Shown here: positions 1-64,000 of the stretch, piece by piece | Layout: the number at the start of each line of letters is the position of its first letter | Position numbering within the stretch: the first letter of the stretch is position 1 | Assembly: GCA_044222065.1 (NCBI GenBank) | Contig: JBGAOA010000007.1 | Coordinates: 6,462-70,461 of the forward strand | Direction of reading: 5' to 3' | DNA: 64,000 nt | Source of the DNA: Candidatus Eiseniibacteriota bacterium | GTDB lineage: Bacteria > Eisenbacteria > RBG-16-71-46 | Notes under the pieces: generated by a model | Database searches by the model: none | Told to the model about the DNA's origin: nothing | Seen by the model: the letters and a program-made list of their open reading frames with translations, nothing else | Translations under genes and position numbers: made by a program

Positions 1-2
1 CG

Positions 3-368
3 ACGCATCGCGAGCTGGTTCCGCTCGCGGGGGGCGCCGTGCTGCTCGACACGCCCGGCCTGCGGCTGCTCAAGCTGTGGTCCGCCGAGGACGGGATCGC
101 CGGCGTCTTTCCGGACGTGGCGGGCTTCGCGGCCTCGTGCCGCTTTCGCGACTGCCGGCACGCCGAGGAACCCGGCTGCGCCGTGCGCGCGGCGGCGGAC
201 TCGGGCGCGCTTCCGGCCGAGCGGCTCGCGGCGTGGCGCAAGCTCGTGCGCGAGCAGGAGTGGCTCGAAGCCCGGCAGGACGCCCGCCTCCGGGCGCAGC
301 GCGAGGCCCGGTGGAAGGCGATCCACAACAGCCTCAAGCACCACCCGAAGTTCCGTCGCGAGCGCTGA
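3..368 (+). CDS. rsgA: Ribosome small-subunit-dependent GTPase RsgA, C-terminal part; the 5' end lies upstream of the window
   Basis: The frame is open from the window edge. It contains the LLDTPGL motif and the C-terminal zinc finger CRFRDCRHAEEPGCAV that is characteristic of RsgA/YjeQ. Confidence 0.8.
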   Translation, partial: THRELVPLAGGAVLLDTPGLRLLKLWSAEDGIAGVFPDVAGFAASCRFRDCRHAEEPGCAVRAAADSGALPAERLAAWRKLVREQEWLEARQDARLRAQREARWKAIHNSLKHHPKFRRER

Positions 369-530
369 GCGATGGGGGGAGCGGGCGGGACGCGGCCGCG
401 ATGCCGCGTGCCCGTGCGGCTTGTCTCGGACGGCCGGGTCGGGCGACACTGCCGCGATTCGATCCACCTTCCGGCGCGGCGACGAGCGCGCGCCGGGCAC
501 GCGCCGCCCGCTCCATTCCCGGGATCCGAC

Positions 531-1253
531 ATGGGACGCATCTTCGAAACACGCAAAGCCACGATGTTCGCGCGCTGGGACCGCATGTCCAAGGCGTTCT
601 CCCGCATCGGCAAGCAGATCGCGATCGCGGTCAAGGCCGGCGGGCCGAACCCCGACGACAATCCCGCCCTGCGGCGCTGCTTCCAGAACGCGCGCGCCGT
701 GAACATGCCGAAGGACAAGGTCGAAGGCGCGATCAAGCGCGCGCTCGGCAAGGACCAGACGGACTACCAGGAGATCGTGTACGAGGGCTACGGGCCGCAC
801 GGCGTCGCCGTGCTGGTCGAGGCCGCCACGGACAATCCGACGCGCACGGCGGGCAACGTGCGCTCGATCTTCAACAAGTACGAGGGCAACCTCGGTTCGA
901 GCGGCAGTGTCGCGTTCCAGTTCAAGCGCATGGGGGTCTTCCGTCTGAAGCCCGAAGGGCTCGATGCCGAGGCGCTCGAACTCGAGCTGATCGACTTCGG
1001 TCTCGAGGAGATGGGCGAGAGCACGGGCGAGAAGGGCGAACCGCAGCTCGTCGTGCGCTGCGGGTTCTCGGACTTCGGACACCTGCAGAAGGCGCTCGAG
1101 GACCGCAAGCTCACGCCGATCTCGGCCGAGTCCGAATTCATCCCGACGACTCCCGTGCATCTGCCCGAAGATCAGGCGACCGCCGTGCTCAAGCTCGTGG
1201 ACTCGCTCGAGCAGGACGACGACGTGCAGAAGGTCTTCCACAACCTGGGCTGA
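531..1253 (+). CDS. yebC: YebC/PmpR family DNA-binding transcriptional regulator
   Basis: A 240-aa protein starting [21 protein letters not shown]... with the [12 protein letters not shown] and KAIKRA-like segments of the YebC (DUF28) family. Start taken at the ATG at 531 inside a longer ORF. Confidence 0.88.
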
Positions 1254-1293
1254 TCGCGTCGCGTTCCGCCCCGGTTCGCGATGTTTAGAAGCA

Positions 1294-1332
1294 CGCGACC
1301 CCCGACTCCACTCGCGGGTCGTTCGTTTTCTC
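1294..1332 (+). terminator. Putative intrinsic terminator after yebC
   Basis: Stem CGACCC(1296-1301)/GGGTCG(1316-1321) followed by TTCGTTTTCTCC. Confidence 0.5.
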
Positions 1333-1480
1333 CGGTGAGGGTGGATTTCTATTGAGCGGCGCGCGCGCGGTCCCTAGGCTGAGCGGCGGCAATCCGTCCC
1401 TCGCGTGCCGCTCCGGATCCGGGCCGAAACCCTGCTTCCCTGCGCCCCGCCGACACTCGTCTCTCTTGCTGGAGGCTCCC

Positions 1481-4400
1481 GTGTCCCCATCCCTTGCCCC
1501 GCGCGTCCCACGCGCACTGTTGTCGGTTCTGCTGGCGCTGGCCGCCCTGCTTCCGGCGGCCGGAGTCCAGGCCAAGAAGGCGCCCGAGACGTCGGCGAAG
1601 CGCGCCGCGCTGCTCGCGCGGCCGCTCATGCTGCGCGACATCGAGAACGGCGGCGCGCTGCAGAAGAGCGGCGGCGCGCAGTCGAGCATCGGCACGGCGA
1701 CGGGCCGCCTGCTGCGCTACTGGCGCATGACGCCGGACCGCGGCGGCGTGTCGTCCACGGCGCCCCGCGCGATCGCCGAGTCGTACCTGACCTCGAACGC
1801 GGCGCGTCTCGGCCTCGTGGCTTCGAAGCTCGGCGACGACCTGTCGCTGTTCTCCGAGAAGGCGTCGCCGTCGGGCACGCACGTCCGCTACCAGCAGCAG
1901 GTGAACGGCGTGCCGGTGTATCGCGGCGACCTCGTGATCAAGGTGTCGAACGGCGGACAGATCTCGTCGGTGATGAACAACCTCCGTCCCGACGTGCAGA
2001 TCGACACGCAGCCGGCGTTCGACGCGAAGCGGGCGATCGAACTCGGCGCCGCGGCGATCGCGCCGACCGGGAAGGCGATCGGCACGTATCGCGCGGACCT
2101 CGAGGTGTTCGACCTCGAAGGCGGCGCGCGGCTCGGCTATCGCGTCAGCATTCCGAACGAAGATCCGATGGGCGACTGGCAGGTGTTCGTGGACGCGAAG
2201 GACGGCAAGGTTCTCGGCATCGTGGACCGCGCCCAGTACGCGGACGGCACCGGCCAGGTCTTCGATCCCGATCCGCGCAGCAAGATGAGCGACAGCTCGT
2301 TCGTGGACAGCGGCGACGCCGACTCGGCGGTGCCGTTCCCGGCCGCGTACGACATCGTGAACCTGCTCGGCATGACGTTCTCGGCCGGCACGTACTCGCT
2401 GAGCGGCCCGTACGCGCAGCTCATCGACAACGAATCGCCGACCGTGGTGCCCGTCACCGCGACGCACGCCGACAGCTTCCGCTACCAGCGCAGCCCGTCG
2501 GGCTTCGAGGACGTGATGTGCTACTGGCAGCTGGACATGAGCCAGCGCTACATCCAGAGCCTCGGCTTCACGAACGTGAACAACCGCGTGCAGGGCGTGG
2601 ACTCGCACGGCCTCTCCGGCGCGGACAACTCGCATTACGTTCCTTCGACCGGAAACCTCGCGTTCGGCGAGGGCGGCATCGACGACGACGAAGACGCGGA
2701 CGTGATCTGGCACGAGTACGGCCACTCCATCCAGGACAACATCGTTCCGGGCTGGGGCGGCGGCCAGGAAGGCGCGATGGGCGAGGGCTTCGGTGACTAC
2801 TGGGCCCACTCGTACTCGCTGTTCAAGGCCCCGGGATTCCAGCCGCTGCACGTGTTCACGTGGGACGGCAACGGCGAGACGTGGCCGGGCCGCGTCGCGA
2901 TCGACGTGACGATGCACTATCCCGAGAACTGCTGCGGTGAGGTGCACGATTCCGGCACGCTGTGGTGCTCGGGCCTCATCGACGCCTACAACTCGGTCGG
3001 CCGGACGGCCATGGACCGCATCGTGCTCGACCACCACTTCGCCCTCGGCACGAGTGCGACGATGGCGGACGCGGCGGCGCAGATCATCCAGTCCGACTTC
3101 GACCTCTACGGCGGCGCGCACGTCTCGACGCTCGTCGCGAAGTTCGGGTTCTGGGGCTTCGTGAACCCGGCCGACTTCGTCCCGACGATCACGCACACCC
3201 CGCGCACGGACACCGAGGCTTCCGGCCCGTACGCGATCGTCGCGACGATCACGTCGGTGCAGCCGCTCGACCCGACGTCTCTCAAGGTCCACTACGGCGT
3301 CGGCGCCTTCACGAACGAAGTCACGATGACGCCGACCGCGAATCCGAACGAATACTCCGCTTCGATTCCGGATCTCGGTTCGAACGTCGACATCCGCTAC
3401 TACATCATCGCGAGCGACAACGTGGGCGGCACGTCCACGCACCCGGTCAATGCTCCGACCGCGTTCCACCAGTTCCACGTCGGTCCGGACGTGACGGCGC
3501 CGGTGATCACGCACACGGCGATCGGCAACTTCCCGCAGATCCAGTGGCCGGCGACGGTCAACGTGACCGTGACGGACAACCTCGGCGTGAACGCCGACTC
3601 GGTGCGCGTGAACTGGCAGAAGAACGGCGTTTCGCGCGGCGCGTTCTACCTGACGCGCGTCGGCCTCACGAACAACTGGACCGGCGCGTTCCCGGGCGTC
3701 AACGCGGACGTGTCGGTGGGCGACGTGATCGACTACCGCATCACGGCGCGCGACGTGGCTTCGACGCCGAACGTCGCGACGCATCCGGCGGTCGGCTTCC
3801 ACACGTTCAACATCATCGCGAGCCGCGGCACGATCCTCGTGCTCGACGACGACGAAGTGGCCTCGCACTCGGCGGCGAAGCAGCTGACGGGCGAAGAGGC
3901 GAAGGCGGCGTCGGAAGCGGCGTCGGCGAAGCCGGCCGGTCCGCAGGGCCTGTCCGCGACGAACATCGCGGCGATCCTGAACGCGCGCGGCTTCACGGCG
4001 ACGGTCGAGGCGGCGAACACCTCGAACCCGGCGACGTGGTCGAACTACCAGCTGCTCGTGTCCTCGAGCGGCGGCAACGAGGGTCCGGTCGCAAACGCGG
4101 CGTACCGCACCGCGATCGAGAACTGGGTGGCGGGCGGCGGCAAGCTGCTCGTCGAAGGCGGCGAGGTCGCCTACGACGCCGCGTCGACGCCCGGCTATCC
4201 GACGTTCGCGGCGAACGTGCTCCACACGATCGACTGGGACGCGGACAACGCCGGCGCGCTGACGCTGCTCACGCCGGGACATCCGATCGCGACGACGCCG
4301 TACGCGATTCCGTCCGGGCTGGCGATCAACTACACGGCGTTCGGCAGCGAGGACTCGTACAAGCCGGTGGCGCCCGCGTACATCGTGTACGGCGTCACGG

Positions 4401-5524
4401 CGCAAGCCGGCAACGGCGGCATCCTCGTGTACGACGACACGCCGTCGCCGCAGAGCGCGCAGATCGTCGTGTTCGGCTTCGACTTCAAGGACCTCGCCGA
4501 CGCGACCGCGGCGGCGAACCTGCTCGACAACACGGCGACCTATCTGCTGGCGTCCGAGGGCGCGCCGACCGGCGCGATCGCCGGCCAGGTGCTGCTGTCC
4601 GGCACGTTGAATCACGCCGGCACGACCGTGACGCTGTCGCCGGGCGGCGCTTCGACGACGACGGACGCTCTCGGCAACTACTCGTTCGGCAGCCTCTACC
4701 CGGCGACGTACTCCGCGAGCGTGACGCACGCGGGCTACACGTCGGGCGGCGCGTCGGGAATCGTGGTGACCGGTGTCGGAACTGCGATCGTGCCGACGAT
4801 CGTGCTGTACCCGCAGGTGACGTATCAGTACTGCGCGTCGCCGGCGCTCGCGATTCCGGACAACAACCCGACGGGCGTGACGAGCAACCAGGTCGTGAGC
4901 GACGTGTTCGCGGTGGCGGGCGTCGAGGTGGACGTGAACATCACGCACACCTATCGCGGCGACCTCACGGTGGATCTGTCCAACGGCGTGCACACGGTGC
5001 GTCTGCACAACCGCACGGGCGGCAGCGCGGACAACATCGTCGGCACGTATCCGACGACGCTCACGGTCAACGGACCGGGCGCGCTCTCGGACTTCCTCGC
5101 CGACGGCTCCGCGCACACGTGGAGCCTCAAGGTGGTGGACGCCGCGAGCATCGACGTCGGCACCCTCAATTCGTGGTGTCTGCGGCTCAAGGCGGTTCCG
5201 GATTCGAGCGGAAACGTCGACGCGGGTCCGAGCGCGCTTCCGAAGGCGTTCGCGTTCGCGCCGGTCGCGCCGAACCCGGTGCGCGGCGGCCGCACGATGC
5301 TGCACTTCGCTCTGCCGTACGCCTCGGACGCTTCGCTCGCGATCTACGACGTCAGCGGACGCCTCGTGCGTTCGGTGGTGAAGGGGTCGCTCGAGGCCGG
5401 CAACCACGACGTCCTGTGGGACGGCCGCGACGAGAGCGGGACGCTCGTGCGTCCGGGTCTCTACCTGGCGAGCTTCCGCGCGGGGTCGTTCTCGGCCGCG
5501 CGCCGGATGGTGGTCGTGAAGTAA
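1481..5524 (+). CDS. Large secreted multi-domain zinc metalloprotease (clan MA, fungalysin/thermolysin-like HEYGH) with carboxypeptidase-regulatory-like and proprotein-convertase P domains and a Por-secretion-tail-like C-terminus
   Basis: GTG start at 1481, 5 nt after GGAGG, followed by signal peptide VSPSLAPRVPRALLSVLLALAALLPAAGVQA. Zinc-binding motif WHEYGHSIQD plus downstream EGFGDYWAHS. P-domain-like segment DLTVDLSNGVHTVRLHNRTGGSADN. C-terminal tail LAIYDVSGRLVRSV...WDGRDESG...GLYLASFRAG. The opposite-strand ORF 1349..5407 is an Arg-rich artefact. Confidence 0.82.
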   Translation: MSPSLAPRVPRALLSVLLALAALLPAAGVQAKKAPETSAKRAALLARPLMLRDIENGGALQKSGGAQSSIGTATGRLLRYWRMTPDRGGVSSTAPRAIAESYLTSNAARLGLVASKLGDDLSLFSEKASPSGTHVRYQQQVNGVPVYRGDLVIKVSNGGQISSVMNNLRPDVQIDTQPAFDAKRAIELGAAAIAPTGKAIGTYRADLEVFDLEGGARLGYRVSIPNEDPMGDWQVFVDAKDGKVLGIVDRAQYADGTGQVFDPDPRSKMSDSSFVDSGDADSAVPFPAAYDIVNLLGMTFSAGTYSLSGPYAQLIDNESPTVVPVTATHADSFRYQRSPSGFEDVMCYWQLDMSQRYIQSLGFTNVNNRVQGVDSHGLSGADNSHYVPSTGNLAFGEGGIDDDEDADVIWHEYGHSIQDNIVPGWGGGQEGAMGEGFGDYWAHSYSLFKAPGFQPLHVFTWDGNGETWPGRVAIDVTMHYPENCCGEVHDSGTLWCSGLIDAYNSVGRTAMDRIVLDHHFALGTSATMADAAAQIIQSDFDLYGGAHVSTLVAKFGFWGFVNPADFVPTITHTPRTDTEASGPYAIVATITSVQPLDPTSLKVHYGVGAFTNEVTMTPTANPNEYSASIPDLGSNVDIRYYIIASDNVGGTSTHPVNAPTAFHQFHVGPDVTAPVITHTAIGNFPQIQWPATVNVTVTDNLGVNADSVRVNWQKNGVSRGAFYLTRVGLTNNWTGAFPGVNADVSVGDVIDYRITARDVASTPNVATHPAVGFHTFNIIASRGTILVLDDDEVASHSAAKQLTGEEAKAASEAASAKPAGPQGLSATNIAAILNARGFTATVEAANTSNPATWSNYQLLVSSSGGNEGPVANAAYRTAIENWVAGGGKLLVEGGEVAYDAASTPGYPTFAANVLHTIDWDADNAGALTLLTPGHPIATTPYAIPSGLAINYTAFGSEDSYKPVAPAYIVYGVTAQAGNGGILVYDDTPSPQSAQIVVFGFDFKDLADATAAANLLDNTATYLLASEGAPTGAIAGQVLLSGTLNHAGTTVTLSPGGASTTTDALGNYSFGSLYPATYSASVTHAGYTSGGASGIVVTGVGTAIVPTIVLYPQVTYQYCASPALAIPDNNPTGVTSNQVVSDVFAVAGVEVDVNITHTYRGDLTVDLSNGVHTVRLHNRTGGSADNIVGTYPTTLTVNGPGALSDFLADGSAHTWSLKVVDAASIDVGTLNSWCLRLKAVPDSSGNVDAGPSALPKAFAFAPVAPNPVRGGRTMLHFALPYASDASLAIYDVSGRLVRSVVKGSLEAGNHDVLWDGRDESGTLVRPGLYLASFRAGSFSAARRMVVVK

Positions 5525-5553
5525 CGCGGTTCCCTGCAGCCTGTCGTACGCGC

Positions 5554-5590
5554 GGCCCCCGGGGTTTCGTCCCCGGGGGCCGTTCGCGTC
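5554..5590 (+). terminator. Strong GC hairpin downstream of the protease gene; possible terminator without a clear U-tract
   Basis: GGCCCCCGGGG-TTTCGT-CCCCGGGGGCC perfect 11-bp inverted repeat. Confidence 0.4.
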
Positions 5591-5874
5591 CGCGCAGGAA
5601 GGCGTGTCCGTTCGTCAGGACGGCCGCTCGTCTGTCAGGCAGGCCCTGACGGAGCGTCGGTCAGGGCGCGGACGAACGCGTGCTCGAGGGGCACCGAAGG
5701 CGCGCCAATCGCCCGCCCGAGCGCACTGGACCGCCGTCACGATCCGGTGGAACGACCGCGGCACGCGCCATGCCATGAAGCCTCCCGACGGGATTCCGAC
5801 GGTTTCGTCCGCCTCGGCGGTCCGGCCCGGATGGCGTGCTCGCCTGCGGACTTCCTCGCGCGAAGGAGGCTGCG

Positions 5875-6492
5875 ATGCGCGAATTACGCATTCACGGGCG
5901 CGGCGGGCAGGGAGCGGTGATCGCCTCCAAGCTGCTCGCGACGGCCCTGTTTCTCGAAGGCAAGTCGGTGCAGTCGTTCCCCGCGTTCGGCGTCGAGCGC
6001 CGCGGCGCCCCGGTCGCGGCGTTCCTGCGCGTGAGCGACGGACCGATCCTGCTGCGCTGCGAAGTGACGACGCCCGACGACCTCATCGTGCTCGATCCCA
6101 CGCTCGTCCGCGCCGTGGACGTGACGTCGGGCCTGAAGGACGGCGGAGGCATCCTGATCAACGCCGACGGCGGGCCCGAATCGTTCGCGGAACTCGGGCG
6201 CCGCTTCCGAGTCGGCACCGTGAACGCGAGCGCGATCGCGCAGCGTCACGGCCTCGGCTCGCGCACCCAGCCGATCGTGAACACCGCGATCCTCGGAGCG
6301 TTCGCGACGTTCTCGGGGCTCGTTTCGCTCGAGTCCGTGTGCCGGGCGATCGCGAGCGACGTGCCGATCAAGACCGATGCGAACGTCGCCGCGGCGCGCG
6401 AAGCGGGCGCGGCCGCGCTCGTGGTCGTCGCCGGGCAGGCCGCCGCACGTGCGTTCGGCCCCGCGGGCGGACCGGAGGTGCTCCGTGCCTGA
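5875..6492 (+). CDS. porG: 2-oxoacid (pyruvate):ferredoxin oxidoreductase gamma subunit
   Basis: MRELRIHGRGGQGAVIASKLL... is a typical PorG/KorG N-terminus. GAAGGAGG RBS lies upstream of the ATG at 5875. Confidence 0.88.
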   Translation: MRELRIHGRGGQGAVIASKLLATALFLEGKSVQSFPAFGVERRGAPVAAFLRVSDGPILLRCEVTTPDDLIVLDPTLVRAVDVTSGLKDGGGILINADGGPESFAELGRRFRVGTVNASAIAQRHGLGSRTQPIVNTAILGAFATFSGLVSLESVCRAIASDVPIKTDANVAAAREAGAAALVVVAGQAAARAFGPAGGPEVLRA

Positions 6493-8320
6493 CGCGCGCG
6501 CGAACTCCGATCTGCGGCACGGCGTGCCGCCCGTGGCGGTGAGCAGCACCTCGACCCGCGTCAACAAGACCGGGTCGTGGAAGTACATCCGGCCGATCTA
6601 TCGCGACCGCGTCGCGCCCTGCAACCAGGGCTGTCCGGTCGGCATCGACATCGAGGGCTACATGAACCTCGCGCGCGAGGGGCGGGTCACGGAGGCGCGC
6701 GACCTGCTGCTGCGCGAGAACCCGCTGCCCGCGACCACGGGCCGGGTCTGCTACCACCCGTGCGAGTCGTCCTGCAATCGCGCGTCGTTCGACCAGCCGG
6801 TCGCGATCCACGCGGTCGAGCGCATGCTCGGCGACCTCGCGCTCGAAGCGCCGGTCGAACGGCCGGAGCGCACGCGCGACGAAACGGTCGCCGTCGTCGG
6901 CGCGGGCCCCGCGGGGCTCGCGTGCGCGTACCACCTCGCGCGCCTCGGCTACGGCGTCACCGTGTACGATGCCGATCCGGAGCCGGGCGGCGTGCTGCGC
7001 TGGGGCATTCCCGAGTACCGGCTTCCGAAGCGCGTGCTCGCGGGCGAGATCGCGCGCATCCGGGCGCTCGGCGTGCAGTTCGAATCGGGCGTGCGCGTCG
7101 GCCGCGACCTGCCATTCGAGGGGCTCTCGAAGCACGACGCCGTGTTCCTCGCGACCGGCGTCCACCGGAGCCGTCCGCTCGGCATCCCGGGCGAGGACTT
7201 CTCCGGCGTGTGGCGCGGACTCGAGCTGCTGCGCCGCGTGAACGCGGGCGAACGTCCGGACCTCGGCCGGCGCGTCGTCGTCGTGGGCGGAGGCAATACC
7301 GCCATGGACTGCGCGCGCACCGCCGTGCGGCTCGGCGCCGAGGTGACGGTGCTGTACCGGCGCGGCCGCGCCGAGATGCCGGCCAATCACGAAGAGGTCG
7401 AAGAGGCGCTGCACGAAGGTGTGCGGTTCGGCTTCCTCGCGGCGCCGCTCGCCGTGCTCGCGGACGAACGCGCGCCGGAAGAGGACGCGCTCGAGGCCAT
7501 CGGCGATACGTTCGGCGAGTTCGAATCGCTCGATGCGCGCCCGCGCGTCGCCGGCCTGCGCTGCATCCGCATGCAGCTCGGCGCGCCGGACGCCTCGGGT
7601 CGCCGCCGTCCCGAGCCGGTCGAGGGCTCGGACTTCACGGTGCCGTGCGACACGCTCGTGACCGCGCTCGGCGAGGACGCGGAACTCGAGTACCTGCCGA
7701 AGGAGCTCCAGACGCGCGGCGGCGCGATGCACGTAAGCCCGCTCGGGGCGACGAGCCGCACCGCGGTGTTCGCCGGCGGCGACATTACCGAGGAGCCGCA
7801 CACGGTGGCGTTCGCGATCGGCTCCGGGAAGCGCGCCGCGGTCGGCATCGACCACTACCTGCGGCTGCTGAACGGCGAGGACTCCGACGCGGTCGAGATC
7901 GGGGAGTTGCGCTTCGGACCCGAGGGCAACGTCTCGGCGACCCGCTGGCGCGACGACGACCCGGTGCTGCGCGTGGATCCGGTGAACGAGGTCGTGCGCT
8001 TCGAGGCCATCAACCCGGCGCACTTCGAGCACGCCGCGCGGCACGCGGACCGGCTGCGGCCGGCGCACGACTCCCGCCACGACTTCGGCGAAGCGAACCT
8101 CGGGCTCGCCCGCGAGGACGCGCTCGCCGAGGCGCGGCGCTGCTTCAACTGCGGCGTCTGCAACGGCTGCGAAGTGTGCCTCGTGTTCTGTCCCGACGTG
8201 GCGATCTCGCGGCGTTCGGACGGACGCTTCGACATCGCCTACGACTACTGCAAGGGCTGCGGCGTGTGCGCCGAGGAGTGCCCGCGCGGTTCGATCGTGA
8301 TGACGCGGGAGGGACTGTGA
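6485..8320 (+). CDS. Fusion protein: GltD-like NAD(P)H/FAD oxidoreductase (N-terminal Fe-S, FAD and NAD Rossmann motifs) joined to a C-terminal 2x[4Fe-4S] ferredoxin (PorD-like delta subunit)
   Basis: GTG at 6485 overlaps the porG stop. The N-terminal Cys cluster CNQGCPVG...CYHPCESSCNRA resembles GltD. Dinucleotide-binding motifs VAVVGAGPAGLACA and VVVVGGGNTAMDCA are present. The C-terminus carries CFNCGVCNGCEVCLVFCP...CKGCGVCAEECP, two ferredoxin CxxCxxCxxxCP motifs. It sits in the canonical porD position. Confidence 0.8.
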   Translation: MPDARANSDLRHGVPPVAVSSTSTRVNKTGSWKYIRPIYRDRVAPCNQGCPVGIDIEGYMNLAREGRVTEARDLLLRENPLPATTGRVCYHPCESSCNRASFDQPVAIHAVERMLGDLALEAPVERPERTRDETVAVVGAGPAGLACAYHLARLGYGVTVYDADPEPGGVLRWGIPEYRLPKRVLAGEIARIRALGVQFESGVRVGRDLPFEGLSKHDAVFLATGVHRSRPLGIPGEDFSGVWRGLELLRRVNAGERPDLGRRVVVVGGGNTAMDCARTAVRLGAEVTVLYRRGRAEMPANHEEVEEALHEGVRFGFLAAPLAVLADERAPEEDALEAIGDTFGEFESLDARPRVAGLRCIRMQLGAPDASGRRRPEPVEGSDFTVPCDTLVTALGEDAELEYLPKELQTRGGAMHVSPLGATSRTAVFAGGDITEEPHTVAFAIGSGKRAAVGIDHYLRLLNGEDSDAVEIGELRFGPEGNVSATRWRDDDPVLRVDPVNEVVRFEAINPAHFEHAARHADRLRPAHDSRHDFGEANLGLAREDALAEARRCFNCGVCNGCEVCLVFCPDVAISRRSDGRFDIAYDYCKGCGVCAEECPRGSIVMTREGL

Positions 8321-9483
8321 AGAAAGTCATCGTGGGCAACCACGCCGTCTCGTGGGGCGTCGCGCTCGCGCGCGCCGAAGTCATCGCCGCGTATCCGATC
8401 ACGCCGCAGACGCAGATCGTCGAGGAGCTGGCCGAGATGACGGACGACGGCCGGCTGAACGCACGCTTCATCAAGGTCGAGTCCGAGCACTCCGCGATGG
8501 CGGCGTGCATCGGCGCCTCGGCCGCGGGCGTGCGCGCGTTCACGGCCACGTCCTCACAGGGCCTGCTGCTCATGCACGAACTGCTGCACTGGGCGGGCCT
8601 CGGACGGCTGCCGATCGTGATGGCCGACATCAATCGCGCGGTCGCTCCCGGCTGGAACATCTGGACCGACCAGAACGACACGCTCGCCCAGCGCGACACG
8701 GGCTGGGTGCAGCTCTACTGCGAGAACAACCAGGAAGTGCTCGACACGACCGTGCAGGCGTTCAAGCTCGCCGAGCGCGTCGGGCTGCCGGTGATGATCG
8801 TGCTCGACGCGTTCTTCCTGTCGCACACGTCCGAGCCGGTGGACATCCCGGACGCCGCGGACGTGGACGCGTTCCTGCCGAAGCGCGACGCCGCGCTCAA
8901 GCTCGACACCGCGGACCCGCACGCGTTCGGCGCGCTGACGACGCCGGCCGTGTACATGGAGATGCGGCTGCGCCAGCAGGAGGCCTTCGACGGCGTGCCG
9001 GATGCCTACCGCGCGATCGACGCGGAGTGGGCCGCGCGCTTCGGGCGCTCGTGGTCGCCGGTCGAGGCCTATCGCTGCGACGGGGCGGACACGGTGCTCG
9101 TCACGTCCGGGACCGTGACCTCGACCGCGCGCCACGTCGTGAACGAGCGGCGCGCGCGCGGCGAGAAGGTCGGCCTCGTGAAGGTGAAGATGTTCCGGCC
9201 CTTCCCGACGCACCTCCTGCGCGAGACGCTCGCCGGGATCCCGCGCGTCGCGGTGCTCGATCGCAACATCTCGCCGGGGCACGGCGGGATCTTCGCCGAG
9301 GAGCTGCGTTCGTCGCTCTACGACCTCGCGGACTGGCTGCGCCCGCGCGTGGACGGCTACATCGTCGGGCTCGGCGGGCGCGACGTGACGCCGGCCGTGA
9401 TCGAGGAGTGCCTCGACCGCACCCGCGCGAAGGCGGCGTCGAGTTCGGTCCGGGAAGACCAGTGGGTGGGGGTGAAGCCATGA
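8317..9483 (+). CDS. porA: 2-oxoacid:ferredoxin oxidoreductase alpha subunit
   Basis: GTG at 8317 overlaps the upstream stop (GTGA). VKKVIVGNHAVSWGVALARAEVIAAYPITPQTQIVEEL is a typical PorA N-terminus. Confidence 0.9.
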   Translation: MKKVIVGNHAVSWGVALARAEVIAAYPITPQTQIVEELAEMTDDGRLNARFIKVESEHSAMAACIGASAAGVRAFTATSSQGLLLMHELLHWAGLGRLPIVMADINRAVAPGWNIWTDQNDTLAQRDTGWVQLYCENNQEVLDTTVQAFKLAERVGLPVMIVLDAFFLSHTSEPVDIPDAADVDAFLPKRDAALKLDTADPHAFGALTTPAVYMEMRLRQQEAFDGVPDAYRAIDAEWAARFGRSWSPVEAYRCDGADTVLVTSGTVTSTARHVVNERRARGEKVGLVKVKMFRPFPTHLLRETLAGIPRVAVLDRNISPGHGGIFAEELRSSLYDLADWLRPRVDGYIVGLGGRDVTPAVIEECLDRTRAKAASSSVREDQWVGVKP

Positions 9484-10376
9484 GCCAGATCTCGTTCAAG
9501 GACGCGGTCCCGCAGATCGAGCTGCTCGACTCCGGGCACCTCGCCTGTCCGGGCTGCGGCGCCGCGCTCGCGATGCGCATGGTGCTGAAGGCGCTCGGCG
9601 AGAAGACCGTCGTCGCCCTGCCCGCGTGCTGCTGGAGCATCATCGCGGGGCCGTACCCGCAGTCGTCGCTCAAGGTGCCGCTCTACCACACGGCGTTCGA
9701 GACCGGCGCGTCGGCGGCCTCGGGCATCAAGGCGGCGCTCGTCGCGCGCGGCGACACCGAGACCACGGTCGTCGCCTGGGCGGGCGACGGCGGCACGTTC
9801 GACATCGGCCTGCAGGCGCTGTCGGGCGCGGCCGAGCGGAACGAGGACATCCTGTACGTCTGCTACGACAACGAGGCGTACATGAACACCGGCATCCAGC
9901 GTTCGTCGGCGACGCCGTTCGGCGCGTGGACGACGACGACGCCCGGCCAGCACACGAAGTCGCATCCGAAGAAGGACATTCTCGCGATCCTCGCGGCGCA
10001 CCGCATTCCGTACGCCGCGAGCGCGACGCCGGCGTATCCCGAGGACCTGATGCGCAAGGTGCAGCGCGCGAAGGCGACGCGCGGCATGCGCTTCCTGCAC
10101 CTGCTCGCGCCGTGCCCTCCCGGCTGGAAGACGGAGGACTCCGAGACGATCGAACTCGCCCGGCTCGCCGTGCAGGCGCGCGTGTTCCCGCTGCTCGAGG
10201 TCGAGAACGGCGAGACGTGGCGGCTCACGATCGAGCCGCGCGGCGACTCGGTCGCCGAGTATCTCGAACGGCAGGGCCGCTTCCGCCACCTCGGCGACGA
10301 GGCCGTGCAGGCGATCCAGGTGCAGGTGGACGCGCGCTGGCGTTCGATCGAGCGGAGGGTGAAGGACGGGGTGTAG
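9480..10376 (+). CDS. porB: 2-oxoacid:ferredoxin oxidoreductase beta subunit (thiamine-diphosphate binding)
   Basis: ATG overlaps the porA stop (ATGA). CPGCG, GDGG and YDNEAYMNTG motifs of the TPP-binding beta subunit are present. Confidence 0.9.
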   Translation: MSQISFKDAVPQIELLDSGHLACPGCGAALAMRMVLKALGEKTVVALPACCWSIIAGPYPQSSLKVPLYHTAFETGASAASGIKAALVARGDTETTVVAWAGDGGTFDIGLQALSGAAERNEDILYVCYDNEAYMNTGIQRSSATPFGAWTTTTPGQHTKSHPKKDILAILAAHRIPYAASATPAYPEDLMRKVQRAKATRGMRFLHLLAPCPPGWKTEDSETIELARLAVQARVFPLLEVENGETWRLTIEPRGDSVAEYLERQGRFRHLGDEAVQAIQVQVDARWRSIERRVKDGV

Positions 10377-10385
10377 TCCGCGGCC

Positions 10386-10772
10386 TCAGTACGACTGGTA
10401 GGACTTCTCCTCGAGCAACGTCGAGCCGAGCGCGACGTTGAGGTCGCGCTTGATCGCGGCGCGCCGGTCGTTCGTGCGGTAGACGGCGCGCGCGAGCTCG
10501 ATGAAGTCGGCGTCGAACGTGCGGGCCGCTTCCTTTTCGCGAATGCGGTCCTCGATCTCCCACAGCGTCTCGTTCACGCGCTTGAGGTCGGCGACGAGCG
10601 CCGCGACGTCTCGGCTCGCGAGCGGCGAAGCCGCCCACGTCGCGCGCAGCAGCTCGAGTTCGCGCCGGACGTTCTCGAGTTTGGCCGGGTCGGTGATGCG
10701 CTCGGACTTGATCTCGAGGATCGTGAGCTTGTCGAGGAACTCGCCGGGCGAAGTCTGAACGTTGAGCAGCAT
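10386..10772 (-). CDS. Conserved hypothetical protein (128 aa, predicted coiled-coil)
   Basis: ATG at 10772 (MLLNVQTSPGEFLDKLTILEIKSERI...). The longer ORF extension upstream is Arg-rich and was rejected. Convergent with porB. Confidence 0.55.
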   Translation of the reverse strand: MLLNVQTSPGEFLDKLTILEIKSERITDPAKLENVRRELELLRATWAASPLASRDVAALVADLKRVNETLWEIEDRIREKEAARTFDADFIELARAVYRTNDRRAAIKRDLNVALGSTLLEEKSYQSY

Positions 10773-10961
10773 CGGCGCGGGTCTCCGTGGGGCCGTGGAA
10801 GGCAGCGGGCGCGCGCAGCATAGCGGGCCGCGGCGGCCGCGTGCACGCCCGCGCCGCGCGGAAATCCCTTGCGGCCGGCCGGGGGAGCGGGCAGCGTGGG
10901 CGCGCCCCGCGCGGCCCGTCGGACCGCGCCGCACGGTCGCCTCGAGCGAAAGGAGCCCCCG

Positions 10962-11402
10962 ATGTCGCAGGCCGTCTCGCCGTCCATTCCGTCGAGTCCG
11001 ACGTCCGTCGCCTCGGGGCTCGCTCGCCTCGCGCTCGTTGCCGCCGCGTTGGCGACCGCGCTCGCGGCGCTGTGGCTGCTCTCGACGGTCGCGACCGTGC
11101 TGCCCGCGCGCGATCCGGCGCGCGTGCCGTTCTGGACGACGGTGGCGGTCGCGCTGCTCGCCTACAGCGCGCTATCGCTCGGCGCGGCGTGGCGGGGTCC
11201 GCGGGCCGGCTGGCTGCGGCTCGCGCTGCTGTGGGCGTCCGTTGCGGCGGTGTTCGTCGGCGGCTTCGAGGTGGCCGAGAACCTGTCCCCGCCGCCGGGC
11301 CGGCACTTCGAGGGCTATCTCGTGCTGCTCGGCGCGATCGTCGCGGCGCACGGCGTCGCCGCGGTCGCGTGGATCGCCGGGCGGCGGCTCCGGCGCGCCT
11401 GA
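10962..11402 (+). CDS. Hypothetical small integral membrane protein
   Basis: AAGGAG RBS before the ATG at 10962. Four predicted hydrophobic helices (LARLALVAAALATALAALWLL..., TTVAVALLAYSALSLGAAW...). Confidence 0.5.
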   Translation: MSQAVSPSIPSSPTSVASGLARLALVAAALATALAALWLLSTVATVLPARDPARVPFWTTVAVALLAYSALSLGAAWRGPRAGWLRLALLWASVAAVFVGGFEVAENLSPPPGRHFEGYLVLLGAIVAAHGVAAVAWIAGRRLRRA

Positions 11403-11431
11403 TGCGCGGCGCCGCGGCTATACTGCGGCGC

Positions 11432-12745
11432 ATGACCGCTCGCCCCCGAGGCTTCGGCTTCGCCGCGTCCTGCGCGCTCGCGCTTTCGCTCGCGTGCGCA
11501 CCGCGCGCGCTGCGCGGTCCGGACGGGAACGCGTCCCCGTCCGCGATCCGGCTCATCGAGTCGCGACCGGTTGGGACCGCGCTCGGGAACCCCGCGCTCG
11601 AGGCCGCCGATCACGCGTGGCTCAACCTGATCCGCGGCTCGCAGCGCACGCTCGACATCGAGCAGTTCTACGTGTCGCGCTGGCCGGGAGAGCCGCTCGA
11701 TCCGGTGCTCGACGAGATCGGCCGCGCGGCGAAGCGCGGCGTGCGCGTGCGGCTGCTCGTGGACGCGCGCATGCATCGCACGTATCCGCGCACGGTGGAC
11801 TCGCTCGCGAACGTGCCGGGCATCGAGGTGCGGCGCATCGACTACGGCCGGCTCGCGGGCGGCGTCCAGCACGCGAAGTTCTTCGTCGTGGACGGCGCGA
11901 CCGTCGTGCTCGGGAGCCAGAACTTCGACTGGCGCGCGCTCGCGCACATCCACGAACTCGGCGTCGTGATCCTCGACCGCCGCGTCGCGGGCGCGATCGG
12001 GAAGGCGTTCGAACTCGACTGGGCAGCGGCCGCGGACACCGTGGCGCTCGCGAGCGCGGCCGCGGTGGCCGCGTCGCGGGAACACGCGCTGCCCCCGGGG
12101 CACGCGCCCTCGCCCGTGTGGCGAGTCTCGATGTCGTTCGGCGACTCGGCGCTCGTGCGCGCGAGCGCGAACCCGCTCTCGACCGTTCCCGATTCCGTGG
12201 ACTGGGACCGCGACGCGATCCAGCGCCTGATCGACGGCGCGCGCGGCGAAGTCGTCGCGGCGATGCTCAGCTACTCGATCCGCTCCCGGAGCGGCGTGGA
12301 CTCGACGCTCCACGCGGCGCTCCGGCGCGCGGCCGTGCGCGGCGTGCGCGTACGGCTCATCGTCTCCGACTGGCAGGCCGACAGCCCGAGCCTCGGCGAC
12401 CTCAAGTCGCTCGCGCGCACGCCCGGAATCGAAGTCGTGATGTCGCGCGTGCCCGAGTGGAGCGGCGGCTACATCCCGTTCGCGCGCGTCGAGCACTGCA
12501 AGTTCCTCGTCGCGGACACGCTCCAGACCTGGATCGGCACGAGCAACTGGGGGCCGGACTACTTCCACGAGTCGCGCAACGTCGGCGTGACGATCGAGAA
12601 CCGCACGATCGCGCGGCAGGCGCGCGCGACGTTCGAGACGAGCTGGACGTTCCCGAACTCGGTCCGGCTCCACCCGGATTCGACCTACGCCCCGCGCGTT
12701 CACGGCGAGGAGCCGCCCCCGGGGGCGAAGAAGTACGGCGGCTGA
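11432..12745 (+). CDS. Phospholipase D / cardiolipin-synthase-like family lipoprotein with two HKD motifs
   Basis: Lipoprotein signal MTARPRGFGFAASCALALSLAC. Two HxKxxxxD motifs, HAKFFVVDGATVVLGSQNF and HCKFLVADTLQTWIGTSNW. An alternative ATG lies at 11402. Confidence 0.82.
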   Translation: MTARPRGFGFAASCALALSLACAPRALRGPDGNASPSAIRLIESRPVGTALGNPALEAADHAWLNLIRGSQRTLDIEQFYVSRWPGEPLDPVLDEIGRAAKRGVRVRLLVDARMHRTYPRTVDSLANVPGIEVRRIDYGRLAGGVQHAKFFVVDGATVVLGSQNFDWRALAHIHELGVVILDRRVAGAIGKAFELDWAAAADTVALASAAAVAASREHALPPGHAPSPVWRVSMSFGDSALVRASANPLSTVPDSVDWDRDAIQRLIDGARGEVVAAMLSYSIRSRSGVDSTLHAALRRAAVRGVRVRLIVSDWQADSPSLGDLKSLARTPGIEVVMSRVPEWSGGYIPFARVEHCKFLVADTLQTWIGTSNWGPDYFHESRNVGVTIENRTIARQARATFETSWTFPNSVRLHPDSTYAPRVHGEEPPPGAKKYGG

Positions 12746-12968
12746 GACGCCCGTCGGGGCCGCGATCGCCGCGCCCGGGAAATAGCCTGCGACTCGCGCG
12801 TGCGCCCGGCATCAGAGGCCGACACGCGGCCGACGGAGGCCCCGGAGCCGCGTCCCCGACCATGAACTTCACGCACCTCCAGATGTGTTGTGGCTGTTGC
12901 GCTCCGCACGCGCGGAGGGCCGGTCGCACCGTATCCGGAAGCTGCTGACGAAGAGCCGGAAAGCCGGA

Positions 12969-13010
12969 GCGCAACGCCCACCGCAAACGCGGTGGGCGTT
13001 TTCGTTTCCG
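12969..13010 (+). promoter_or_regulatory. Terminator-like hairpin with U-tract lying 18 nt upstream of the cysteine-synthase start; either a PLD terminator or a leader attenuator
   Basis: GCCCACCGC-AAAC-GCGGTGGGC followed by GTTTTCGTTTCC, then the GAGGAG RBS and the ATG at 13024. An additional hairpin CTCCGC-ACG-GCGGAG lies at about 12903. Confidence 0.45.
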
Positions 13011-13023
13011 ATCGAGGAGTCCG

Positions 13024-13989
13024 ATGGACCACGCGAATCGCGTTTACGACGACGTGCTGCAGACGCTGCCCGGTCCCGACAACCCGTCGCCGATGGTACG
13101 GCTGCGGCGGGTCGTGGCGGACGGCGGACTCGAGCTGTTCGCGAAGCTCGAGTGGATGAACCCGTTCGGCTCGGTGAAGGACCGCGCGGCGTCGTACCTG
13201 CTGCGCGACCTGGTCGAACGGGGCGAGCTGTCGGGCGAGCGGGGCGTCGTCGAGCCGACTTCGGGCAACACCGGAATCAGCATGGCCGCGATCGCGGCGG
13301 CCTACGGCGTGCCGATGCGCGCCGTCGTGCCGAACAAGGTGCCGCTCGAGAAGAAGGTGCTCCTCAAGATCGCGGGCGCCGAACTCGACGTCGTGAACGA
13401 CAACCTGTGCCCGAGCCCGGGAATGGGGGAGGGCTCGATCGGCCTCGCGAAGACGCGCGCCAGGGCCGAACGCGGGCGCTACGCGATGCCGAACCAGTAC
13501 GAGAACGACTTGAACGTGCGCGCCCACTACGAGACGACGGCGCCCGAGATCTGGAAGCAGACGGGCGGAAGGGTCACGCACCTGTTCGTCTCGCTCGGCA
13601 CGTCCGGCACCGCGATCGGGTGCGCGCGGTTCTTCCGCGACCGCGGCGCGAACGTGAAGGTCGTCGCCGTGCAGCCGAGCGAGGGCCACGACGTGCCGGG
13701 GCTGCGCAACCTGTCGGAGCTCGGCGTGTCGAAGCTGTTCGACCGCTCGCTGATCGACGAACTGATCGAAGTGCCCTACGAGCTCGCGTACACGCGCGCG
13801 CTCGAACTCGCGCGCCGCGAGGGTCTGCTCGCGGGGCCGAGTTCCGGGCTGATCCTCGAGGGCGCGCGCCGGGTCGCCGAACGCGGGGACCGCGGACTCG
13901 GCGTGCTGATCTTCCCCGACAACGCCTTCAAGTACGTCTCGAACTTCGTGAAGCACGCGCCGGAACTGGCCGAGGGAACGACGCCCTGA
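13024..13989 (+). CDS. Cysteine synthase family PLP-dependent enzyme (fold type II; CysK/CysM-like)
   Basis: SVKDRAA PLP-lysine motif, GNTG and GTSGT glycine loops. 321 aa with no CBS domains. Confidence 0.82.
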   Translation: MDHANRVYDDVLQTLPGPDNPSPMVRLRRVVADGGLELFAKLEWMNPFGSVKDRAASYLLRDLVERGELSGERGVVEPTSGNTGISMAAIAAAYGVPMRAVVPNKVPLEKKVLLKIAGAELDVVNDNLCPSPGMGEGSIGLAKTRARAERGRYAMPNQYENDLNVRAHYETTAPEIWKQTGGRVTHLFVSLGTSGTAIGCARFFRDRGANVKVVAVQPSEGHDVPGLRNLSELGVSKLFDRSLIDELIEVPYELAYTRALELARREGLLAGPSSGLILEGARRVAERGDRGLGVLIFPDNAFKYVSNFVKHAPELAEGTTP

Positions 13990-14036
13990 CGTCGGAACGC
14001 GGGGACCGCGAGCGGTCCCGTAGGAGGACACGCACC

Positions 14037-14909
14037 ATGAGCGGATACGCGCATCCCGAAGCACTCGTCACGACCGACTGGGTCCGGGCGCATCTCGGCG
14101 ATCCGAACGTGAAGGTGGTCGAGGTGGACGTGGACACCCAGGCCTACGAAGCGGGCCACATCCGCGGCGCCGTGGCGCTCAACTGGCAGACCGAGCTGCA
14201 GGATCTGCTGACGCGCGACATCGTGTCGAAGGCCGAGTTCGAAGCGCTGCTCGGCCGGAACGGCATCCGCGCCGAGGACACCGTCGTGCTCTACGGGGAC
14301 CACAACAACTGGTTCGCGGCGTACGCGTTCTGGCTGTTCAAGATCTACGGGCATCGGGACGTCCGACTGATGAACGGCGGGCGCGTGAAGTGGCTCGCCG
14401 AGGACGACAAGGAACTTGTCGTGGACCGCACCGCCGTGTCGCCGTCGCGCTACGTCGCGGGGGCGCCGGACCTGACGCTGCGCGCGCGCGTGCTCGACGT
14501 GCTGCAGTCGCAGGAGGGGCGAACGCACAACCTCGTGGACGTACGCAGCCCGGACGAGTTTACGGGCAAGGTCATCGCGCCTCCGGGCATGAACGAGACC
14601 GCGCAGCGGGCGGGCCACGTGCCCGGGGCGAAGAGCGTGCCGTGGTCCTCGGCCGTGAACGCGGACGGGACGTTCAAGGGCGCGGAGGAGCTGCGCGCGA
14701 TCTACCTGGAGCGCGCGGCGCTCGATCCCGCGAAGCCGACGATCGCGTACTGCCGCATCGGCGAGCGCTCGAGCCATACGTGGTTCGTGCTCCGCTACCT
14801 GCTCGGACTCCCGGACGTCCGCAACTACGACGGCTCGTGGACCGAGTACGGCTCGATGGTGGGGCTGCCCATCGAACGCGACGCGCCCGTCGCCGTGACG
14901 GTCGCCTGA
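14037..14909 (+). CDS. sseA: Thiosulfate / 3-mercaptopyruvate sulfurtransferase (tandem rhodanese domains)
   Basis: AGGAGG RBS before the ATG at 14037. Active-site CRIGERS loop, and an overall SseA/TST-like sequence. Confidence 0.85.
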   Translation: MSGYAHPEALVTTDWVRAHLGDPNVKVVEVDVDTQAYEAGHIRGAVALNWQTELQDLLTRDIVSKAEFEALLGRNGIRAEDTVVLYGDHNNWFAAYAFWLFKIYGHRDVRLMNGGRVKWLAEDDKELVVDRTAVSPSRYVAGAPDLTLRARVLDVLQSQEGRTHNLVDVRSPDEFTGKVIAPPGMNETAQRAGHVPGAKSVPWSSAVNADGTFKGAEELRAIYLERAALDPAKPTIAYCRIGERSSHTWFVLRYLLGLPDVRNYDGSWTEYGSMVGLPIERDAPVAVTVA

Positions 14910-14924
14910 AGCCTCCGGCAGGAC

Positions 14925-14960
14925 CGGCGTCGCGCTCCGCGTGACGCCGGTTCGCGCGCG
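14925..14960 (+). terminator. Possible terminator hairpin after sseA
   Basis: CCGGCGTC-gcgctccgcgt-GACGCCGG inverted repeat followed by TTCGCG. Confidence 0.35.
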
Positions 14961-15024
14961 GTCGTAACCTGCGCGTCGTCGGCCGGGCGCGAGGTGCGCG
15001 GGCCGCTCTTAGGGAGGAGGCGTC

Positions 15025-17367
15025 GTGGCGGTGGGCGAGCGGAGCCGACTGCGGTGCGAGGTGCGTGGCGCCGTCCAGGGCGTCGGCTTCCGGCCCTTCG
15101 TCTACCGACTCGCGACCGGGCTCGGACTCGACGGCTGGGTGCTCAACGACGCGCGCGGCGTGTTCCTCGAGGTCGAGGGTTCGCGCGCGACGCTCGAGCG
15201 CTTCTCCGAGCGCCTCACGGCGGAAGCGCCGCCGCACGCCGTGATCGAGTCGCTCGAGCGCGCCTGGCTCGAGCCCGCGCCGTTCACGGGCTTCGAGATC
15301 CGACACAGCGACGGCGCCGGCGAGAAGAGCGTCGCCGTGCTGCCCGACCTCGCGACCTGCCCCGACTGCCTCGAGGAGACGCTCGAGGCTCACTCGCGAC
15401 GCTTCGGCTACCCGTTCACGAACTGCACGCTGTGCGGCCCGCGCTTCACGATCGTGCGCGCGCTGCCCTACGACCGGCCGAACACGACGATGGCGGGCTT
15501 CGCGCTGTGCGAGCCGTGCGCGCGCGAGTACGGCGATCCCCTCGACCGCCGATTCCACGCGCAGCCGATCGCCTGCCCGGCGTGCGGACCGCACGTGGAG
15601 CTGTGGGACGACCAGGGCGAGTCCCTCGCCACGGGCGAAGCGGCGATCGCGTCCGCGCTCGAGACGCTGAGCTCGGGCCGCATCGTGGCGGTGAAGGGAC
15701 TCGGCGGCTTCCACCTGATGTGCGACGCGCGCGACGAGGCGGCGGTCGCGCGGCTGCGCGAGCGCAAGCGTCGCGAGGAGAAACCGCTCGCCGTGATGGC
15801 CGCGACGCTCGACGATGCCCGAGCGCTCGGCGAGATCGACGGCGAGGCGGCGCATGCGCTCGCGTCGTCCGAGGCGCCGATCGTGCTCGTGGTCCGGCGC
15901 GCGGACGCGCCGCTCGCCCCGGGCGTCGCGCCGCGCCTCGCCACGGTCGGCGTGATGCTGCCCGCGACCCCGCTCCACCACCTGCTCGCCCGCGGCTTCG
16001 GCGCACCGCTCGTCGCGACGAGCGGGAATCACAGCGAAGAGCCGATCTGCACGGACGACCGCGAGGCGCTCGACCGGCTCGGCGGCATCGCGGATCGCTT
16101 CCTCGTGCACGACCGTCCGATCGCGCGCCACGTGGACGACAGCGTGGGCTGGATCGCGCACGGCCGCTTCGCACTGCTGCGCCGCGCGCGTGGATTCGCG
16201 CCCCTGCCCGTGCGCGTCGCGGACTCGCGCCGCGTCGTGCTCGCGGTCGGCCCGCACCTCAAGAACACGATCGCGCTCGCGGTCGGCCCGCGCGCGTTCG
16301 TGAGCCAGCACCTCGGCGACCTCTCGACGCCGGAGGCGAATCTCGCGTTCGCTCGTGCGATCCGCGACGTGGTCGCGCTGTACGAGGCGCGGCCCGAGGC
16401 GATCGCGCACGATCTTCACCCCGACTACGAATCGACGCGCTGGGCGCAGCGGCTCGCGAAGGGCGCCGCATCACGGGAGGGCGCCGAAGCGGCGCTCGTG
16501 GAAGCCGCGCGCCGGCTCGTCCCCGTCCAGCACCACCACGCGCACCTTGCGGCGTGCCTCGCCGAGAACGGCGTCGCGGGCCCGGCGCTCGGCGTCGTGT
16601 GGGACGGCACGGGCTACGGCACCGACGGCACGATCTGGGGCGGCGAGTTCCTGCTCGGCGACGCGTCCGGCTTCGAGCGCGTCGGGCACCTGCGGTCGTT
16701 CCGCCTGCCCGGGGGCGAGATCGCCGTGCGCGAGCCGTGGCGCGTCGCGCTCGCGCTGCTCCACGACGTGCTCGGCGCGGAGGCGTTCGAGCGCGACGAC
16801 CTCGTCCCGGGCGTCACGCCCACGGCCGAAACCCGGCGCGTGCTCGCCCGGATGATCCCGAAGGATCTCCATTCGCCCGCGACGACGAGCGCCGGGCGGC
16901 TCTTCGACGCGGTCGCTGCGCTCGCCGGCGTGCGCACCCACGCGGCGTACGAAGGGCAGGCCGCGATCCTGCTCGAAGCCGCGGCCGACCGCGCCCGCCC
17001 GGACGCCGGGGCCGCGTATCCGCTGCCGCTCGTCGAGAACGACGGAGGCGCGCGCGTGCTCGACTGGCGGCCGATGGTGCGCGCGATCCTCGCGGATCGG
17101 GATCGCGGCGTCCCGCCCGAGGCGATCGCGGCGCGATTCCACGACGGCCTCGTCGAGGCGATCGTCACCGTCGCCGCGGCGGTCAGGGCGCCGCGCGTCG
17201 CGCTCACGGGCGGCTGCTTCCAGAACCGCCGGCTCGCCGAGCGCGCCGCCGACCGCCTGCGCTCGGCCGGCCACGAGGTGCTGCTCCACCGGCTCGTCCC
17301 GCCGAACGACGGCGGCGTGAGCCTCGGTCAGATCGCCGTCGCGCGCGCCGCGCTCGAGCGCGGCTGA
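15025..17367 (+). CDS. hypF: [NiFe]-hydrogenase maturation carbamoyltransferase HypF
   Basis: GTG start after GGAGGAGG. Acylphosphatase-like N-terminus, two CxxC...CxxC zinc fingers (CPDCLEE...CTLCGPRF and CEPCARE...CPACGP), a YrdC-like domain and a Kae1/HypF C-terminus with HHHAH. Confidence 0.9.
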   Translation: MAVGERSRLRCEVRGAVQGVGFRPFVYRLATGLGLDGWVLNDARGVFLEVEGSRATLERFSERLTAEAPPHAVIESLERAWLEPAPFTGFEIRHSDGAGEKSVAVLPDLATCPDCLEETLEAHSRRFGYPFTNCTLCGPRFTIVRALPYDRPNTTMAGFALCEPCAREYGDPLDRRFHAQPIACPACGPHVELWDDQGESLATGEAAIASALETLSSGRIVAVKGLGGFHLMCDARDEAAVARLRERKRREEKPLAVMAATLDDARALGEIDGEAAHALASSEAPIVLVVRRADAPLAPGVAPRLATVGVMLPATPLHHLLARGFGAPLVATSGNHSEEPICTDDREALDRLGGIADRFLVHDRPIARHVDDSVGWIAHGRFALLRRARGFAPLPVRVADSRRVVLAVGPHLKNTIALAVGPRAFVSQHLGDLSTPEANLAFARAIRDVVALYEARPEAIAHDLHPDYESTRWAQRLAKGAASREGAEAALVEAARRLVPVQHHHAHLAACLAENGVAGPALGVVWDGTGYGTDGTIWGGEFLLGDASGFERVGHLRSFRLPGGEIAVREPWRVALALLHDVLGAEAFERDDLVPGVTPTAETRRVLARMIPKDLHSPATTSAGRLFDAVAALAGVRTHAAYEGQAAILLEAAADRARPDAGAAYPLPLVENDGGARVLDWRPMVRAILADRDRGVPPEAIAARFHDGLVEAIVTVAAAVRAPRVALTGGCFQNRRLAERAADRLRSAGHEVLLHRLVPPNDGGVSLGQIAVARAALERG

Positions 17368-17377
17368 CGCCGGCGGC

Positions 17378-18055
17378 TCAGCGCCGCGCGGACGCCGCGC
17401 GCTTCGCCGCGGCCCGCGCCGCGAGCAGCGCGCACCAGTCGTCGAGACCGGCGCCGCTCGTGGCGGATACGGTCAGGATCACGCCGTCCGGCCGGAGCGC
17501 CGCGATCTGCTCGCGCACGACCGACTCGTGGAATCCGGGCACGTGCGGCAGCAGGTCCGACTTCGTGATCAGCGCGACGTCGGCGCGCGCGAAGATCGCC
17601 GGGTACTTGAACGGCTTGTCCTCGCCCTCGGGCACGGACAGCAGCACGACCTTGAAGTCCTCGCCGAGGTCGTACGACGTCGGGCAGATCAGGTTGCCGA
17701 CGTTCTCGATCAGGAGCAGGTCGAGGTCGCCGAACGCGGCGCGTTCGAGCGCCGCGTCGATCTGGCGCGCATCGAGGTGACAGGCCCCGCCCGTGAGGAT
17801 CTGGTGCGCCGGAATGCCGCTCGCGCGCAGCCGGTCGGCATCGCGCTCGGTCGCGATGTCGCCGTCGAGTGCGGCGATCCGGAGCTTCGGCGCGAGGCGC
17901 TCGGCCGTGCGTTCGAGCAGCGTCGTCTTGCCCGAGCCCGGCGACGAGATGAGGTTCACGACCAGCGTGCCGCGTTCGGCGAAGCGCGCGCGCAGGGATT
18001 CCGCGGCGGCGCGATTGGCGGCGAGCACGTGCTCGCGAACTTGGACGTCGGTCAC
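17378..18055 (-). CDS. hypB: HypB-like G3E-family metallochaperone GTPase that lacks the N-terminal CxxCGC nickel-binding motif
   Basis: GTG start at 18055, preceded by GGGAGGGCGAG. Motifs ISSPGSGKTTLLE (P-loop) and ENVGNLICP. Convergent with hypF. Confidence 0.78.
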   Translation of the reverse strand: MTDVQVREHVLAANRAAAESLRARFAERGTLVVNLISSPGSGKTTLLERTAERLAPKLRIAALDGDIATERDADRLRASGIPAHQILTGGACHLDARQIDAALERAAFGDLDLLLIENVGNLICPTSYDLGEDFKVVLLSVPEGEDKPFKYPAIFARADVALITKSDLLPHVPGFHESVVREQIAALRPDGVILTVSATSGAGLDDWCALLAARAAAKRAASARR

Positions 18056-18162
18056 CGGACTCGCCCTCCCGAGGAGCCGCGACGCGCGGCTCGACGCGGG
18101 CAGGGTACCGCGGCGCGCGCCGGACGGGAATCGCGGCGCTCGTGGCGGCGACGCGAACGAAG

Positions 18163-20067
18163 CTAGAGGACGTCCTTGAGCGTGATCTCGATCGTCGTGG
18201 GCGCGTCGTCGAGGCGCCGGTACGTGATGCGGTGCACGGACCCGACGTCGCCCTCTTCGAGCAGCCGGTCCACCTCGGCGCGCGTCCACTGGTCGAGCGG
18301 GCGGTCGTCGATCGCGACGATCTCGTCGTACCAGCGCAGGCCCGCGTCGTAGGCCGCCGAGCCGCTCAGGATGTTGCCAGCGTAGACCTTCGCGCCGACG
18401 CGCGCGAGCAGGGCGCCGAAGCGCGACACGCGCTCCTCGCGGCCGAAGCGCGCGCCGGGTTCGAGGTACAGCGTCCGGCGCGGGTAGTCGAACGTGCAGC
18501 GGAACTTCTCGAGCACCGTGCTGCCGATGTTCCCCGCGAAGTCCTCGCTGCCGATCATTCCCGAGCGGTGCAGCGCGAGCGCCGCGACCTGATGCGACCA
18601 GCGGTACGGTCCGAGCTGCACGCTGTCGAGACGACAGAGCGTCGAGACGAAGCCGCCGCCGATGCCGCCGCCCATCACCTCGACCTCGCGTCGCGGGCCG
18701 TGGTTGCGGATCATCTCGCACGACCGCACGAGCGAGCCGTGCACGGTGAAGTGGAACGCGTTGCCGACGTCCACGATGAACTTGCCCGAGCAGCCGTTGT
18801 CGAGCGACATCTCGACGACCGGGATGCCGCCGTGGATCTCGAACGGCAGGGCCGCGCCGTTGCCCGCGTAGTGGAACGTCTCGGGGTCGTAGAGCGTGAC
18901 GCGCGACGAGTCGTAGTCGATCTCGACGACGAAGTGGCTCAGGAAGTCGGCGCCGAGCAGGCCGACGGCGTTCCGCCACAGGACGACCTTGTTGCCCTTC
19001 GCGAGCGAGACGAGCGCCGCGCGGAAGTCCTTCAGCGTGGCCGACTGCCCCTTCGCGCCGGTGAGCGCGATGGACTTCACGCTCGCGAACTTCATCCCGC
19101 CCGTGGACGCGATGCCCTGAACGGTCGCCGAGCCCTCGCCGACGAGGCCGACCCGGTCGGCGAACTCGGGATCGATCGCCGTGAGGCTCGCGCCGGTGTC
19201 GAGGATGAAGTCGGCCGGCTCGGAACCGTTGATCGAGACCTTCACGAGGACGGACTTCGAGTCGTACTGGAACGGCACGCGCAGCAGGCTCTGCGATTTC
19301 TTCCACGCGATCTGCCGGCTCTCGACGACCGGCATCGAGAACACGGCCGAATCGAGCGCGGGGTTCGTCCAGACGGAGTCCACGATCATGCGCTCGATCG
19401 GCTTGTCGGTCGGCAGGAACGTCGGCGCCGCGAACACGGTCGGACGCTTGCGGCCCGCGAGCAGCTTGTACTCGCTCGGCCGCTCCTCGACCGCGTACTG
19501 GTCGCTCTCGCCGACCACGCGTTCGATGAACCCGGTCTTCACGTTCACGAACATGCGGCGCGGCTTGCCGGTCGGCGGCGTGACCTCGAAGACCTCGTAG
19601 ATCGCCTTCGCGCCGAACACCTGGCTGCGCGGCAGGATCTTGCCGCCGCCCTGGTCGAGCCGCGACCAGCGCTCGTTCAGGAACCAGCCTTCCTCGCGCG
19701 CGTCGCGCGCCGCGATCTGCGACAGCGCCGTCGGGTTCCTGCCCGACAGGTCGGTGCGCCAGGCGGTCGTGCCGTCGAATCCGGTGCGGAACTGGAGCGG
19801 GCCGAGCGAGATCGATCGCATCCACCGGTCGGGCGCGGCGGTCCACAGCTCCCACGTGCCGTCGAGCCCGTTGGCCTCGATGCGGCCGCGCACGTGCAGC
19901 GACTGCTCGGCCTCGATCGCGGCGCTTCCCCCGGTCGCGTCCACGTAGCGCTGCACGGCCGCGGCGGCGTCGGGGTGGAGTTCGGCGCGCGCGCCCGCGG
20001 GTGGGAGCGCGAACAGGACGAGCGACGCGGAAACGGCGAGCGGGAGCGGAACGCGGTTCGGATGCAT
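18163..20067 (-). CDS. Secreted protein with tandem retropepsin-like aspartyl-protease domains and a C-terminal PDZ domain
   Basis: Signal peptide MHPNRVPLPLAVSASLVLFALPPAGARA. Two catalytic-type motifs, FILDTGASLTAID and FIVDVGNAFHF. The C-terminal ~90 aa (KVYAGNILSGSAAYDAGLRWYDEIVAIDD...) is PDZ-like. Confidence 0.68.
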   Translation of the reverse strand: MHPNRVPLPLAVSASLVLFALPPAGARAELHPDAAAAVQRYVDATGGSAAIEAEQSLHVRGRIEANGLDGTWELWTAAPDRWMRSISLGPLQFRTGFDGTTAWRTDLSGRNPTALSQIAARDAREEGWFLNERWSRLDQGGGKILPRSQVFGAKAIYEVFEVTPPTGKPRRMFVNVKTGFIERVVGESDQYAVEERPSEYKLLAGRKRPTVFAAPTFLPTDKPIERMIVDSVWTNPALDSAVFSMPVVESRQIAWKKSQSLLRVPFQYDSKSVLVKVSINGSEPADFILDTGASLTAIDPEFADRVGLVGEGSATVQGIASTGGMKFASVKSIALTGAKGQSATLKDFRAALVSLAKGNKVVLWRNAVGLLGADFLSHFVVEIDYDSSRVTLYDPETFHYAGNGAALPFEIHGGIPVVEMSLDNGCSGKFIVDVGNAFHFTVHGSLVRSCEMIRNHGPRREVEVMGGGIGGGFVSTLCRLDSVQLGPYRWSHQVAALALHRSGMIGSEDFAGNIGSTVLEKFRCTFDYPRRTLYLEPGARFGREERVSRFGALLARVGAKVYAGNILSGSAAYDAGLRWYDEIVAIDDRPLDQWTRAEVDRLLEEGDVGSVHRITYRRLDDAPTTIEITLKDVL

Positions 20068-20166
20068 GCCGGCCTCGAGCGGGAACGTGGGGTGGAGGAT
20101 CCTCGTCGTTATCGGCCCCGGGACGGGGCGCTTGAGCCCTGCCGGGGAGCCGCTAGGATGCGCCCC

Positions 20167-21024
20167 ATGAGCATGATCGAGTTCGTTCCAGCGTCACGTT
20201 TCGAGCCCGTCCGCCTCGCGGAGCTGTTCACGCGCGGCTACGAGGGCTACTACGTCCCGATGACGCTGACGGCGGAGGCGTACGCGGACATGGTGCGCTG
20301 GTTCGACCTCGACCTCGAGGCCTCGCGCGTGGCGCTCGCGGGCGGCGTGCCGGTCGGGATCGTGCAGCTCGGCGTGCGCGGGTCGCGCGGGTGGATCGGA
20401 GGCATGGGCGTGGTGCCCGAGGCTCGCGGCCGCGGGCTCGGCCGCGCGCTCATGGACGAGGCCGAACGCTCGGCGCGCGCGCTCGGCCTGCGCACCGTGG
20501 ACCTCGAAGTGCTGGTCCAGAACGTCCAGGCGATTCCGATCTACGAGGCGTGCGGCTACCGGCACACGCGCCGTCTGCTCGTGCTCGAGCGTGCGCCCGC
20601 GCCGCTCGCCGCGGAGGCCGCGGCGGAACGCCCCGCGCTCGACGAGGTGTTCGAGCGCTGGGACGCGCTGCACGCCGTGCCCGCTCCGTGGCAGCGCGGG
20701 CGCGAGACGGTCGAGCGGTTGCGCGACGTGCTCGAGGCGTTCGGCGTGCGCGAGCGCGGGCGGCTTGTCGCGAGCGTGCTCGTCGCGCGACGGCCCGCGC
20801 GCTCGAACGTGATCGCGCTCGGCTTCGAGGCCGGCGCGGATCCCGGGGCGCTCGATCGCGCGATCGCGGCCGCGGTCGCCGCGCACGCGGACCGGCCCCA
20901 GATGCTGCTCAACCTGCCCGCCGGGCAGGCGGGCGAGGCGGCGCTGCGCCGCGCCGGCTTCGAGTCGCACCTCGAGCAGTTCGAGATGGAACTCGCCCTC
21001 GGACCTGCGCCCCGCGTGCGCTAG
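20167..21024 (+). CDS. GNAT family N-acetyltransferase
   Basis: Acetyl-CoA-binding segment GMGVVPEARGRGLGRALM, with the Q/RxxGxG/A motif. The start was set at the ATG at 20167 within a longer artefactual ORF. Confidence 0.72.
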   Translation: MSMIEFVPASRFEPVRLAELFTRGYEGYYVPMTLTAEAYADMVRWFDLDLEASRVALAGGVPVGIVQLGVRGSRGWIGGMGVVPEARGRGLGRALMDEAERSARALGLRTVDLEVLVQNVQAIPIYEACGYRHTRRLLVLERAPAPLAAEAAAERPALDEVFERWDALHAVPAPWQRGRETVERLRDVLEAFGVRERGRLVASVLVARRPARSNVIALGFEAGADPGALDRAIAAAVAAHADRPQMLLNLPAGQAGEAALRRAGFESHLEQFEMELALGPAPRVR

Positions 21025-21068
21025 TCTCCGCGCGCCTGACGACCCGACCCGAACCGAGGAGCGAGACG

Positions 21069-21926
21069 ATGCGTTGGAGGAACGAGCGGCGGAGCGACAA
21101 CGTCGAGGACCGGCGCGGCGCGGGCGTGCCGCGCGGTGCGGCGCTCGGTGGCGGCGGCGTGCTGATCGCGCTCGTGCTGGCGCTGGTGTTCGGCGCGGAC
21201 CCGCGCCAGATCCTGTCCCAGCTCGAGGGCACGACGGCGCTGTCCGTGCCCGAACGAGGCGCAACCGCGCCGGGCGCCGCCGACGACGAAATGAAGCAGT
21301 TCGTCTCGGTCGTGCTCGCCGAGACCGAGGACGTGTGGCGCCGCAAGTTCGCCGAGATGGGGGAGACGTACCGCGAGCCGACGCTCGTGCTGTTCACGGG
21401 CCAGGTCGAGTCCGCGTGCGGGAACGCGAGCGCCGCGGTCGGGCCGTTCTACTGCCCGGGCGACGAGAAGCTGTACGTGGACCTGTCGTTCTACGATCTG
21501 CTGCGCGAGCGGCTCGGCGCTCCGGGCGACTTCGCGCAGGCCTACGTCATCGCCCACGAGGTCGGGCACCACGTGCAGAACCTGATGGGGATCACGGACA
21601 AGGTGCACCGCATGCGCGGGCGGCTGAGCGAGGCGGAGTACAACCAGCTGTCGGTGAGGCTCGAGCTGCAGGCCGACTACTTCGCCGGCGTGTGGGCGCA
21701 CGACGCCGACCAGGCGCGGCAGCTGCTCGAGGCGGGCGACCTGGAAGAGGCGCTGAACGCCGCGTCCCAGATCGGCGACGATCGGCTGCAGCGCCGCTCG
21801 CAGGGCTACGTCGTTCCGGACGCGTTCACGCACGGCACGTCGGAGCAGCGCGTGCGCTGGTTCCGCAAGGGCTACGAGAGCGGCGACGTCGCCGGCGGCG
21901 ACACGTTCAACGCGGAGGCGCTGTAG
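21069..21926 (+). CDS. ypfJ: YpfJ-family putative neutral zinc metallopeptidase
   Basis: N-terminal TM segment, HExxH as AHEVGHHVQN, and the ELQADYFAG motif typical of the family. GAGGAG RBS. Confidence 0.78.
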   Translation: MRWRNERRSDNVEDRRGAGVPRGAALGGGGVLIALVLALVFGADPRQILSQLEGTTALSVPERGATAPGAADDEMKQFVSVVLAETEDVWRRKFAEMGETYREPTLVLFTGQVESACGNASAAVGPFYCPGDEKLYVDLSFYDLLRERLGAPGDFAQAYVIAHEVGHHVQNLMGITDKVHRMRGRLSEAEYNQLSVRLELQADYFAGVWAHDADQARQLLEAGDLEEALNAASQIGDDRLQRRSQGYVVPDAFTHGTSEQRVRWFRKGYESGDVAGGDTFNAEAL

Positions 21927-21954
21927 GGCGCGAACGGGCCGCGCGGCGACGGAC

Positions 21955-22944
21955 TCACCACTCGATCGCCGCGGCCGCCCACGAGAAGCCGGCGCCGAAG
22001 GCGGCGAGCACGACGAGGTCGCCAGGGCGCACGAGGCCGTCCTCTCGCGCCTCGGTGAGCGCGATCGGAATGCTCGCGGCGGTCGTGTTCCCGTAGCGTC
22101 CGATGTTCTGGAACACGCGCTCGGGAGGGAGCCCGAGGCGCTCGGCGACGGCGTCGCCGATGCGCCGGTTCGCCTGGTGCGGCACCACGAGCGCGACGTC
22201 GGCGAGCTTCCGCCCGGCGCGCTCGAGCACCTCGTGGATCACTTCGGGAAACCGCGTCGTCGCGTGCTTGAACACCTGGCGGCCGTTCATCGCGGGGAAG
22301 TGTCGCCCCTGCTCGATCATCTCGTGCGTGATGCGGCCCGGCACCGCGGAGCTCGGCGCCTCGCACCACAGCTCGCGCGCGTACGCGCCCTCGCTGTGGA
22401 GCGTCCACGCGAGGATGCCGCCCGATTCGGCGGGCTCGACGACCGCCGCGCCTGCGCCGTCGCCGAACAGCACCGCCATGTCGCGGCCGGCGGTCGTCAG
22501 GTTGAGGCCGGTGCTCTGCACCTCGGTGCCGACGACGAGCGCGCAGCGGTAGCGTCCGACGCCGACGAAGGCGTCCGCGACCGAGAGGCCGTACACGAAA
22601 CCGCTGCACGCGTTGCGCAGGTCGAGCGCGGGCACGGTGCCGAGGCCGAGCTTGTCGGCGATCAGCACGCCCGATCCCGGGAACATGTACTCGGACGTCG
22701 TGGTCGCGCAGATCACGACATCCACGTCGGCGGCCGTGCGGCCGGCGTCAGCGAGCGCCCGGGCCGCCGCTTCGGCGCCGAGATCGGCCGCGCCCGTCGG
22801 CGAGTCCACGAAGTGGCGCTCGTGGATGCCCGTGCGCTCGACGATCCACGCGTCGTTCGTGTCCATGAGGCGCTCGAGGTCGTGGTTCGTCACGACTCGC
22901 GGCGGAACGTGGAAGCCGATTCCCGTGATGCGCGAGCGACCCAT
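21955..22944 (-). CDS. fabH: 3-oxoacyl-[acyl-carrier-protein] synthase III
   Basis: GGAGG RBS before the ATG at 22944. Active-site Cys in LDLRNACSGFVYG. His/Asn motifs HQANRRI and GNTTAAS. 329 aa. Confidence 0.9.
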   Translation of the reverse strand: MGRSRITGIGFHVPPRVVTNHDLERLMDTNDAWIVERTGIHERHFVDSPTGAADLGAEAAARALADAGRTAADVDVVICATTTSEYMFPGSGVLIADKLGLGTVPALDLRNACSGFVYGLSVADAFVGVGRYRCALVVGTEVQSTGLNLTTAGRDMAVLFGDGAGAAVVEPAESGGILAWTLHSEGAYARELWCEAPSSAVPGRITHEMIEQGRHFPAMNGRQVFKHATTRFPEVIHEVLERAGRKLADVALVVPHQANRRIGDAVAERLGLPPERVFQNIGRYGNTTAASIPIALTEAREDGLVRPGDLVVLAAFGAGFSWAAAAIEW

Positions 22945-22967
22945 CGATTCCTCCCGGCGACCGGCGC

Positions 22968-23750
22968 CTAGCGGCCCGTCAGCATTCGGAGATACGCGTC
23001 GATCCAGCCGTCGCCCCACAGCAGCGCGATCATCGCGGCCGGCGCGAGGAACGTCCCGAACGGAATTTCGGTCGTGCCGCCCGTGCCTCGACGGCGCATG
23101 ACGACGAGACCATAGGCCGCGCCGCCGAGGGCGGCGAGGAAGATCGTGAAGAGCGAGAGCCGCCATCCGAGCACGGCGCCGAACATGGCCGCGAGCTTCA
23201 CGTCGCCGAATCCCATGCCTTCGATCTTCCGCACCCGGATCCACAGCTCGGCGAGGCCCCACAGGAGACCTGCGCCCGCGACGATCCCGAACAGCGCGTG
23301 GCGAGCGCCGCCCGGCCAGGTCAGCGCCGCGGCGAGCCCGATCAGCGTGCCGGGGAACGTCAGCACGTCGGGGAGGAGCTGCACGTCGAGGTCGATCCAG
23401 AAGAGCGCGACGAGCAGGAATCCCCAGAGCGCGAGGAACGGCGTGTCCCACCCGAGCGGGCGCAGCGTGACGAGCGCGAGCGCCCACGCGCCGCACCACA
23501 GCTCGGTGAGCGGGTAGCGCGGCGAGACGCGCGCGCCGCAATGGCGGCAACGTCCGAGCGCGAGCGCCCACGACAGCACCGGCACGAGATCGCGGGGCCC
23601 GAGCACGTGGCCGCACGAAGTGCACGCCGATCGGCCGCGCACCCACGACACGCCGCGCGGCACCCGGTGCGCGAGCGCCGTCACGGCGCTCCCCATGACG
23701 AACCCGAGGACCGTGACGAGGACCGGGAGCGAGGCGGCGAGGAGCGTCAC
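22968..23750 (-). CDS. pilD: Prepilin peptidase (A24 family) with an N-terminal zinc-finger domain
   Basis: CTSCGH...CRHCG tetra-Cys segment. Multi-TM protein with catalytic-Asp regions FWIDLDVQLLPD and GMGFGDVKL. Confidence 0.85.
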   Translation of the reverse strand: MTLLAASLPVLVTVLGFVMGSAVTALAHRVPRGVSWVRGRSACTSCGHVLGPRDLVPVLSWALALGRCRHCGARVSPRYPLTELWCGAWALALVTLRPLGWDTPFLALWGFLLVALFWIDLDVQLLPDVLTFPGTLIGLAAALTWPGGARHALFGIVAGAGLLWGLAELWIRVRKIEGMGFGDVKLAAMFGAVLGWRLSLFTIFLAALGGAAYGLVVMRRRGTGGTTEIPFGTFLAPAAMIALLWGDGWIDAYLRMLTGR

Positions 23751-23861
23751 GATTCCGCTCCGGACGGCGCCCGCCGCGGACGATCATTGCTCCGACGGAA
23801 CGCGTCTGCGAAACTTCCCGCGCCGTTCATCCTCGAGTCACCGGCTGGAGCCCGCCCGTCC

Positions 23862-24179
23862 GTGCGCATCCTGTTCTTCCTCGCTCTCATCGCCAACAGC
23901 TTCGATCTGGTCGCGACCGCGCTCGGCATCCACTGGTTCGGCAACCGCGAGGGCAATCCGCTGCTCGCCGGCATCGCCCACGAACACTGGATCGCGTTCG
24001 TGCTGTTGAAGGGGCTGCTGATTCCGCTCCTGATCGTGCGCCTCTACCGCTTCCGCGCCCGCACTCCGATGCTCGCCGGCGCGGGCCTCGCGCTCGTCAC
24101 CGTCGCGCTCACCGTCGCCGTCGGCCAGTGGATCGGCTGGATGGCGGGCGTCGTGACCGTGACGACCACGCGCGGCTGA
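23862..24179 (+). CDS. Hypothetical small membrane protein (DUF5658-like)
   Basis: GTG at 23862. Three hydrophobic segments. Weak family resemblance only. Confidence 0.4.
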   Translation: MRILFFLALIANSFDLVATALGIHWFGNREGNPLLAGIAHEHWIAFVLLKGLLIPLLIVRLYRFRARTPMLAGAGLALVTVALTVAVGQWIGWMAGVVTVTTTRG

Positions 24180-24224
24180 ACGGACCGCGGCCCGCGCCGC
24201 GCTCCGTCCGCTCGCGCGGGACCG

Positions 24225-25523
24225 TTACTGCTGATCGGGCAGGATACGCGGCGTGATCTCGATCACCAGGTCCGTCTTCTTGGTCTGGATGGACTGGTGC
24301 TGGAACAGATAGCCGAGCCCGGGGATCGAGCCGAGGATCGGGACCTTCGAGACCGTGGACGTCTTCTCCTCGGTGAGTAGCCCGCCGATGATCACGGAGT
24401 TCCCGTCCTTGAGCCGCACCGTCGTCGTGGCCTGGCGCGTCGCGACGATCGGCAGGTCCGCGTTCGGACCCTTGAAGCCGGTCACCGAGCTGACCTCCGG
24501 CGTGATCGTCGTCGTGATGTAGCCGTCGGCGTTGATGAGCGGCGTGATCTTGAGCTTCACGCCGACTTCTTCCTTCTCGATGCGCTGCGTCGGCGCCGCG
24601 GCGCCGCCGGCGAAGACGGTCCCGCTCACGACGTAGGGAATGCGCGAGCCGATCAGCATGCTCGCTTCGTGACCGTTCAGCGTCGCGAGTTTCGGATTCG
24701 CGAGCACACGCGCGTTGCCGTCGCGGACCAGCAGGTCCACGGCGGCCCGGAACGTCTTGCCGACGCGGCTGAAGTTCTTGAGCTGCCAGACGTCGTGCGT
24801 GCCCGGCGTGTTCGGGAACACGTTGATGCCGCTGAACGTCGTGTTCTCGTTCTCGCCGCTGCTGCCGGTGAGCGAGTCGTAGTTTCCTTCGACGAACACG
24901 AAGCCCTGGCGCGTGAGCATGTCCCAGTCGATGCCGAGCCTCTTCACGTCGTCCGTGGACACCTCGACGACGCGCGCCTCGAGCATCACCTGCTTCGCCG
25001 GCACGTCCATGCGCGTCACGATCGTCGTGATCTCGGACAGCACGCGCGGACTCGTGACGACGATGAGCCGGTTCCCGCCCTTGTCCACCGTGACGTCGGC
25101 CTTGAGGCTCGCGAGCGCGTTCTTCACCTCGTTCGCGTCGGCGTAGCGCAGGTCCACGACGTACGACGACAATCCCGTCTCGTCCTTGAGCGCCGCCTTG
25201 TCGGCGACGAGGATCGAATTCCCGATGCGCTCGTAGGCGAGGCCCGCCGCGCGCACGACGAGGTTCACGGCCTGGTCGATCGGCACGTCCCTCATGTGGA
25301 TCGTGATCCGGTCGTTCGTGACGCCGGGGCCGGTGATGATGTTGAGCCCGCCCTTCTCGGCGAGGATCTTCAGCACGCCCGGGAGTGCGGCGTCCTCGGC
25401 GTCGAGCGAGACCTTGGGGCCGTCCGTGGCCTGGGCCGTGAGGCCCGGAGCGAAGGCCGCGAGCGCGAACAGCGCGAGCACGGCGCCGAGCGCGAGCGCT
25501 CGTGGAGCGCGGGCGAGCATCAT
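24225..25523 (-). CDS. pilQ: Type IV pilus secretin PilQ
   Basis: Signal peptide, N0/N1-like domains, and a C-terminal secretin domain (VPILGSIPGLGYLFQHQS...). GGAGA RBS. ATGA overlap with the upstream gene. Confidence 0.85.
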   Translation of the reverse strand: MMLARAPRALALGAVLALFALAAFAPGLTAQATDGPKVSLDAEDAALPGVLKILAEKGGLNIITGPGVTNDRITIHMRDVPIDQAVNLVVRAAGLAYERIGNSILVADKAALKDETGLSSYVVDLRYADANEVKNALASLKADVTVDKGGNRLIVVTSPRVLSEITTIVTRMDVPAKQVMLEARVVEVSTDDVKRLGIDWDMLTRQGFVFVEGNYDSLTGSSGENENTTFSGINVFPNTPGTHDVWQLKNFSRVGKTFRAAVDLLVRDGNARVLANPKLATLNGHEASMLIGSRIPYVVSGTVFAGGAAAPTQRIEKEEVGVKLKITPLINADGYITTTITPEVSSVTGFKGPNADLPIVATRQATTTVRLKDGNSVIIGGLLTEEKTSTVSKVPILGSIPGLGYLFQHQSIQTKKTDLVIEITPRILPDQQ

Positions 25524-26053
25524 GGAGTGGTGTCTCCTTTCAAGGGCAGCCGCAGGACGATCTGCTCGCCGCCGCGATCGAGCACGACCTGCTCGCGGGT
25601 GATGCTGACGACTCGGAAATCCGAAAACAGCGTGTTCTCGCGCACCGACCAGTCGCGTCCGCCCCAGCGCACGGTCGCGCGCGGATCGGCGTCCCACACG
25701 ATCGAGGTGAGCAGCGGACGCGGCTTCTCGACGGGCGGCGCCGGAACGCGCGGCCGCGCCGGACCGGGCGCGGGATCGGGCGTTGCGATCGCGACGCCCG
25801 CGAACGGATCGCGGACGGGCGGCGTCACGGACGAACCGCGCGCGAGCAGCAGCGTCAGGCGCGAGTAGGGGTCCACGTGCGGCGCGCCGCGCGTCTGAGC
25901 GCGCTGCCAGGCGCCCGACTGACGGAGCGCCGTGGTCGTGACGTTCAGCACGAGCACGAGCGTGAGGAGCCCGAGGACGGGCGGCAGGAGCTGCGCGGGC
26001 GAGAGCTTCACGGACGTTCCGCCGGACGTTGCAGGACGAGGCGCTTCATCCAC
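25520..26053 (-). CDS. pilP: Putative pilus assembly protein in the PilP position
   Basis: Single N-terminal TM segment (LLPPVLGLLTLVLVL) and a Pro-rich region. Lies between pilO and pilQ. The assignment rests mainly on position. Confidence 0.5.
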   Translation of the reverse strand: MDEAPRPATSGGTSVKLSPAQLLPPVLGLLTLVLVLNVTTTALRQSGAWQRAQTRGAPHVDPYSRLTLLLARGSSVTPPVRDPFAGVAIATPDPAPGPARPRVPAPPVEKPRPLLTSIVWDADPRATVRWGGRDWSVRENTLFSDFRVVSITREQVVLDRGGEQIVLRLPLKGDTTP

Positions 26054-26571
26054 AGCTCGATCATCGGTTCGTCTCCGGCGCGCGTCAGGGTGAAGCGCTC
26101 GATCGCATCGAGCTTGCCCGAACGCTCGATGCCGTCGAGGAAGCGGACGAACTCGGGGTAGCCGCCGCGGAGCTTCAGGTGCGCGCGCAGCTCGATCGTG
26201 CGCTTGTTCGTCGTCACCGGCCCGGGTTCGGTGAGCATCACGCCCGAGCCGGCGCGCTGCGCGAGCGACGTGAGGTCTTCGAGCATTGTCACCGTGAGCT
26301 GGCCCGAGTTGCCCTTCTCGCTCGCCTCGCGGCCGGGCAGCGAGTTCAGCGTCACGAGCGAGAACACCGCTGGCGGCAGCGGAACCGTGGATCCGCCGCC
26401 ACCCGGGCTTTCGACGCCGCTGAACGGCTGGAGCGCCTTCTGGGCCGCCTCGTAACGCCGCACGGTCGGCAGGAACCAGAACGCGTGCAGTCCGAGCAGC
26501 ACGAGGCAGATCGCGACGCCGCCCGCGAGCTGCCAGTGGCGGCGGATCGTGGCGAGGAGGACGGGGTTCAT
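26008..26571 (-). CDS. pilO: Type IV pilus assembly protein PilO-like
   Basis: ATG at 26571 overlaps the pilN stop. Single TM (VAICLVLLGLHAFWFLP) followed by a periplasmic domain. Confidence 0.62.
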   Translation of the reverse strand: MNPVLLATIRRHWQLAGGVAICLVLLGLHAFWFLPTVRRYEAAQKALQPFSGVESPGGGGSTVPLPPAVFSLVTLNSLPGREASEKGNSGQLTVTMLEDLTSLAQRAGSGVMLTEPGPVTTNKRTIELRAHLKLRGGYPEFVRFLDGIERSGKLDAIERFTLTRAGDEPMIELWMKRLVLQRPAERP

Positions 26572-27143
26572 CGGCACTCGATCGTGAACTCGGCAGTCGG
26601 ATCCGAGGCGGCGCTCGAACTCGTCGAACCGAGCTGGATGTTGCGATAGCCGCGCGAGAACGCGGAATCCGAGTGCAGCGTCGAGACGAAGTTCATGACG
26701 CTTCGCATGCGCTCCTGCGCGTCGGCCGCGCGCAGCGTGCCGGTGATGATGAACGGCGGCGAGTCCACGCCCGTGACGTTCTGCGGATTCAAAGCGAGGG
26801 ACGAGACGCGTGCGGTCGGCGGCGTCAGGTCGGCGAGCCGCCCCATGCGCTCGCGCCAGCGCCGCGGATTCTCGACCGCCGACTCGATCTGGGCGATCTC
26901 CGCGGGCGTGAACGACCACGCGACGCGCTGCCCGGCTTCGACGCGCAGGCTCTTCGCCTGGCGCTCCATCGTCGCGACGCGGCGCGAGAACATGACGGCG
27001 TTCAATCCGTACAGGCCCAGCAGCAGCGCCATCACGCCGAAGTACGCGACCCACACGCCGAGCGCCACGACGCGGCGCCGCGCGCGCGCCTGCTCCTGTT
27101 CCCACGCTTCGCGGCGAAAGTTGATCGTGAACGTCGTGCTCAC
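26568..27143 (-). CDS. pilN: Type IV pilus assembly protein PilN-like
   Basis: GTG at 27143 overlaps the pilM stop. TM segment VVALGVWVAYFGVMALLLGLYGL. Fimbrial-assembly (PilN) topology. Confidence 0.68.
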   Translation of the reverse strand: MSTTFTINFRREAWEQEQARARRRVVALGVWVAYFGVMALLLGLYGLNAVMFSRRVATMERQAKSLRVEAGQRVAWSFTPAEIAQIESAVENPRRWRERMGRLADLTPPTARVSSLALNPQNVTGVDSPPFIITGTLRAADAQERMRSVMNFVSTLHSDSAFSRGYRNIQLGSTSSSAASDPTAEFTIECR

Positions 27144-28186
27144 ACGGACCTCAGCGCGAGGCCGTAGGCCTGCGCGAACTGCGGGCCCGTGCGCGCGCCC
27201 GCCGATTCGGCGTCGCGCTCGAGCGGGCTGAAGAGCAGCACGGGGAATCCGATCAGCTCCCCGAGCCGCGCCGCGAGTCCCGGAATGCGCGCCGTGCCGC
27301 CCGAGAGCCACAGCTTCATCGGATCCGGCAGACGCCCCATCGTGCGGTAGAACGCGAACGAGCGGCGCAGTTCCTCGACGAGATCGCGGCGCAGCGCATC
27401 GAGCATCGCCTGCATCTCGGGGGAGCCCCAGTCCACGCGGAAGCCCGGCTGGTCCGAGCCGGCGGCGAGCTTCCACTCGGCGGCCTCGTCGAGCGGGATG
27501 CGGGTCTCGCGCGCGATCGCGCGCGTGAGCGTCGCGCCGCCGAATTCGATGCGCCGGCCGAAGTACGGCTCGCCGCGCTGCCACAGCGTGAGGTGCGAGG
27601 ACTGGTGGCCGATGTCGAGCAGCAGCTGCGCCTCGCGCTCGGTCTCGCGTCCGTGCACGAGCGCGTTCGTCAGCGCGAGCGGCGCCGCGTCCACGATGTC
27701 GGCTTCGAGGCCGAGAGCCGTGAGCGGCGCCGAGCAGCGCGCGAGCCGCTCCTGCGAGACCGCGGCGAGCAGCACTTCGAGGCGCTTCTCGGACGGGTAG
27801 CGCGAGAGGATCTGGTAGTCCACGACCATGGAGCCGAGATCGAACGGCACGTGCTTGCGGGCTTCGAAGCGGAGCGCCGGACCGACCTCGTCGTCGGCGA
27901 GCAGCGGCAGCGTGATCTGCTTCACGAACACGTCCGGGCCCGAGAGGCCGAGCGTGAGGCCGCGAAGTCCGCGCGGCGACAGGCCGATCTGGCCGAACGC
28001 GTCGGCGACGAGGCGCACGACCGCATCCGTCGGCGGCGGCCCGTCACCGCTTTCGCCACCCGGCATCGAGACTTCGGCGAACAGCGGGCGCCCCGCGCCC
28101 ACGCCGACGGGCAACGCGACCAGTTTGATGGAGAACGTGCCGATGTCGAGCCCGACCCAGGGTCGGGAACGGATGCCAGACTGCAT
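27140..28186 (-). CDS. pilM: Type IV pilus assembly protein PilM (actin-like ATPase fold)
   Basis: VGLDIGTFSIKLVAL start motif. 348 aa. First gene of the pilMNOPQ block. Confidence 0.85.
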   Translation of the reverse strand: MQSGIRSRPWVGLDIGTFSIKLVALPVGVGAGRPLFAEVSMPGGESGDGPPPTDAVVRLVADAFGQIGLSPRGLRGLTLGLSGPDVFVKQITLPLLADDEVGPALRFEARKHVPFDLGSMVVDYQILSRYPSEKRLEVLLAAVSQERLARCSAPLTALGLEADIVDAAPLALTNALVHGRETEREAQLLLDIGHQSSHLTLWQRGEPYFGRRIEFGGATLTRAIARETRIPLDEAAEWKLAAGSDQPGFRVDWGSPEMQAMLDALRRDLVEELRRSFAFYRTMGRLPDPMKLWLSGGTARIPGLAARLGELIGFPVLLFSPLERDAESAGARTGPQFAQAYGLALRSV

Positions 28187-28202
28187 GTCGGGGAGTTTTA
28201 GC

Positions 28203-29450
28203 CTAATTGGACGCGGTGTTCCACGTACCGGGCTTGAGGGTCAGCTGGCCGCCGGTGAACACGGCATTCGGGAGCGCGCCCTGTTGTGTGAGCCAGTCGA
28301 TGACGCCGCCCGGCTGGTCCTGGGATGCGGTCTGGCGGTGGCGCAGCGTCCAGTCCTCCTTCTCGGCTTCCTTGAAACGCACCTCGGAGGCATAGACGCT
28401 GAAGTAGTCGACGCTGCGGACTTGGTTGTCGTAGCGCTTGGTCAGCTGCACTGCACCGTTGGTGACCAACACGACCGGCAGGCCGTCGGGTCCATCCGAG
28501 TCGAGGCCGTCGTCGAACCAGATGCCCTTGCCGGCCCACGGGCCCTCCGGGTCCGATTCGGTGCAGGTGCTCGGCCCCGCGACGATCACGAGGCACGCGG
28601 ATGGATCCGAGCCGATCTTCTCGACGCGCACACGATTCTGGAAGAACACGCCCTCAGGGAAGACCCAGACGGCGCGGCCGCGCACCCGGATCGTCGTCGT
28701 ACCGTGCGTCTCGAGGAACGTGAGGCCCGCGAACGTGCTGCGAACATAGGAGAAGTAGCGGAGGTTGTTCGCGCCCGCATCAAGCGTGTACGTCGGCGTC
28801 GTCATCGAGTCCTGAAGCGTCGCCTGGGTCGTCGAGCCGTGCGCCGCGAGATACGCCGCGATCGGTGGCGCCGGCACCGAGGGCGGCGCCATCCGGATGC
28901 CGTCCAGCTCGTTGTGGAGCTGCCCGAGCCAGCTCGCGTTCGCCGTGTTCCACCACGCCGTGTCGCCCCGCACGATGATCTTGTCGGTGTTCAGGGCGGT
29001 GATCGGGCCCGCGACCGTGAGCAGCCGCTTGTAGTAGTCGATGCTCGCGCGAATCTCGAACTGGCCGCCCGTCGCGACCGACACGTCGCCGAGCCGGCCG
29101 TAGGCGGTCAGGCTCACGGGCACGCCACCCGCGATCACGCCAGTCCGGTAGGTATTCGGCCCGATCGTCTGGGTCGCGACGACGGAGTCGATGCCGCCCG
29201 CGGGGAAACCCCAGTTCGAGTTCTCGAGCCGCCCGCCCTTCGCGAGCTGGAACTTCGCGCGCTCGATCGCGCTCTGGGTGGCCTCGAACATCTGCTCGCG
29301 GTCGAGCGAGGCGATCATGAACTGCGACTCGTACGACGACAGCGCGAACAGCGAGCCGCCGATCCACGTGAGCGCGATGATCAGCATGATCACGCCGATC
29401 AGCGCGAAACCGCGTTCACCGCGCTCGGAGGTTCGAAGCTCGCGCGTCAT
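28203..29450 (-). CDS. pilX: PilX-like minor pilin / pilus assembly protein with a PilX N-terminal domain
   Basis: ATG at 29450 overlaps the pilW stop. N-terminus MTRELRTSERGERGFALIGVIMLIIALTWIGG matches the PilX_N pattern. Confidence 0.62.
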   Translation of the reverse strand: MTRELRTSERGERGFALIGVIMLIIALTWIGGSLFALSSYESQFMIASLDREQMFEATQSAIERAKFQLAKGGRLENSNWGFPAGGIDSVVATQTIGPNTYRTGVIAGGVPVSLTAYGRLGDVSVATGGQFEIRASIDYYKRLLTVAGPITALNTDKIIVRGDTAWWNTANASWLGQLHNELDGIRMAPPSVPAPPIAAYLAAHGSTTQATLQDSMTTPTYTLDAGANNLRYFSYVRSTFAGLTFLETHGTTTIRVRGRAVWVFPEGVFFQNRVRVEKIGSDPSACLVIVAGPSTCTESDPEGPWAGKGIWFDDGLDSDGPDGLPVVLVTNGAVQLTKRYDNQVRSVDYFSVYASEVRFKEAEKEDWTLRHRQTASQDQPGGVIDWLTQQGALPNAVFTGGQLTLKPGTWNTASN

Positions 29451-29932
29451 CGGTTGTACATCCCCATCGTGGTGTTCAACTCGACGACGGCGCCGTTCGC
29501 GGAGCGCAGGTGCAACGCCGTCACGACGACTTGCGCGGTGTCCGCCCAGGCTTCGAAGCGCACGACCGTCGAGCTGCCGAGGCCGCCGCGGTCGATGAGC
29601 GTGCCGGGAATGCTCGCGACGTATTCGTGGACGAGGGAGTCCCCGCCGAGCTCGTACTTCGCGATCGAAAGTCCGTCGTGGTCGAAGAGGGTGATCGACG
29701 TCGGGCCCGTGGAAACCGTCGCCGACGCCGCGGGGCGGATGTGCTGCGTCATGCGCTCGAGGATGAACGTCCCCTCGCGCTGCGTGAGCGATTGCCCGGA
29801 CGACTCGATCCACGTCGCCTGCGACGTCAGGTAGAAGCCCACCATGCCGACCATGACGATCGTCGCGAGCACGACGACCACCGTCAGCTCGAGCAGCGTG
29901 AGGCCGCGTTCGTTCGAGGTCGTGCGCGTCAT
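29447..29932 (-). CDS. pilW: PilW-like minor pilin (prepilin-type N-terminal cleavage/methylation domain)
   Basis: MTRTTSNERGLTLLELTVVVVLATIVMVG. ATGA overlap with pilV. Confidence 0.68.
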   Translation of the reverse strand: MTRTTSNERGLTLLELTVVVVLATIVMVGMVGFYLTSQATWIESSGQSLTQREGTFILERMTQHIRPAASATVSTGPTSITLFDHDGLSIAKYELGGDSLVHEYVASIPGTLIDRGGLGSSTVVRFEAWADTAQVVVTALHLRSANGAVVELNTTMGMYNR

Positions 29933-30387
29933 TGGGCGGGGAAGAGCCGGGTGAGCACGATGCTGTCCGCTTCGGCGCCGGCGCCCCACGAGACCGAGAC
30001 GCGCGCCTGCTTCAGGTCGTTCGGTCCGTCCGAGTCCGAGCCGCCGGTGCTGTCGAATGCCGCGTCGTACCACGACACGTTCCAGCGTTCGGTGCCGTAG
30101 CTCGTTCCGCGATAGTCGAAGGTCGCGCTGCCCGTCGTGCCGGGCGTGAGCAGCGTCGCCGGCAGCACGGCGAGCTGTTCCATGCGCGACTGCGCGACGC
30201 CGAGCGCGGCGCGCGCGATCTCGTAGCGGCCGATCAAGCCGCGGCCCACCCCGAACGTGTACGCGAGCCCGAGCACGGCGACGACGGCGATCGCGGTCGC
30301 GAGCACCGCCTCGACCAGAGAGAAACCGCGCTGGCCGCGTGCGTCCGCGGCCAGCGCAGTGGGAGCCTTGCCCTGAAGGTCCTTCAT
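29929..30387 (-). CDS. pilV: PilV-like minor pilin
   Basis: MKDLQGKAPTALAADARGQRGFSLVEAVLATAIAVVAVLG, the N-terminal pattern of the PilV family. Confidence 0.68.
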   Translation of the reverse strand: MKDLQGKAPTALAADARGQRGFSLVEAVLATAIAVVAVLGLAYTFGVGRGLIGRYEIARAALGVAQSRMEQLAVLPATLLTPGTTGSATFDYRGTSYGTERWNVSWYDAAFDSTGGSDSDGPNDLKQARVSVSWGAGAEADSIVLTRLFPAQ

Positions 30388-30415
30388 CGATTGCGGCCCG
30401 TCCGGGGCCGTGCGA

Positions 30416-30811
30416 CTACGGCGTCCAGGTGCCGGTGCCCGTCGTGCGGTCGTACGCGTACGTGACGGTGCCGGCGGAGGCCACGTCGCCGATGCCGACG
30501 GCCGTGACCGTGTACCCGGTCGCACCCGTCGCGGCGACCGTGATCGTCCAGTGCGCCTTCGCTTCGGTGAGGTCGCAGTTCAGCGTCGTGCCGAGGCCGG
30601 TCGTGAAGTCGTCCGACGCGTACACGCCGTTGACCTGGAAGTGCGTCTGCTCGGCCGTGATGACGGCGCCGATCGCGCCCTTGGCTTCCGTGCGCTGTGC
30701 GTCCCGGACGTAATTGATGTAGAGCGGCACCGCCACCGCGGCCAGGATCGCCACGATCACGATGACGACCATCAACTCCATCAGGGTGAAGCCTTTTTGG
30801 TTCCTGCGCAT
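30416..30811 (-). CDS. pilA: Type IV major pilin PilA
   Basis: GAGGAGA RBS. MRRNQKGFTLMELMVVIVIVAILAAVAVP is a class III signal sequence with the G|FTLMELM cleavage site. 131 aa. Confidence 0.85.
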   Translation of the reverse strand: MRRNQKGFTLMELMVVIVIVAILAAVAVPLYINYVRDAQRTEAKGAIGAVITAEQTHFQVNGVYASDDFTTGLGTTLNCDLTEAKAHWTITVAATGATGYTVTAVGIGDVASAGTVTYAYDRTTGTGTWTP

Positions 30812-30939
30812 TCCGACGTCTCCTCTGCGGGTGGGCTCCCGTGTGACGGCCGCCCGGCGAACGTCGCCGGGGGTGTTGCGTTCGTGGGGATTCGCCGGCC
30901 GGATTCCAGCGGAACCCGGGTTCGGCGCGGTCGCGACTC

Positions 30940-32208
30940 CTAGTGTCCGAGCAGGCCGGACCGCATGGCCTGACCGAGGTTGAAGATCGGCAGGTAGAGG
31001 GCGATCAGGACGATGCCGACGACCCCGCCGAGCAGGACGATGGCGATCGGCTCGATCAGTGAAGACAGCCCGTCCACCGCCGCAGTCACTCGTTGTTCGT
31101 AGAAGTCTGCCGTGCGGCCGAGCATGTTGTCCAGTTGTCCCGTCTCTTCGCCGGTCGCCGTCATCTGGACGAGCATTTCCGGGAACACGCCCGTGTCGCC
31201 CATCGCCTTGGAAAGCGACGTTCCGGTCTCGACCTTCGCCCGAACCTCCTCGATGCCGCGCTCGAGCACCCGGTTGCCGGGCACCGGCTTCATCACCTTG
31301 AGCGCGTAGAGGATCTGGGTGCCGCTCGCGGTCAGGATCGAGAGCGTGCGGGCGAACTTCGTGATCGCGTACATGCGGATCAGGGAGCCAAAAACCGGCA
31401 ATCTGAACTTGAGGCGATCCATCCACAGCCGCCCCGCCTCGGTCTGGAGCGCGTTCCAGATCGCGAGCACCGCCACGACTCCGAGCGCTGCAACGAGCAG
31501 CAAGTTCTCGGTGATGACCCGGCTCACGACGAGCAGGATCTGGGTCGGCAGCGGGAGCGGGACCTTGAAGCGCGCGTAGATGGTCGCGAACATCGGGATG
31601 ATCTTGAGGATCATCACGAGCAGCACCATGAACGAGAACGTGAGCACGAACGTCGGGTAGCGCAGCGCCGCTTCGACGCGCACGCGCAGCGACTCGGCGC
31701 GCTCGAGGTAGGCCGCGGTCTGGTCCATGATCTGGTCGAGCGTGCCCGAAACCTCGCCCGTGTGGACGAGGCTCACGAACACCTCGTCGAACACCGCCGG
31801 GTGCCGCGACAGGGCGCTCGAGAGCGACTCGCCCTTCTGCACGTCCTCGGCGAGTCGCTCGAGGATGGACGCGAGCTTGCGGTCCTGATGGTCGCGCGCG
31901 ATCGAGCGCAGCGAGCGGACGAGCGGCAGGCCCACGCCGATCATCGTGGACAGCTGGCGTGCGAACAGCGCGACCGAGCCGGGCTGTACGTGGTTCTGCC
32001 AGCGGTCGAGCGCGTGGTGGTAGGCCTTGAGCAGCGGGAAGGCGCGAGCGCTCGCCCGCACGCCCTCGGGCGCGCGCGGCTCGATGAACACGGGCACGAG
32101 CTTCGAGCCCTCGAGGATGCGCAGAACTTCCTCTTCGGAAGCGGCGACCTCGATGCCCTCGTGCGCCCGCCCGCTCGAATCGCGGGCCTTGTAGTAGTAG
32201 CTCGGCAA
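30940..32208 (-). CDS. pilC: Type IV pilus platform protein PilC (GspF family)
   Basis: 422 aa with a duplicated GspF domain and three TM segments. Confidence 0.88.
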   Translation of the reverse strand: MPSYYYKARDSSGRAHEGIEVAASEEEVLRILEGSKLVPVFIEPRAPEGVRASARAFPLLKAYHHALDRWQNHVQPGSVALFARQLSTMIGVGLPLVRSLRSIARDHQDRKLASILERLAEDVQKGESLSSALSRHPAVFDEVFVSLVHTGEVSGTLDQIMDQTAAYLERAESLRVRVEAALRYPTFVLTFSFMVLLVMILKIIPMFATIYARFKVPLPLPTQILLVVSRVITENLLLVAALGVVAVLAIWNALQTEAGRLWMDRLKFRLPVFGSLIRMYAITKFARTLSILTASGTQILYALKVMKPVPGNRVLERGIEEVRAKVETGTSLSKAMGDTGVFPEMLVQMTATGEETGQLDNMLGRTADFYEQRVTAAVDGLSSLIEPIAIVLLGGVVGIVLIALYLPIFNLGQAMRSGLLGH

Positions 32209-32211
32209 TGC

Positions 32212-33936
32212 CTACTCCGGGTCGGCGAGCGTGACCGCCCGCACTTCGTCCAACGTCGTCACGCCGTCGAGCGCCTTGCGGATGCCGCTCTTGCGCAGCG
32301 TCATGAGTCCGTCGGCGACCGAGCGCTGCTTGATCTGGTCTTCGTTGAGGCCGTCGAGGACCATGCGCCGGACGCCCTTCGTCACTTCCATCACCTCGAA
32401 CACCGCGACGCGGCCCTGATAGCCGGTCTGCTTGCAGACGATGCAGCCGCGTCCGCGCGCGAGTCTCTTTCCCACGAGCAGCGGCGCGTCCTCGCCGAGC
32501 GCCGCGACCGTTTCGGCGTCGGCGACGTACCACTCCTTGCAGCGCTCGCACACGCGGCGCACGAGGCGCTGCGCCATCACCATCGTCACGGCGGAGCCAA
32601 CGAGGTAGCGCGGCACGTCCATGTCGACGAGGCGCGTCACCGTGCCGGGCGCGTCGTTCGCGTGCACCGACGACAGCACGAGGTGGCCCGTGAGCGCCGA
32701 CTTCACCGCGATGTCCGCGGTCTCGGCGTCACGGATCTCGCCGATCATGATCACGTCCGGGTCCTGGCGCAGGATCGAGCGCAGCGCGCGCGCGAACGTC
32801 ATGCCGACCTTGTGGTTCGCGTGCACCTGGTTCACGGCCTCGATGTGGTACTCGATCGGGTCCTCGACCGACACGACGTTCTTGTGGACGCTCTTGATCT
32901 CGCCGAGCGCCGAGTAGAGCGTCGTCGTCTTTCCCGATCCCGTCGGGCCCGAGACGAGGATCATGCCGTAGGGCTGGCGGATCGATCGCTGGAACACCTC
33001 GAGGCCCTGGCCTTCGAGCCCGAGATTGTGGATCTCGCGGGTGAACGCCATCTTGTCGAACAGTCGCATCACGACCTTCTCGCCGAACGCGGTCGGCAGC
33101 GTCGAGACGCGGATGTCCACCTCGCGGTCCGGCAGGTGCACCGTGAGCCGGCCGTCCTGCGGCAGCAGCCGCACGGCGATGTCGAGGTCCGAGAGCACCT
33201 TGATGCGCGAGATGATCGCCATCTGCAGATTCTTCGGCGGCTTCATGACCTCGTGCAGCAGGCCGTCGATGCGGAAGCGCACGACGACGCGGTCGCGCGC
33301 GGGCTCGACGTGGATGTCGCTCGCGCGCTGGTCGATCGCCTCGGCGAGCATCAGGTTCACGAGCCGCACGACCGGCGCGTCCTCGACCTGCGCGCGCAGC
33401 GCGGCGAGGTCCACGTCGGACTCCTCGTCGCTCGCGGCCGTGAGGTCGATCTTGTCGAGGATCTCGCCGACCTGCTCGGTCGCGCGGATCTCCTGGTAGA
33501 ACTCCTCGACCGCCTCGCGCACCTCGCTCGGCTGCGAGATCCACACCTTGAGCGAGCAGCCCGTGAGCGCGCGCAGGTGGTCGAGCGACACGACGTCGAG
33601 CGGATCGCCGACCGCGACCTCGATCTGGTCCTCGTGCCGCGCGAGCGCCAGCATGCCGGCCTGCTTCGCGAGGTGTTCGGGGATCAGCTTCACCGCGACG
33701 GGGTCGGCCTTCGAGAGCCGCTCGGCATCCGCGATCGGGAGCGAGAACTGCTCGGCGAGCAGCTCGACGACGTGACGCTCCTTGAGCACGCCCATGCGGA
33801 CGAGCGTCTGGCCGAGACGTTCCTTCGGATCGCTGCGTCCCTTGAGCGCGCCCTGCAGCTGCTCGGGCGTCACGAGCCCGCGCTCGACGATCAACTCGCC
33901 GAAGCGCCGCGTCGAGAGGCGGAACGAAGTCGTCAT
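32212..33936 (-). CDS. pilB: Type IV pilus assembly ATPase PilB (GspE family)
   Basis: ATG at 33936 overlaps the pilT stop. Walker A GPTGSGKTT, a tetra-Cys motif CERCK...CIVCKQTG, and an N-terminal GSPII domain. Confidence 0.9.
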   Translation of the reverse strand: MTTSFRLSTRRFGELIVERGLVTPEQLQGALKGRSDPKERLGQTLVRMGVLKERHVVELLAEQFSLPIADAERLSKADPVAVKLIPEHLAKQAGMLALARHEDQIEVAVGDPLDVVSLDHLRALTGCSLKVWISQPSEVREAVEEFYQEIRATEQVGEILDKIDLTAASDEESDVDLAALRAQVEDAPVVRLVNLMLAEAIDQRASDIHVEPARDRVVVRFRIDGLLHEVMKPPKNLQMAIISRIKVLSDLDIAVRLLPQDGRLTVHLPDREVDIRVSTLPTAFGEKVVMRLFDKMAFTREIHNLGLEGQGLEVFQRSIRQPYGMILVSGPTGSGKTTTLYSALGEIKSVHKNVVSVEDPIEYHIEAVNQVHANHKVGMTFARALRSILRQDPDVIMIGEIRDAETADIAVKSALTGHLVLSSVHANDAPGTVTRLVDMDVPRYLVGSAVTMVMAQRLVRRVCERCKEWYVADAETVAALGEDAPLLVGKRLARGRGCIVCKQTGYQGRVAVFEVMEVTKGVRRMVLDGLNEDQIKQRSVADGLMTLRKSGIRKALDGVTTLDEVRAVTLADPE

Positions 33937-35069
33937 CGGGGCGCCGCCGATCGCGCCGGAACGCCGCCGGCGATGTTCGCCGCCCGGTAGTGGCGCTTCT
34001 GGAGGTGGGCGCGCTTCTCGGTGTCCTCGAAGTACGGATGCGCGACCTCGAAGTCGATCGTGCCGCGATCCACGAGCTCGGCGAGCGAATCGTCGAGCGC
34101 GATCATGTCCTCCTTGAGGCTCGTCGCGATCACGTTCGTGATCTGGTGGATCTTGTCCTCGCGGATCAGGTTCTGCACCGCCTGGTTGACGAACAGGATC
34201 TCGCGCGCCGCGACGCGCCCGCGGCCGTCCGTGCGCGGCAGCAGCACCTGGCACACGACGGCGCGCAGCGTGAGCGAGAGCTGCGAGCGGATCTGCGACT
34301 GCTGGTGCGGGGGGAACGAGTCGATGATGCGCGTCACGGTCTGCGAGGCGGACTGCGTCGCCATCGTCGAGATGACGAGGTTGCCCGTCTCGGCCGCGGT
34401 CAGCGCGATCGCCATGCTCGAGAGGTCTCGCATCTCGCCGACGAAGATCACGTGCGGCAGCTGCCGCAGCGCGCCGCGCAGGCCGCGCGCGTAGCTCTTC
34501 GTGTCCACGCCGACCTCGCGCTGTTCGATCACGGCGTTCTTCGGCTCGAACACGAACTCGATCGGGTCCTCGACCGTCACGATGTGCTTGCGCGCCGCAC
34601 CCTGGTTCAGCTGCTCGACGAGCGACGCGATCGTCGTGGACTTGCCGGCGCCGGTCGGCCCCGTCACGAGCACGAGGCCGCGCGTGAGCCCGAGCAGCCG
34701 CTGGACGACGTGCGGGGCGAGCCCGATCTCGGTCGGAAGCGGGATGCGCATGGGAACGATGCGGATCGCGGCGCCCCAGCAGCCCTTCTGGACGAACAGG
34801 TTGACGCGGAAGTGGGCCACGCCCGCGAGCACGTAGCGCGTGTCGAGTTCGAGGTCGCGCAGGAAGCGCTCGTGGAGCGCGGGGGTGAGGAAGCTCTCGG
34901 CGAGGCGGCGCGAGTCGTCCGGCGTGAGCGATTGCGTTCCCGTCATCGGCTGCAGCACGCCCGCGACCGTGACCATGACCGGGTGGCCCGCGGTCAGGAT
35001 GAGGTCCGAGGCGCCGAGTTCGGCCGCCCGCCTCAGGATCGGGTCGCGTTCGAGGAGGATGGCGTCCAT
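33933..35069 (-). CDS. pilT: Twitching-motility retraction ATPase PilT
   Basis: Walker A GPTGAGKST, His box and AIRNLIRE-like motif (AVQNLIREDKIHQI). Confidence 0.88.
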   Translation of the reverse strand: MDAILLERDPILRRAAELGASDLILTAGHPVMVTVAGVLQPMTGTQSLTPDDSRRLAESFLTPALHERFLRDLELDTRYVLAGVAHFRVNLFVQKGCWGAAIRIVPMRIPLPTEIGLAPHVVQRLLGLTRGLVLVTGPTGAGKSTTIASLVEQLNQGAARKHIVTVEDPIEFVFEPKNAVIEQREVGVDTKSYARGLRGALRQLPHVIFVGEMRDLSSMAIALTAAETGNLVISTMATQSASQTVTRIIDSFPPHQQSQIRSQLSLTLRAVVCQVLLPRTDGRGRVAAREILFVNQAVQNLIREDKIHQITNVIATSLKEDMIALDDSLAELVDRGTIDFEVAHPYFEDTEKRAHLQKRHYRAANIAGGVPARSAAPR

Positions 35070-35819
35070 GGGAACGGCAGCGAGCCTCGCAAACCTCGCT
35101 CACGCCCCCGAAGGGACGCGGCGAGCCACAGGTCGGACCCAGAATGCTCTTTCGGGCCTTCCGAAAGCGGGCAAGGGGGCATCGGAAGCGAGCGCTTCGG
35201 GACTTGAGAAGTACGGTGGAGTGGATCCCGAAACCGATTCGAGCGGCGAAGAATAGGCAGCCCCTCCCCGGGGTGTCAACGATCACGCATCGAGCGCGCC
35301 ACGAGCCTCGACGAGTTCGGCGCGAAGCGCGCGATCGCGCTCGAACTCCGCGCAAAGCGCACGATCCGAGCGCTCGTTCGTCGTGGTCTCGCATCTTCTC
35401 GCGCGCCGCAAGTGCGGCGATTCGAACTCCGATCGACCGGCTCGCGACTGGCCGCACCGGACGCGAACGTTGCACTCGCGGCTTGTACGGATTGCACGAT
35501 TCAACGTCCTTCCGCCTCGCGCCTCGCCGGACCCGCGTCGACCGTGCGGCATCCGCCCCCGAATTCCCCACATTTCCGGCACATCTGCGCCGAATGCCCC
35601 GCCCGGCTGCGCGAGGCGACCCGCAGGGCACGTTTCTCGCTGAACGGCCGCGCGGTTCGCCGGCGCGGGGGACGCCCCGGCGGCCATTGCGGTGCACACA
35701 GGACGTCCGGGTACCTCCTCTCCCGGCGCCGCCCTCTGACTCCTTCGCTCGACTCAAGCGGTGTCCGGTCGTCGTACGTGCAGGGATGCCACGCACGGCG
35801 CCGGCTGGGGGATAGCCGG

Positions 35820-36632
35820 ATGAACCTGCTTCGCTCCACGCTCACGCTCACGGCCCTCGGACTCGTGCTCATGGTCTCCTCGGTGCAGGCGCAGTCCACC
35901 TGGAACAGCGTCACCGTGCGCTGGACCACGCCGGGTGACGACAGTCTCGCGGGCACGGCCTCGGAGTTCGACCTGCGCTACTCGACTTCGCCGATCACGA
36001 TCGCGAACTTCGCCTCGGCGACCCGATTCCTCGCCACGCCCACGCCCGCGACCCCGGGGACGCAGCAGTCCGTGGTCGTGACGGGGCTCCAGCCGAGCAC
36101 GACCTACTATTTCGCGATCAAGACCGGCGACGACGTCCCGAACTGGTCGGGGCTCTCGAACGTCGTCTCGAAGACGACGACCGCGGCGCCCGACGACGTG
36201 CGTCCGGCGGCGATCGCGAACGTCGCGATCACGGCGCTCACCGACTCGTCCGCCGCGCTCGCGTGGACGGCGACCGGCGACGACAGCCTGACGGGCACGG
36301 CGACGACCTACGACGTCCGCTACTCGACGGCGCCCATCACGCTCGCGAACTGGGCGGCCGCGTCGCAGGCGACCGGTGAACCGGCGCCGGCGGTCTCGGG
36401 CACCGCGCAGTCGTTCACGGTGCGCGGTCTCGCGCGCCAGACCACCTACTACTTCGCGATCCGGGTCGCGGACGAGGGCGGCAATCCGTCGGCGCTCTCG
36501 AACGTTCCGAGCGGCACCACGACCGATACGCTCGCCCCGGCCGCCATCCGCGACCTGGCCGCGAGCTTCGTGTGGTTCGGCTCGACCCTGAGCGCGGTGC
36601 TGCCGCGGCAGCCGGAGCCTTCGTCCCGATGA
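35820..36632 (+). CDS. Secreted protein with three fibronectin type III-like repeats
   Basis: Signal peptide MNLLRSTLTLTALGLVLMVSSVQA. Three repeats of the pattern W(T/A)ATGDDSL(A/T)GTA..YD(L/V)RYST(S/A)PIT(I/L)ANW...TTYYFAI. Confidence 0.72.
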   Translation: MNLLRSTLTLTALGLVLMVSSVQAQSTWNSVTVRWTTPGDDSLAGTASEFDLRYSTSPITIANFASATRFLATPTPATPGTQQSVVVTGLQPSTTYYFAIKTGDDVPNWSGLSNVVSKTTTAAPDDVRPAAIANVAITALTDSSAALAWTATGDDSLTGTATTYDVRYSTAPITLANWAAASQATGEPAPAVSGTAQSFTVRGLARQTTYYFAIRVADEGGNPSALSNVPSGTTTDTLAPAAIRDLAASFVWFGSTLSAVLPRQPEPSSR

Positions 36633-37642
36633 TCTTCTTCACGACGCCGAGACGCCCGCGCACGGGCCGGCCCGCGTGGCGGCGATACTTCGCCGGCATC
36701 GTCGCGGTGCTGCTCGCGCTGCTCGCGCCGGCGCTCGTGAACGCGCAGACGCCGACCGACAGCCTGACGCTGACGTGGACCGCCACGGGCGACGACTCGA
36801 CGATCGGCACGGCGACGCTCTACGACATGAAGTACTCGACCTCGCCTATCACGCTCGCGAACTGGAGCTCGGCGCCGAGCGTGCCCGGCATGCCGGCGCC
36901 GCTGCCGTCCGGCACGCGCCAGACCGTGAGGCTGCGCGGCCTGTCGCGCGACACGACCTACTACGTCGCGATCCGCACCCGCGACGACGCGAGCAACTGG
37001 TCCGCGCTCTCGAACGTCGTGCGCTGGGACTGGACGCTCGACACGGCGCCGCCGTCGGCGCCGACCGGCGTCGCGGCCGCGAACGAAGGCGACAACGTGC
37101 GCGTGACGTGGAACGCGAACGCGGAGGCCGACCTCGCGGGTTACTTCGTGTACCGCGCGACCGCCGCGGGCGGACCGTTCACGAAGCTCACGCCGTCGCT
37201 TCTCACCGGCACGACGCAGTACCTCGACACGAACGTCCCGTCGGGCGCCGCGTCCGTGTGGTACCGCGTGACCGCGCGCGACCTCAACCTGAACGAGAGC
37301 GCGCAGAGCGCCGCGGCGCAGGCGGTCGTGGGCGGCACGAACGGCGTCGTCGCCGACTGGACGCTCTCGCCCGGCTATCCGAACCCGAGCCGCATCGGTC
37401 AGCCCGTGTGCTTGCCCATGGTCATCCCGGCGAGCGGCGCGGGCGAGGCGGTCGTGGACATCCTGAACGTCGCGGGCTCGCGCGTGCGGAGGCTCTACGT
37501 CGGCTCCGCGCCGAGCTGCCTCGGCGGCATCGAGTGGGACGGCCGCAACGACGCAGGCGCCGACGTCGCCCCCGGCGTGTACCGCGCGTGGCTGATCGTG
37601 GGCGGCCAGCGCAACGTCATCAAGCTGGTGCGCCAGCCGTGA
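36629..37642 (+). CDS. Secreted protein with FN3-like repeats and a Por-secretion-tail-like C-terminal domain
   Basis: ATG overlaps the upstream stop (ATGA). It has its own signal peptide. Repeats have the same pattern as the upstream gene. C-terminal tail VVDILNVAGSRVRRLY...WDGRNDAGADVAPGVYRAWLIVGGQRNVIKLV. Confidence 0.72.
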   Translation: MIFFTTPRRPRTGRPAWRRYFAGIVAVLLALLAPALVNAQTPTDSLTLTWTATGDDSTIGTATLYDMKYSTSPITLANWSSAPSVPGMPAPLPSGTRQTVRLRGLSRDTTYYVAIRTRDDASNWSALSNVVRWDWTLDTAPPSAPTGVAAANEGDNVRVTWNANAEADLAGYFVYRATAAGGPFTKLTPSLLTGTTQYLDTNVPSGAASVWYRVTARDLNLNESAQSAAAQAVVGGTNGVVADWTLSPGYPNPSRIGQPVCLPMVIPASGAGEAVVDILNVAGSRVRRLYVGSAPSCLGGIEWDGRNDAGADVAPGVYRAWLIVGGQRNVIKLVRQP

Positions 37643-37656
37643 GGAAGGAACCGCGC

Positions 37657-39345
37657 ATGAGACTCCGGATCGCACCGTTCAGCCTTGTCCTCGCGCTCAC
37701 GCTCGCGCCCGCCACGGCGCTCGCCGGCATCGAGCAGGCGGGCACGACGGCCGCGAACTTCCTCAGCGTCGGCTCGAGCCCGGCGACGCTCGCGATGGGC
37801 GGCGCGGGACTCGCGCGCACGGGCGAGCTCGGACTCACGACGTGGAACGCGGCGACGCTCGCGTGGATCGGCGAGACCCGCTACACGTTCTCGCACGCGT
37901 CGCTCACCGAGCAGAGTTCGCAGGAGTGGGCGGCTGCGGCCGGCCGCATGGGCCAGGGTCCGTGGCGCTGGGCGATGACCGGCCTCTACCAGGGCGACGG
38001 ATCGTTCGATGGCCGCGACGCGCTCGGCAATCCGACCGGCAGCTTCAACGTTTCGAGCATGGCGATCGGCGGCACGGTCGCGCGCAGCTTCAACGGGCTG
38101 TCGGGCGTCGGCGTCGGCTTCAAGTACGTGAGCGAGAACCTCGGCGGAGTCACGGGCTCGGGGATCGCGATGGACGCGGGCTTCACTTACGCCGCCGGCC
38201 CCGTCAGCCTCGGTGCCGCCGCGCAGAATGCGTTCGGCAACATGTCCTACTCCGGCGCGAAGTACTCGATGCCTTCGAACTACGGCGCGGGCGTCGCGCT
38301 GAACGTCCCGGCGAGCGGCGTCACGCTCGCGCTCGACGCGAACTTCCCGAAGGCCTACTACAACGACGTGCGCTTCGGCGCGGAGTGGCGCTACCGCGAG
38401 GCGATCGCGCTGCGCGGCGGCTACCGCATGGAACTCGGCGCGGGCGACGGCGAGCCGCTCTCGGGCCCGACGTTCGGCCTCGGCGCCGGCGCGAACGGAT
38501 TCTGGTTCGACTACGGCTTCATCGTCGGCGGCGGCGGCGCGAGCGGACAGCACCGCCTCGGCCTGACGTTCCGTCCCGGCGTGCTCAATCCGGGCGCGAC
38601 CTCGGTCGCCGCACCCGGCTCGGGCTACTCGACGGGATCGTCGAAGCCGCGCCTCGCGGACTCCGAGTCGCCGCGCGTCGAGAAGTCGCCGAAGCCTGCG
38701 AAGCCCGCGAAGCCGGCGAAGGTCGTGGCGCCGAAACCCGAGCCCGTCGCGAGCGCCGAGCCCGTGAAGCCGGCGAAGCCCGCGAAGGCCGAGAAGCGCG
38801 CGGTGAGCGTCGGCGACGATTCGCCCGTGCTCACGGACACGCCGCAGGCCGTGAAGATCGAGCCGACGAAGCCGGCCGAGCCGGCGTCCGACACCGAGGC
38901 CGCGGTCGTGTCGTCTCCGAAGACGAAGGCGCCGAAGGCCGAGAAGGTGAAGACGCCGAAGCCCGAGAAGGTGAAGGTCGAGAAGCCGAAGAAGACCAAG
39001 ACCCAGCCCGACGCTCCGCTCGCCCCGCTCACCGTGATCGCGCCCGAAGGCGGCGCGGTCGCGATGGCTGCGCCGAGCGAGCCGGCCGAAGCCGCGGCGC
39101 CGAAGGCGGCCGAGCCGGTGCGCGTCGAGGCTCCGAAGCCCGCGAAGACCGAGGCGCCGGCGCCGGTGGTCGCGAAGCCCGCGTCGCGCCCCGACAAGGT
39201 GAAGGTCGGCGCGGACGAGTCGCTCTCCGACATCGCGAAGCGCTGGGACACGAGCGTCGCCGCGATCATGATGGAGAACAACCTCGTCAGCGACCGCGTG
39301 AAGCCGGGTCAGACGCTCAAGCTGCCGCCGCCTTCGAAGAAGTGA
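37657..39345 (+). CDS. PorV/PorQ-family-like outer-membrane beta-barrel fused to a Lys/Pro/Ala-rich low-complexity linker and a C-terminal LysM domain
   Basis: GAGGAAGGA RBS. Signal peptide MRLRIAPFSLVLALTLAPATALA. N-terminal motif GTTAANFLSVGSSPATLAMGGAGLA resembles the PorV-family signature. A barrel of about 300 aa. PAKPAKPAK/KPEKVK repeats. C-terminal VKVGADESLSDIAKRWDTSVAAIMMENNLVSDRVKPGQTLKLP is a LysM fold. Confidence 0.68.
   Translation: MRLRIAPFSLVLALTLAPATALAGIEQAGTTAANFLSVGSSPATLAMGGAGLARTGELGLTTWNAATLAWIGETRYTFSHASLTEQSSQEWAAAAGRMGQGPWRWAMTGLYQGDGSFDGRDALGNPTGSFNVSSMAIGGTVARSFNGLSGVGVGFKYVSENLGGVTGSGIAMDAGFTYAAGPVSLGAAAQNAFGNMSYSGAKYSMPSNYGAGVALNVPASGVTLALDANFPKAYYNDVRFGAEWRYREAIALRGGYRMELGAGDGEPLSGPTFGLGAGANGFWFDYGFIVGGGGASGQHRLGLTFRPGVLNPGATSVAAPGSGYSTGSSKPRLADSESPRVEKSPKPAKPAKPAKVVAPKPEPVASAEPVKPAKPAKAEKRAVSVGDDSPVLTDTPQAVKIEPTKPAEPASDTEAAVVSSPKTKAPKAEKVKTPKPEKVKVEKPKKTKTQPDAPLAPLTVIAPEGGAVAMAAPSEPAEAAAPKAAEPVRVEAPKPAKTEAPAPVVAKPASRPDKVKVGADESLSDIAKRWDTSVAAIMMENNLVSDRVKPGQTLKLPPPSKK
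38640..39200 (+). repeat. Coding low-complexity K/P/A/E-rich region including tandem PAK tripeptide repeats
   Basis: AAGCCNGCGAAGCCNGCGAAGCCGGCGAAG tandem codon repeats at about 38688-38722, then KPEPV/KAPKAEKVKTPKPEKVK-type repeats. Confidence 0.7.
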
Positions 39346-39405
39346 GCGCGCATCGCGCGCGAACCGCGCCCGGCGAGGGATCGCCGGGCGCGTTCGTTTT
39401 GCGCC

Positions 39406-39750
39406 TCACTCGCGCGCGGGGCCCGGCGAGTACTTGAGGACTTCGACGCGCTCGAGCGTGACGAGCCCGTCGCCGATCATCTCGTCGCACACGGGCAGGA
39501 ACGCGCGGATGCGGTCCTCGCGGTCCACGATCTCGACGACGAGCGGCAGGTCCTCCGAGAGCCTCAGCACCTTCGCGGAGTGGAGCCGGCTCTTCGCGCC
39601 GAATCCAAGCACGCCGCGCGTCACGGTCGCGCCCGCGAGCCCGCGCTCGCGCGCTTCGGCCACGAGCGCTTCGTAGAGCGGCCGGCCGCGCCAGCGGTCG
39701 GCCTCGCCGATGAACACGCGCAGCAGCAGTCCGTGACCTTCGAGCTTCAA
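39406..39750 (-). CDS. DUF190 (PII-like) domain protein, the usual partner of CrcB/fluoride-resistance loci
   Basis: MKLEGHGLLLRVFIGEADRWRGRPLYEALV... matches the DUF190 family pattern. Lies directly downstream of crcB. Confidence 0.72.
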   Translation of the reverse strand: MKLEGHGLLLRVFIGEADRWRGRPLYEALVAEARERGLAGATVTRGVLGFGAKSRLHSAKVLRLSEDLPLVVEIVDREDRIRAFLPVCDEMIGDGLVTLERVEVLKYSPGPARE

Positions 39751-39769
39751 GGGGCACCTCCGGCGCGGC

Positions 39770-40144
39770 TCAGAGTCTCACGGCCGCGGCGTAGCCCGCG
39801 AACGCGGCCAGTACGCCGACCCCGAGCGAGCCGAGCGCATAGCCGGCCGCGGCCGTCCACTGGCCGTCCCTGAGCAGCGCGAGCGCCTCGTACGAGAACG
39901 CCGAGAACGTCGTGAAGCCGCCGAGCACGCCGACGATCGCGAACAGCCGGAACGGGGGAGGGACGAGCGCGCGCTCGAGCGCGAGCGCGCCGAGGAATCC
40001 GATCGCGAGCGAGCCCGCGGCGTTCACGGCGAACGTCCCCCACGGGAACGCCCCGCCCGCGGCGCGCTGCACGAGCCCCGAGAGCCACCAGCGCAACAGG
40101 CTGCCGATCGCGCCACCGCCCGCGACCAGCAGCACGTCCCTCAC
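39770..40144 (-). CDS. crcB: Fluoride ion channel CrcB (Fluc)
   Basis: GTG at 40144 overlaps the E1alpha stop (GTGA). Motifs GGAIGSLLRW, GTFAVNAAGSLAIGF and GGFTTFSAFSYE. 124 aa. Confidence 0.8.
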   Translation of the reverse strand: MRDVLLVAGGGAIGSLLRWWLSGLVQRAAGGAFPWGTFAVNAAGSLAIGFLGALALERALVPPPFRLFAIVGVLGGFTTFSAFSYEALALLRDGQWTAAAGYALGSLGVGVLAAFAGYAAAVRL

Positions 40145-41253
40145 AGCGGGAAGGCCCCGTCGAACTTCGTGCCTTCGCCCATCGCGATCGCGTGTCGCAT
40201 CTGTTCGGCGAGGTGCGGCGGCACTTCGTGGTAGACGTTCGTGAACAGGCTCTCGATCGCGGGCGGCGGCAGCGCTTCGGCCTCCTGGATAGCGCTCGAG
40301 ATCTCGGCGTTCAGCTCTTCGGTCCAGCGCGACTCGTCGTCGGCCGTGAGCCGGCCCTCGCGCGTGAGATAGGCGCGCACGCGATGGAGCGGATCGCGCT
40401 TCTCCCACGTTTCGACGAGCCCCGCGTCGCGGTAGCGCGTCGGGTCGTCACTCGAGGAGTGGCCGCCCATGCGGAACGTCACCGACTCGATGAACGTCGG
40501 CCCGCCGCCCGCGCGCGCCCGCTCGACGGCCTCGCGCATCGCCGCGATCACCGCGAACAGGTCGTTGCCGTCCACGCGCACGCCGGGCATTCCGTACGCG
40601 ACGGCCTTGATCGCGATGCTGCTCGAGCGCGTCTGCTTCGAGAGCGGCACCGAGATCGCCCACTGGTTGTTCTGGCAGAAGAACACGACCGGCGCCTCGT
40701 ACACGGCCGCGAAGTTCAGCGCCGCGTGGAAGTCGCCCGTGGACGTGCCGCCGTCGCCGATGTAGCCGACCATCACCGTCCGCTCCTTGCGGAGCTTCGC
40801 GGCCCACGCCGCGCCGACGGCCTGCGGGAGCTGCGTCGCGATGACGCTCGACCACGCGACCGAGTTCACCTTGCGGTCGCTGAAGTGCATCGGCATCTGA
40901 CGCCCGCCGAGCACGTCGCCGCTGTTGCCGATGAGCTGGCAGACGATTTCCCGGATCGTCGTGCCGCGCCACAGGCACACGCCCGTCTCGCGCAGCGCGT
41001 GAAAAATCCAGTCGCCCGGCTCGAGCGGATAGGCCGATCCCGTCACCGACGCCTCCTGCCCGGTCGCCATGCCGTAGAAGCCGATCCGGCCCTGGCGCTG
41101 GAGAGACAGCATGCGCTGGTCGAGCGTGCGCATCTTCAAGAGGTGGCGGAACAGCCGGCGCTGGTCCTCGGCCGGAACGTCGGGCATCGCCCCGACGACG
41201 TTGCCGTCGGGATCGAGCACCTGCCGCAGCGTTTCGTCCACGAGCGCGTTCAT
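40141..41253 (-). CDS. 2-oxoacid dehydrogenase E1 component alpha subunit (TPP-dependent; BCKDH/PDH type)
   Basis: AAGGAGAC RBS. TPP motif GDGGTSTGDFHAALNFAAV...NNQWAIS. 370 aa. Confidence 0.88.
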   Translation of the reverse strand: MNALVDETLRQVLDPDGNVVGAMPDVPAEDQRRLFRHLLKMRTLDQRMLSLQRQGRIGFYGMATGQEASVTGSAYPLEPGDWIFHALRETGVCLWRGTTIREIVCQLIGNSGDVLGGRQMPMHFSDRKVNSVAWSSVIATQLPQAVGAAWAAKLRKERTVMVGYIGDGGTSTGDFHAALNFAAVYEAPVVFFCQNNQWAISVPLSKQTRSSSIAIKAVAYGMPGVRVDGNDLFAVIAAMREAVERARAGGGPTFIESVTFRMGGHSSSDDPTRYRDAGLVETWEKRDPLHRVRAYLTREGRLTADDESRWTEELNAEISSAIQEAEALPPPAIESLFTNVYHEVPPHLAEQMRHAIAMGEGTKFDGAFPL

Positions 41254-42443
41254 GCGAGGTCTCCTTCCTTGAGCCACGACAGGTCCTGGAGCCGCGCGAC
41301 GAGCGCGTACAGGAACGCGGCGCCGATCGCGCCGTCCACGACGCGGTGGTCGAGCGACAGCGACAGGTTGCCGAGCTCGCGGATCGCGATCTGGTCGTTC
41401 ACGACCGCGGGCCGCTTCTTGACCTCGTGCACGCCGAGGATCGCGACCTGCGGGTGGTGGAGGATCGGCGTCGCGAGCACGCCGCCCTGCGCCCCGGTGC
41501 TCGTCACGGTGAACGTCGCGCCCTGCAGTTCCTCGAGCTTGAGCTTGTGGTCGCGCGCCGCGAGCGCGAGCCGGTCGAGTTCGCGCGCGAGTTCGAACAG
41601 CGGCTTCCGACCGGCGTCGTGGATCACGGGCACCGTGAGGCCGTCGAGCGTGTTCGTCGCGACGCCGAGGTGGAACGCGCTCTTGAGCACGATCTCGTGC
41701 GTGGCGTCGTCGAGACTCGCGTTCAGGTACGGGTGCTGGCGGAGCGGCTCGGCGAGCGCTTTCGCGACGTAGGGGAGGAACGTGAGCTTCGCTCCCGCCG
41801 CTTCGGCGCGCGCCTTGAGGCCCGCGCGGTGCCGCACGACCTCGCTCCAGTCGCACTCGGCGACGAACGTGAACTGCGCCGCGGTCTGGAGCGAGTGCCG
41901 CATGTGCTCGGCGATCTTGCGGCGCAGCCCGCGCAGCGGCACGCGCGTCTCGCCTTCCGCCGCCGCCGCTTGTCCGGCGGGCCGCGCCGAAGAAGCGGCC
42001 GCGCGCTTCACGTCGTCGGCGGTGATCGCGCCGCCCGGGCCCGAGCCGGCGACGCCCACGAGCGCGACGCCGAGCTCCTTCGCGCGCGCGCGCACGGCGG
42101 GCGTCGCCTGCACGCGCGCGCTCGCGGGCGCGGCGGCCGGGGCCGCGGTCACCGTCGTCGCGGCCGCGTGCGAGGCGCCGGCCGGCGCCGCCACGGGCGT
42201 ACCGCCCGCGACCTCGATCGAGACGATCACCTGGCCGACGGGGACGATCTCGCCCGCCTCGGCGCACAGCGCCGCGATCGTGCCGGTGCGCGGCGAGGGG
42301 ATCTCGACCGTGGCCTTGTCGGTCATCACCTCGACGAGAGGCTGATCTTCCTTCACCGCGTCGCCGGCCTTCACGAGCCAGCGCACGATCTCGCCTTCGG
42401 CGACGCCTTCACCGATGTCGGGCAGCTTCACGTCGTAGGTCAT
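41250..42443 (-). CDS. 2-oxoacid dehydrogenase E2 dihydrolipoamide acyltransferase
   Basis: N-terminal lipoyl domain with EVMTDKATVEIPSP (lipoyl-Lys). Ala/Pro linker, an E1/E3-binding segment, and a catalytic domain with DHRVVDGA. Confidence 0.9.
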   Translation of the reverse strand: MTYDVKLPDIGEGVAEGEIVRWLVKAGDAVKEDQPLVEVMTDKATVEIPSPRTGTIAALCAEAGEIVPVGQVIVSIEVAGGTPVAAPAGASHAAATTVTAAPAAAPASARVQATPAVRARAKELGVALVGVAGSGPGGAITADDVKRAAASSARPAGQAAAAEGETRVPLRGLRRKIAEHMRHSLQTAAQFTFVAECDWSEVVRHRAGLKARAEAAGAKLTFLPYVAKALAEPLRQHPYLNASLDDATHEIVLKSAFHLGVATNTLDGLTVPVIHDAGRKPLFELARELDRLALAARDHKLKLEELQGATFTVTSTGAQGGVLATPILHHPQVAILGVHEVKKRPAVVNDQIAIRELGNLSLSLDHRVVDGAIGAAFLYALVARLQDLSWLKEGDLA

Positions 42444-42455
42444 CGCGTCCTCGTT

Positions 42456-42758
42456 CTAGTCCACGAAGTCGAAGCGTCCGACTTCCGATTCGCTCTGCCA
42501 CAGCCGCGCGCCGCGCTCGGACAGCTCGGCGTAGCGCTGCGCGTGGGCGTGCTTGAACTGCTCGTAGGTCGTCTCGCTCGTCCAGCGGTCGGCGATCAGG
42601 TAGCGGCCCGGCACGCGCAGGTCCTTCATGAGCGTCACGCTCACGAACCCGGGCGCCTCGTGGAACAGCTGCACCCACGGGCCGTCGGGCCGGTAGAACG
42701 ACTCGAAGTCTTCGACGCGTTCCGGCTTCGCGCGGTACTCCCACACGATCACGAGCAT
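42456..42758 (-). CDS. Antibiotic-biosynthesis-monooxygenase (ABM/Dabb) domain small protein inserted within the dehydrogenase operon
   Basis: A 100-aa protein, MLVIVWEYRAKPERVEDFESFY..., with an ABM-fold sequence pattern. Confidence 0.58.
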   Translation of the reverse strand: MLVIVWEYRAKPERVEDFESFYRPDGPWVQLFHEAPGFVSVTLMKDLRVPGRYLIADRWTSETTYEQFKHAHAQRYAELSERGARLWQSESEVGRFDFVD

Positions 42759-42764
42759 GGGGCC

Positions 42765-43739
42765 TCAGTACTGGAGCACGTGCTCGATCGCGCGCATCAC
42801 GCGCGGCGCATCGGGCAGGTAGGAGTGTTCGAGCGTGTACGGGAACGGCGTGTCGTATCCGGTCACGCGCAGCACCGGCGCCTGAAGCGAGGTGAGCGCC
42901 TGTTCGGCGACGAGCGCCGCGAGTTCCGCGCCGTAGCCGCACGTGCGCGGCGCCTCGTGCAGGATCACGACGCGGCCGGTCTTGCGCACGCTCGCGAGCA
43001 TCGTCTCGGTGTCGAGCGGCAGCAGCGTGCGCAGGTCCACGACTTCGACCGACGCGCCCGCCGCCGCGGCCTTCTCGGCCGCCTCGACCGCGACCGGCAC
43101 CATCGCGCCGTACGCGAGCACCGTGACCTGCTCGCCGGCGCGCGCGATCCGCGCGCGGCCGAGCGGCACGTGCGTGCGTCCCTCGGGCACGTCCTCCTTC
43201 ACGCTTCGATAGAGGCGCTTCGGCTCGAGGAAGATCGTCGGGTCCTCGCTCGCGAGTGCGGCGAGCAGCAGGCCCTTCGCGTCGGCGGGCGTGGACGGGA
43301 TCACGACCTGCAGTCCGCTCGTGTGGCAGAAGAAGGCCTCGGGGCTCTGCGAGTGGTAGAGCCCGCCGCGGATGCCGCCGCCGTAGGGCGCGCGCACGAC
43401 GACGGGGCAGGCGTACTGGCCGGCGGAGCGCCACCGCATCTTCGCGAGTTCCGAGACGATCTGGTCGAACGCCGGGTAGATGAAATCGACGAACTGGATC
43501 TCGGCGATCGGCTTCATGCCGTTCAGCGCGAGACCGATCGCGGCGCCGACGATTCCGTTCTCGGCGAGCGGCGTATCCGCGACCCGCTCCTCGCCGAACT
43601 CGGCGGCCAGGCCCTCGGTGACGCGGAACACGCCGCCGTTCCGGCCCACGTCCTCGCCGAGCACCATCACGCGCGGGTCCTCGCGGAGCGAGACGCGGAG
43701 CGCGTCGGTGATCGCCTGCACCATCGTCATCTGGGGCAT
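42765..43739 (-). CDS. 2-oxoacid dehydrogenase E1 component beta subunit
   Basis: GGAGAG RBS before the ATG at 43739. MPQMTMVQAITDAL..., a transketolase-like pyrimidine-binding domain and C-terminal domain. 324 aa. Confidence 0.9.
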   Translation of the reverse strand: MPQMTMVQAITDALRVSLREDPRVMVLGEDVGRNGGVFRVTEGLAAEFGEERVADTPLAENGIVGAAIGLALNGMKPIAEIQFVDFIYPAFDQIVSELAKMRWRSAGQYACPVVVRAPYGGGIRGGLYHSQSPEAFFCHTSGLQVVIPSTPADAKGLLLAALASEDPTIFLEPKRLYRSVKEDVPEGRTHVPLGRARIARAGEQVTVLAYGAMVPVAVEAAEKAAAAGASVEVVDLRTLLPLDTETMLASVRKTGRVVILHEAPRTCGYGAELAALVAEQALTSLQAPVLRVTGYDTPFPYTLEHSYLPDAPRVMRAIEHVLQY

Positions 43740-43874
43740 CGGGGGCTCTCCGTGTTGGGAAAGGACGCGGCAGCCTAGCCCAACCCGAGCGCGCTCGGCG
43801 AGCCGATTCGGGGCACGGCGCGCGGGCTCGCGCTGCGCGGCCGTCGCGACGTCGTCGCGCGTGCCCGGTCCACT

Positions 43875-43916
43875 CCTTAGCTTTGACAAACTCGAAATTT
43901 AGTCGTATCTAAATCG
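43875..43916 (+). promoter_or_regulatory. AT-rich palindromic operator-like element (DtxR/MntR-box-like) with an embedded TTGACA, in the divergent region upstream of mntR
   Basis: TTAGcTTTGACAAACTCGAAATTTAG-TCGTAT-CTAAAT contains the inverted repeat ATTTAG/CTAAAT with a 6-nt spacer and repeated TTAG/CTAA half-sites. It is markedly AT-rich in a ~70% GC context. Confidence 0.5.
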
Positions 43917-43952
43917 CGCCGCGCTCGACCGCCACCCCGGAGTTCCAACGCC

Positions 43953-44642
43953 GTGAAGGCTTCCACGCCCCGACTCTCGCGTTCGCGCGAGGACTACTTG
44001 AAGGCCCTGTTCGCGCTCGGCGCGGGCGAGGGTGTCGTCTCGGGCGCCGCCATCGCGCGCCGGCTCGAAGTGTCGGCGCCATCGGTCACGAACATGCTCG
44101 GCCGGCTCGCCGAGGAGCGGCTCGTCGAGTTCCTCGCGCGCGAAGGCGCGCGGCTCACGCCCGCGGGCAGGCGCGCCGCGATCGAAACCGTGCGGCGGCA
44201 CCGCCTGCTCGAGACGTTCCTCGTGCGCGTGCTCGGCATGGACTGGAGCGAGGCGCACGAGGACGCCGAGGTCCTCGAACACCACATCAGCGACCGCGTG
44301 ATCGAGGCGCTCGACCGCCTCATGGGGAGTCCGACCGAGGACCCGCACGGACACCCGATCCCGGACCGACAGGGCCGAATCGCGCGCCGCGCGCTCGTCG
44401 CGCTGTCGGGCCTTCCGGCCGGCACGCGCGCGGTCGTGCGCGAGATCCGCGATCGCGACCACGCGCGCATGGCGCGCTGGAAGCGCGCGGGGCTCGTACC
44501 GGGCGCCGAGGTCGAGGTGCGGGCGGGCGAGCCGGACGACGACCTGCTCGAACTGTCGGTGGACGGCCGCGTGCACACGGCGGCCCGCGCCGGAGTGGAC
44601 GGCGTGTTCGTCGAGCGCCGCGCGGGGCGGAGGACGCGATGA
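43953..44642 (+). CDS. mntR: DtxR/MntR family metal-dependent transcriptional repressor with a C-terminal FeoA/SH3-like domain
   Basis: GTG start. REDYLKALF, a wHTH region and a metal-binding dimerisation region (VEALDRLMGSPTEDPHGHPIP). Confidence 0.85.
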   Translation: MKASTPRLSRSREDYLKALFALGAGEGVVSGAAIARRLEVSAPSVTNMLGRLAEERLVEFLAREGARLTPAGRRAAIETVRRHRLLETFLVRVLGMDWSEAHEDAEVLEHHISDRVIEALDRLMGSPTEDPHGHPIPDRQGRIARRALVALSGLPAGTRAVVREIRDRDHARMARWKRAGLVPGAEVEVRAGEPDDDLLELSVDGRVHTAARAGVDGVFVERRAGRRTR

Positions 44643-46642
44643 GCGACGACGCCCGCTCGCTGTCCGAGGTTCACTCGAGCGTCCGCGTGCCGCACGGGCT
44701 GTCGTGGTTCCGGCGCCTGTTCGCGTTCGCGGGTCCCGCGTACCTCGTCAGCGTCGGCTACATGGACCCGGGCAACTGGGCGACCGACCTCGCGGGCGGC
44801 GCGCGCTTCGGCTACCAGCTCGTGTGGGTGCTCGTGATGAGCAACCTCATGGCGGTGCTGCTCCAGACGCTCGCGGCGCGCCTCGGCCTCGTCACGGGGA
44901 GGGACCTCGCGCAGGCGTGCCGCGACTACTACCCGCGCTGGCTCACCGCGCCGCTCTGGATCCTGTGCGAGATCGCGATCGTCGCGTGCGACCTCGCCGA
45001 AGTGCTCGGCGCGGCGATCGGCCTGCACCTGCTGTTCGGCCTGCCGCTCTTCTGGGGCGTGCTCGTCACCGCGCTCGACGTGCTCATCCTGCTGAGCCTG
45101 TCGCGTCTTGGCATGCGGCGGCTCGAGGTGCTCATCATCGGGCTCGTCTCGACGATCGGCGTGTGCTTCGCGATCGAGATGCTGCTCGCGCGGCCGGACG
45201 TGATGGCGGTGCTCGCGCACGTGATCCCGCGCAACTTCGACGGCGTGCCGGAGCTGTTCGGCCGCGTGGACGGCGGCGGCGTGTCGGTGCTCGGCCTCCA
45301 CGGCGACTCGCTGTTCATCGCAATGGGCATCCTCGGCGCGACCGTGATGCCCCACAACCTGTACCTGCACTCGGGGCTCGTGCAGACGCGCACCGTGCAG
45401 TCGTCGCGCGAAGGGAAGCGCGAGGCCGCGCGCTTCAACCTGGTGGACACGATCGTCGCGCTCAACGCCGCGCTGTTCGTGAACGGGGCGATCCTCGTGC
45501 TCTCGGCCGCCGTGTTCCACGGCTCGGGCCACCGCGACGTCGCGAGCCTCGAGGACGCGCACCGACTGCTCGCGCCACTGCTCGGCACCGGGCTCGCCTC
45601 GACCGTGTTCGCGCTCGCGCTGCTGTGCTCCGGCCAGTCGAGCACGATCACCGGCACGCTCGCGGGCCAGATCGTCATGGAGGGCTTCCTGCGCGTGCGC
45701 ATCCGGCCGTGGCTGCGGCGGCTCGTGAGCCGCGGCCTCGCGATCGTGCCGGCGGCACTCGTGATCCTGTGGCGCGGCTCGGGCGCCGTGGACGACCTGC
45801 TGCTGCTGTCGCAGGTCGTGCTGAGCCTGCAGCTCTCGTTCGCCGTCATTCCGCTCGTCACGTTCACGAGCGACCGCTCCAAGATGGGCGAGTTCGTGAA
45901 CCCGCCGTGGGTCGTCGTGCTCGCCGTGCTCGTGACCGCGGTGATCGCCGGACTCAACGTGAAGCTCGTCGCCGACCAGGTCTCGGCGTGGTTCGGCGCG
46001 GCGGGGCCGAACGCGATCTGGCTCTGGTCGCTGCTCGTGCCGGCGCTCGCCGCGACCGGAGCGATGCTGCTCTACCTGCTGCTCGCGCCGATCGCGCAGC
46101 GGCTCTGGCCCGCGCTCGCGCCGCGGCGCGACGCCGTCGCGCCGGTCGAACTCGCGGGCTCGCGCGCGCGCGAGGCGGCGGCCGCTCCGGAGCCGCTCGC
46201 GGGCCTCGCGCCGCTCACGAGCTACGGGCGCGTCGCGCTCGCGATCGAGCTCGGCTGGGGCGACGACGCGGCGATCCGCTACCTGCGCGCGTCGTCGTTC
46301 GCGCCCGACGCCGAGCTGCTGCTCATCCACGTCGCCGAGAGCGCGGCGAGCCGCTACCTCGGCGTCGAGAGTTCCGACGTCGAGGCGCGCGCCGACGCGC
46401 TCGCGCTCGAATCACTCGCCGCGGACTTCCGCGCGCTCGGCGTGCGCGCCGAGGCGTGCCTCGCGCACGGCGACCCGGCCGAGGAAATCCGGCGGCTCGT
46501 CGAGGCGCGCGGCGTGGACCTGCTCGTCACGGGCGGCCACGGCCACGGCGCGCTGCGCGACCTGATCTACGGCTCGACCGCCGCCGCCGTGCGGCACCGC
46601 GTGAAGTGTCCGGTGTTCAGCATCCCGGCGACGCGACCCTGA
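44639..46642 (+). CDS. mntH: Nramp-family divalent-metal (Mn2+/Fe2+) transporter MntH fused to a C-terminal universal stress protein (UspA) domain
   Basis: ATGA overlap with mntR. Nramp motifs GPAYLVSVGYMDPGNWATDLAGGA and MPHNLYLHS. The C-terminal ~140 aa (LLLIHVAES...LLVTGGHGHGALRDLIYGSTAAAVRHRVKCPVF) is Usp-like. Confidence 0.85.
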   Translation: MSDDARSLSEVHSSVRVPHGLSWFRRLFAFAGPAYLVSVGYMDPGNWATDLAGGARFGYQLVWVLVMSNLMAVLLQTLAARLGLVTGRDLAQACRDYYPRWLTAPLWILCEIAIVACDLAEVLGAAIGLHLLFGLPLFWGVLVTALDVLILLSLSRLGMRRLEVLIIGLVSTIGVCFAIEMLLARPDVMAVLAHVIPRNFDGVPELFGRVDGGGVSVLGLHGDSLFIAMGILGATVMPHNLYLHSGLVQTRTVQSSREGKREAARFNLVDTIVALNAALFVNGAILVLSAAVFHGSGHRDVASLEDAHRLLAPLLGTGLASTVFALALLCSGQSSTITGTLAGQIVMEGFLRVRIRPWLRRLVSRGLAIVPAALVILWRGSGAVDDLLLLSQVVLSLQLSFAVIPLVTFTSDRSKMGEFVNPPWVVVLAVLVTAVIAGLNVKLVADQVSAWFGAAGPNAIWLWSLLVPALAATGAMLLYLLLAPIAQRLWPALAPRRDAVAPVELAGSRAREAAAAPEPLAGLAPLTSYGRVALAIELGWGDDAAIRYLRASSFAPDAELLLIHVAESAASRYLGVESSDVEARADALALESLAADFRALGVRAEACLAHGDPAEEIRRLVEARGVDLLVTGGHGHGALRDLIYGSTAAAVRHRVKCPVFSIPATRP

Positions 46643-46731
46643 TCGTCGCGAAGGGCGGGTTGGACGCGGGGCGCACGCGCACTAGTATCCGCCCGCCCTT
46701 CGTCACGGCGACCTCGAACGCGGAGCTTCCG

Positions 46732-47217
46732 GTGAGCGATCGTCTGCAGCACGGCCGGCTCGCGGCCACGGTGTCCGAAATCCTCGACCTCGGCCCCGAG
46801 GTCCTGCCGCACTTCGAGATGGCGGCCGTGCCGACACTCGACGGCAACGAGCGCCCGGGCGAGGAGCCGCGCGTGCGCCGCCAGCTGCGCGCCGAGGGCG
46901 TGCGCGCGTCCCAGCACCGCGGCGTGCTGCTGCTCGAACCCGGCGACCTCGAACGCCTCGCCGGCTCGGGGATCCTGAGCGGCTCCGACGAAGTGTTCTT
47001 CCTCGCCGAATGGAACGACGAGTTCGAGCCGTTCCCGGGCCGCGTGAGCGCCGACCTTCACGACTTCAACGAGTCCACGCCGCTCGGACTGGAAGAGTGG
47101 ATGGTGGACAGCGGCTGCCTGCTCGCGATCGGCGACGGCCGCGGCGTGAACGTCGCGACGACGAGCCGGCCGCTCCTCGACCGGATCCGCGGCGCCTTCA
47201 AGGCCGCGAAGGGCTGA
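46732..47217 (+). CDS. Hypothetical protein (start uncertain)
   Basis: The ORF continues in frame from upstream with no ATG. The GTG at 46732 was chosen. I recognised no motifs. Confidence 0.35.
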   Translation: MSDRLQHGRLAATVSEILDLGPEVLPHFEMAAVPTLDGNERPGEEPRVRRQLRAEGVRASQHRGVLLLEPGDLERLAGSGILSGSDEVFFLAEWNDEFEPFPGRVSADLHDFNESTPLGLEEWMVDSGCLLAIGDGRGVNVATTSRPLLDRIRGAFKAAKG

Positions 47218-47225
47218 GCGCCGGA

Positions 47226-47891
47226 ATGACGCATCGCCCCGCGGCCGGCCCCGCGCCGCGCCTCGTGCCGTTCACGATCGAAGGTCCGGCCGGTCCGCTC
47301 GAGGCGCTGCTGCAGGAGCACGACGAGCACGACCACACGCTCACGGCCGTCGTGTGCCATCCGCATCCGCTCTACGGCGGCACGATGCACAACAAGGTCG
47401 CGCACCGCGTCGCCTCCACGCTGCACGAACTCGGCGCCGCCGTCGTGCGCTTCAATTTCCGCGGCGTGGGGAAGAGCGCGGGGCAGCACGACCGCGGCCG
47501 CGGCGAGACCGAGGACGCGCGCGCCGCGCTCCGCTTCCTGCGCCAGCGTTACCCGGCCGCGCGCCGCTGGGTCGCAGGGTTCTCGTTCGGCTCGGGCGTC
47601 GCCGCGCGCCTCGCCGCGAGCGAGCCCGAGATCGAACGGCTGATCCTCGTCGCGCCTCCGGTCGCGAGCGTGAACTTCGACATCCTCAAGTCGCTCTCGA
47701 CCCCGAAGCTCGTGCTCCAGGGAACGGCCGACACGACCTGCCCGCCGGAGCGGCTCTACGCCCAGTTCCCGACGTGGTCGCCGCCGCGCGAACTCATCGA
47801 GATTCCGAACGCCACCCACTTCTTCGACAAGCAGTTGGGCGCGCTCGCTCACGCACTGGAGCAGGCGCTCGGCGGGCGGAGCGCGGCGTGA
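47226..47891 (+). CDS. Alpha/beta-fold hydrolase (COG2945-like small hydrolase)
   Basis: HPHPLYGGTMHNKV, GFSFGSG (nucleophile elbow GxSxG) and a C-terminal His region. 221 aa. Confidence 0.7.
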   Translation: MTHRPAAGPAPRLVPFTIEGPAGPLEALLQEHDEHDHTLTAVVCHPHPLYGGTMHNKVAHRVASTLHELGAAVVRFNFRGVGKSAGQHDRGRGETEDARAALRFLRQRYPAARRWVAGFSFGSGVAARLAASEPEIERLILVAPPVASVNFDILKSLSTPKLVLQGTADTTCPPERLYAQFPTWSPPRELIEIPNATHFFDKQLGALAHALEQALGGRSAA

Positions 47892-48808
47892 GCGCGCGAC
47901 GCGTCCTCGCGTTTGCGCTGCTCGGGCTCGCGCTCGGCGGGTGCGGCCGGCCGGGCACGAACGAGCGTCCGACCGAGTCGGCGATGCCCGCGTCGGATGC
48001 CGGCTTCCCGTGGGCGCTCGACACGCTCTGGGACGACGGCCGCGCGGAGGTCTCGCGCTACGTCGGCACGACGATCCGCTACGACGCGCCGCGTGCGACC
48101 GAGGCGCGGATCGTCGTCGTGAAGGAGGACGTGCTGAACGACCAGCTCGTGAAGAGCGATCGCGGCGCGATTCCCGGCCGGACGACCGAAGCGCTCAAGC
48201 AGATCGCGACGATCGAATTCACGACCGGGACTTACGGCTACCGGCTCGCGTCCACGACGTTCTTCTTCCGCCGCTCGCTCGAGCCGTTCAAGGAGGTTGC
48301 GAGCACGTACGACGGCTGCGGCGTCACGACCGCGCGCGTCGGTCCCGCGCAGGGGCGGCTCATGCATTCGGCGCATTCCTACTGGGAGGGCGAGGCCGAT
48401 CGCATGCTCGACGTGACGTGGCCGCTCGACGGCCGGCCGCGCGTGTGGTTCGACGCGCTGCCCGTGTGGCTGCGCGGCGCGCTCGACTCGGGCGCGGTGC
48501 CCGAGCGCGTGTGGCTCTTGCCGACGCAGATGAGCGGGCGCTCGCCCGCGAGCGCCGCGGTGCCCGTCGCGGCGGACCTCGTCGCCTCGGACGGCGGGGG
48601 GCTCAAAGTTCCCGCGGGCCGTGTCGCCGCGACGCGTCTCGTCGAGGTGCGCACTGCGGCCGACACGTCGCGCTGGTGGTTCGACGCGGTGGCGCCGCAC
48701 GTGCTCGTGAAGTTCGAGTCGCGCGAGCGCACGCTCGAACTCGCGAAGACGCTGCGGCTCGACTACTGGAACCACCGCGCGCCGGGCGACGAGGCGCTGC
48801 TCCGCTGA
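47888..48808 (+). CDS. Hypothetical lipoprotein
   Basis: GTGA overlap with the upstream gene. Lipobox LGLALGGCG. No recognisable domain. Confidence 0.55.
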   Translation: MSARRVLAFALLGLALGGCGRPGTNERPTESAMPASDAGFPWALDTLWDDGRAEVSRYVGTTIRYDAPRATEARIVVVKEDVLNDQLVKSDRGAIPGRTTEALKQIATIEFTTGTYGYRLASTTFFFRRSLEPFKEVASTYDGCGVTTARVGPAQGRLMHSAHSYWEGEADRMLDVTWPLDGRPRVWFDALPVWLRGALDSGAVPERVWLLPTQMSGRSPASAAVPVAADLVASDGGGLKVPAGRVAATRLVEVRTAADTSRWWFDAVAPHVLVKFESRERTLELAKTLRLDYWNHRAPGDEALLR

Positions 48809-48874
48809 GCCCGGCGCATCGGGCGGGGGTCGAGCGCCGCGTTCCGGCGTCGCCCGCAGCCCGGGCGACGAACC

Positions 48875-49813
48875 TCAGCTCTCGGCCTTGAGGCCGCCGC
48901 CCTCGCGCCGCTGCGCCCGCTCGCTCTCGAGCGCGGGCTCCACGTGCACCACGACGTCCGTGAGGCCGGCCCAGCGCGCCCGCAGCCGCTGCTCGACGCG
49001 GTGGCCGATCGCGTGCGCGTCGGCGACCGGCAGCGCCGGGTCCACGAGCACGTGCAGGTCCACGTGGATGTCGTCGTCGGGACCGCGCGAGCGCACGTTG
49101 TGCGCCTCGCGCACGCCGGGCTCGCCGAGCGCGGTCTCTTCGATGTCGCGCGGGTCGATGCGCCGCTCGTCCGAGAGCGTGGACAGCGTGTGCCGCAGGA
49201 TCTCGAGGCCGGCGCGCAGGATCAGCGCCACGATCATCGCCGCCGCGATCACATCGGCCCACACGAGCCCGAGCTTCGTCGCGGCGAAGCTCACGAGCAC
49301 GAGCACGCTCGCGAGCACGTCGCTGCCGGTGTGCGCCGCGTCCGAGAGCAGCAGCTCGCTCTGGAGCCGACGGCCCTCGCGGCGCTCGAGCCACACGACG
49401 AACAGGTTCACGCCGATCGTCGCGACCAGGATCACGACGCCGGCGATCGAGACCTGCGGCACCGCCGGATGGCGCAGGCGCTCGATCGCCGCCGTGACGA
49501 TCTCGTGGCAGCCGAAGAACAGCATGCCGGCGATGCCGAGTGCGGCGAACGTCTCGTACTTGCGGTGTCCGTACGGGTGGTTGTCGTCGGGCGGGCGGCG
49601 CGACACCGCGATGCCGACGAGCCCGATCACGTTGCTCGAGCCGTCGAGCAGGGAGTGGATGCCGTCGGCCGTGATCGAGAGCGCGCCGCTGCGATAGCCG
49701 TACACGAGCTTCGCCACCGCGACGAGCAGGTTGAGCCCGAGGATCTGCCACAGCACGAGTGAGATCGCATCGAGGCGGCGTGCCGCCTGAGGCTTGAGCG
49801 CGGTCTCGTTCAC
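48875..49813 (-). CDS. Cation diffusion facilitator (CDF) family metal efflux transporter
   Basis: Six TM segments, HSLLDG and HxxxD motifs, and a C-terminal cytoplasmic metal-binding domain (HVDLHVLVD). Confidence 0.85.
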   Translation of the reverse strand: MNETALKPQAARRLDAISLVLWQILGLNLLVAVAKLVYGYRSGALSITADGIHSLLDGSSNVIGLVGIAVSRRPPDDNHPYGHRKYETFAALGIAGMLFFGCHEIVTAAIERLRHPAVPQVSIAGVVILVATIGVNLFVVWLERREGRRLQSELLLSDAAHTGSDVLASVLVLVSFAATKLGLVWADVIAAAMIVALILRAGLEILRHTLSTLSDERRIDPRDIEETALGEPGVREAHNVRSRGPDDDIHVDLHVLVDPALPVADAHAIGHRVEQRLRARWAGLTDVVVHVEPALESERAQRREGGGLKAES

Positions 49814-49874
49814 GCGAGGGGCTCCATGCCGCGCATCATGCGGCGCTCACGGCCGCGCGAGCAAGCGCCGCGGG

Positions 49875-52487
49875 TCAGCGCACGCGCACGACGCGAGCGT
49901 GCGCGAGCGTGCGGCCGTCGGCGATGAGCCGTGCGAAGTAGAGCCCCGCCGCGACGCGCGCCGGAATCGCCGCCGCGAGTTCGCGCGCGCCCGCGGGCGC
50001 GGGACCGCGCCACAGCGAGGCGACGCGGCGGCCCTGCACGTCGTAGAGCGCCCAGTCGAGGTCGCGCACGCCGGCTCCGAGCGCGAGCGACAGACGCAGC
50101 CGGTCGCGCGCGGGGTTCGGCCACGGTGCGCCGACCGCCGCGCGCGGCGCGGATGGCTCGACGTCGAGCGCCTCGCCGTCCGGGTAGAGCACGCGAACGT
50201 GGTCCACGAACCAGCCGTCGAGGCCGTAGAAGTCGTCCGTGAGCATGCGGAAGCGGAAGCGCAGCGGTCCGGCGCCGAACGCGCCGAGGTCCACCGTTTC
50301 CGTGCGCCAGCCGTTCGAGACGCCGCTCCAGCACGGCGTGCCCGTCTCGAACGGGTCGCCGCCGAGGATGAACGTGTGCGTGTAGCCCGCGGCCGGTGTC
50401 GCGACGAGCCAGGGGCCGTTGTTCACCGAGACCTCGACGCGCGCGCCGTCCCACGCGCGCGTCGCGTTCGCCTGCTCGAGCGCGTAGCGGTGGTCGAAAC
50501 GCAGCCGCGTGCCCGGGACGACGTCGTTGAGGAGCGGCGAGTAGAGGACGGCGTCGAGGTGCGGCGGATAGACGCCGCCCGGCGCGCCGCACTTCCAGCT
50601 CGTGCCGCCCGGAGGCGAGGCGTCCTCGGTCGAGAATCCCCACGCGTCGCGGTACGACCACCAGTAGGGCAGGTGGAAGAACCCGTCGGCCCCGTTCTCG
50701 AAGTCGTGCAGCCGGTCGCGGGTCACGCGCACCGTGTCGAACGCGGCGTTCGAGTACGCCACGTTGTGCGCGGCCGAGGCGTCGCGCGCGACGAAGCGGT
50801 ACGTGAAGAACTGCCCGGGCTGGAGGCCCCAGCCGAGGTCGATCGTGAACGAATCGCGTCCGGCGCGCGTCGTCGGGAAGACGCCGAGCGCGCCGCCGTT
50901 CGCGCGCGTCTCGGCCCACACCGTGTCGAGGCCGACGTTGTCCGTGATGCGCGCGAGCAGCCGCCGCGGCATGGATCCGGACGCGGTTTCGACCTGAACG
51001 CGGTGAGTGATCGCGGGCGGCGTCGTGTCGGGGCCGATCGTGAACGCGTGCGGCGCGAGCGCACCCGCGGGCGGATCGTCGGCCGCGATGCCGGCCGAGT
51101 CGGTCGCGGCGTGCAGGTAGTACTCGAACGCGCCGCTCGCGAACGTCGCGGGGAAGACGGCCGCGAACGAATCCGCGCCCGCGCTCGCGAACGGCACGAC
51201 GTTCCAGGGCCCGCCGCCCGCCGGCCGCCAGTGGAGCGTGAGGCCGCCCGCGGGAACCGCGAGCCCGAGCCCTCCGCCCGTGATGCGCACGCGCGCGCCG
51301 AGCGGCCGTGGCGCCGCGGCGTTCTCGGAGTCGCCGAGCGGCGTGTGCGCGATCTCGACGCTCCCCGCGCGCGAGTCGAGCGCCGTGCTCACCGCGCCTC
51401 GGTACCACGTCGCCTCGGCGAACCACGTCTCGAAGCGCGCGCGGAACGACTCGAGCTTCGCGAGATCGGCCGTCGACGGCGGCGCGCCGGGCGGCGTGAC
51501 GAGCGCAATTCCGAGGCGGAACGCCTTCGGGCTCGTCGCCGCGTCGGGCACGCGCGGACCTTCCGCGGCGATGACGTCGGACACGTTCCAGGTCGTCTTG
51601 CGCCCGTCGGCGCCGAGTCCCACGAACGGATCGGAATGCACGACGTAGGTGTTCGGAGGGTTGAAGTCGTGCGGGTCGTTCACGACGAACACGGACGGCG
51701 TCTCGAACGCCGGGCGCAGGCCCATCAGGTACTGGTCGAGCGGCGTGTAGCCGGTCGAGACGCTGTCGGTGACGAACGTGTCGGGGGCGACCTCGCGCCA
51801 GCCGCAGCCCTCCATGATCGAGGACTGGTCCGAGAAGAAATTCCAGTGCTGCTCGTCGCGGCCGAGCAGCGCCGGCACGCGATCGCCGGCCGAGTCCACG
51901 TACACGTAGCTCAGCCACGCGTGCCCGAACTCGTGGCCGAGCAGGTCCATCGCGGTCATGCCGTTCGCCCACGTCGTCGAATCGGGTTCGTCGAAGTAGC
52001 GTTCCAGGCCGTTCATCACGAGCACCGCCTGCAGCCGGCCGGCGCTGCCCGAGCCGCCGGGGAGGTCGTAGGCCGGCAGCCCGATGCCGGCGACGTCGTT
52101 CTTCAAGAGGTACGACGCCGCGAGTGCGCCGGGCGAGCCGAGCCACACGTTGCTGCCGCTCGTGAAGTAGAACGCGAGTTGGTCGTAGTCGTCGCCGTGG
52201 GTGCGGTAGAAGGCGCGCGCCGCGGCGAACACGTCGAACAGGCGGTGGCCGACCTTGTCGTTGAAGAACAGCGTGCCGTCGTCCTCGATCACCGCGATCT
52301 CGCCGGCGTCGTAGCGCGCGGCCGCGGGCGCGGCGAGAGCGGCACATCGCGCGCGACGCGCGCCCAGAGAGGGATGCCGTGTTCGCGAGCGAGGCGCTGC
52401 ACGCGGAGCCCGGGGCCGGGGCGGCGAGCACGTCGCGCGCGGCGGCGGCCGGCGCCACCGGCGCGGCCGGAGCGCGTCCGCGGGCAC
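49875..52487 (-). CDS. Secreted HExxH-motif (LLGHEFGHAW) protein, putative zinc metallopeptidase, with a Por-secretion-tail-like C-terminus; N-terminus unresolved
   Basis: HExxH motif LLGHEFGHAWLSY. C-terminal tail PNPARDRLRLSLAL...WALYDVQGRRVASLW...GLYFARLIADGRTLAHARVVRV. The first ~60 residues from M(52487) are Arg/Pro-rich without a convincing signal peptide. No in-frame ATG, GTG or TTG lies near the hydrophobic stretch CAALAAPAAA. Confidence 0.62.
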   Translation of the reverse strand: MPADALRPRRWRRPPPRATCSPPRPRAPRAAPRSRTRHPSLGARRARCAALAAPAAARYDAGEIAVIEDDGTLFFNDKVGHRLFDVFAAARAFYRTHGDDYDQLAFYFTSGSNVWLGSPGALAASYLLKNDVAGIGLPAYDLPGGSGSAGRLQAVLVMNGLERYFDEPDSTTWANGMTAMDLLGHEFGHAWLSYVYVDSAGDRVPALLGRDEQHWNFFSDQSSIMEGCGWREVAPDTFVTDSVSTGYTPLDQYLMGLRPAFETPSVFVVNDPHDFNPPNTYVVHSDPFVGLGADGRKTTWNVSDVIAAEGPRVPDAATSPKAFRLGIALVTPPGAPPSTADLAKLESFRARFETWFAEATWYRGAVSTALDSRAGSVEIAHTPLGDSENAAAPRPLGARVRITGGGLGLAVPAGGLTLHWRPAGGGPWNVVPFASAGADSFAAVFPATFASGAFEYYLHAATDSAGIAADDPPAGALAPHAFTIGPDTTPPAITHRVQVETASGSMPRRLLARITDNVGLDTVWAETRANGGALGVFPTTRAGRDSFTIDLGWGLQPGQFFTYRFVARDASAAHNVAYSNAAFDTVRVTRDRLHDFENGADGFFHLPYWWSYRDAWGFSTEDASPPGGTSWKCGAPGGVYPPHLDAVLYSPLLNDVVPGTRLRFDHRYALEQANATRAWDGARVEVSVNNGPWLVATPAAGYTHTFILGGDPFETGTPCWSGVSNGWRTETVDLGAFGAGPLRFRFRMLTDDFYGLDGWFVDHVRVLYPDGEALDVEPSAPRAAVGAPWPNPARDRLRLSLALGAGVRDLDWALYDVQGRRVASLWRGPAPAGARELAAAIPARVAAGLYFARLIADGRTLAHARVVRVR

Positions 52488-52743
52488 CGGCCGGGCGACG
52501 GCGAAGCTCGCGGGTCGCGACGAGCGCGAGCGAGACCGGCAGAGCGAGCGAGCGATTCGGGCGTCGGCGGTGTCCGGTGCATGGCAGTATCGGAGCGGAT
52601 CGCCGTCCGGGCCACGGTCGATCGCGGACGTCGATCCCGGCCCGGACGCGTGTGACGGTCACCCGGGTCGCGCATTCGCTGGGTGCCGCCCTCCGGGTGA
52701 CGCCCGGCCCCACCGCCTCGAATCCGACAGGAAGGAACCGCCC

Positions 52744-53316
52744 ATGCGACCCCGCTTCGCGCTGCTCGCGCTCGCCGCCACACTGCTCGCCGCCGCTTCG
52801 GTTCAGGCCGCCCCTCCGCAAGCGCCGCGACTCGGCCAGGCCGTCGCGCTGCTCGGCGGCGGCCAGACCGTGCCCTCGGCCTGGGCGGGCGTGTGGCAGA
52901 ACGTGGATTCGACCTACACGGGCTGCGACGTGCTCGCGCCGATCGGCACGTCGAACGCGACGGACACGCTCTGCACGGGGCAGACGCTGCTGCCCGACAC
53001 GACCGGCATCGGTTCGCTGAACTGCAACGGCACCGTCACGGACACGCAGGTGGACATCACGTGCACGGGTTCGACCGCGCAGGACAGCTGCACGATCGAC
53101 TTCACGTACCACATCACGGGAACGCGCACCGGGAACTCGGCGGTGTTCGTGACGACGCTCGTGCAGCACTACTCGCCGCCGAGCGCGTGCTTCTTCCTGC
53201 CCGACCAGTGCATGCGCTTCGTCTCGCGCGGCACGCGCATCGCGGCGGAACCGCCGACGTGCGGCACGCCGGCGCGGCGAACGACGTGGGGGACGGTGAA
53301 GACGTTGTACCGGTAA
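52744..53316 (+). CDS. Small secreted Cys- and Thr-rich hypothetical protein
   Basis: AGGAAGGA RBS. Signal peptide MRPRFALLALAATLLAAASVQA. At least 10 Cys in 168 mature residues. Confidence 0.55.
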   Translation: MRPRFALLALAATLLAAASVQAAPPQAPRLGQAVALLGGGQTVPSAWAGVWQNVDSTYTGCDVLAPIGTSNATDTLCTGQTLLPDTTGIGSLNCNGTVTDTQVDITCTGSTAQDSCTIDFTYHITGTRTGNSAVFVTTLVQHYSPPSACFFLPDQCMRFVSRGTRIAAEPPTCGTPARRTTWGTVKTLYR

Positions 53317-53382
53317 CGGCGCCCCGCCGTCGCGGAATCCGTGGGGGCTCGGCCCCGCCGCTGGCGCTCAGACGCCCGCGCG

Positions 53383-53420
53383 CGGGGCCGGGAATTTCTG
53401 TTCGGTTCTCCCAACCGGGC
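53383..53420 (+). terminator. Possible terminator after the Cys-rich gene
   Basis: GCCCGCGC/GCGCGGGGC GC-rich near-palindrome followed by GGGAATTTCTGTTCGGTTCTC. Confidence 0.35.
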
Positions 53421-53493
53421 CGTCCAGTGGATTGGGGCCTCTCCGCGCCTCGCTCCGCCGACAAGACGCTTCCACCCACCCGAGGAGACTCCG

Positions 53494-55848
53494 ATGCTCG
53501 ACCGCGCGCGCCCTCCTGTTGGTCTGCTCGTCACCCTCGTGGTGGTCGGCTCACTCGGCCTGCTGCCGGCGCCGCTCGTCCGGGCCGAACCGAGCCCCGA
53601 ACGCGGCGTGCTCCAGACCGGTCCAGTCGCGATCGCGCGCACGACGGCCGAGATCATGGCCTCGACCGGCGATGAGGCCGCCGCGCCGCCGCGTCCGGCG
53701 CTCGTGATTCCGCGGCCCGGCGCCAACGCGATCGAACCTGCGCAGGCGGCCCTGGGTTCCGCGTCCGATCCCCTGGCACCGCTCTACCTCACTGGCCCCG
53801 CGGACCCGCCCGCGATCTTCTCGCCGCAGACGGTCGCGCTGGCGTTCAACGGAATGACGCGGGCCGAGATCACGAACTACGTGCCCGACGACATGGGCGC
53901 GGTCGGGCCGCAACAGTTCGTCGTGCACGTCTCGGGCCGCATCCGCACGTTCACGAAGTCCGGCGTCCCCGACGGCGTGCTCGACGTGACGACGGACGCA
54001 TTCTTCTCGTCCGTCCGCACGCCCGCCGGCGGGGGCGTCGCGTTCAGCACGACGATCGACCCGCGCATCCGATACGACCGCGCGACGGCGCGCTGGTTCC
54101 TGATCATGTCCGAAGCCACGTGTGCGGACGGCGCGTGTTCCCGGCTCACGCCCAATCGCCTGCTCGTCGCCGTGAGCGACGCCGCGAGTGCGGGGGTGAT
54201 CTCGCCCGCGACCGTGTGGAGGTTCTTCTACCTCTCCGCCGACGCCACGGCCTTCAGCGACACGCCCACGCTCGGTGTGGACGCGCTCGCGCTGTACGTC
54301 GGCGTGGACGCCTTTGGCGTGTCCCCGGCGAGTCCGGCCTATCTCGGTTCCAACGGCGTCGTGATCCGCAAGAGTTCCATCCTCGGTACGGGGCCGATCG
54401 TCTTCACTCGGTTCGAGGACATCACCGGCATCGTGGACGGTCCCTTGAATCCCGCCGGCGTGGACAACGCCGACCCGGCCGCGAACGAGGGCTATTTCAT
54501 CGGCCCGAGCCCGTTCAGTTTCGGTCGTCTGTGCCTGCGGCGAATCAGCGATCCGGGCGGAGTCCCGGCGATCTCCCCGACGATCGCGTTGACCGTTCCG
54601 GCGACTTCGCCTCCCTTGTCCGTCCCGTCCTTCGGAACGTCGACGCGGCTCGCTGCGGGCGACGACCGCCTCGCCGGCGCCACGATGCGCGACGGCGAAG
54701 TGTGGACCGCACACTGCATCGCGGTGAACGCGTCCGGCGTCGCGACCACGAGCACGAGCGTGGGGCGGGACGGGATCCGATGGTATGCGCTGACCGGCAT
54801 TCGCAGCGTGGACAACGGCGGAGTTCCCGCGGTCGTCCAGAGCGGGACGATCTTCGATCCGTCCGCCACGACGTCGAACGCGCGCCAGCACTGGAATCCT
54901 TCGCTCGCGCTGACCGGCCAGCGCCACGCGGCGTTCGGCTTCACGACCGCCGGCTCCCCGTACTTCGTGAACGCCGCGACCACGGGTCGGCTCGTCTGGG
55001 ACGCGCCCGGAACGACGCAGGCGCTCTCGCTGATCACGGCGAGTCCGGGCGCCTTCACTTCGGCGCTCAGCTCGTGGGGCAACTACTCCCACACGTCCGT
55101 GGACCCGCTCGACGACATGACGGTGTGGACGATCCAGCAGTACGCGACCGGGGCGGCGACGTGGGCGTGCCGCGTCGCGAAGTTGCTCGCACCGCCGCCC
55201 GCCACACTGTCGGACGTGCCCGCGGTCGCGGCCGGACACGCGTCCGTGAGCGTCATCGTGACGGGCATTTCGCTGGGTGGTTCGGCGTTCTTCGATCCCG
55301 GACCCAACCTGCCCGCGCCGGCGCTGCCGTACGCGCACGTGTCCGTGACGCTCGCGCCGAACGGATTCAGCGGTACGCCGCCGGTCGTGAACGCGGTCAC
55401 GGTGCTCGATCCCACGCACCTGCAGCTCGACCTCAACACCGTCGGAGCGACGCCGTCCGACACGAGTTCGGCGTACGACGTGACGGTGACGAACCCCGAC
55501 GGACAGTCGGTGATCGGCGCGGCGCTCTTGAAGGTGCTGCCGCCATCGAGCGATGTGGGGGGCGATCGCGCGCTCGCGACCGGCCTGCGCGGGGTTTCGC
55601 CCAATCCCGCGCACGGCGACATCCACGTCGCGTTCGCGCTCGAGCGTGCGGCGCGCGTGCGGGTGAGCGTGCTGGACGTGCAGGGCCGCGAGGTCGCCGT
55701 GCTCGACGACGGCGCGCGCAACGCGGGCGAGCACGCTGCGCGCTGGGACGGACGCCGCGGCGGAGCGCGCGTCGCGGCCGGCGTGTACTTCGTGCGCTTC
55801 GTCGCGGACGGCCTCGAGCAGCAGCGCCGACTCGTCGTGGCGCACTGA
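53494..55848 (+). CDS. Large secreted hypothetical protein (784 aa) with a Por-secretion-tail-like C-terminal domain
   Basis: GAGGAG RBS. Signal peptide MLDRARPPVGLLVTLVVVGSLGLLPAPLVRA. C-terminal tail PNPAHGDIHVAFAL...VSVLDVQGREVAVL...WDGRRGGARVAAGVYFVRFVADG...RLVVAH. Confidence 0.7.
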   Translation: MLDRARPPVGLLVTLVVVGSLGLLPAPLVRAEPSPERGVLQTGPVAIARTTAEIMASTGDEAAAPPRPALVIPRPGANAIEPAQAALGSASDPLAPLYLTGPADPPAIFSPQTVALAFNGMTRAEITNYVPDDMGAVGPQQFVVHVSGRIRTFTKSGVPDGVLDVTTDAFFSSVRTPAGGGVAFSTTIDPRIRYDRATARWFLIMSEATCADGACSRLTPNRLLVAVSDAASAGVISPATVWRFFYLSADATAFSDTPTLGVDALALYVGVDAFGVSPASPAYLGSNGVVIRKSSILGTGPIVFTRFEDITGIVDGPLNPAGVDNADPAANEGYFIGPSPFSFGRLCLRRISDPGGVPAISPTIALTVPATSPPLSVPSFGTSTRLAAGDDRLAGATMRDGEVWTAHCIAVNASGVATTSTSVGRDGIRWYALTGIRSVDNGGVPAVVQSGTIFDPSATTSNARQHWNPSLALTGQRHAAFGFTTAGSPYFVNAATTGRLVWDAPGTTQALSLITASPGAFTSALSSWGNYSHTSVDPLDDMTVWTIQQYATGAATWACRVAKLLAPPPATLSDVPAVAAGHASVSVIVTGISLGGSAFFDPGPNLPAPALPYAHVSVTLAPNGFSGTPPVVNAVTVLDPTHLQLDLNTVGATPSDTSSAYDVTVTNPDGQSVIGAALLKVLPPSSDVGGDRALATGLRGVSPNPAHGDIHVAFALERAARVRVSVLDVQGREVAVLDDGARNAGEHAARWDGRRGGARVAAGVYFVRFVADGLEQQRRLVVAH

Positions 55849-55864
55849 TCCCCGCGGCCGGCGG

Positions 55865-57322
55865 TCACGGCATCGGCCGCGGGTCGAAGAACGCGTCCTC
55901 GGGGGCGCCCGGGTGCGGACGCGAAGGATCGGCGCCGGCGCGCGCGCGCAGCGCCTGGTACTCGTCCTTCGTCACCCACAGAGTGCTCCGGTGGGTCCAC
56001 CACGCGGTGAAGTCCGGGAAGTTCGAGAACATCGGCGGTTCGAGCACCCCCGGGCGCGCGCGCGAGGGCGCGAGCGCCGCACGCATCTCGCGCGCGCGTC
56101 GCTCGAGCTCGCGCGACTCGGTCGCGGCCTGCTTGAGCGCCGGCGCGAGCGACGGCGCGAGCAGCAGCGCCGCCGCGCCGAGGCGCGCGCGCGGCGTGCG
56201 CGCCCACGACGGCAGGTGCTGCCACAGCCACGCGAGGCCCGCCGCGGCGAGCACCGCGAGCGGCGCGAGAAACGGCGCGACGTAGCGTTCGTCGAACAGC
56301 GTCACCGTCTGAAGCGCGACCGACAGCGCGAGCAGCGCGGCCGAGAGCGCGACGAACGGCCGCGCCGCGCGGTCGCGGAACGCGCCGAGCGCGCCGATCA
56401 CGACGAGCCAGCCCGTGCCGCCGCTCGGCGACATCAGCACGCGCTTCACCGCGTGGGGGAAGAGCACGGGCCACTTCGTCGCGGCGAGGTGCGGCAGCTC
56501 GGCGCTCAGCACGCCGGGCCAGCGCGCCGGGGTGAGCGCGAAGTCGCGCATCGGCGACAGCTCGGGGTGCGAGGGCTGGTAGCCGATCATCATGTAGGCC
56601 GAGAGGTTGAAGAACGGATTGCCCGTCGCGAGCGCGTGGTGCGCCCACCACGGCAGCATCGTCGCGACGAACCCGGCGAGCGTGCGCGGCGCGCCGCGTC
56701 CCGCCGCGATCGCGACGAGCGGCGCGACGAACAGCCCTTCCGCGCGCACGAGGCCGAAGAGCCCGAGCGCGAATCCCGCCGCGAGCGGACGCGGGGCGTC
56801 GCGCAGCAGCAGGTCGAGCGCCGCGGCGAGCAGTGCGGCGCCCATCACGATCGACAGGTCGTGGTGCACGCTCGCGAGCAGCAGCGGCGAACCCGTCCAC
56901 AGCAGCGCCGCGACGAGTCCGGTCGCGGCGCCGAAGCGTCGCGCCGCGAGCCGGAACGCGAGCCGCGCGCCGTACACCGCGAACGCGGCGGCGACGAAGC
57001 GGCCCGCGAACGGCGCGGAATCGCCGAGCACGGCGACGAACGGCAGCAGCGCGAGCGAGGGGAGCGGGCCGTGCACGAGCACCGGCACCGTGAGCGCGGC
57101 GTCGCGCAGCCCCCAGAGCGGCGGGTGGATCGCGCTCGTGCGGAACACGCGGCCGGCGAGCAGCTCGCGCGCGGCGAGCGCGTACTCCCACAGGTCGTCG
57201 AGCGGGGAGGGCGCGCCGACGCGCAGCACGAGCAGCACGACCGCCCAGTAGGCGATCGCGACCGCGGTCACGGCGAGCAGCGCGCGCTGCGTCGTGCGAT
57301 CGGGGAACTCGGGCGCGGACAC
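55865..57322 (-). CDS. Polytopic integral membrane protein, possibly a GT-C-type glycosyltransferase or DUF2029-like
   Basis: At least 10 predicted TM helices. Ala/Leu-rich. No soluble catalytic motifs recognised. Confidence 0.55.
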   Translation of the reverse strand: MSAPEFPDRTTQRALLAVTAVAIAYWAVVLLVLRVGAPSPLDDLWEYALAARELLAGRVFRTSAIHPPLWGLRDAALTVPVLVHGPLPSLALLPFVAVLGDSAPFAGRFVAAAFAVYGARLAFRLAARRFGAATGLVAALLWTGSPLLLASVHHDLSIVMGAALLAAALDLLLRDAPRPLAAGFALGLFGLVRAEGLFVAPLVAIAAGRGAPRTLAGFVATMLPWWAHHALATGNPFFNLSAYMMIGYQPSHPELSPMRDFALTPARWPGVLSAELPHLAATKWPVLFPHAVKRVLMSPSGGTGWLVVIGALGAFRDRAARPFVALSAALLALSVALQTVTLFDERYVAPFLAPLAVLAAAGLAWLWQHLPSWARTPRARLGAAALLLAPSLAPALKQAATESRELERRAREMRAALAPSRARPGVLEPPMFSNFPDFTAWWTHRSTLWVTKDEYQALRARAGADPSRPHPGAPEDAFFDPRPMP

Positions 57323-57391
57323 GGCGCGCGACTGTGCCTGTCCGTGGACAGCGGGTCAACGCTCCCGCTGTGCTAGCGTGTCCGGCCTTCC

Positions 57392-58654
57392 ATGAAGCTC
57401 CACGGGTCGCGAATGAAAGCGGTCGTCCTCCAGAGCGACGACTGGGGGCTGTGCGCGTGGTCGCCCGACGCCGAGTCGTGGCGCGCGCTGCGCGAGACGC
57501 CCGCGTACCAGAGTGCGCCCGGCCGCCGCTACGGCGGTTCCACGCTCGAGAGCGCGGACGACGTTCGCGCGCTCGCCGACCTGCTGCTGTCGTTCCGCGG
57601 CGGCGACGGGTTCCCGCCCGTGCTGCAGGCGAACACGGTGCTCGCGAACCCGGACTACGACCGGCTCGCGGCCGCGGGCTTCGAGGGCGACGACGTGCCC
57701 GCGGTCGAACTGCCCGCGTTGCCGTCGCGCTGGAGCCGGCCGCGGCTCTGGGAGCAGCTCACGATCGCGCGGCTCTCGGGCGTGTGGTGGCCGGAGCTGC
57801 ACGGCTACCACCACGCGCCCGCGGCGACGTGGCTCGAGGCGATGCGCCGCGGCGACTCGGACGCGCTGATCGCGTTCGAGCACCAGGTGATGGTGTGCGC
57901 CGCCGTCGAGGCGAGCGGCGAGTTCGATCCGGCCGAGCCCGAGGCCGCGCGCACGCGCCGCCTCGAGCGCGCGGTCGCGCGCTTCCGCGAACTGTTCGGC
58001 CGCAGTCCCGGTTCGTTCTGCCCGCCCGACTACCGCTGGGACGAGCGGCTCGAGGCCGACGCCGAGCGGCTCGGCGTCACGGCGTTCCAGGGCAAGAACG
58101 AGCAGCACGGCGCGCGGCAGGGCCGCGTGTCGCGCCTCGTGCTCGGCCCGTCGGGCGCGCGCTCGGCCGGCGCGCGCTTCTACCTGCCCGCGCGCATCGC
58201 GTTCGAGCCGTCGCTCGGCGGGCCGTCGGGGGCGCGCGTGGACGTGGACGCGGTCGTGCGCGCGGTGCGCGCCGCGTGGTCGCGCGGCCGGCCCGCGGTC
58301 GTGAGCACGCACCGCCTGAACTTCGTGCACCTCGACGACAACCTCGTCGCCCACGGCCGCGCGCGCCTGCGCGCGCTGCTCGGCCGGCTGTGCGAGGAGG
58401 GCGCGGTGTTCCTCGTGGACCGCGAGCTGCGCGAGCTTCTCGAGCGCGGCTGGTCCGCGCGCGAGATCGGCGAGCGCGGCGTGCTCGTCCGGCGGCTCGA
58501 GGGCGGCCCGGAGTCGCTCGCGATTCCGGCGCCCGCGGGGGCCGCGAACGTGCGCGTGCGCGAAGGGCGGCTCGAGTCGCTGGCGTTCGAAGACGGCGCC
58601 GCGCGCGTGCGGCTCGCCGAGCACGAGGTGCTGCTCGAATGGGAGCGCGCGTGA
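57392..58654 (+). CDS. Hypothetical protein (420 aa)
   Basis: ATG at 57392, with an alternative at 57413 (MKAVVLQS). A coding-type ORF that is translationally coupled to the downstream methyltransferase. Confidence 0.55.
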   Translation: MKLHGSRMKAVVLQSDDWGLCAWSPDAESWRALRETPAYQSAPGRRYGGSTLESADDVRALADLLLSFRGGDGFPPVLQANTVLANPDYDRLAAAGFEGDDVPAVELPALPSRWSRPRLWEQLTIARLSGVWWPELHGYHHAPAATWLEAMRRGDSDALIAFEHQVMVCAAVEASGEFDPAEPEAARTRRLERAVARFRELFGRSPGSFCPPDYRWDERLEADAERLGVTAFQGKNEQHGARQGRVSRLVLGPSGARSAGARFYLPARIAFEPSLGGPSGARVDVDAVVRAVRAAWSRGRPAVVSTHRLNFVHLDDNLVAHGRARLRALLGRLCEEGAVFLVDRELRELLERGWSAREIGERGVLVRRLEGGPESLAIPAPAGAANVRVREGRLESLAFEDGAARVRLAEHEVLLEWERA

Positions 58655-59391
58655 GCTGGCTGCGCCGCCAGCAGCTCCGTCCCGCCTCGAAGTGGGCGGT
58701 GTGGCGCTACAACTGGATCGCGAACGCGGCGATCCTCTCGGCGCTCGAGCGCGTCGCGCCGCACGCGCGCGGCGCGCTGCTCGACATCGGCTGCGGTCGG
58801 CGGCCGTTCGAGTCCGCGTTCCGCGGACGGCTCACGCGCTACTGGGGCGTGGACCTGCCGGGCTCGCGCGACATCGTGGGCCGCGCGCCGGACGCGTTCG
58901 CGGTCGGTGAGGCGCTGCCGATCCGCTCGGGCTCGATGGACACGGTGATCGGGCTGTCGCTGCTCAACTACCTCGCCGAGCCGGCGCTCACGCTCGCCGA
59001 GGCTCAGCGCGTGCTCAAGCCCGGAGGGGTCGCGATCTTCGAGTTCCCGCAGAGCATGCCGCTCGACCCGCATTCGCCGGACTACTACCGCTTCACGAAG
59101 TTCGCGGCCGCGCGGCTCCTCGAACAGGCCGGCTTCGAGGTCGTCGAACGGCTGCCGATCGGCGGGCTGTGGCGCCGCGTGGGGATGTCGGTGATCCGCG
59201 GGCTCAACCGCCTCAACCGCGGCCCAACGCGCGTGCTGACCGAGCTGCCGGTGCGGGCGCTCTACGTGGTCCTGCAATCGTGGTACGCGCTCCTCGACCG
59301 GCTGTTCTTCGAGGATTCCGAGGCGCTCAGCCACCTCGTCGTCGCCCGCAAGCGTTCGCCGGCGGGCGAGGGGCCGCGATTCGGCCGTTGA
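58651..59391 (+). CDS. Class I SAM-dependent methyltransferase
   Basis: GTG overlaps the upstream stop. Motif I LLDIGCGRRP and post-I/II segments VLKPGGVAIF. Confidence 0.78.
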   Translation: MSWLRRQQLRPASKWAVWRYNWIANAAILSALERVAPHARGALLDIGCGRRPFESAFRGRLTRYWGVDLPGSRDIVGRAPDAFAVGEALPIRSGSMDTVIGLSLLNYLAEPALTLAEAQRVLKPGGVAIFEFPQSMPLDPHSPDYYRFTKFAAARLLEQAGFEVVERLPIGGLWRRVGMSVIRGLNRLNRGPTRVLTELPVRALYVVLQSWYALLDRLFFEDSEALSHLVVARKRSPAGEGPRFGR

Positions 59392-59424
59392 CGCAATTTC
59401 GAACGCTTTGTTAGCGTCTCCGCC

Positions 59425-61173
59425 GTGACGTCCACGACCTCCCCGTCCGCGCCGGGCCCAGCGGTGCGCGTCATCCCGCAGCTCGTCGCGTTCGCGGCCC
59501 GCCAGTACGGGGACACGCCGTTCCTGCTGCGTTCGACGCCCGAGGGCTGGCAGGGCCTGAGCTTCGCCGCCGCCGCCGCCGCCACGCACTCGTTCCGCGC
59601 GTTGCTCGAATCGCTCGGCGTCCGCCGCGGCGACCGCGTCGGGCTCCAGTCCGAGAACCGTCCCGAGTGGGGCGTCGCCTACCTCGCGATCCTCGAGGCC
59701 GGCGCCGTCGTCGTTCCGCTCGATGCGCAGCTCAAGGCGCAGGAGGCGGGCGAGATCCTCGCGACCGCGGGCGCCGAAGTCGCCGTCGCCTCGGCGCGGC
59801 AGATGCCGGTCATGAAGCAGGTGATCGAGAAGCGGCTGCCGTCGCTCAAGCTCGTCTCGCTCGATCCCGCCGACGAGCTGCCGAACTTCAAGCAGGCGCT
59901 CGAGCGCTTCCCGAACGAGAGCGCGAAGGATCCCGGGGGAGCCGCGACCGACCTCGCGGTGCTGATCTTCACTTCGGGCACGACGGGCCAGGCGAAGGGC
60001 GTCATGCTCTCGCACCAGAACATCCTCACGAACGTCGAAGGCGTCGCGCGCACGATCGAGGTCCATCCGGGCGACCGGTTCCTCTCGGTGCTGCCGCTCC
60101 ATCACACGTTCGAATCCACGATCGGCTTCCTCGCTCCGATGCGCACGGGCAGCACGGTCTGCTACGCGCGCGGCCTCGACTCGAAGCAGCTGCGCGAGGA
60201 CATGGCGACGTCGCAGGCGACGATCTTCATCGCCGTCCCGCTGCTCTACGAGAAGCTGCTCACCGCGATTCATCGCGGGGTCGAGTCGCTGCCGCTCGCG
60301 CGCCGGCTGTTCGTGAAGTCGCTGTTCTTCGCATCGCGCTGGACGCGACGCCTCACCGGCCAGCGCATCGGGCACAAGCTGCTCCGACCCGTGCGCGAGA
60401 AGGCGGGCATCGGCAAGGTGCGCCTGTTCGCGACCGGCGCCGCCGCGATCGCGGAAGAGGTCTTCTGGGGCTACATCGACCTCGGCATTCCGCTCGTCGA
60501 AGGCTACGGCCTCACCGAGACCTCGCCGGTCGTCGCGCTCAACACGCCGCGCCGTCCGAACCCGGGCGCCGTCGGCTGGCCGCTCGTCGGCGTCGAGGTG
60601 CGGATCGACCATCCGGACGGCGAGGGCAACGGCGAGATCCTCGTGCGCGGGCCGAACGTCATGCTCGGCTACTACGGGAATCCCGAGGCGACCGCCGAGG
60701 TGATGCGCGACGGCTGGTTCTGCACCGGCGATCTCGGCCGCATGGTCGGCGACGGCCGGCTCAAGATCACGGGCCGGCTCAAGAACATGATCGCGACCGC
60801 GGCCGGCAAGAAGATCTACCCGGAGGAGGTCGAGGCGCAGCTCGCGAACAGCCCCTACATCCTCGAGGTCGTGGTCGCGGGCGGCAGCGATCCGCGCGGC
60901 GAGCGCGAGGAAGTGCACGCGCACATCTACCCGAACGTGCCCGAGCTCGAGCTGCTCGCGAGGGCGACCGGTAAGACGTGCGACGACGCGTTCGTCGAAG
61001 CGACGTTGCGCGCCGACGTCGAGGCGCGCTGCGAGCACCTCGCCACCTACAAGCGGGTGAAGCGCGTGATCCTCCGCAAGGAGGAGTTCCCGAAGACGAC
61101 GACCGGCAAGATCCGCAGGCAGGCGTTCAACGCCGTCGCGAGCGCCGAGAAGAAGGCGGGCGCGGTCGCCTGA
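59425..61173 (+). CDS. Long-chain acyl-CoA synthetase (AMP-binding enzyme, FadD-like)
   Basis: AMP-binding motif IFTSGTTGQAKGVMLSHQN, plus GYGLTETS, GWFCTGDLG and the C-terminal PKTTTGKIRR lysine motif. Confidence 0.88.
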   Translation: MTSTTSPSAPGPAVRVIPQLVAFAARQYGDTPFLLRSTPEGWQGLSFAAAAAATHSFRALLESLGVRRGDRVGLQSENRPEWGVAYLAILEAGAVVVPLDAQLKAQEAGEILATAGAEVAVASARQMPVMKQVIEKRLPSLKLVSLDPADELPNFKQALERFPNESAKDPGGAATDLAVLIFTSGTTGQAKGVMLSHQNILTNVEGVARTIEVHPGDRFLSVLPLHHTFESTIGFLAPMRTGSTVCYARGLDSKQLREDMATSQATIFIAVPLLYEKLLTAIHRGVESLPLARRLFVKSLFFASRWTRRLTGQRIGHKLLRPVREKAGIGKVRLFATGAAAIAEEVFWGYIDLGIPLVEGYGLTETSPVVALNTPRRPNPGAVGWPLVGVEVRIDHPDGEGNGEILVRGPNVMLGYYGNPEATAEVMRDGWFCTGDLGRMVGDGRLKITGRLKNMIATAAGKKIYPEEVEAQLANSPYILEVVVAGGSDPRGEREEVHAHIYPNVPELELLARATGKTCDDAFVEATLRADVEARCEHLATYKRVKRVILRKEEFPKTTTGKIRRQAFNAVASAEKKAGAVA

Positions 61174-61195
61174 CGTCGCGCCGCGACGCGGCCGG

Positions 61196-61570
61196 CTACT
61201 TCAGCTCGGCGTGGTAGACGATCGCGTCGTCGGCTTCGATCTGGATCCGGTGACGCTGCGCCATCGGGCCGGCCGACACGGTGCCGCCTTCCCAGTGGCG
61301 CTCGCCCATCAGGTCGGCGTACTCCCACGTCAGCCCGATCTCGCCGAGGCCCGTCGCTTCGAATTCGATCGTGCGCGCCTCGCCCTTCGCGAGCGCCTCG
61401 CACGCCATGCGGTGCCCCGCCACGGCGACGCGGATGCGTTCCATGTCGTGGTCGGTGGCGTTCACGATGACGACTTCGCTCGGCGACTTCGGGTGCAGCA
61501 CGTCTTCGTAGTGGTGGTAGCCGTACCAGACCGCGTATCCGAGCAGGACGAGCAGCAACAGCTTGCGCAT
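61196..61570 (-). CDS. Small hypothetical secreted or membrane-anchored protein
   Basis: N-terminal hydrophobic segment MRKLLLLVLLGYAVWYGY. 124 aa. Confidence 0.5.
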   Translation of the reverse strand: MRKLLLLVLLGYAVWYGYHHYEDVLHPKSPSEVVIVNATDHDMERIRVAVAGHRMACEALAKGEARTIEFEATGLGEIGLTWEYADLMGERHWEGGTVSAGPMAQRHRIQIEADDAIVYHAELK

Positions 61571-61655
61571 GGACCCTCCCGTGCTCCGGGGGTCATCGGC
61601 AGGTACGCCCGGGCGCTTGAGTCCGCATCCGGGCCGCCCGCGGGCGCCGCGAACG

Positions 61656-62951
61656 CTAGTCGGCGAGCGGGCCGTCGCCGACGAGCCCCTTCGCCTCTTC
61701 GCTCAGACGCGGATCGGTCGGGTACTCGGGGAGGTTCCGGAACGAGAGGTAGAACAGCAGCGCGGCCGAGGCGTAGAGCGTCGCCGTCAGGTAGAACGGC
61801 ACGGCGTAGCCCCAGTGCTGGATCACGACGCCCGCGAGCGAGGCGCTGATCGCCCAGCCGACGTTCCACACCAGGTTGTTGACGCTGCTCGATCGCGCGC
61901 GCAACGCCGGCGGCAGCGCCTCCATGACGAAGTTCTGGAGCAGCGGCGTCGCGGCCTGCATGAGCGTCGCGCGCAGGAGGAACGATCCGACGGCGACGCC
62001 GAGGTGGCGCTCGTGCCCGAGCGTGACGAGGAACGGCAACGACAGCACCTGCGAGGCGACGGCCGTGCGCATCTTGCCGAAGCGGCGCGCGAGCGCGGGG
62101 CCGAGCAGCGACGCGAGCGCCGTGACGATTGCGGCGACCGAGAAGTACAGGCCGATGTCGGCGCTCGAGCGGTGGAAGCGCTCGGAGAAGTACAGGTTCA
62201 TGAACGGGATCACGAGTCCGGCGCCGCTCCCGATCAGCAGGAAGTTGAGCGCGATCGGGACGAGGCGGCGGTGCGCGCCGGGCGGCAGCGACTCGCGTTC
62301 GGTGCGCAGCGCCGCTTCCTTCAGGCCGCGCAGCCTCGCGAGCGGCACGAGGCCCGCGATCGAGCAGCTGCCGGCGAGCAGCAGCGCGATGCGGTAGGCG
62401 ACGAGCCGCGACGGCCGGAACTCGGCCGGGAGGGCGAGCAGCAGCGCGGGCAGCGCGCCGCCCGCGGCGCTCCCGACGACGCCGGCGATGAGTGCCATCG
62501 CAAAGAACGTCGAGAACAGGTGCGTGCGCTCCTTGGGCGTCGAGTGCTCGGTGATGAACGGCATCGCGGCGATCTGGAACAGCGACTGCCCGGCGCCGGC
62601 GACGAAGCTGCCGCCGAGGATCAGCGCCGGCGAGAGCGCGGTCGCGCGCACGAGCAGGCCGGCGCCCTCGACGAGCGCGCCGAGCATGAGGCAGCGCCGC
62701 CGTCCCCAGCGCTCCGCGAGCACGCCCGCCGGGATCGCGAACAGCGCGAGCCCGAGTCCCGTCATCGAGAGCGTGTTCCCGACGAACGACTCGCGGAAGC
62801 CGCCGTCCACGAGATAGAGGTTGAAGAGCACCGACTGCACGCCGTGGCCGGCCCACACGAGGAACTCGGCGAGCAGGTAGAGGCGCGCCGCGCGCGAGAA
62901 CGAGCGAGCGGCCTCGCGGTACTCGGTGAACGCGACCCTCAGCGCCTTCAC
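61656..62951 (-). CDS. Major facilitator superfamily transporter
   Basis: Twelve TM segments. MFS motif A-like LAERWGRRRCLMLG. Confidence 0.85.
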   Translation of the reverse strand: MKALRVAFTEYREAARSFSRAARLYLLAEFLVWAGHGVQSVLFNLYLVDGGFRESFVGNTLSMTGLGLALFAIPAGVLAERWGRRRCLMLGALVEGAGLLVRATALSPALILGGSFVAGAGQSLFQIAAMPFITEHSTPKERTHLFSTFFAMALIAGVVGSAAGGALPALLLALPAEFRPSRLVAYRIALLLAGSCSIAGLVPLARLRGLKEAALRTERESLPPGAHRRLVPIALNFLLIGSGAGLVIPFMNLYFSERFHRSSADIGLYFSVAAIVTALASLLGPALARRFGKMRTAVASQVLSLPFLVTLGHERHLGVAVGSFLLRATLMQAATPLLQNFVMEALPPALRARSSSVNNLVWNVGWAISASLAGVVIQHWGYAVPFYLTATLYASAALLFYLSFRNLPEYPTDPRLSEEAKGLVGDGPLAD

Positions 62952-63082
62952 GAAGGCTCCTTCCTCGTTCCGGGCGTGCGAAACGCGGAACGGCGGCCCG
63001 CGAGCGGGCCGCCGTCCGCGCGTTCCTTCCGGGTGCTAGACCGCTTCCGCCGTCGCGACGACCGCGTCGGTGGAGTCGCTCT

Positions 63083-63511
63083 TCACTCCGTGTGCTCACC
63101 GTACGTCACGCGCACGGAACCTTCGAGACACAGCAGCAGCTCTTCGCCGTGGTGATAGTGACGCTTGTCGCCGCCCGACATTCCGGGCGGCAGCTCGGCG
63201 AGCAGCATCTCGAGGTTGCGCTTCGGGTGGGCCGAGAGGACCTCGACCTTGGACGTGTTTCCGCCCACGTTCACGCGCGGCCTGTCGTTCGCGCGCACGA
63301 CGTAGGGCACCTGCTCTTCCTCGACGACCAGATACGCCACCGACGTGTTCAGCGCGTTGGCGAGGTCCTTGAGGGTGGTCAGCGAAGGGGACGTCCGGTC
63401 GTTTTCGACCTGACTGATGAAGCCCTTGGACAGCCCGCTGGCCGTGGCCAGCTGCTGCACCGTGAGTCCCCGTCGCAACCGGAGATCGCGAATCTTCCTT
63501 CCGAGTTGCAT
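63083..63511 (-). CDS. XRE-family HTH transcriptional regulator with a C-terminal cupin domain
   Basis: HTH LTVQQLATASGLSKGFISQVENDRTSPSLTTL. C-terminal cupin His motifs (HYHHGEELLLCLEG). Confidence 0.8.
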   Translation of the reverse strand: MQLGRKIRDLRLRRGLTVQQLATASGLSKGFISQVENDRTSPSLTTLKDLANALNTSVAYLVVEEEQVPYVVRANDRPRVNVGGNTSKVEVLSAHPKRNLEMLLAELPPGMSGGDKRHYHHGEELLLCLEGSVRVTYGEHTE

Positions 63512-63561
63512 GGCCGCCTCCGTGGGGAGAGGTTGGCGACGGTGAACAGAGTTGAGAAATG

Positions 63562-64000
63562 CTAGGAGAGGCCCATACCCCGGTCAACGGAATTCGTGGT
63601 CGCCGGCAGGATTTCGAGCGTCTCGGGGGCCCGTGACGCGGGCCGGGCCAGGCGCCCCCCGAGCTGCTGGAGCTGGGACAGGCGGCTGTAGATGCCGCCG
63701 AGCGCGACCAGCTCCGCGTGGGTCCCGGACTCGCGCACCCGGCCGTGGTGGAGCACCACGATGCGGTCCACGTCCTGGATCGTCGAGAGCCGGTGCGCGA
63801 TCACGAGGGCCGTGCGGTCGCGCATCAGGCGGCGGAGCGCGTCCTGGATCAGGGCTTCGGTGCGCACGTCGATGGACGACGTCGCCTCGTCGAGCACGAG
63901 GATCGCGGGATCGCGCGCGAGCGCGCGGGCGAAGGCGAGCAGCTGGCGCTGTCCGGTCGAGAGCGTCGCGCCGCGCTCGCGCACTTCGGCGTCGAAGCCG
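63562..64000 (-). CDS. ABC transporter ATP-binding / permease protein, C-terminal portion; the 5' end lies beyond the window
   Basis: ABC signature LSTGQRQ, Walker [13 protein letters not shown] and H-loop IAHRLSTI. The frame is open to the window edge. Confidence 0.8.

Follow-up and report, generated by a model that had tools for sequence, protein, structure and literature searches.

Four proteins encoded in one 64-kb stretch of DNA from a member of Candidatus Eisenbacteria end in a common C-terminal module, and these four tails are probably type-A-like sorting C-terminal domains (CTDs) that belong to a type IX secretion system (T9SS). In the window, by which the whole stretch of 64,000 nucleotides is meant, there is also at least one gene for a PorV/PorQ-type carrier, which has a peptidoglycan-binding domain fused to it and forms a pair with a cargo of its own. 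T9SS biology is almost entirely based on Bacteroidota. Use of this type of C-terminal tag by an Eisenbacteria genome, on both proteases and adhesin-like proteins, would widen the range known for the system, and the window supplies a cargo-carrier pair that is concrete enough to be tested.

Four proteins with a common C-terminal module

The four proteins, referred to as p1 to p4, and their tails are located as follows.

1481..5524, plus strand: p1, 1347 aa, M36/fungalysin-like metalloprotease with candidate sorting tail (Pfam and NCBIfam matches)
5246..5521, plus strand: p1 tail, type-A-like T9SS CTD or FlgD-Ig-like domain (HMM span)
36629..37642, plus strand: p2, 337 aa, secreted FN3 protein (Pfam fn3) with candidate C-terminal sorting tail
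37355..37639, plus strand: p2 tail (tail HMM, leave-one-out)
49875..52292, minus strand: p3, 805 aa as in the public record, HEFGH motif, InhA-like MAM domain and candidate C-terminal sorting tail
49887..50141 (about), minus strand: p3 tail, without WDGR (tail HMM, leave-one-out)
53494..55848, plus strand: p4, 784 aa, secreted, large uncharacterised N-terminal body with candidate sorting tail
55576..55845, plus strand: p4 tail (tail HMM, leave-one-out)

An HMM made from the four tails and run against 663 six-frame segments of the window gave these four matches only, each at the extreme end of its ORF. When each tail was left out in turn, it was recovered at E values of 7.6e-15 (p1), 7.1e-10 (p2), 2.9e-11 (p3), and 9.4e-17 (p4), the best unrelated segment of the window reaching 0.016. 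Pairwise BLASTP of tail against tail gave 34-44% identity and E values of 5e-6 to 9e-16. The original prediction that four ORFs end in one module, alignable as a single domain family, is borne out: all four ORFs are real, and the tail HMM agrees with the leave-one-out recovery (E 7e-10 to 9e-17). The interval 5281..5524 that it gave for the tail falls inside the p1 tail.

Some of its details need correction. The WDGR motif was ascribed to all four tails; the module itself is common to them, and p3 has lost WDGR through a 7-residue deletion. The HExxH protein was placed at 49875..52487; its ORF and tail are real and lie on the minus strand, the frame being open up to 52487/52658 and the protein of the record starting at 52292. 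The bodies had been called otherwise unrelated, which holds for all pairs except p1 and p3, where a region of about 220 aa is common to both (28% identity, E 3e-11). Finally, all four proteins had been described as secreted. Signal peptides with clear n/h/c regions and an AxA-type cleavage site were read by eye in p1, p2, and p4, and none was recognisable in p3 in any frame with either start; for this reason, the label does not extend to p3.

In a genome of 71% G+C, the common ending might in principle be a chance or compositional resemblance or a reading-frame artefact, as high G+C produces many long spurious ORFs with Ala/Arg/Gly-rich translations. The probability of this is negligible and the reading is refuted. 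The leave-one-out E values (1e-10 to 1e-17) stand far from the background of the window, curated family thresholds are passed, hundreds of homologs exist, and the structure model is confident. Moreover, the GC3 patterns of the ORFs are of the coding type, and the public record contains annotated proteins identical to theirs.

Family, motifs, and fold of the tail

The tails were compared with TIGR04183 (cutoff 23 bits), PF18962 (27), and PF13860, the FlgD_ig family (gathering score 27). TIGR04183 recognises p1 (29.2 bits) and p4 (32.4) above its cutoff and p3 below it (18.6), with no match in p2. PF18962 matches p4 only, at 22.7 bits against 27. PF13860 recognises p1 (42.5 bits), p2 (31.7), and p4 (34.9), all above the gathering score, with no match in p3. 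The TIGR04183/FlgD-Ig-like pattern that had been proposed is thus found. Since all four tails are mutually homologous, the assignment to the T9SS type A family is provisionally extended to p2 and p3 as well.

Motifs were counted in an alignment of 52 tails. PNP is present in 39-42 of them, whereas the glycine of DxxGRxV is invariant (52/52), as is GxY. This glycine corresponds to that of the Lβ3β4 loop, which is essential in RgpB (PMC11285876). The residue 5-6 positions from the C-terminal end is basic in 47/52 tails; in the window it is R in p1, p3, and p4 and K in p2.

Known type A CTDs (TIGR04183/PF18962), such as those of RgpB, PorU, PorZ, mirolase, and F. johnsoniae RemZ/NucA, resemble the tails in being Ig-like sandwiches of about 80-90 aa and seven strands, placed at the extreme C-terminus of enzymes and adhesins that are largely unrelated outside this domain and for which Sec export is predicted (in the window, for p1, p2, and p4). 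The tails also have the strand with PNP, the glycine of the DxxG loop, GxY, and the basic residue 5-6 from the end. There are also differences. Type A CTDs have a near-invariant C-terminal lysine (PMC10994853), which in the tails is as often arginine (26 R and 21 K among the 52). Centrally the tails carry a FlgD-like WDGxDxxGxxxxxGxY signature, and this is why PF13860 outscores PF18962. The host, furthermore, belongs to Eisenbacteria and not to Bacteroidota.

The structure model of the tail is confident and consists of a compact 7-strand Ig-like β-sandwich, whose best matches are solved T9SS CTDs, with the PorU CTD first. Compared by profile with the sequences of the PDB, the closest relatives are the Ig-like domains of FlgD, the flagellar hook cap (PF13860; PDB 7eh9 and 3osv; E 2e-7 to 3e-6), followed by the PorZ and PorU CTDs (E 1e-3). 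Tails and FlgD have in common the core DxxGRxV ... WDGxD..G....GxY.

These matches raise an alternative, in which a generic FlgD-like Ig domain merely happens to come last in these proteins; it would have a structural or adhesive function, or bind wall or surface, and have no role in secretion, the proteins leaving through another outer-membrane export route. The FlgD_ig score above that of Por_Secre_tail in Pfam and the FlgD matches in the PDB agree with it, and the Ig-like fold is a common one. No T9SS core gene was found in the window, which contains a secretin-bearing type IV pilus/T2SS-like cluster. We consider this alternative unlikely. The profile aligns with the PorU/PorZ CTDs over positions 7-82 and with FlgD over 21-80, so that the homology takes in, beyond the FlgD-like core, the strand with PNP and the basic strand at the C-terminus, which align with the PorU/PorZ CTDs and not with FlgD. 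With the equivalog models of full-length FlgD, whose cutoffs are 230-383 bits, scores of 18-33 are reached, on the tail only, and the window has neither a FlgD N-terminal domain nor flagellar genes. As for the pilus cluster, it contains PilT and pilins, which makes it a type IV pilus and not a T2SS.

The position of the tail within proteins argues in the same direction. It is at the extreme C-terminus in 4/4 cases in the window and 16/16 in related loci. In a metagenome scan with eight closer tails as query (79 loci, 672 kb), 114 of the 128 tail ORFs have the tail no more than three residues from their end; taken together, the placement is strictly C-terminal in about 90% or more of over 140 occurrences. 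Many enzyme bodies that are unrelated to each other carry the domain, with one copy in each protein. In the metagenomes it is borne by proteases, glycosidases, and repeat proteins resembling adhesins, the kinds of protein that make up known T9SS cargo sets. The same tail HMM also matches four ORFs in a metagenome-assembled genome of Bacteroidota.

The FN3 operon and its barrel

Further evidence for a sorting CTD, and against a generic Ig domain, comes from the neighbourhood of p2, where a PorV/PorQ-family barrel gene adjoins the cargo gene. The p2 gene overlaps each of its two neighbours by 4 nt.

35820..36632, plus strand: first gene of the FN3 operon, 270 aa, secreted, two FN3 domains (Pfam fn3 twice), tail-less
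37657..39345, plus strand: PorV/PorQ-family outer-membrane barrel fused to LysM, directly after the p2 gene

The 270-aa protein has the signal peptide MNLLRSTLTLTALGLVLMVSSVQA, followed by Q, and is not matched by the tail HMM; its gene has the same position in related loci L010 and L012. The tail of p2 is almost invariant among its orthologs (WDGxNxAG..APGVYRAWL..LVRxP). The barrel protein, in its 568-aa reading, consists of a signal peptide, a 14-strand FadL-like barrel (about residues 30-315), a Pro/Lys/Ala-rich disordered linker (about 316-515), and a LysM domain (520-565). It scores 101 bits against a cutoff of 90 with NF033709, the PorV/PorQ family model, covering positions 1-324 of its 326; linker and LysM lie outside this model. 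The equivalog cutoffs are both missed, at 27.8 bits against 250 for PorV (NF033710) and 71.5 against 220 for PorQ (NF033711), and the protein is therefore a member of the family only, neither PorV nor PorQ.

The pair of barrel and FN3-plus-tail genes is conserved in L008/9, L010/11, and L012. The barrel of this next, overlapping gene is probably the carrier of p2. In the known T9SS attachment complex PorV acts as shuttle and PorQ as the anchor of PorZ. The barrel described here differs from them in the linker of about 200 aa rich in Pro/Lys and in the C-terminal LysM, and it appears to partner a single dedicated FN3 cargo, not all type A cargo. Nothing relevant on a fusion of PorQ with LysM came up in a literature search.

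Secretion machinery and lineage

The original prediction would be refuted by a genome without any T9SS-like machinery; the PorV/PorQ-family barrel directly after a cargo gene in the window goes some way against such an absence. Within the 64 kb, SprA/Sov, PorL/M, PorK/N, PorU, and PorZ were not found, and Rfam and tRNA scans of the window had no matches. The 672 kb around the 128 tail genes, a weak negative throughout, contained no relative of the barrel-LysM protein or paralog of the barrel, no SprA-sized candidate (a tail-less ORF of at least 1500 aa), and no match to a PorM HMM seeded with four Bacteroidales PorM sequences from the supplement of PMC7323717. T9SS core genes were likewise not found in about 0.9 Mb of related loci, a negative that is uninformative. 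A Peptidase_C25 ORF with a tail in locus L026 was considered as PorU and rejected, as its scores of 46 and 29 bits fall short of the cutoffs of 450 and 420, the organism of origin is low in GC, and no barrel gene adjoins the ORF. Similarly, p4 was rejected as a PorZ-like component, its body being without PDB or NCBIfam support.

The carrier-type barrel is the only machinery part found, and it is neither a PorV nor a PorQ equivalog and has an extra linker and LysM. It could be argued from this, from the weak negative for PorM and barrel paralogs, and from the literature on the phylum, where a search found no paper linking Eisenbacteria/Eiseniibacteriota with T9SS, that the tails direct proteins into an outer-membrane pathway specific to this lineage, either a reduced or a different one, which reuses CTD-like tags and PorV/PorQ-like LysM-tethered carriers and dispenses with the SprA translocon and the GldLM-type motor. 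Such a pathway is improbable, given that the tails are continuous in sequence with the CTDs of Bacteroidota and Ignavibacteria and that the search for core genes covered the window and related loci, which fall short of a genome. In addition, several other phyla of the FCB group, Gemmatimonadetes among them, are reported to have possible T9SS genes (PMC11285876).

A non-Bacteroidota lineage, as had been proposed, is confirmed by the p1 and barrel-gene orthologs, which are named Candidatus Eisenbacteria/Eiseniibacteriota; NCBI taxonomy does not put Eiseniibacteriota in the FCB group, which counts against the T9SS reading. As database facts, tail and barrel are already known: in the annotations of the NCBI pipeline the orthologs go by "T9SS type A sorting domain-containing protein" in the one case and by "PorV/PorQ family protein" in the other. 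The tails may serve an active export pathway, as had been proposed.

Proposed route and comparison with known carriers

According to the T9SS reading, the precursors would enter the periplasm by their Sec signal peptides, which were read for p1, p2, and p4. By homology, the folded 7-strand Ig-like CTD would then be recognised at an outer-membrane translocon and a PorV-type carrier barrel, and the protein would be passed to the cell surface. There the tail may be cleaved, and the protein would then be set free or joined to a glycolipid of the surface. Alternatively, the tail may stay in place and serve as the handle by which the carrier keeps hold of the protein. In the case of p2, the periplasmic C-terminus of the barrel is predicted to run into the linker and LysM, so that the FN3 protein would be held on a barrel pinned to peptidoglycan. 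The barrel-LysM protein may thus be a single-chain counterpart of the Bacteroidota PorP-PorE pair, which serves type B cargo, or of the PorQ-PorZ pair.

The PorP-PorE-type B CTD complex and the SprF-SprB pairs (PMC9143113) offer a close parallel of gene order, as there too the gene of a cargo and that of the FadL-like barrel which carries it are neighbours. Through the connection of this carrier to peptidoglycan, a non-mobile surface protein is fixed to the wall. In these systems the barrel is PorP/SprF-like, the cargo CTD is of type B, and peptidoglycan is bound by a separate lipoprotein, PorE, through an OmpA_C-like domain (PMC9143113). The Eisenbacteria pair, in contrast, combines a PorV/PorQ-like barrel with a type-A-like CTD, and its peptidoglycan-binding module, LysM, forms one chain with the barrel.

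A more speculative reading, to which we give less than even credence, is that the operon is a conserved three-gene surface module of Eisenbacteria, made up of the protein with two FN3 domains, the FN3 protein with type-A-like CTD, and the PorV/PorQ-family barrel-LysM protein, whose Pro/Lys-rich linker would span the periplasm. It is possible, again tentatively, that this peptidoglycan-tethered T9SS-type barrel permanently holds one cargo by its uncleaved CTD. If true, this would be a new cargo-anchoring architecture of T9SS, a single-chain equivalent of PorP-PorE for type A tails. Should the lineage have no PorV-like protein besides the LysM barrel, this would point to a variant of the secretion system outside Bacteroidota that is fixed to the wall and does not shuttle.

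Bodies of the candidate cargo proteins

Two of the four proteins had been called metalloproteases, which is fair as far as motifs go. The motifs HEYGH (p1) and HEFGH (p3) are present; p1 is barely at the M36 threshold (Peptidase_M36, 23.4 bits against 23.3; FTP, 40.4 against 21), and p3 matches no peptidase family. The parts recognised in p1 are a signal peptide, an FTP propeptide, HEYGH, CarboxypepD_reg, P_proprotein, and the C-terminal tail. An identical 1347-aa protein is found in the NCBI record (P0135), and orthologs with 55-61% identity and the same architecture are named Candidatus Eisenbacteria. More distant homologs from Bacteroidetes, Ignavibacteriae, and Zixibacteria have PF18962 at the same place.

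That the bodies of p1 and p4 are joined elsewhere to other sorting tails agrees with the T9SS reading. M36 enzymes are known with different lineage-specific tails, and NCBIfam has T9SS-, myxosortase-, and rhombosortase-dependent models of them. These resemble p1 as M36-like zinc proteases with FTP propeptide and a C-terminal sorting tail. Nevertheless, p1 is not an equivalog of the T9SS-dependent M36 metallopeptidase (NF038113), because it scores 28.2 bits against a cutoff of 885 and has the additional CarboxypepD_reg and P_proprotein domains.

The body of p4 belongs to a family with 758 cluster representatives at E<=1e-30, whose members end in varied C-terminal modules, namely Por_Secre_tail, CHU_C, dockerin, or RTX.

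The four tail-bearing proteins

The original prediction had placed four open reading frames ending in the same C-terminal tail of about 80 residues in this 64-kb, 71.4% G+C window. All four are present and their translations match the description, with the strand of one of them (p3) corrected to minus.

1481..5524, plus strand: p1, M36/fungalysin-like metalloprotease, 1347 aa
36629..37642, plus strand: p2, FN3 protein, 337 aa
49875..52487 (as originally predicted), minus strand: p3, HEFGH protein
53494..55848, plus strand: p4, 784 aa

The boundaries of p1, p2 and p4 are identical in the public record, where p3 is shorter (805 aa, start GTG 52292). Signal peptides are readable in p1, p2, p4 and the products of the two genes flanking p2 (the FN3x2 protein and an outer-membrane barrel). 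None is recognisable in any frame for p3, whose 5' end may be damaged, mis-started or equipped with an unusual start. Within the p3 reading frame (49875-52658, minus strand), a CTG start at 52367 would give MGARRARCAALAAPAAA|RYD. HEFGH, an InhA-like MAM domain and the tail are all carried by p3.

The four proteins had been described as otherwise unrelated. After removal of the tails this holds for all pairs of bodies but p1 and p3, the two metalloprotease-like proteins, which have in common an internal region of about 220 aa (p1 aa 570-782; p3 aa 379-592; 28% identity, E 3e-11). It consists of two Ig-like modules with (T/A)PPxITH at the start and is covered by no Pfam family.

Homology and family of the tail

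The tail module comprises, in all four proteins, PNP near the start, a (Y/L)(D/N)VxG(R/S)xV strand, G(L/V)Y and, as the last strand, a hydrophobic stretch that includes a basic residue. The WDGR segment is absent from p3 owing to a 7-residue deletion. When a four-tail profile was run against all 663 six-frame segments of the window, only p1-p4 matched, and every match closes its ORF. In leave-one-out searches the tails were recovered at E 7.6e-15 (p1), 7.1e-10 (p2), 2.9e-11 (p3) and 9.4e-17 (p4), against 0.016 for the top unrelated segment; recovery so far beyond unrelated segments indicates real homology rather than a by-product of base composition.

The family searches that had been proposed gave a graded result. 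TIGR04183 (NCBIfam "T9SS type A sorting domain", T9SS being the type IX secretion system; cutoff 23 bits) is passed by p1 (29.2 bits) and p4 (32.4 bits), p3 remains below it (18.6 bits), and p2 gives no match to this model. Por_Secre_tail (PF18962) gives a sub-threshold match in p4, and FlgD_ig (PF13860) exceeds its Pfam gathering score in p1, p2 and p4. Among PDB sequences, the top match of the tail profile is the flagellar FlgD Ig-like domain (E 2e-7), at profile positions 21-80 only. Next, at E 1e-3, come the T9SS C-terminal sorting domains (CTDs) of PorZ (5m11) and PorU (6za2), whose matches span positions 7-82 and so take in the PNP strand.

Across 52 aligned tails the glycine of the DxxGRxV loop and the GxY motif are invariant, PNP is found in about 40, and K or R lies 5-6 residues from the C-terminus in 47. 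The loop glycine corresponds to the Lβ3β4 glycine of RgpB, replacement of which blocks secretion (PMC11285876). Type A CTDs possess a near-invariant, functionally important lysine (PMC10994853); the basic residue of the tails occupies the same position, with arginine often instead in these GC-rich genomes. The most fitting label for the tail is a type-A-like T9SS CTD that retains a strong FlgD-like signature in its centre. The original observation is correct and its reading is supported: the tails are quite probably sorting domains of T9SS type.

Spread and modularity

The lineage is read from homologs. About 45 full-length orthologs of p1 (53-61% identity) keep the domain order unchanged, and those with a name are assigned to Candidatus Eisenbacteria/Eiseniibacteriota. 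Its farther relatives in Bacteroidetes, Ignavibacteriae, Zixibacteria and WOR-3 have PF18962 at the same C-terminal place. Matches to the tail profile carry the names Eisenbacteria and Gemmatimonadetes. In addition, the tail HMM matches four consecutive large ORFs (E 1e-17 to 4e-22) of a Bacteroidota MAG (JAUXOG010000010.1, 3-13692); because an Eisenbacteria-derived HMM finds them, they show the tail family to be continuous across phyla.

In 79 metagenome loci picked by tail motif, 128 tail-bearing ORFs were counted, and 114 of them end the tail within 3 residues of the stop. The bodies of the 51 largest include subtilases, papain-, C10- and C25-type peptidases and an amylase, as well as InhA-like MAM domains, FG-GAP and lectin-like repeats, a mix of kinds similar to that of T9SS cargo sets. 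Homologs of the p4 body terminate in Por_Secre_tail, FlgD_ig, dockerin, RTX repeats or CHU_C, which is the T9SS signal of type B, and NCBIfam holds separate M36 models for T9SS-, myxosortase- and rhombosortase-dependent proteins. The same bodies therefore occur with alternative C-terminal modules, as expected of a sorting tag.

The p4 body itself (53494-55575, plus strand; about 650 N-terminal residues) is without sequence relatives in Pfam, NCBIfam or the PDB, yet its family is very large: 758 cluster representatives match at E<=1e-30. One locus of a low-GC organism (203-3625) combines Peptidase_C25, an InhA-like/choice-of-anchor J domain and the tail. It was considered as a PorU candidate and rejected, being just weakly PorU-like and adjoined by no barrel gene.

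The FN3 operon and the PorV/PorQ-LysM barrel

The more interesting item, which the original prediction missed, is the conserved pairing of an FN3-CTD gene with a PorV/PorQ-family barrel gene. In the window the order is FN3x2, p2 (FN3 and tail) and barrel-LysM, with 4-nt overlaps, and the operon is divergent from a pilus cluster.

22968-35069, minus strand: complete type IV pilus cluster (prepilin peptidase, secretin, PilM, pilins, PilC, PilB, PilT, a 415-aa unknown and three small ORFs, likely PilN/O/P)
35820..36632, plus strand: FN3x2 gene, first of the operon
37639/37657..39345, plus strand: barrel-LysM gene (NCBIfam NF033709), overlapping the p2 stop by 4 nt

The barrel protein reaches 101 bits with NF033709 (PorV/PorQ family), where the cutoff is 90, and matches positions 1-324 of the 326-position profile; its PorQ (71.5 bits) and PorV (27.8 bits) scores are both far under the equivalog cutoffs. 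It consists of a signal peptide, a barrel predicted to have 14 strands (pLDDT about 90), a Pro/Lys/Ala-rich linker of about 200 aa that is predicted to be disordered, and a C-terminal LysM. Its homologs are named Eisenbacteria or Eiseniibacteriota. Among the best 120 of the 210 homologs, LysM figures in the precomputed Pfam lists of nearly all, and several from Eisenbacteria are already called "PorV/PorQ family protein".

Three further contig lineages, whose barrel proteins are 40-60% identical to that of the window, share this operon order, and in each the ORF directly upstream of the barrel gene bears a tail. One lineage (L010/L011) has the plain arrangement, and another (L008/L009) is missing FN3x2. 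The third (L012; 5303-11665 of a 873-kb JGI contig) has a second FN3-tail gene, in the order FN3x2, FN3 and tail, 332-aa unknown, longer FN3 and tail, barrel-LysM. Barrel-LysM always directly follows an FN3-tail gene in Eisenbacteria-like contigs. The tails of p2 orthologs are unusually conserved, APGVYRAWL and LVRxP being almost invariant. The operon is divergent from an adjoining pilus cluster in L010 and L012 also, and in L008 it adjoins a prepilin peptidase gene only, so the barrel pairing is independent of the pilus genes.

Proposed mechanism and lineage

In the Bacteroidota T9SS, loops of a PorV-type carrier bind the folded CTD at the translocon after Sec export, and the two exit together. 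Type A cargo is subsequently either set free or moved onto lipopolysaccharide by PorU, and type B cargo remains on PorP-like barrels, which PorE can link to peptidoglycan (PMC10994853, PMC9143113, PMC11285876). By extension from Bacteroidota, the tails would be bound by a PorV-type carrier at the translocon following Sec export and would leave with it. By analogy p1, p3 and p4 would be ordinary cargo, and p2 a dedicated partner kept on the LysM-tethered barrel. This anchoring of p2 is put forward tentatively, as a possibility with somewhat less in its favour than against it. The proposed pair would be functionally similar to PorP-PorE with PG1035 or to PorQ with PorZ, but would have a type-A-like tail and a wall-binding module fused to the barrel.

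Pfam annotation of about 55 window genes yielded no T9SS family, and no translocon, motor, ring or sortase genes were seen in the window or in about 0.9 Mb of related loci, the latter result carrying little weight. In the NCBI taxonomy, Eiseniibacteriota appear with the candidate phyla that have no placement; we take them to belong to the FCB group, following the original description and GTDB. As a signal the tail is of a known kind, already labelled in this lineage by the public annotation pipeline, and the lineage is without a T9SS study in the literature searched. Neither a PorV/PorQ-LysM fusion nor the FN3-CTD/PorV-PorQ-LysM gene pair is described in any paper found by that search.

Other genes in the window

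Five ORFs with good coding statistics (57392-58654, 47888-48808, 46606-47217, 52744-53316 and 28203-29450) have no Pfam or NCBIfam match; the one of 420 aa is flanked by genes for a methyltransferase and a PMT_2-like glycosyltransferase. No tRNA genes and, by Rfam, no fluoride riboswitch or other RNA family occur across the 64 kb. Genes for a CrcB fluoride channel and DUF190 (39406-40135, minus strand) are directly downstream of a 2-oxoacid dehydrogenase E1 gene. A 2-oxoacid:ferredoxin oxidoreductase-type cluster (5917-10376, plus strand) contains POR gamma, a flavoprotein with 4Fe-4S domains, POR_N and a TPP-binding component. Together with HypF and HypB (15025-18055), which are hydrogenase maturation genes, it hints at an anaerobic or facultative metabolism.

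Follow-up and report, generated by a model that had tools for sequence, protein, structure and literature searches.

Organization of the locus

The window, that is, the whole 64,000-nucleotide stretch of DNA analysed here, contains a four-gene run on the + strand (5875-10376):

5875-6492, + strand: porG, gamma subunit of a POR/VOR-type 2-oxoacid oxidoreductase; 205 aa, 20.9 kDa; ATG start
6485-8320, + strand: fusion gene, PorD interrupted by a permuted NfnL/GltD-like FAD/NAD(P)H module; 611 aa, 66.3 kDa; GTG start
8317-9483, + strand: porA, alpha subunit; 388 aa, 42.5 kDa; GTG start
9480-10376, + strand: porB, TPP-binding beta subunit; 298 aa, 32.4 kDa; ATG start

Neighbouring genes overlap at each junction. 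The GTG start of the fusion gene overlaps the porG stop within GTGCCTGA (6485-6492), the porA start overlaps the fusion stop within GTGA (8317-8320), and the porB start overlaps the porA stop within ATGA (9480-9483). These overlaps, listed in the initial annotation, were all located in the sequence, and through them the four genes are translationally coupled. A Shine-Dalgarno-like purine run lies 5-7 nt 5' of each start in the operon: AAGGAGG (5863-5869) precedes the porG ATG, GGAGG (6474-6478) the fusion start and GGGAGGG (8307-8313) the porA start. The promoter and terminator scan gave no match, and neither did the Rfam and tRNA scans of the window. Outside the four-gene operon, the window has no further gene for a porD, a ferredoxin-like delta or an OFOR.

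Domain composition of the fusion protein

The fusion gene is a single unbroken frame of 611 codons ending in TGA, and its product can be divided into the following parts:

6545-6607, + strand: PorD N-terminal arm; residues ~21-41, 'TSTRVNKTGSWKYIRPIYRD'
6614-6847, + strand: NfnL/GltD-type Fe-S domain, second part; Fer4_20 profile positions 30-110; C46, C50, C89, C93, C97, E112
6884-7864, + strand: FAD-/NAD(P)H-binding Rossmann domains; residues 134-460; GAGPAG 139-144, GGGNTA 268-273, YRR 291-293
8081-8152, + strand: displaced head of the NfnL/GltD Fe-S domain; residues 533-556, 'DFGEANLGLAREDALAEARRCFNC'; gives C553 and C556
8153-8311, + strand: PorD 2x[4Fe-4S] ferredoxin core; residues 557-609; C559/562/565/569, C589/592/595/599

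Pfam models matched were Fer4_20 at residues 44-121 (E 1e-20), Pyr_redox_2 at residues 134-~460 (E 2e-30), with Pyr_redox and NAD_binding_8 matching as well, and a 4Fe-4S dicluster at residues 558-606. Both Rossmann motifs were found, and identity to NfnL (4ylf_B, 5jca_L) and NfnA (9n5u_A) is 36-40%. The C-terminal core scored 66.6 bits against NCBIfam TIGR02179 PorD_KorD (residues 557-609; cut-off 60.05), E 1e-21 against the PorD_Arch profile and E 1e-14 against a solved PFOR delta subunit, 9bt4_G. The AF2 model (pLDDT 92.4, pTM 0.92) predicts one compact fold; the pLDDT profile is of low confidence over residues ~327-352, a clade-specific insertion.

The initial annotation had assigned the delta slot to a 611-residue protein joining a GltD-like part to a C-terminal 2x[4Fe-4S] delta ferredoxin, and had proposed a domain search. 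That search recovered the GltD-like FAD/NAD(P)H and dicluster ferredoxin domains, and the Pfam and NCBIfam matches agree with the assignment, the delta ferredoxin scoring above its TIGR02179 cut-off.

The protein also scored 555.7 bits against NF009410 (PRK12771), a whole-protein HMM for an 'NAD(P)-binding protein' subfamily with a curated cut-off of 516 bits, matching it in two stretches; a 541-residue relative (locus L005) gave an end-to-end match of 795 bits. The fusion family is known but poorly annotated, and the window protein adds a member. In public records its key protein goes by the names 'NAD(P)-binding protein', 'FAD-dependent oxidoreductase' and 'glutamate synthase', or else 'delta subunit', and a search of the full-text literature found no description of the porD/GltD fusion itself. 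The novelty implied by the initial annotation is accordingly reduced, the family being already catalogued and very widespread.

A permuted module within a split PorD

Profile alignments indicate that the two parts are not joined head to tail; rather, a circularly permuted NfnL-like module is inserted into PorD. The N-terminus alone matches PorD_Arch profile positions 10-38 (E 4e-4). When residues 1-41 were joined to residues 554-611, the PorD_Arch score rose from 67.4 to 93.7 bits and covered profile positions 11-84 of 85, and rejoining the N-terminal arm to the core gave 85.8 bits against TIGR02179 (profile positions 4-77 of 78). This PorD chimera is colinear with 9bt4_G residues 11-82, scoring 78.8 bits versus 57 for the native protein.

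The complementary piece behaves in the same way. The native Fer4_20 match begins only at profile position 30, and a chimera of residues 516-557 and 44-125 raised the score from 66.3 to 93.4 bits over profile positions 3-110 of 113. So permuted, the sequence aligns colinearly with NfnL from residue 15/19, the RCxxC included. A plain N-to-C fusion of GltD and PorD is ruled out by these score gains and by the colinear alignments with NfnL and 9bt4_G. C556 and C559, the first ligand of PorD, are only three residues apart, so that a single Cys-rich strand (C553xxC556xxC559xxC562xxC565xxxC569P) ties both modules together.

The earlier description of the N-terminal ~480 residues as GltD-like therefore holds in that a GltD/NfnL module is present; the first ~40 residues, however, are PorD-like and the module is circularly permuted. 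Nor has porD been replaced, as was first proposed: the chimera alignments show it split by the insert, neither replaced nor prefixed.

Conservation and distribution

All 15 Fe-S cysteines are invariant among 62 diverse relatives with 37-64% identity to the window protein. E112 is present in 61 of the 62 and the YRR motif in 53-55, Arg179 is invariant among the relatives aligned, and residues T29, G30, W32 and P37 of the PorD arm are at least 94% conserved. The best 120 homologues (58-100% identity, 571-793 aa, from many independent assemblies) are full length in every case, and 116 of them have the architecture of a PorD-like arm, an NfnL module starting with PCxxxCP, the CxxCxxCxxCxxCxxxCP strand and a second dicluster motif. 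Among 149 cluster representatives at 50% identity, the fusion architecture was found in 88, or in 92 when a single strict C-terminal CxxCxxCxxxCP motif was enough.

Two readings at the level of annotation can be weighed here. The protein could be a glutamate synthase small subunit, as the names of some relatives in public records suggest, or the product of a frameshift or assembly error joining gltD and porD. The glutamate synthase equivalogs TIGR01316 and TIGR01318 do match (E below 1e-80), but at 337 versus a cut-off of 472 bits and 283 versus 483, respectively, every glutamate synthase model is far below its cut-off, and gltB is absent nearby in the window; with such scores and no partner, a glutamate synthase small subunit was rejected. 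The artefact was likewise rejected, because the full-length architecture is kept in hundreds of independent assemblies and NF009410 covers the family end to end. We give these readings almost no credence. The in-frame continuity of the GltD-like and ferredoxin parts, on which the initial annotation depended, is borne out by the uninterrupted frame and the 120 full-length homologues.

The porG-fusion-porA-porB order was found in 7/7 homologue loci looked up, with differing flanks, and the same operon is met again in Eisenbacteria, in Gemmatimonadota and in relatives of these. A second order, porG-porA-porB-fusion, lacking a separate porD, occurs among the matches listed, in Solirubrobacterales and Frankiaceae (Actinomycetota) and in Rhodocyclaceae/Burkholderiales (Betaproteobacteria). 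In Rhodocyclaceae (MAG relatives) and other Betaproteobacteria, NF009410 fusions adjoin porG/A/B-type genes. The fusion arrangement pointed out at the start is thus conserved across phyla in related loci. The matches listed from the contig scan include generic GltD/NfnB genes, miss the close Eisenbacteria and Gemmatimonadota relatives and are unsuited to estimating frequencies. Also among the matches listed are GltD+dicluster proteins without adjacent POR genes (L009, L011, L014, L016 and L017).

Catalytic subunits and substrate

Alpha, TPP-binding beta with [4Fe-4S] cysteines, gamma and TIGR02179-type delta are all encoded together. PorG matches PF01558 (E 4e-36) and TIGR02175 PorC_KorC (183 bits, cut-off 81). 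PorA matches POR_N (E 4e-74) and PFOR_II (E 4e-26); its best NCBIfam match is PorA_Arch (448.7 bits, cut-off 550), with VorA at 391.6, and its best PDB match is 9bt4_B (E 1e-91). PorB matches TPP_enzyme_C (E 9e-24) and scored 398.1 bits against NF008818 (VOR-type beta) and 365.7 against the PorB model, both with cut-offs of 405. By analogy with PFOR structures, its proximal [4Fe-4S] cluster would be held by C23, C26, C50/51 and C212. Alpha and beta fall just short of the equivalog cut-offs, whether of the POR or of the VOR models; the substrate may be pyruvate or a branched-chain 2-oxoacid.

Proposed electron path

We consider it probable that the product of the four genes is a 2-oxoacid:NAD(P)+ oxidoreductase of the POR/VOR clade that is complete in itself and works without ferredoxin. 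Its most likely predicted function is to decarboxylate a 2-oxoacid oxidatively, independently of ferredoxin, yielding acyl-CoA and NADPH. PorA and PorB would carry out the TPP-dependent step, giving acyl-CoA and CO2. The two electrons would leave singly, stopping first at the PorB [4Fe-4S] cluster and then at the [4Fe-4S] pair in the PorD core (residues 557-609). From there they would pass to a distal NfnL-type cluster with C46, C97, C553 and C556 as predicted ligands, the topology placing C553 and C556, by deduction, close to C46 and C97. A proximal cluster (putatively C50, C89, C93 and E112) would follow, and finally FAD would gather both electrons and reduce NADP+ by hydride transfer. The flavin would thus be a terminal two-electron collector, with no bifurcation there; the cluster assignments, the order of electron flow and the preference for NADPH are predictions.

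The physiological direction is expected to be oxidative, since NAD(P)H-driven reductive carboxylation is thermodynamically unfavourable; textbook potentials give a value of about +35 kJ/mol for standard conditions. Reductive carboxylation, offered as an option in the initial annotation, is on this ground disfavoured.

An alternative is that the complex stays a ferredoxin-linked POR/VOR and the insert forms a built-in NADPH:ferredoxin oxidoreductase side branch, used for redox balancing. Electrons from the 2-oxoacid would then be split between ferredoxin and NADP+, or NADPH, along with reduced ferredoxin, would replenish the clusters for pyruvate synthesis. The PorD core, the usual ferredoxin docking module, is intact. 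An external ferredoxin may still have access to the PorD clusters, and the occurrence of related GltD+dicluster proteins away from POR genes suggests that the module can serve other partners. However, no ferredoxin gene is present in the operon and none is conserved in the flanks of the loci examined, and the insert abuts the cluster motif that comes first in PorD, a position more in keeping with a dedicated wire than with an optional branch. We regard this dual-acceptor arrangement as unlikely.

Comparison with known systems

The 2-oxoglutarate:NADP+ oxidoreductase of Azoarcus evansii reportedly consists of three subunits of 63, 41 and 35 kDa, with FAD, close to the calculated 66.3, 42.5 and 32.4 kDa of the fusion, PorA and PorB. 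Its alpha subunit lies among GltD/NfnB homologues, in the NsoC (NfnA-type) clade (Kronen et al. 2023, PMC10134865), and the NADP+-linked Azoarcus precedent invoked in the initial annotation is in this respect confirmed. Among proteins of solved structure, the nearest relatives of the fusion are likewise of NfnA type, NfnA being its best match in both sequence (E 3e-113) and fold (TMq 0.71). The large subunit of the A. evansii enzyme belongs to the GltD/NfnB family, 500-600 aa class, and the operon here likewise encodes a GltD/NfnB-type subunit; direct reduction of NADP+, a property of that enzyme, is predicted here. A shared architecture is probable. The A. evansii enzyme, however, acts on 2-oxoglutarate, and the scores of PorA and PorB here are of POR/VOR type; the window operon also encodes a gamma subunit and differs in gene order and lineage. 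If the A. evansii enzyme belongs to the same family, 2-oxoglutarate specificity could be possible.

NfnA and StnC, of NfnABC (Bfu-type) and Stn (PDB 9n5u, 9bov, 8oh5), have the same permutation of the NfnL module. The displaced piece ('NFxE...RCxxCG') is found after the FAD domain, as in the fusion, at residues 568-595 of 9n5u_A and 536-569 of 9bov_A. In NfnABC, the FAD and two [4Fe-4S] clusters form a non-bifurcating NADPH port that starts a single Fe-S path (PMC12018979). The scaffold of NfnA/StnC is NuoG/Fdh-like, whereas here it is PorD and the protein ends after the PorD core; the proximal-cluster ligand is Lys in NfnA/StnC (PMC12018979) but Glu here. No NfnB or NfnC (Bfu) partner is encoded in the window operon.

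NfnL (NfnB) of NfnSL and GltD have Fer4_20 and FAD/NADPH domains with 32-40% identity to the fusion, and share with it the Glu-ligated proximal cluster and the YRR motif. They are, however, unpermuted and without PorD, the fusion scores far below their equivalog cut-offs, and their partners NfnS and GltB are found neither in the window nor in related loci.

These likenesses raise the alternative that the FAD acts as in NfnL of NfnSL, bifurcating or confurcating, so that low-potential electrons from the 2-oxoacid are coupled to another donor or acceptor, such as NADH/NAD+ via a separately encoded NfnS-like partner. Identity to bifurcating NfnL is 36-40%, and both the Glu-ligated proximal cluster and the invariant Arg179 are as in NfnL (PMC12018979). 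Yet non-bifurcating GltD shares those Glu and Arg features, the topology is that of NfnA/StnC, whose FAD is no bifurcation site (PMC12018979), and neither the operon nor ~14 related loci contain an NfnS-like or third-branch partner. Moreover, NADP+-driven oxidation of a 2-oxoacid is already strongly exergonic, so coupling is unneeded. Such coupling is in our view decidedly improbable.

All four parts of the operon have homologues in PorABGD (e.g. PDB 9bt4): alpha (E 1e-91), beta, gamma and the delta core, in the same gamma-delta-alpha-beta order. Unlike PorABGD, the delta here carries a flavoprotein insert of ~510 residues, and the expected acceptor is NADP+, not ferredoxin. Functional analogues in which an OFOR core is wired to an NAD(P)+-reducing flavoprotein are the Euglena/Cryptosporidium pyruvate:NADP+ oxidoreductase, a PFOR-CPR fusion, and PadEFGHI, a phenylglyoxylate:NAD+ oxidoreductase. 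Both use other flavoprotein modules, attached differently from that in the window fusion, in which Pfam found no flavodoxin/FNR domain. A PadEFGHI-type enzyme (cited in PMC5109826) was rejected, as the PadE/F/G/I models score far below their cut-offs.

Implications

On balance, we lean slightly towards a broader reading, in which these operons make up a large class of pyruvate/branched-chain 2-oxoacid oxidoreductases, as yet unexplored biochemically, that form NADPH independently of ferredoxin. In phyla of soil and sediment that are mostly aerobic or facultative (Eisenbacteria, Gemmatimonadota, Actinomycetota and Betaproteobacteria), these enzymes would stand in for pyruvate dehydrogenase, and the class would have arisen when a permuted NfnL-type 'NADPH plug', the same mobile cassette as in NfnABC/Stn, was put into PorD. 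In a more radical variant, the Glu-ligated flavin site may be bifurcating or confurcating.

Should the predicted function hold, many uncultured and soil lineages are mis-scored in metabolic reconstructions. The genes 'porABDG' are now read as a marker of ferredoxin-dependent, anaerobic-type pyruvate metabolism, even of reductive carboxylation, while the porG-fusion-porA-porB form would be an essentially irreversible NADPH producer. The split-and-permuted topology also shows how a ferredoxin domain can take up a two-cluster NADPH-flavin cassette, which is useful both for understanding how redox enzymes evolve by modules and for the design of NADPH-linked OFORs.

The fusion gene and its operon

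The four genes porG, fusion gene, porA and porB lie tightly packed on the + strand of the window (G+C ∼71%), and the three genes downstream are unrelated to the operon.

5875-6492, +, porG, 205 aa, calculated 20.9 kDa gamma subunit
6485-8320, +, fusion gene, 611 aa, calculated 66.3 kDa
8317-9483, +, porA, 388 aa, calculated 42.5 kDa
9480-10376, +, porB, 298 aa, calculated 32.4 kDa
10386-10934, −, downstream of operon on the opposite strand, DUF6165 protein, start uncertain (high GC)
10787-12745, +, downstream of operon, two-domain PLD-like (cardiolipin-synthase-like) protein, start uncertain (high GC)
12885-14909, +, downstream of operon, tandem rhodanese protein, start uncertain (high GC)

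The overlapping junctions claimed in the initial annotation (GTGCCTGA, GTGA and ATGA) were read identically in the window. The translational coupling that it proposed for the four genes is credible, since a Shine-Dalgarno-like purine-rich run lies 5-7 nt upstream of three of the starts, and related loci show the same start/stop overlaps. A scan of window 5400-11000 around the operon detected neither a sigma-70-like promoter nor an intrinsic terminator, and window 1-64000 contains zero tRNA genes and zero Rfam families at gathering threshold. A large predicted secreted protein of up to 1390 aa is encoded at 1352-5524 (+), combining a fungalysin/thermolysin propeptide, an M36-like metallopeptidase region, a carboxypeptidase-regulatory-like domain, a proprotein-convertase P domain and a C-terminal FlgD-Ig-like domain.

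Domain searches recovered both the GltD-like flavoprotein domains and the PorD ferredoxin that had been predicted. In Pfam, the long protein encoded by the fusion gene matches Fer4_20, Pyr_redox_2 with NAD-binding relatives and a C-terminal 4Fe-4S dicluster, and the neighbouring genes match POR; POR_N and PFOR_II; and TPP_enzyme_C. In NCBIfam, its C-terminus passes the delta-subunit family TIGR02179 (66.6 bits; cut-off 60.05) and the whole protein passes NF009410/PRK12771 (555.7 bits; cut-off 516), a family with no name beyond ‘NAD(P)-binding protein’. The PorD/NfnL-like fusion is real, far beyond chance. PorA is nearest to the archaeal PorA model (448.7 bits; cut-off 550), with 9bt4_B, from a four-subunit PFOR structure, as best PDB match (E 1e-91). 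PorB scores 398.1 bits with the VOR-type (2-ketoisovalerate) beta model, marginally above the PorB model at 365.7 (cut-offs 405 for both), and its cysteines C23, C26, C50/51 and C212 are the usual four for the TPP-proximal cluster.

A PorD split by a permuted insert

The long protein had been described as a GltD-like N-terminus followed by a PorD C-terminus. Both modules are present, but the chimera scores below indicate that the N-terminal arm is PorD-like and the GltD-like part permuted. The Fer4_20 match starts at profile position 30, at PC46xxxC50P, and the N-terminus lacks this domain's first CxxC. Residues 25-37 (VNKTGSWKYIRP) resemble the N-terminal PorD arm, and residues 533-556 (DFGEANLGLAREDALAEARRC553FNC556), directly before the PorD cluster motif, resemble the GltD/NfnL head. 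Chimeras of rejoined segments were built to test the split-PorD reading. Joining 1-41 to 554-611 raised the PorD_Arch score from 67.4 to 93.7 bits (profile coverage from 28-84 to 11-84 of 85) and TIGR02179 from 65.0 to 85.8 bits, the product being colinear with residues 11-82 of the solved PFOR delta subunit 9bt4_G (78.8 bits versus 57 for the native protein). Joining 516-557 to 44-125 raised Fer4_20 from 66.3 to 93.4 bits (coverage from 30-110 to 3-110 of 113), and the permuted 516-557 + 44-470 aligns, RCxxC included, with Thermotoga NfnL (4ylf_B) from residue 15 and Pyrococcus NfnL (5jca_L) from residue 19. These gains and colinear alignments show that the long protein begins with a PorD arm, continues with a circularly permuted NfnL-like module and ends with the PorD ferredoxin core.

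Conservation among 62 relatives with only 37-64% identity to the window protein supports this assignment. All 15 Fe-S cysteines (46, 50, 89, 93, 97, 553, 556, 559, 562, 565, 569, 589, 592, 595 and 599) are invariant, as is R179; E112 is present in 61 of 62, the PorD-arm residues T29, G30, W32 and P37 are at least 94% conserved, and a YRR motif follows the second Rossmann strand in 53-55. AlphaFold2, given the alignment of these relatives, predicts a single compact fold (pLDDT 92.4, pTM 0.92) in which only the termini and a clade-specific insertion at ∼327-352 are disordered. The insertion is acidic (ERAPEEDALEAIGDTFGEFESLDARPR, window 7463-7540) and modelled with low confidence (pLDDT ∼61); it breaks the NF009410 match in two, and a 541-aa form of the protein lacks it.

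Distribution and gene order

More than 7,900 matches to the long protein came from a word-indexed search across 5.8 billion proteins, and the best 120 were all full length (571-793 aa; 58-100% identity), with Eisenbacteria, Gemmatimonadetes, Krumholzibacteriia and Planctomycetota among their source names. When cluster representatives at 50% identity were searched exhaustively with HMMER, 4,777 proteins reached E ≤ 1e-30, and two C-terminal CxxCxxCxxxC motifs occur in 130 of the 149 best of these (homologue P0057 excluded). The order porG-fusion-porA-porB was found in 7/7 homologues whose contigs were looked up, with unrelated flanks; in one of the seven, PorG is also fused on (793 aa). The claimed in-frame continuity of the GltD-like and ferredoxin parts held, the 611-codon frame having no internal stop and those best 120 homologues being full length. 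An assembly or frameshift artefact is ruled out by the full-length homologues and the recurring operon.

In the triple fusion P0074 (793 aa; L086:1595-3976), a PorG gamma domain (PF01558) lies N-terminal to the PorD/NfnL-like protein. Further examples are P0095 and representatives of ∼745-780 aa (e.g. P0154, P0170 and P0184), and in these triple fusions a porA-like gene follows directly. Two related contigs carry a rubrerythrin gene upstream of the operon in divergent orientation (L085:2784-3272 and L087:2771-3262), which may hint at protection of the Fe-S enzyme from oxidative stress.

Among the matches listed, a second order, porG-porA-porB-fusion without a separate porD, was seen in a Rhodocyclaceae MAG and, within Actinomycetota, in Solirubrobacterales, Frankiaceae and others, with close relatives in Burkholderiales, Gallionellaceae and Sterolibacteriaceae. 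Its 541-aa protein spans NF009410 end to end (795 bits). Loci of this type in Actinomycetota and Betaproteobacteria are L005, L007, L010, L012, L015, L018 and L025; in L010, a Solirubrobacterales chromosome, a PEP-synthase-like gene is immediately upstream. The N-termini of the Rhodocyclaceae MAG and Solirubrobacterales proteins look very similar, which suggests lateral transfer. Nine further loci (L009, L011, L014, L016, L017, L021, L024, L027 and L038) lack adjacent POR genes but encode GltD/NfnL-like proteins that carry a ferredoxin-like segment at the C-terminus, so other partner enzymes apparently use the flavoprotein cassette too.

Known relatives and proposed mechanism

NfnA of NfnABC has the same permutation, an ‘NFxE...EAxRCxxCG’ piece following the FAD domain (9n5u_A 568-595; 9bov_A 536-569), which accounts for NfnA and StnC ranking first among both the sequence and the fold matches. 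The Azoarcus precedent invoked in the initial annotation is genuine: PMC8163825 cites Ebenau-Jehle et al. 2003 for the NADP+-dependent 2-oxoglutarate oxidoreductase of A. evansii, and Kronen et al. 2023 (PMC10134865) assign its ‘subunit alpha’ to the GltD/NfnB homologues (500-600 aa), where it shares a clade with Thermococcus litoralis NsoC. NsoC is of the NfnA type that tops the long protein's match lists, and NF009410 fusions adjoin porG/A/B-type genes in Rhodocyclaceae; given this placement and these neighbours, the Azoarcus enzyme probably belongs to the same family. Its subunits are reportedly of 63, 41 and 35 kDa, with FAD, compared with calculated sizes of 66.3, 42.5 and 32.4 kDa plus the 20.9 kDa gamma subunit in the window. 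The Euglena PFOR-CPR fusion and PadEFGHI, both NAD(P)+-linked 2-oxoacid oxidoreductases, have different flavoprotein modules and are analogues, not relatives.

Cluster ligands were assigned by the established DPD/NfnL pattern. The distal NfnL-type cluster would be held by C46, C97, C553 and C556, and the proximal one by C50, C89, C93 and E112. The distal cluster and the first PorD cluster would be carried on one continuous Cys-rich strand, the three-residue C556-C559 spacing making a short distance between them almost unavoidable. Electrons would thus run from TPP through the beta cluster, two delta clusters and two NfnL-type clusters to FAD and NAD(P)+. A terminal rather than bifurcating FAD is favoured, because the homologous FAD of NfnABC starts a single Fe-S path as a non-bifurcating NADPH entry point (PMC12018979) and none of the loci examined encodes an NfnS-like third branch. 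In alignments the YRR motif is common to the long protein and its NADPH-dependent relatives NfnL, NfnA and GltD, which suggests NADPH rather than NADH as cofactor. With potentials of about −500 mV for acyl-CoA + CO2 / 2-oxoacid and −320 mV for NADP+, 2-oxoacid oxidation by NADP+ should be exergonic by roughly 35 kJ/mol, and the oxidative direction is expected; reductive carboxylation with NADPH alone, also envisaged initially, is unlikely from these values. The enzyme would operate in the oxidative direction, acting in effect as a substitute for pyruvate dehydrogenase.

The initial finding is correct, and the functional prediction for the operon is well founded. The class is very widespread, and already has a biochemical precedent and a curated but uninformative family model. 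What we believe to be new is the PorD split by a permuted NfnL cassette common to NfnA/StnC, of which we found no description in the searchable literature; this topology belongs to the family as a whole, not to the window protein alone.

What the first reader, a model, noticed from the sequence alone, without database searches (positions are those of the whole stretch)
15025..18055. Orphan, convergent hypF and hypB-like genes with no hydrogenase or other hyp genes nearby; HypB lacks its nickel-binding N-terminus
The HypF gene is full length, with acylphosphatase, two zinc fingers, YrdC-like and Kae1-like domains. It ends 10 bp from the 3' end of an oppositely oriented HypB-like G3E GTPase. That GTPase starts directly at the GTPase core and has no CxxCGC or His-rich metal-binding segment. 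No hypCDE or hydrogenase structural genes occur in the 64 kb. Either the maturation genes are scattered, or this pair serves a different metallocentre. HypF-like carbamoyltransferases and G3E chaperones are used elsewhere for non-hydrogenase cofactors.
Basis: partly seen in the sequence, partly recalled or inferred. Interest (0 to 1): 0.5.

Follow-up and report, generated by a model that had tools for sequence, protein, structure and literature searches.

The report
Detached hypF and hypB maturation genes
Two ordinary, intact [NiFe]-hydrogenase maturation genes (hypF and a short-type hypB) sit tail to tail away from their usual partner genes, which fits the scattered hyp genes of this lineage and gives no sign of a new metal-cofactor pathway.

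Summary
hypF (15025-17367, +, 780 aa) and hypB (17378-18055, -, 225 aa) are convergent with 10 nt between their stop codons. No hypA/C/D/E, hydrogenase subunit or maturation protease was detected anywhere in the 64 kb.

The features read as unusual are ordinary. Both proteins score far above the NCBIfam equivalog cut-offs. The HypB model is itself only 217 positions long. The protein aligns end to end with solved short HypBs and keeps the P-loop and the CH-X30-C nickel site. This is the described type 1 HypB.

The closest relatives carry hypF-C-D-E converging on hypB-hypA. One of them has a group-3b-like [NiFe]-hydrogenase directly upstream of hypF. Other equally close relatives show the cluster broken up:
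- hypF alone
- hypF-hypC only
- hypB converging on hypF with no hypCDE and no hypA, as here

HypF keeps 186 of 187 strongly conserved columns and HypB keeps 36 of 36.

The best reading is that these are canonical maturation factors whose partners lie elsewhere in the genome. I could not check that, because the source assembly was unreachable. Low interest.

The parts
15025..17367 (+). hypF, carbamoyltransferase HypF, 780 aa, GTG start
   Evidence: TIGR00143 equivalog at 787 bits (cut-off 466), covering profile positions 2-739 of 741. Five Pfam domains. It keeps 186 of 187 columns that are at least 90% conserved in 82 relatives.
15055..15300 (+). HypF acylphosphatase domain (aa 11-92), motif VRGAVQGVGFR at aa 13
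   Evidence: PF00708, 1.4e-21; motif found.
15358..15585 (+). HypF two zinc fingers, CxxC-x18-CxxC at aa 112-137 and 162-187
   Evidence: PF07503, two stretches; regular-expression match.
15664..16185 (+). HypF YrdC-like domain (aa 214-387), KGLGGFHL at aa 224
   Evidence: PF01300, 7.4e-44; motif found.
16228..17331 (+). HypF Kae1-like domain (aa 402-769) with HHHAH (aa 503), DGTGYGTD (aa 527) and GGCFQN (aa 729)
   Evidence: PF17788 and PF22521; motifs found.
17368..17377 (.). 10-nt spacer between the convergent stop codons of hypF and hypB
   Evidence: Read directly from the sequence. No intrinsic-terminator-like site was detected.
17378..18055 (-). hypB, type 1 (short) GTPase-type HypB, 225 aa, GTG start
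   Evidence: TIGR00073 at 248.7 bits (cut-off 121), covering profile positions 3-212 of 217; UreG scores only 51.8 bits. End-to-end alignment to 4LPS, 2WSM and 2HF8. All 36 strongly conserved columns kept.
17924..17947 (-). HypB P-loop SPGSGKTT (aa 37-44)
   Evidence: Identical to the H. pylori HypB P-loop in the alignment.
17684..17782 (-). HypB G-domain metal site CH-X30-C (Cys92, His93, Cys124), including switch II ENVGNL
   Evidence: Regular-expression match. It aligns with Cys106/His107/Cys142 of 4LPS. The CHX30-34C motif is described in PMC13202556.
18064..18070 (-). Shine-Dalgarno-like GGGAGGG, 8 nt upstream of the hypB GTG start
   Evidence: Read directly from the sequence.

Best explanation
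These are the canonical [NiFe]-hydrogenase maturation genes hypF and hypB, detached from the rest of the hyp cluster.

HypF would make the carbamoyl-adenylate intermediate and carbamoylate the C-terminal cysteine of HypE, the first step towards the two cyanide ligands of the Fe(CN)2CO moiety. HypB, a type 1 G3E GTPase, would bind nickel at its Cys-His-Cys site at the dimer interface and hand it to HypA on GTP hydrolysis, for insertion into the hydrogenase large subunit. These mechanisms are inferred from family membership and intact motifs. They were not tested here.

The ancestral layout in this lineage is hypF-C-D-E converging on hypB-hypA. In the window, hypC-D-E and hypA are not between or beside the pair, so they and the structural genes must lie elsewhere in the genome. 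That step is inferred and could not be verified. By analogy with relative L091, the structural genes are perhaps a cytosolic group-3b-type hydrogenase.
For: Shown by tool results:
- Both proteins are equivalog-level matches.
- All diagnostic motifs are present.
- HypB aligns over its full length to solved HypBs, and only weakly to UreG.
- HypF keeps 186 of 187 and HypB keeps 36 of 36 strongly conserved columns, so there is no sign of decay.
- Thousands of HypBs of about 220 aa are 67-75% identical.
- The nearest relatives carry hypFCDE converging on hypBA: L086, the P0002 contig, L007 and L091.
- L091 adds a four-subunit ShyBCDA-like hydrogenase and a protease directly upstream of hypF. Its HypB is 68% identical to the window's.
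- The cluster is fragmented in equally close relatives: L088 has hypF alone, L172 has hypF-hypC only, and L171 has hypB then about 2.1 kb then hypF on the opposite strand, with no hypCDE or hypA.
- A direct hypF/hypB tail-to-tail junction of under 300 nt occurs in 5 other loci, all inside full hyp clusters.
- E. coli K-12 has a detached hypF.
- Codon-position GC is uniform across the junction, with GC3 of 0.93 in both genes.
Against: - No hypA/C/D/E or hydrogenase gene lies within 15 kb upstream or 46 kb downstream.
- That isolation is uncommon. hypC follows hypF directly in 107 of 131 loci. Only 3 of 58 loci with at least 8 kb on both flanks lack both hypCDE and hydrogenase genes.
- The presence of the partner genes in the source genome could not be checked. 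The 85,888-bp NCBI contig is not indexed, and the genome is not among the species representatives scanned.
Confidence: 0.85

Rival explanations
1. The pair is a leftover. The lineage recently lost its hydrogenase together with hypCDE and hypA, and hypF and hypB are still intact but functionless and on their way to being lost.
For: The ancestral cluster hypFCDE converging on hypBA appears here stripped of exactly hypCDE and hypA. Relatives show progressive fragmentation: L088, L172 and L171. No partner gene lies in the 64 kb.
Against: There are no frameshifts, truncations or lost motifs. 186 of 187 and 36 of 36 conserved columns are kept. hypB has a good ribosome-binding site. A similar arrangement without hypCDE or hypA occurs in a different organism, L171, whose HypB is 74% identical. 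This implies the arrangement has been retained across speciation.
Confidence: 0.07
2. The pair has been recruited to a non-hydrogenase metallocentre. HypB would deliver nickel to another enzyme, and HypF would carbamoylate or cyanate a different acceptor.
For: Type 1 HypB with HypA is linked to a putative nickel-dependent isoprene reductase in an Acetobacterium that lacks [NiFe]-hydrogenase genes (PMC10134865). H. pylori HypA and HypB also serve urease (PMC13202556). The window holds no hydrogenase genes.
Against: None of the papers read here gives a precedent for HypF working without HypE; the isoprene-reductase operon in the Acetobacterium paper has HypA and HypB but no HypF. No candidate client enzyme (urease, CODH, IsrA-like oxidoreductase next to hypB) or HypA is adjacent. 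Flanking genes are not conserved with hypF or hypB in any relative. Both proteins are orthologous (62-74% identity) to those in canonical hydrogenase/hyp clusters.
Confidence: 0.04
3. The tail-to-tail junction is an assembly artefact, a chimeric join inside a hyp cluster that removed hypCDE.
For: The source is a metagenome-type contig, and the join is only 10 nt. In relatives the same 10-12 nt gap separates hypE from hypB.
Against: Both genes are complete with proper stop codons. Composition and GC3 are uniform across the junction. Direct hypF/hypB junctions exist in five independent loci, and a junction without hypCDE exists in L171. hypA is also missing on the other side of hypB, which a single chimeric join would not explain.
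Confidence: 0.02

Closest known systems
Type 1 (short N-terminus) GTPase-type HypB, e.g. Helicobacter pylori HypB (PDB 4LPS), Archaeoglobus fulgidus HypB (2WSM) and Methanocaldococcus jannaschii HypB (2HF8)
   Same: Same length class (221-242 aa). The alignment is end to end (E 1e-51, 8e-46 and 4e-35). It shares the SPGSGKT P-loop, the ENVGNL switch II and the Cys-His...Cys metal site, and has no CxxCGC or His-rich region (PMC13202556).
   Different: It lacks even the 17-residue non-metal-binding extension of H. pylori HypB. No hypA gene lies next to it.
E. coli HypB (NF007775, 290 aa; type 2 with an N-terminal CxxCGC site)
   Same: The G domain aligns to positions 79-287 of the 290-position model (222.7 bits).
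   Different: The first ~78 positions of the E. coli-type model, which include the high-affinity nickel site, are absent. The score is below that model's cut-off of 385, so it is not this subtype.
E. coli HypF in the hydN-hypF operon
   Same: Same five-domain carbamoyltransferase. It is encoded apart from hypABCDE, 13 kb away in K-12. From established knowledge, it serves hydrogenases encoded elsewhere on the chromosome.
   Different: In E. coli the hyc hydrogenase-3 operon and hypA-E are still within 15 kb. Here nothing related lies within 15 kb upstream or 46 kb downstream.
hyp cluster of metagenomic relative L091 (HypF 62%, HypB 68% identical): ShyB/C/D/A-like group-3b-type hydrogenase, protease, then hypF-C-D-E converging on hypB-hypA
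   Same: Orthologous HypF and HypB, in the same convergent orientation.
   Different: The window lacks the hydrogenase, the protease, hypC, hypD, hypE and hypA. hypB abuts hypF directly rather than hypE.
Acetobacterium wieringae isr operon (HypA x2, type 1 HypB and a putative isoprene reductase)
   Same: A TIGR00073-type HypB of 225 aa without an N-terminal metal site, in a locus with no hydrogenase (PMC10134865).
   Different: There HypB is in an operon with HypA and its candidate client enzyme, and no HypF is involved. Here HypF is present and no client or HypA is adjacent.

Membership tests
HypF carbamoyltransferase (TIGR00143) | Whole-protein score above the curated equivalog cut-off | tested here: met
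   787.2 bits against a cut-off of 466.1, covering profile positions 2-739 of 741.
HypF carbamoyltransferase (TIGR00143) | Domain order: acylphosphatase, two CxxC-x18-CxxC zinc fingers, YrdC-like, Kae1-like | tested here: met
   PF00708, PF07503 (two stretches), PF01300, PF17788 and PF22521, in that order; motifs confirmed.
HypF carbamoyltransferase (TIGR00143) | Conservation of family-invariant residues | tested here: met
   186 of 187 columns that are at least 90% conserved in 82 relatives are kept. The single difference is G to P at aa 86.
HypF carbamoyltransferase (TIGR00143) | Carbamoyl transfer to the C-terminal Cys of HypE; a hypE gene in the same genome | not testable with these tools
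   No hypE lies in the 64-kb window. The rest of the genome was unreachable.
HypB, GTPase type (TIGR00073) | Whole-protein score above the curated equivalog cut-off, and above sister G3E families | tested here: met
   248.7 bits against a cut-off of 121.2. UreG scores 51.8 bits against a cut-off of 204. No CobW or MeaB model reached E<=1e-3. The top PDB hits are HypBs, and UreG reaches only 1e-13 to 1e-14.
HypB, GTPase type (TIGR00073) | G3E P-loop, switch II and [NST]KxD nucleotide-binding motifs | tested here: met
   SPGSGKTT (aa 37-44), ENVGNL (aa 117) and TKSD (aa 164).
HypB, GTPase type (TIGR00073) | G-domain metal site CH-X30-34-C | tested here: met
   Cys92-His93-X30-Cys124; motif as defined in PMC13202556.
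HypB, GTPase type (TIGR00073) | Nickel transfer to HypA; a hypA gene in the same genome | not testable with these tools
   No hypA lies in the window. The genome was unreachable.
E. coli-type HypB (NF007775; types 2 and 3 with an N-terminal CxxCGC +/- His-rich region) | N-terminal CxxCGC high-affinity nickel site | tested here: not met
   There is no CxxCGC and no His run in the protein or in the 50 in-frame upstream codons. The score of 222.7 bits is below the cut-off of 385.
UreG urease accessory GTPase (TIGR00101) | Score above the curated cut-off | tested here: not met
   51.8 bits against a cut-off of 204.2.

The most novel reading that the evidence does not exclude
The source genome has no [NiFe]-hydrogenase and no hypC, hypD, hypE or hypA, yet keeps an intact, selectively maintained HypF/HypB pair. 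L171 would be a second such case. The pair would then work in a non-hydrogenase pathway, for example nickel delivery to another enzyme combined with carbamoyl or cyanide chemistry on a new acceptor.
Probability: 0.04. Interest if true: 0.65.

Novelty: already known. Interest (0 to 1): 0.12.

Why it matters
As it stands it matters little. It is a correct annotation (hypF plus a type 1 hypB) and one more example of hyp genes being dispersed in a poorly known, high-GC, probably Eisenbacteria-like lineage. It predicts that the organism has a [NiFe]-hydrogenase, plausibly a cytosolic NAD(P)-linked group 3b type as in relative L091. That prediction is relevant to inferring its metabolism. It would become interesting only if the complete genome lacked hydrogenase and hypCDEA, because HypF has no known role outside cyanide-ligand synthesis for [NiFe]-hydrogenases.

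Tried and rejected
1. Reaching the source genome.
- Exact-protein look-ups of HypF, HypB (also as P0001) and the Zn-peptidase gene found no indexed contig.
- The cluster look-up gave only 'NCBI, one contig of 85,888 bp' with no accession.
- The species-representative scan found nothing closer than 62%.
- The metagenome scan also found nothing closer than 62%.
- So the decisive whole-genome test could not be run, and the roughly 22 kb of the contig outside the window was not seen.

2. A hidden N-terminal extension of HypB was rejected. A ribosome-binding site sits at the called start, and the upstream frame has no Cys or His motifs.

3. Degraded remnants of hypA/C/D/E or hydrogenase genes in the window were sought and none found.

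4. A functional link to the flanking genes was rejected. Those genes are the PLP enzyme and rhodanese upstream of hypF, and the aspartyl-protease/PDZ protein upstream of hypB. None is conserved next to hypF or hypB in relatives.

5. The GltD-like oxidoreductase at 6377-8320 was considered as an IsrA-like client for HypB. It is fused to a PorD domain inside a 2-oxoacid:ferredoxin oxidoreductase cluster and lies 7 kb away, so it was not pursued.

6. Literature on Eisenbacteria and hydrogenases was uninformative.

7. Promoter/terminator, Rfam and tRNA scans found nothing.
Full report
**What is there.** The window is a 71% GC sequence. At the reported coordinates there are two convergent genes.
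- hypF, 15025-17367 (+), encodes 780 aa. It has the full HypF architecture: acylphosphatase, two HypF zinc fingers, a YrdC-like domain and the two Kae1-like subdomains.
- hypF scores 787 bits on the NCBIfam equivalog TIGR00143, against a cut-off of 466.
- hypB, 17378-18055 (-), encodes 225 aa. It scores 248.7 bits on the HypB equivalog TIGR00073 (cut-off 121), against 51.8 bits for UreG (cut-off 204).
- The two stop codons are 10 nt apart.
- The hypB GTG start has a GGGAGGG ribosome-binding site 8 nt upstream.
- HypB has no CxxCGC motif and no His-rich tract. The upstream reading frame has none either, so the start is not mis-called.

**Is the pair really isolated?** Yes, within the window.
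- I predicted genes by codon-position GC and scanned 56 of them against Pfam.
- The neighbours include a PLP enzyme and a rhodanese upstream of hypF, and an aspartyl-protease/PDZ protein upstream of hypB.
- Further out lie a GNAT, a zinc peptidase, a type IV pilus cluster and a 2-oxoacid:ferredoxin oxidoreductase cluster.
- A 2-oxoacid dehydrogenase complex, metal transporters (Nramp, CDF) and several secreted proteins complete the set.
- There is no hydrogenase subunit, protease, HypA, HypC, HypD or HypE.
- Profile HMMs for those seven families, built from 80 HypF loci, gave no hit in the window at E<=1e-4.
- The same profiles gave nothing better than E=0.2 on all six-frame ORFs of at least 20 aa. 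No pseudogene remnants were detectable either.

**Is the short HypB unusual?** No.
- The TIGR00073 model is only 217 positions long, and the protein covers positions 3-212.
- It aligns end to end with H. pylori HypB (4LPS, E=1e-51), A. fulgidus HypB (2WSM, 221 aa, E=8e-46) and M. jannaschii HypB (2HF8). UreG structures reach only 1e-13 to 1e-14.
- The P-loop SPGSGKTT, switch II ENVGNL, TKSD and the metal site Cys92-His93-X30-Cys124 are all present.
- A 2026 JBC paper divides GTPase-type HypBs into three N-terminal subgroups. Type 1 (e.g. H. pylori) has no N-terminal metal site. All types keep the CHX30-34C G-domain site (PMC13202556). This protein is type 1.
- A database search returned thousands of HypBs. 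The 120 best are 217-238 aa long and 67-75% identical.

**Are the genes intact and under constraint?** HypF keeps 186 of the 187 columns that are at least 90% conserved among 82 relatives. HypB keeps all 36 such columns. All HypF signature motifs are present: VxGxVQGVGFR, two CxxC-x18-CxxC, KGxGGFHL, HHxAH and GGCFQN.

**Context in relatives.** I collected 167 HypF loci from species-representative genomes, metagenomes and exact-protein look-ups. I annotated them with the same HMMs.
- hypC follows hypF directly in 107 of 131 loci with enough downstream sequence.
- Of 58 loci with at least 8 kb on both flanks, 54 have hypC, hypD or hypE and 40 have hydrogenase subunit genes.
- Only 3 of those 58 have neither. 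The window's degree of isolation is therefore a minority state.

The relatives nearest to the window explain it.
- L086 (GCA_044223005.1; HypF 63%, HypB 71%), the P0002 contig (HypB 74%), L007 and L091 all carry hypF-hypC-hypD-hypE converging on hypB-hypA. In L086 and the P0002 contig, where gene coordinates were read, 10-12 nt separate the hypE and hypB stops.
- In an Eisenbacteria contig the same two blocks are separated by a type I-C CRISPR-Cas locus.
- L091 (HypF 62%, HypB 68%) has more directly upstream of hypF. It has a four-gene hydrogenase whose subunits best match the sulfhydrogenase ShyB/C/D/A models. This is a group-3b-like architecture that scores below those models' narrow cut-offs. 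A maturation protease follows. This ties the HypF/HypB clade to a real [NiFe]-hydrogenase.
- The cluster is visibly breaking up in the same neighbourhood of sequence space. L088 is one of the closest HypFs found (66%, tied with P0123, whose context was not examined). It has hypF alone, followed by a convergent secreted-protein gene.
- L172 (65%) has hypF-hypC and then unrelated genes.
- L171 (HypB 74%) has hypB, about 2.1 kb of other genes, and then hypF on the opposite strand. It has no hypCDE between them and no hypA. That is essentially the window's arrangement in a second organism.
- Direct hypF/hypB tail-to-tail junctions also occur in five more distant loci. There hypB is the last gene of a hypC-D-E-A-B operon.
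- E. coli K-12 is the textbook precedent. hypF sits in the hydN-hypF operon 13 kb from hypABCDE. From established knowledge, it serves hydrogenases encoded far away.

**Interpretation.** The simplest account is that these are canonical maturation genes.
- HypF would carbamoylate HypE as the first step of cyanide-ligand synthesis.
- HypB would load nickel through HypA.
- The mechanisms are inferred from family membership and intact motifs. They were not tested.
- In this lineage the hyp cluster has been dispersed, so hypCDE, hypA and the hydrogenase lie elsewhere.
- I could not verify that last step. The source contig (NCBI, 85,888 bp) is not indexed for look-up. The genome is not among the scanned representatives, and no closer relative appeared in the metagenome scan.

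**Rivals.**
- A relic pair in a genome that lost its hydrogenase is possible. It is disfavoured by perfect motif and column conservation, and by the recurrence of the arrangement in L171.
- Recruitment to another metallocentre has a partial precedent for HypA and HypB: the isoprene-reductase operon in an Acetobacterium without [NiFe]-hydrogenase (PMC10134865), and urease in H. pylori. There is no such precedent for HypF, and no candidate client or HypA is nearby.
- A chimeric assembly join is unlikely. The composition is uniform, both genes are complete, and hypA is independently missing on the other side.

**Verdict.** The 'scattered genes' reading is supported by comparative evidence, and the 'different metallocentre' reading is unsupported. 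The 'missing nickel-binding N-terminus' is the normal type 1 HypB. These are known families in a known, if minority, arrangement. Interest is low.

Noticed in passing
window 5836-10376: A 2-oxoacid:ferredoxin oxidoreductase cluster (gamma, alpha and beta subunits). Its 647-aa member (6377-8320) is a GltD-like NAD(P)-binding flavoprotein with Fer4_20, fused at its C-terminus to a PorD-type delta subunit.
   Followed up: partly
window 22968-35069 (- strand): A complete-looking type IV pilus cluster: prepilin peptidase, secretin, PilM and PilO-like proteins, three N-methyl pilins, PilC-like T2SSF, PilB-like T2SSE with an MshEN domain, and a PilT-like ATPase.
   Followed up: no
window 1466-5524, 36572-37642, 53704-55848: Large secreted proteins ending in FlgD_ig or Por_Secre_tail-type C-terminal domains. 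Together with 71% GC and the best HypB and HypF hits named Eiseniibacteriota, this suggests an Eisenbacteria-like (FCB-group) source. The taxonomy was not established.
   Followed up: no
window 13024-14909: A cysteine-synthase-like PLP enzyme and a two-domain rhodanese lie directly upstream of hypF on the same strand, with a 115-nt gap. This pairing is not seen next to hypF in any relative examined, so it is probably coincidental.
   Followed up: partly
window 39406-40144: crcB (fluoride channel) with a DUF190 gene immediately downstream of a 2-oxoacid dehydrogenase E1 gene. Rfam detected no fluoride riboswitch at gathering thresholds.
   Followed up: partly
window 43953-46642: A DtxR-family regulator with a FeoA domain, followed by an Nramp transporter fused to a C-terminal universal stress protein domain (667 aa).
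   Followed up: no
L083 14800-22286 and L001 12788-20515: In an Eisenbacteria relative, a type I-C CRISPR-Cas locus (Cas3, Cas5d, Csd1, Cas7, Cas4, Cas1, Cas2) appears to sit between hypFCDE and hypBA. This inference comes from the matching cas gene series at the ends of two loci; the contig join was not verified.
   Followed up: no
L171 8373-9080; L001 10754-11467: A conserved membrane protein of 235-237 aa (71-74% identical between the two loci) lies directly downstream of hypB. It has an N-terminal H-x5-DH motif and a weak DsbD_2 (UreH-like) match, which makes it a candidate nickel permease. It has no homologue in the window.
   Followed up: partly
L083 8824-9900; L169 8835-9914; L171 4122-5177: An AIRS-family paralogue (351-359 aa, about 27-33% identical to HypE) lacks HypE's C-terminal ...PRIC cysteine motif. 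It recurs next to hyp genes in three relatives, and its function is unknown. It is absent from the window.
   Followed up: partly
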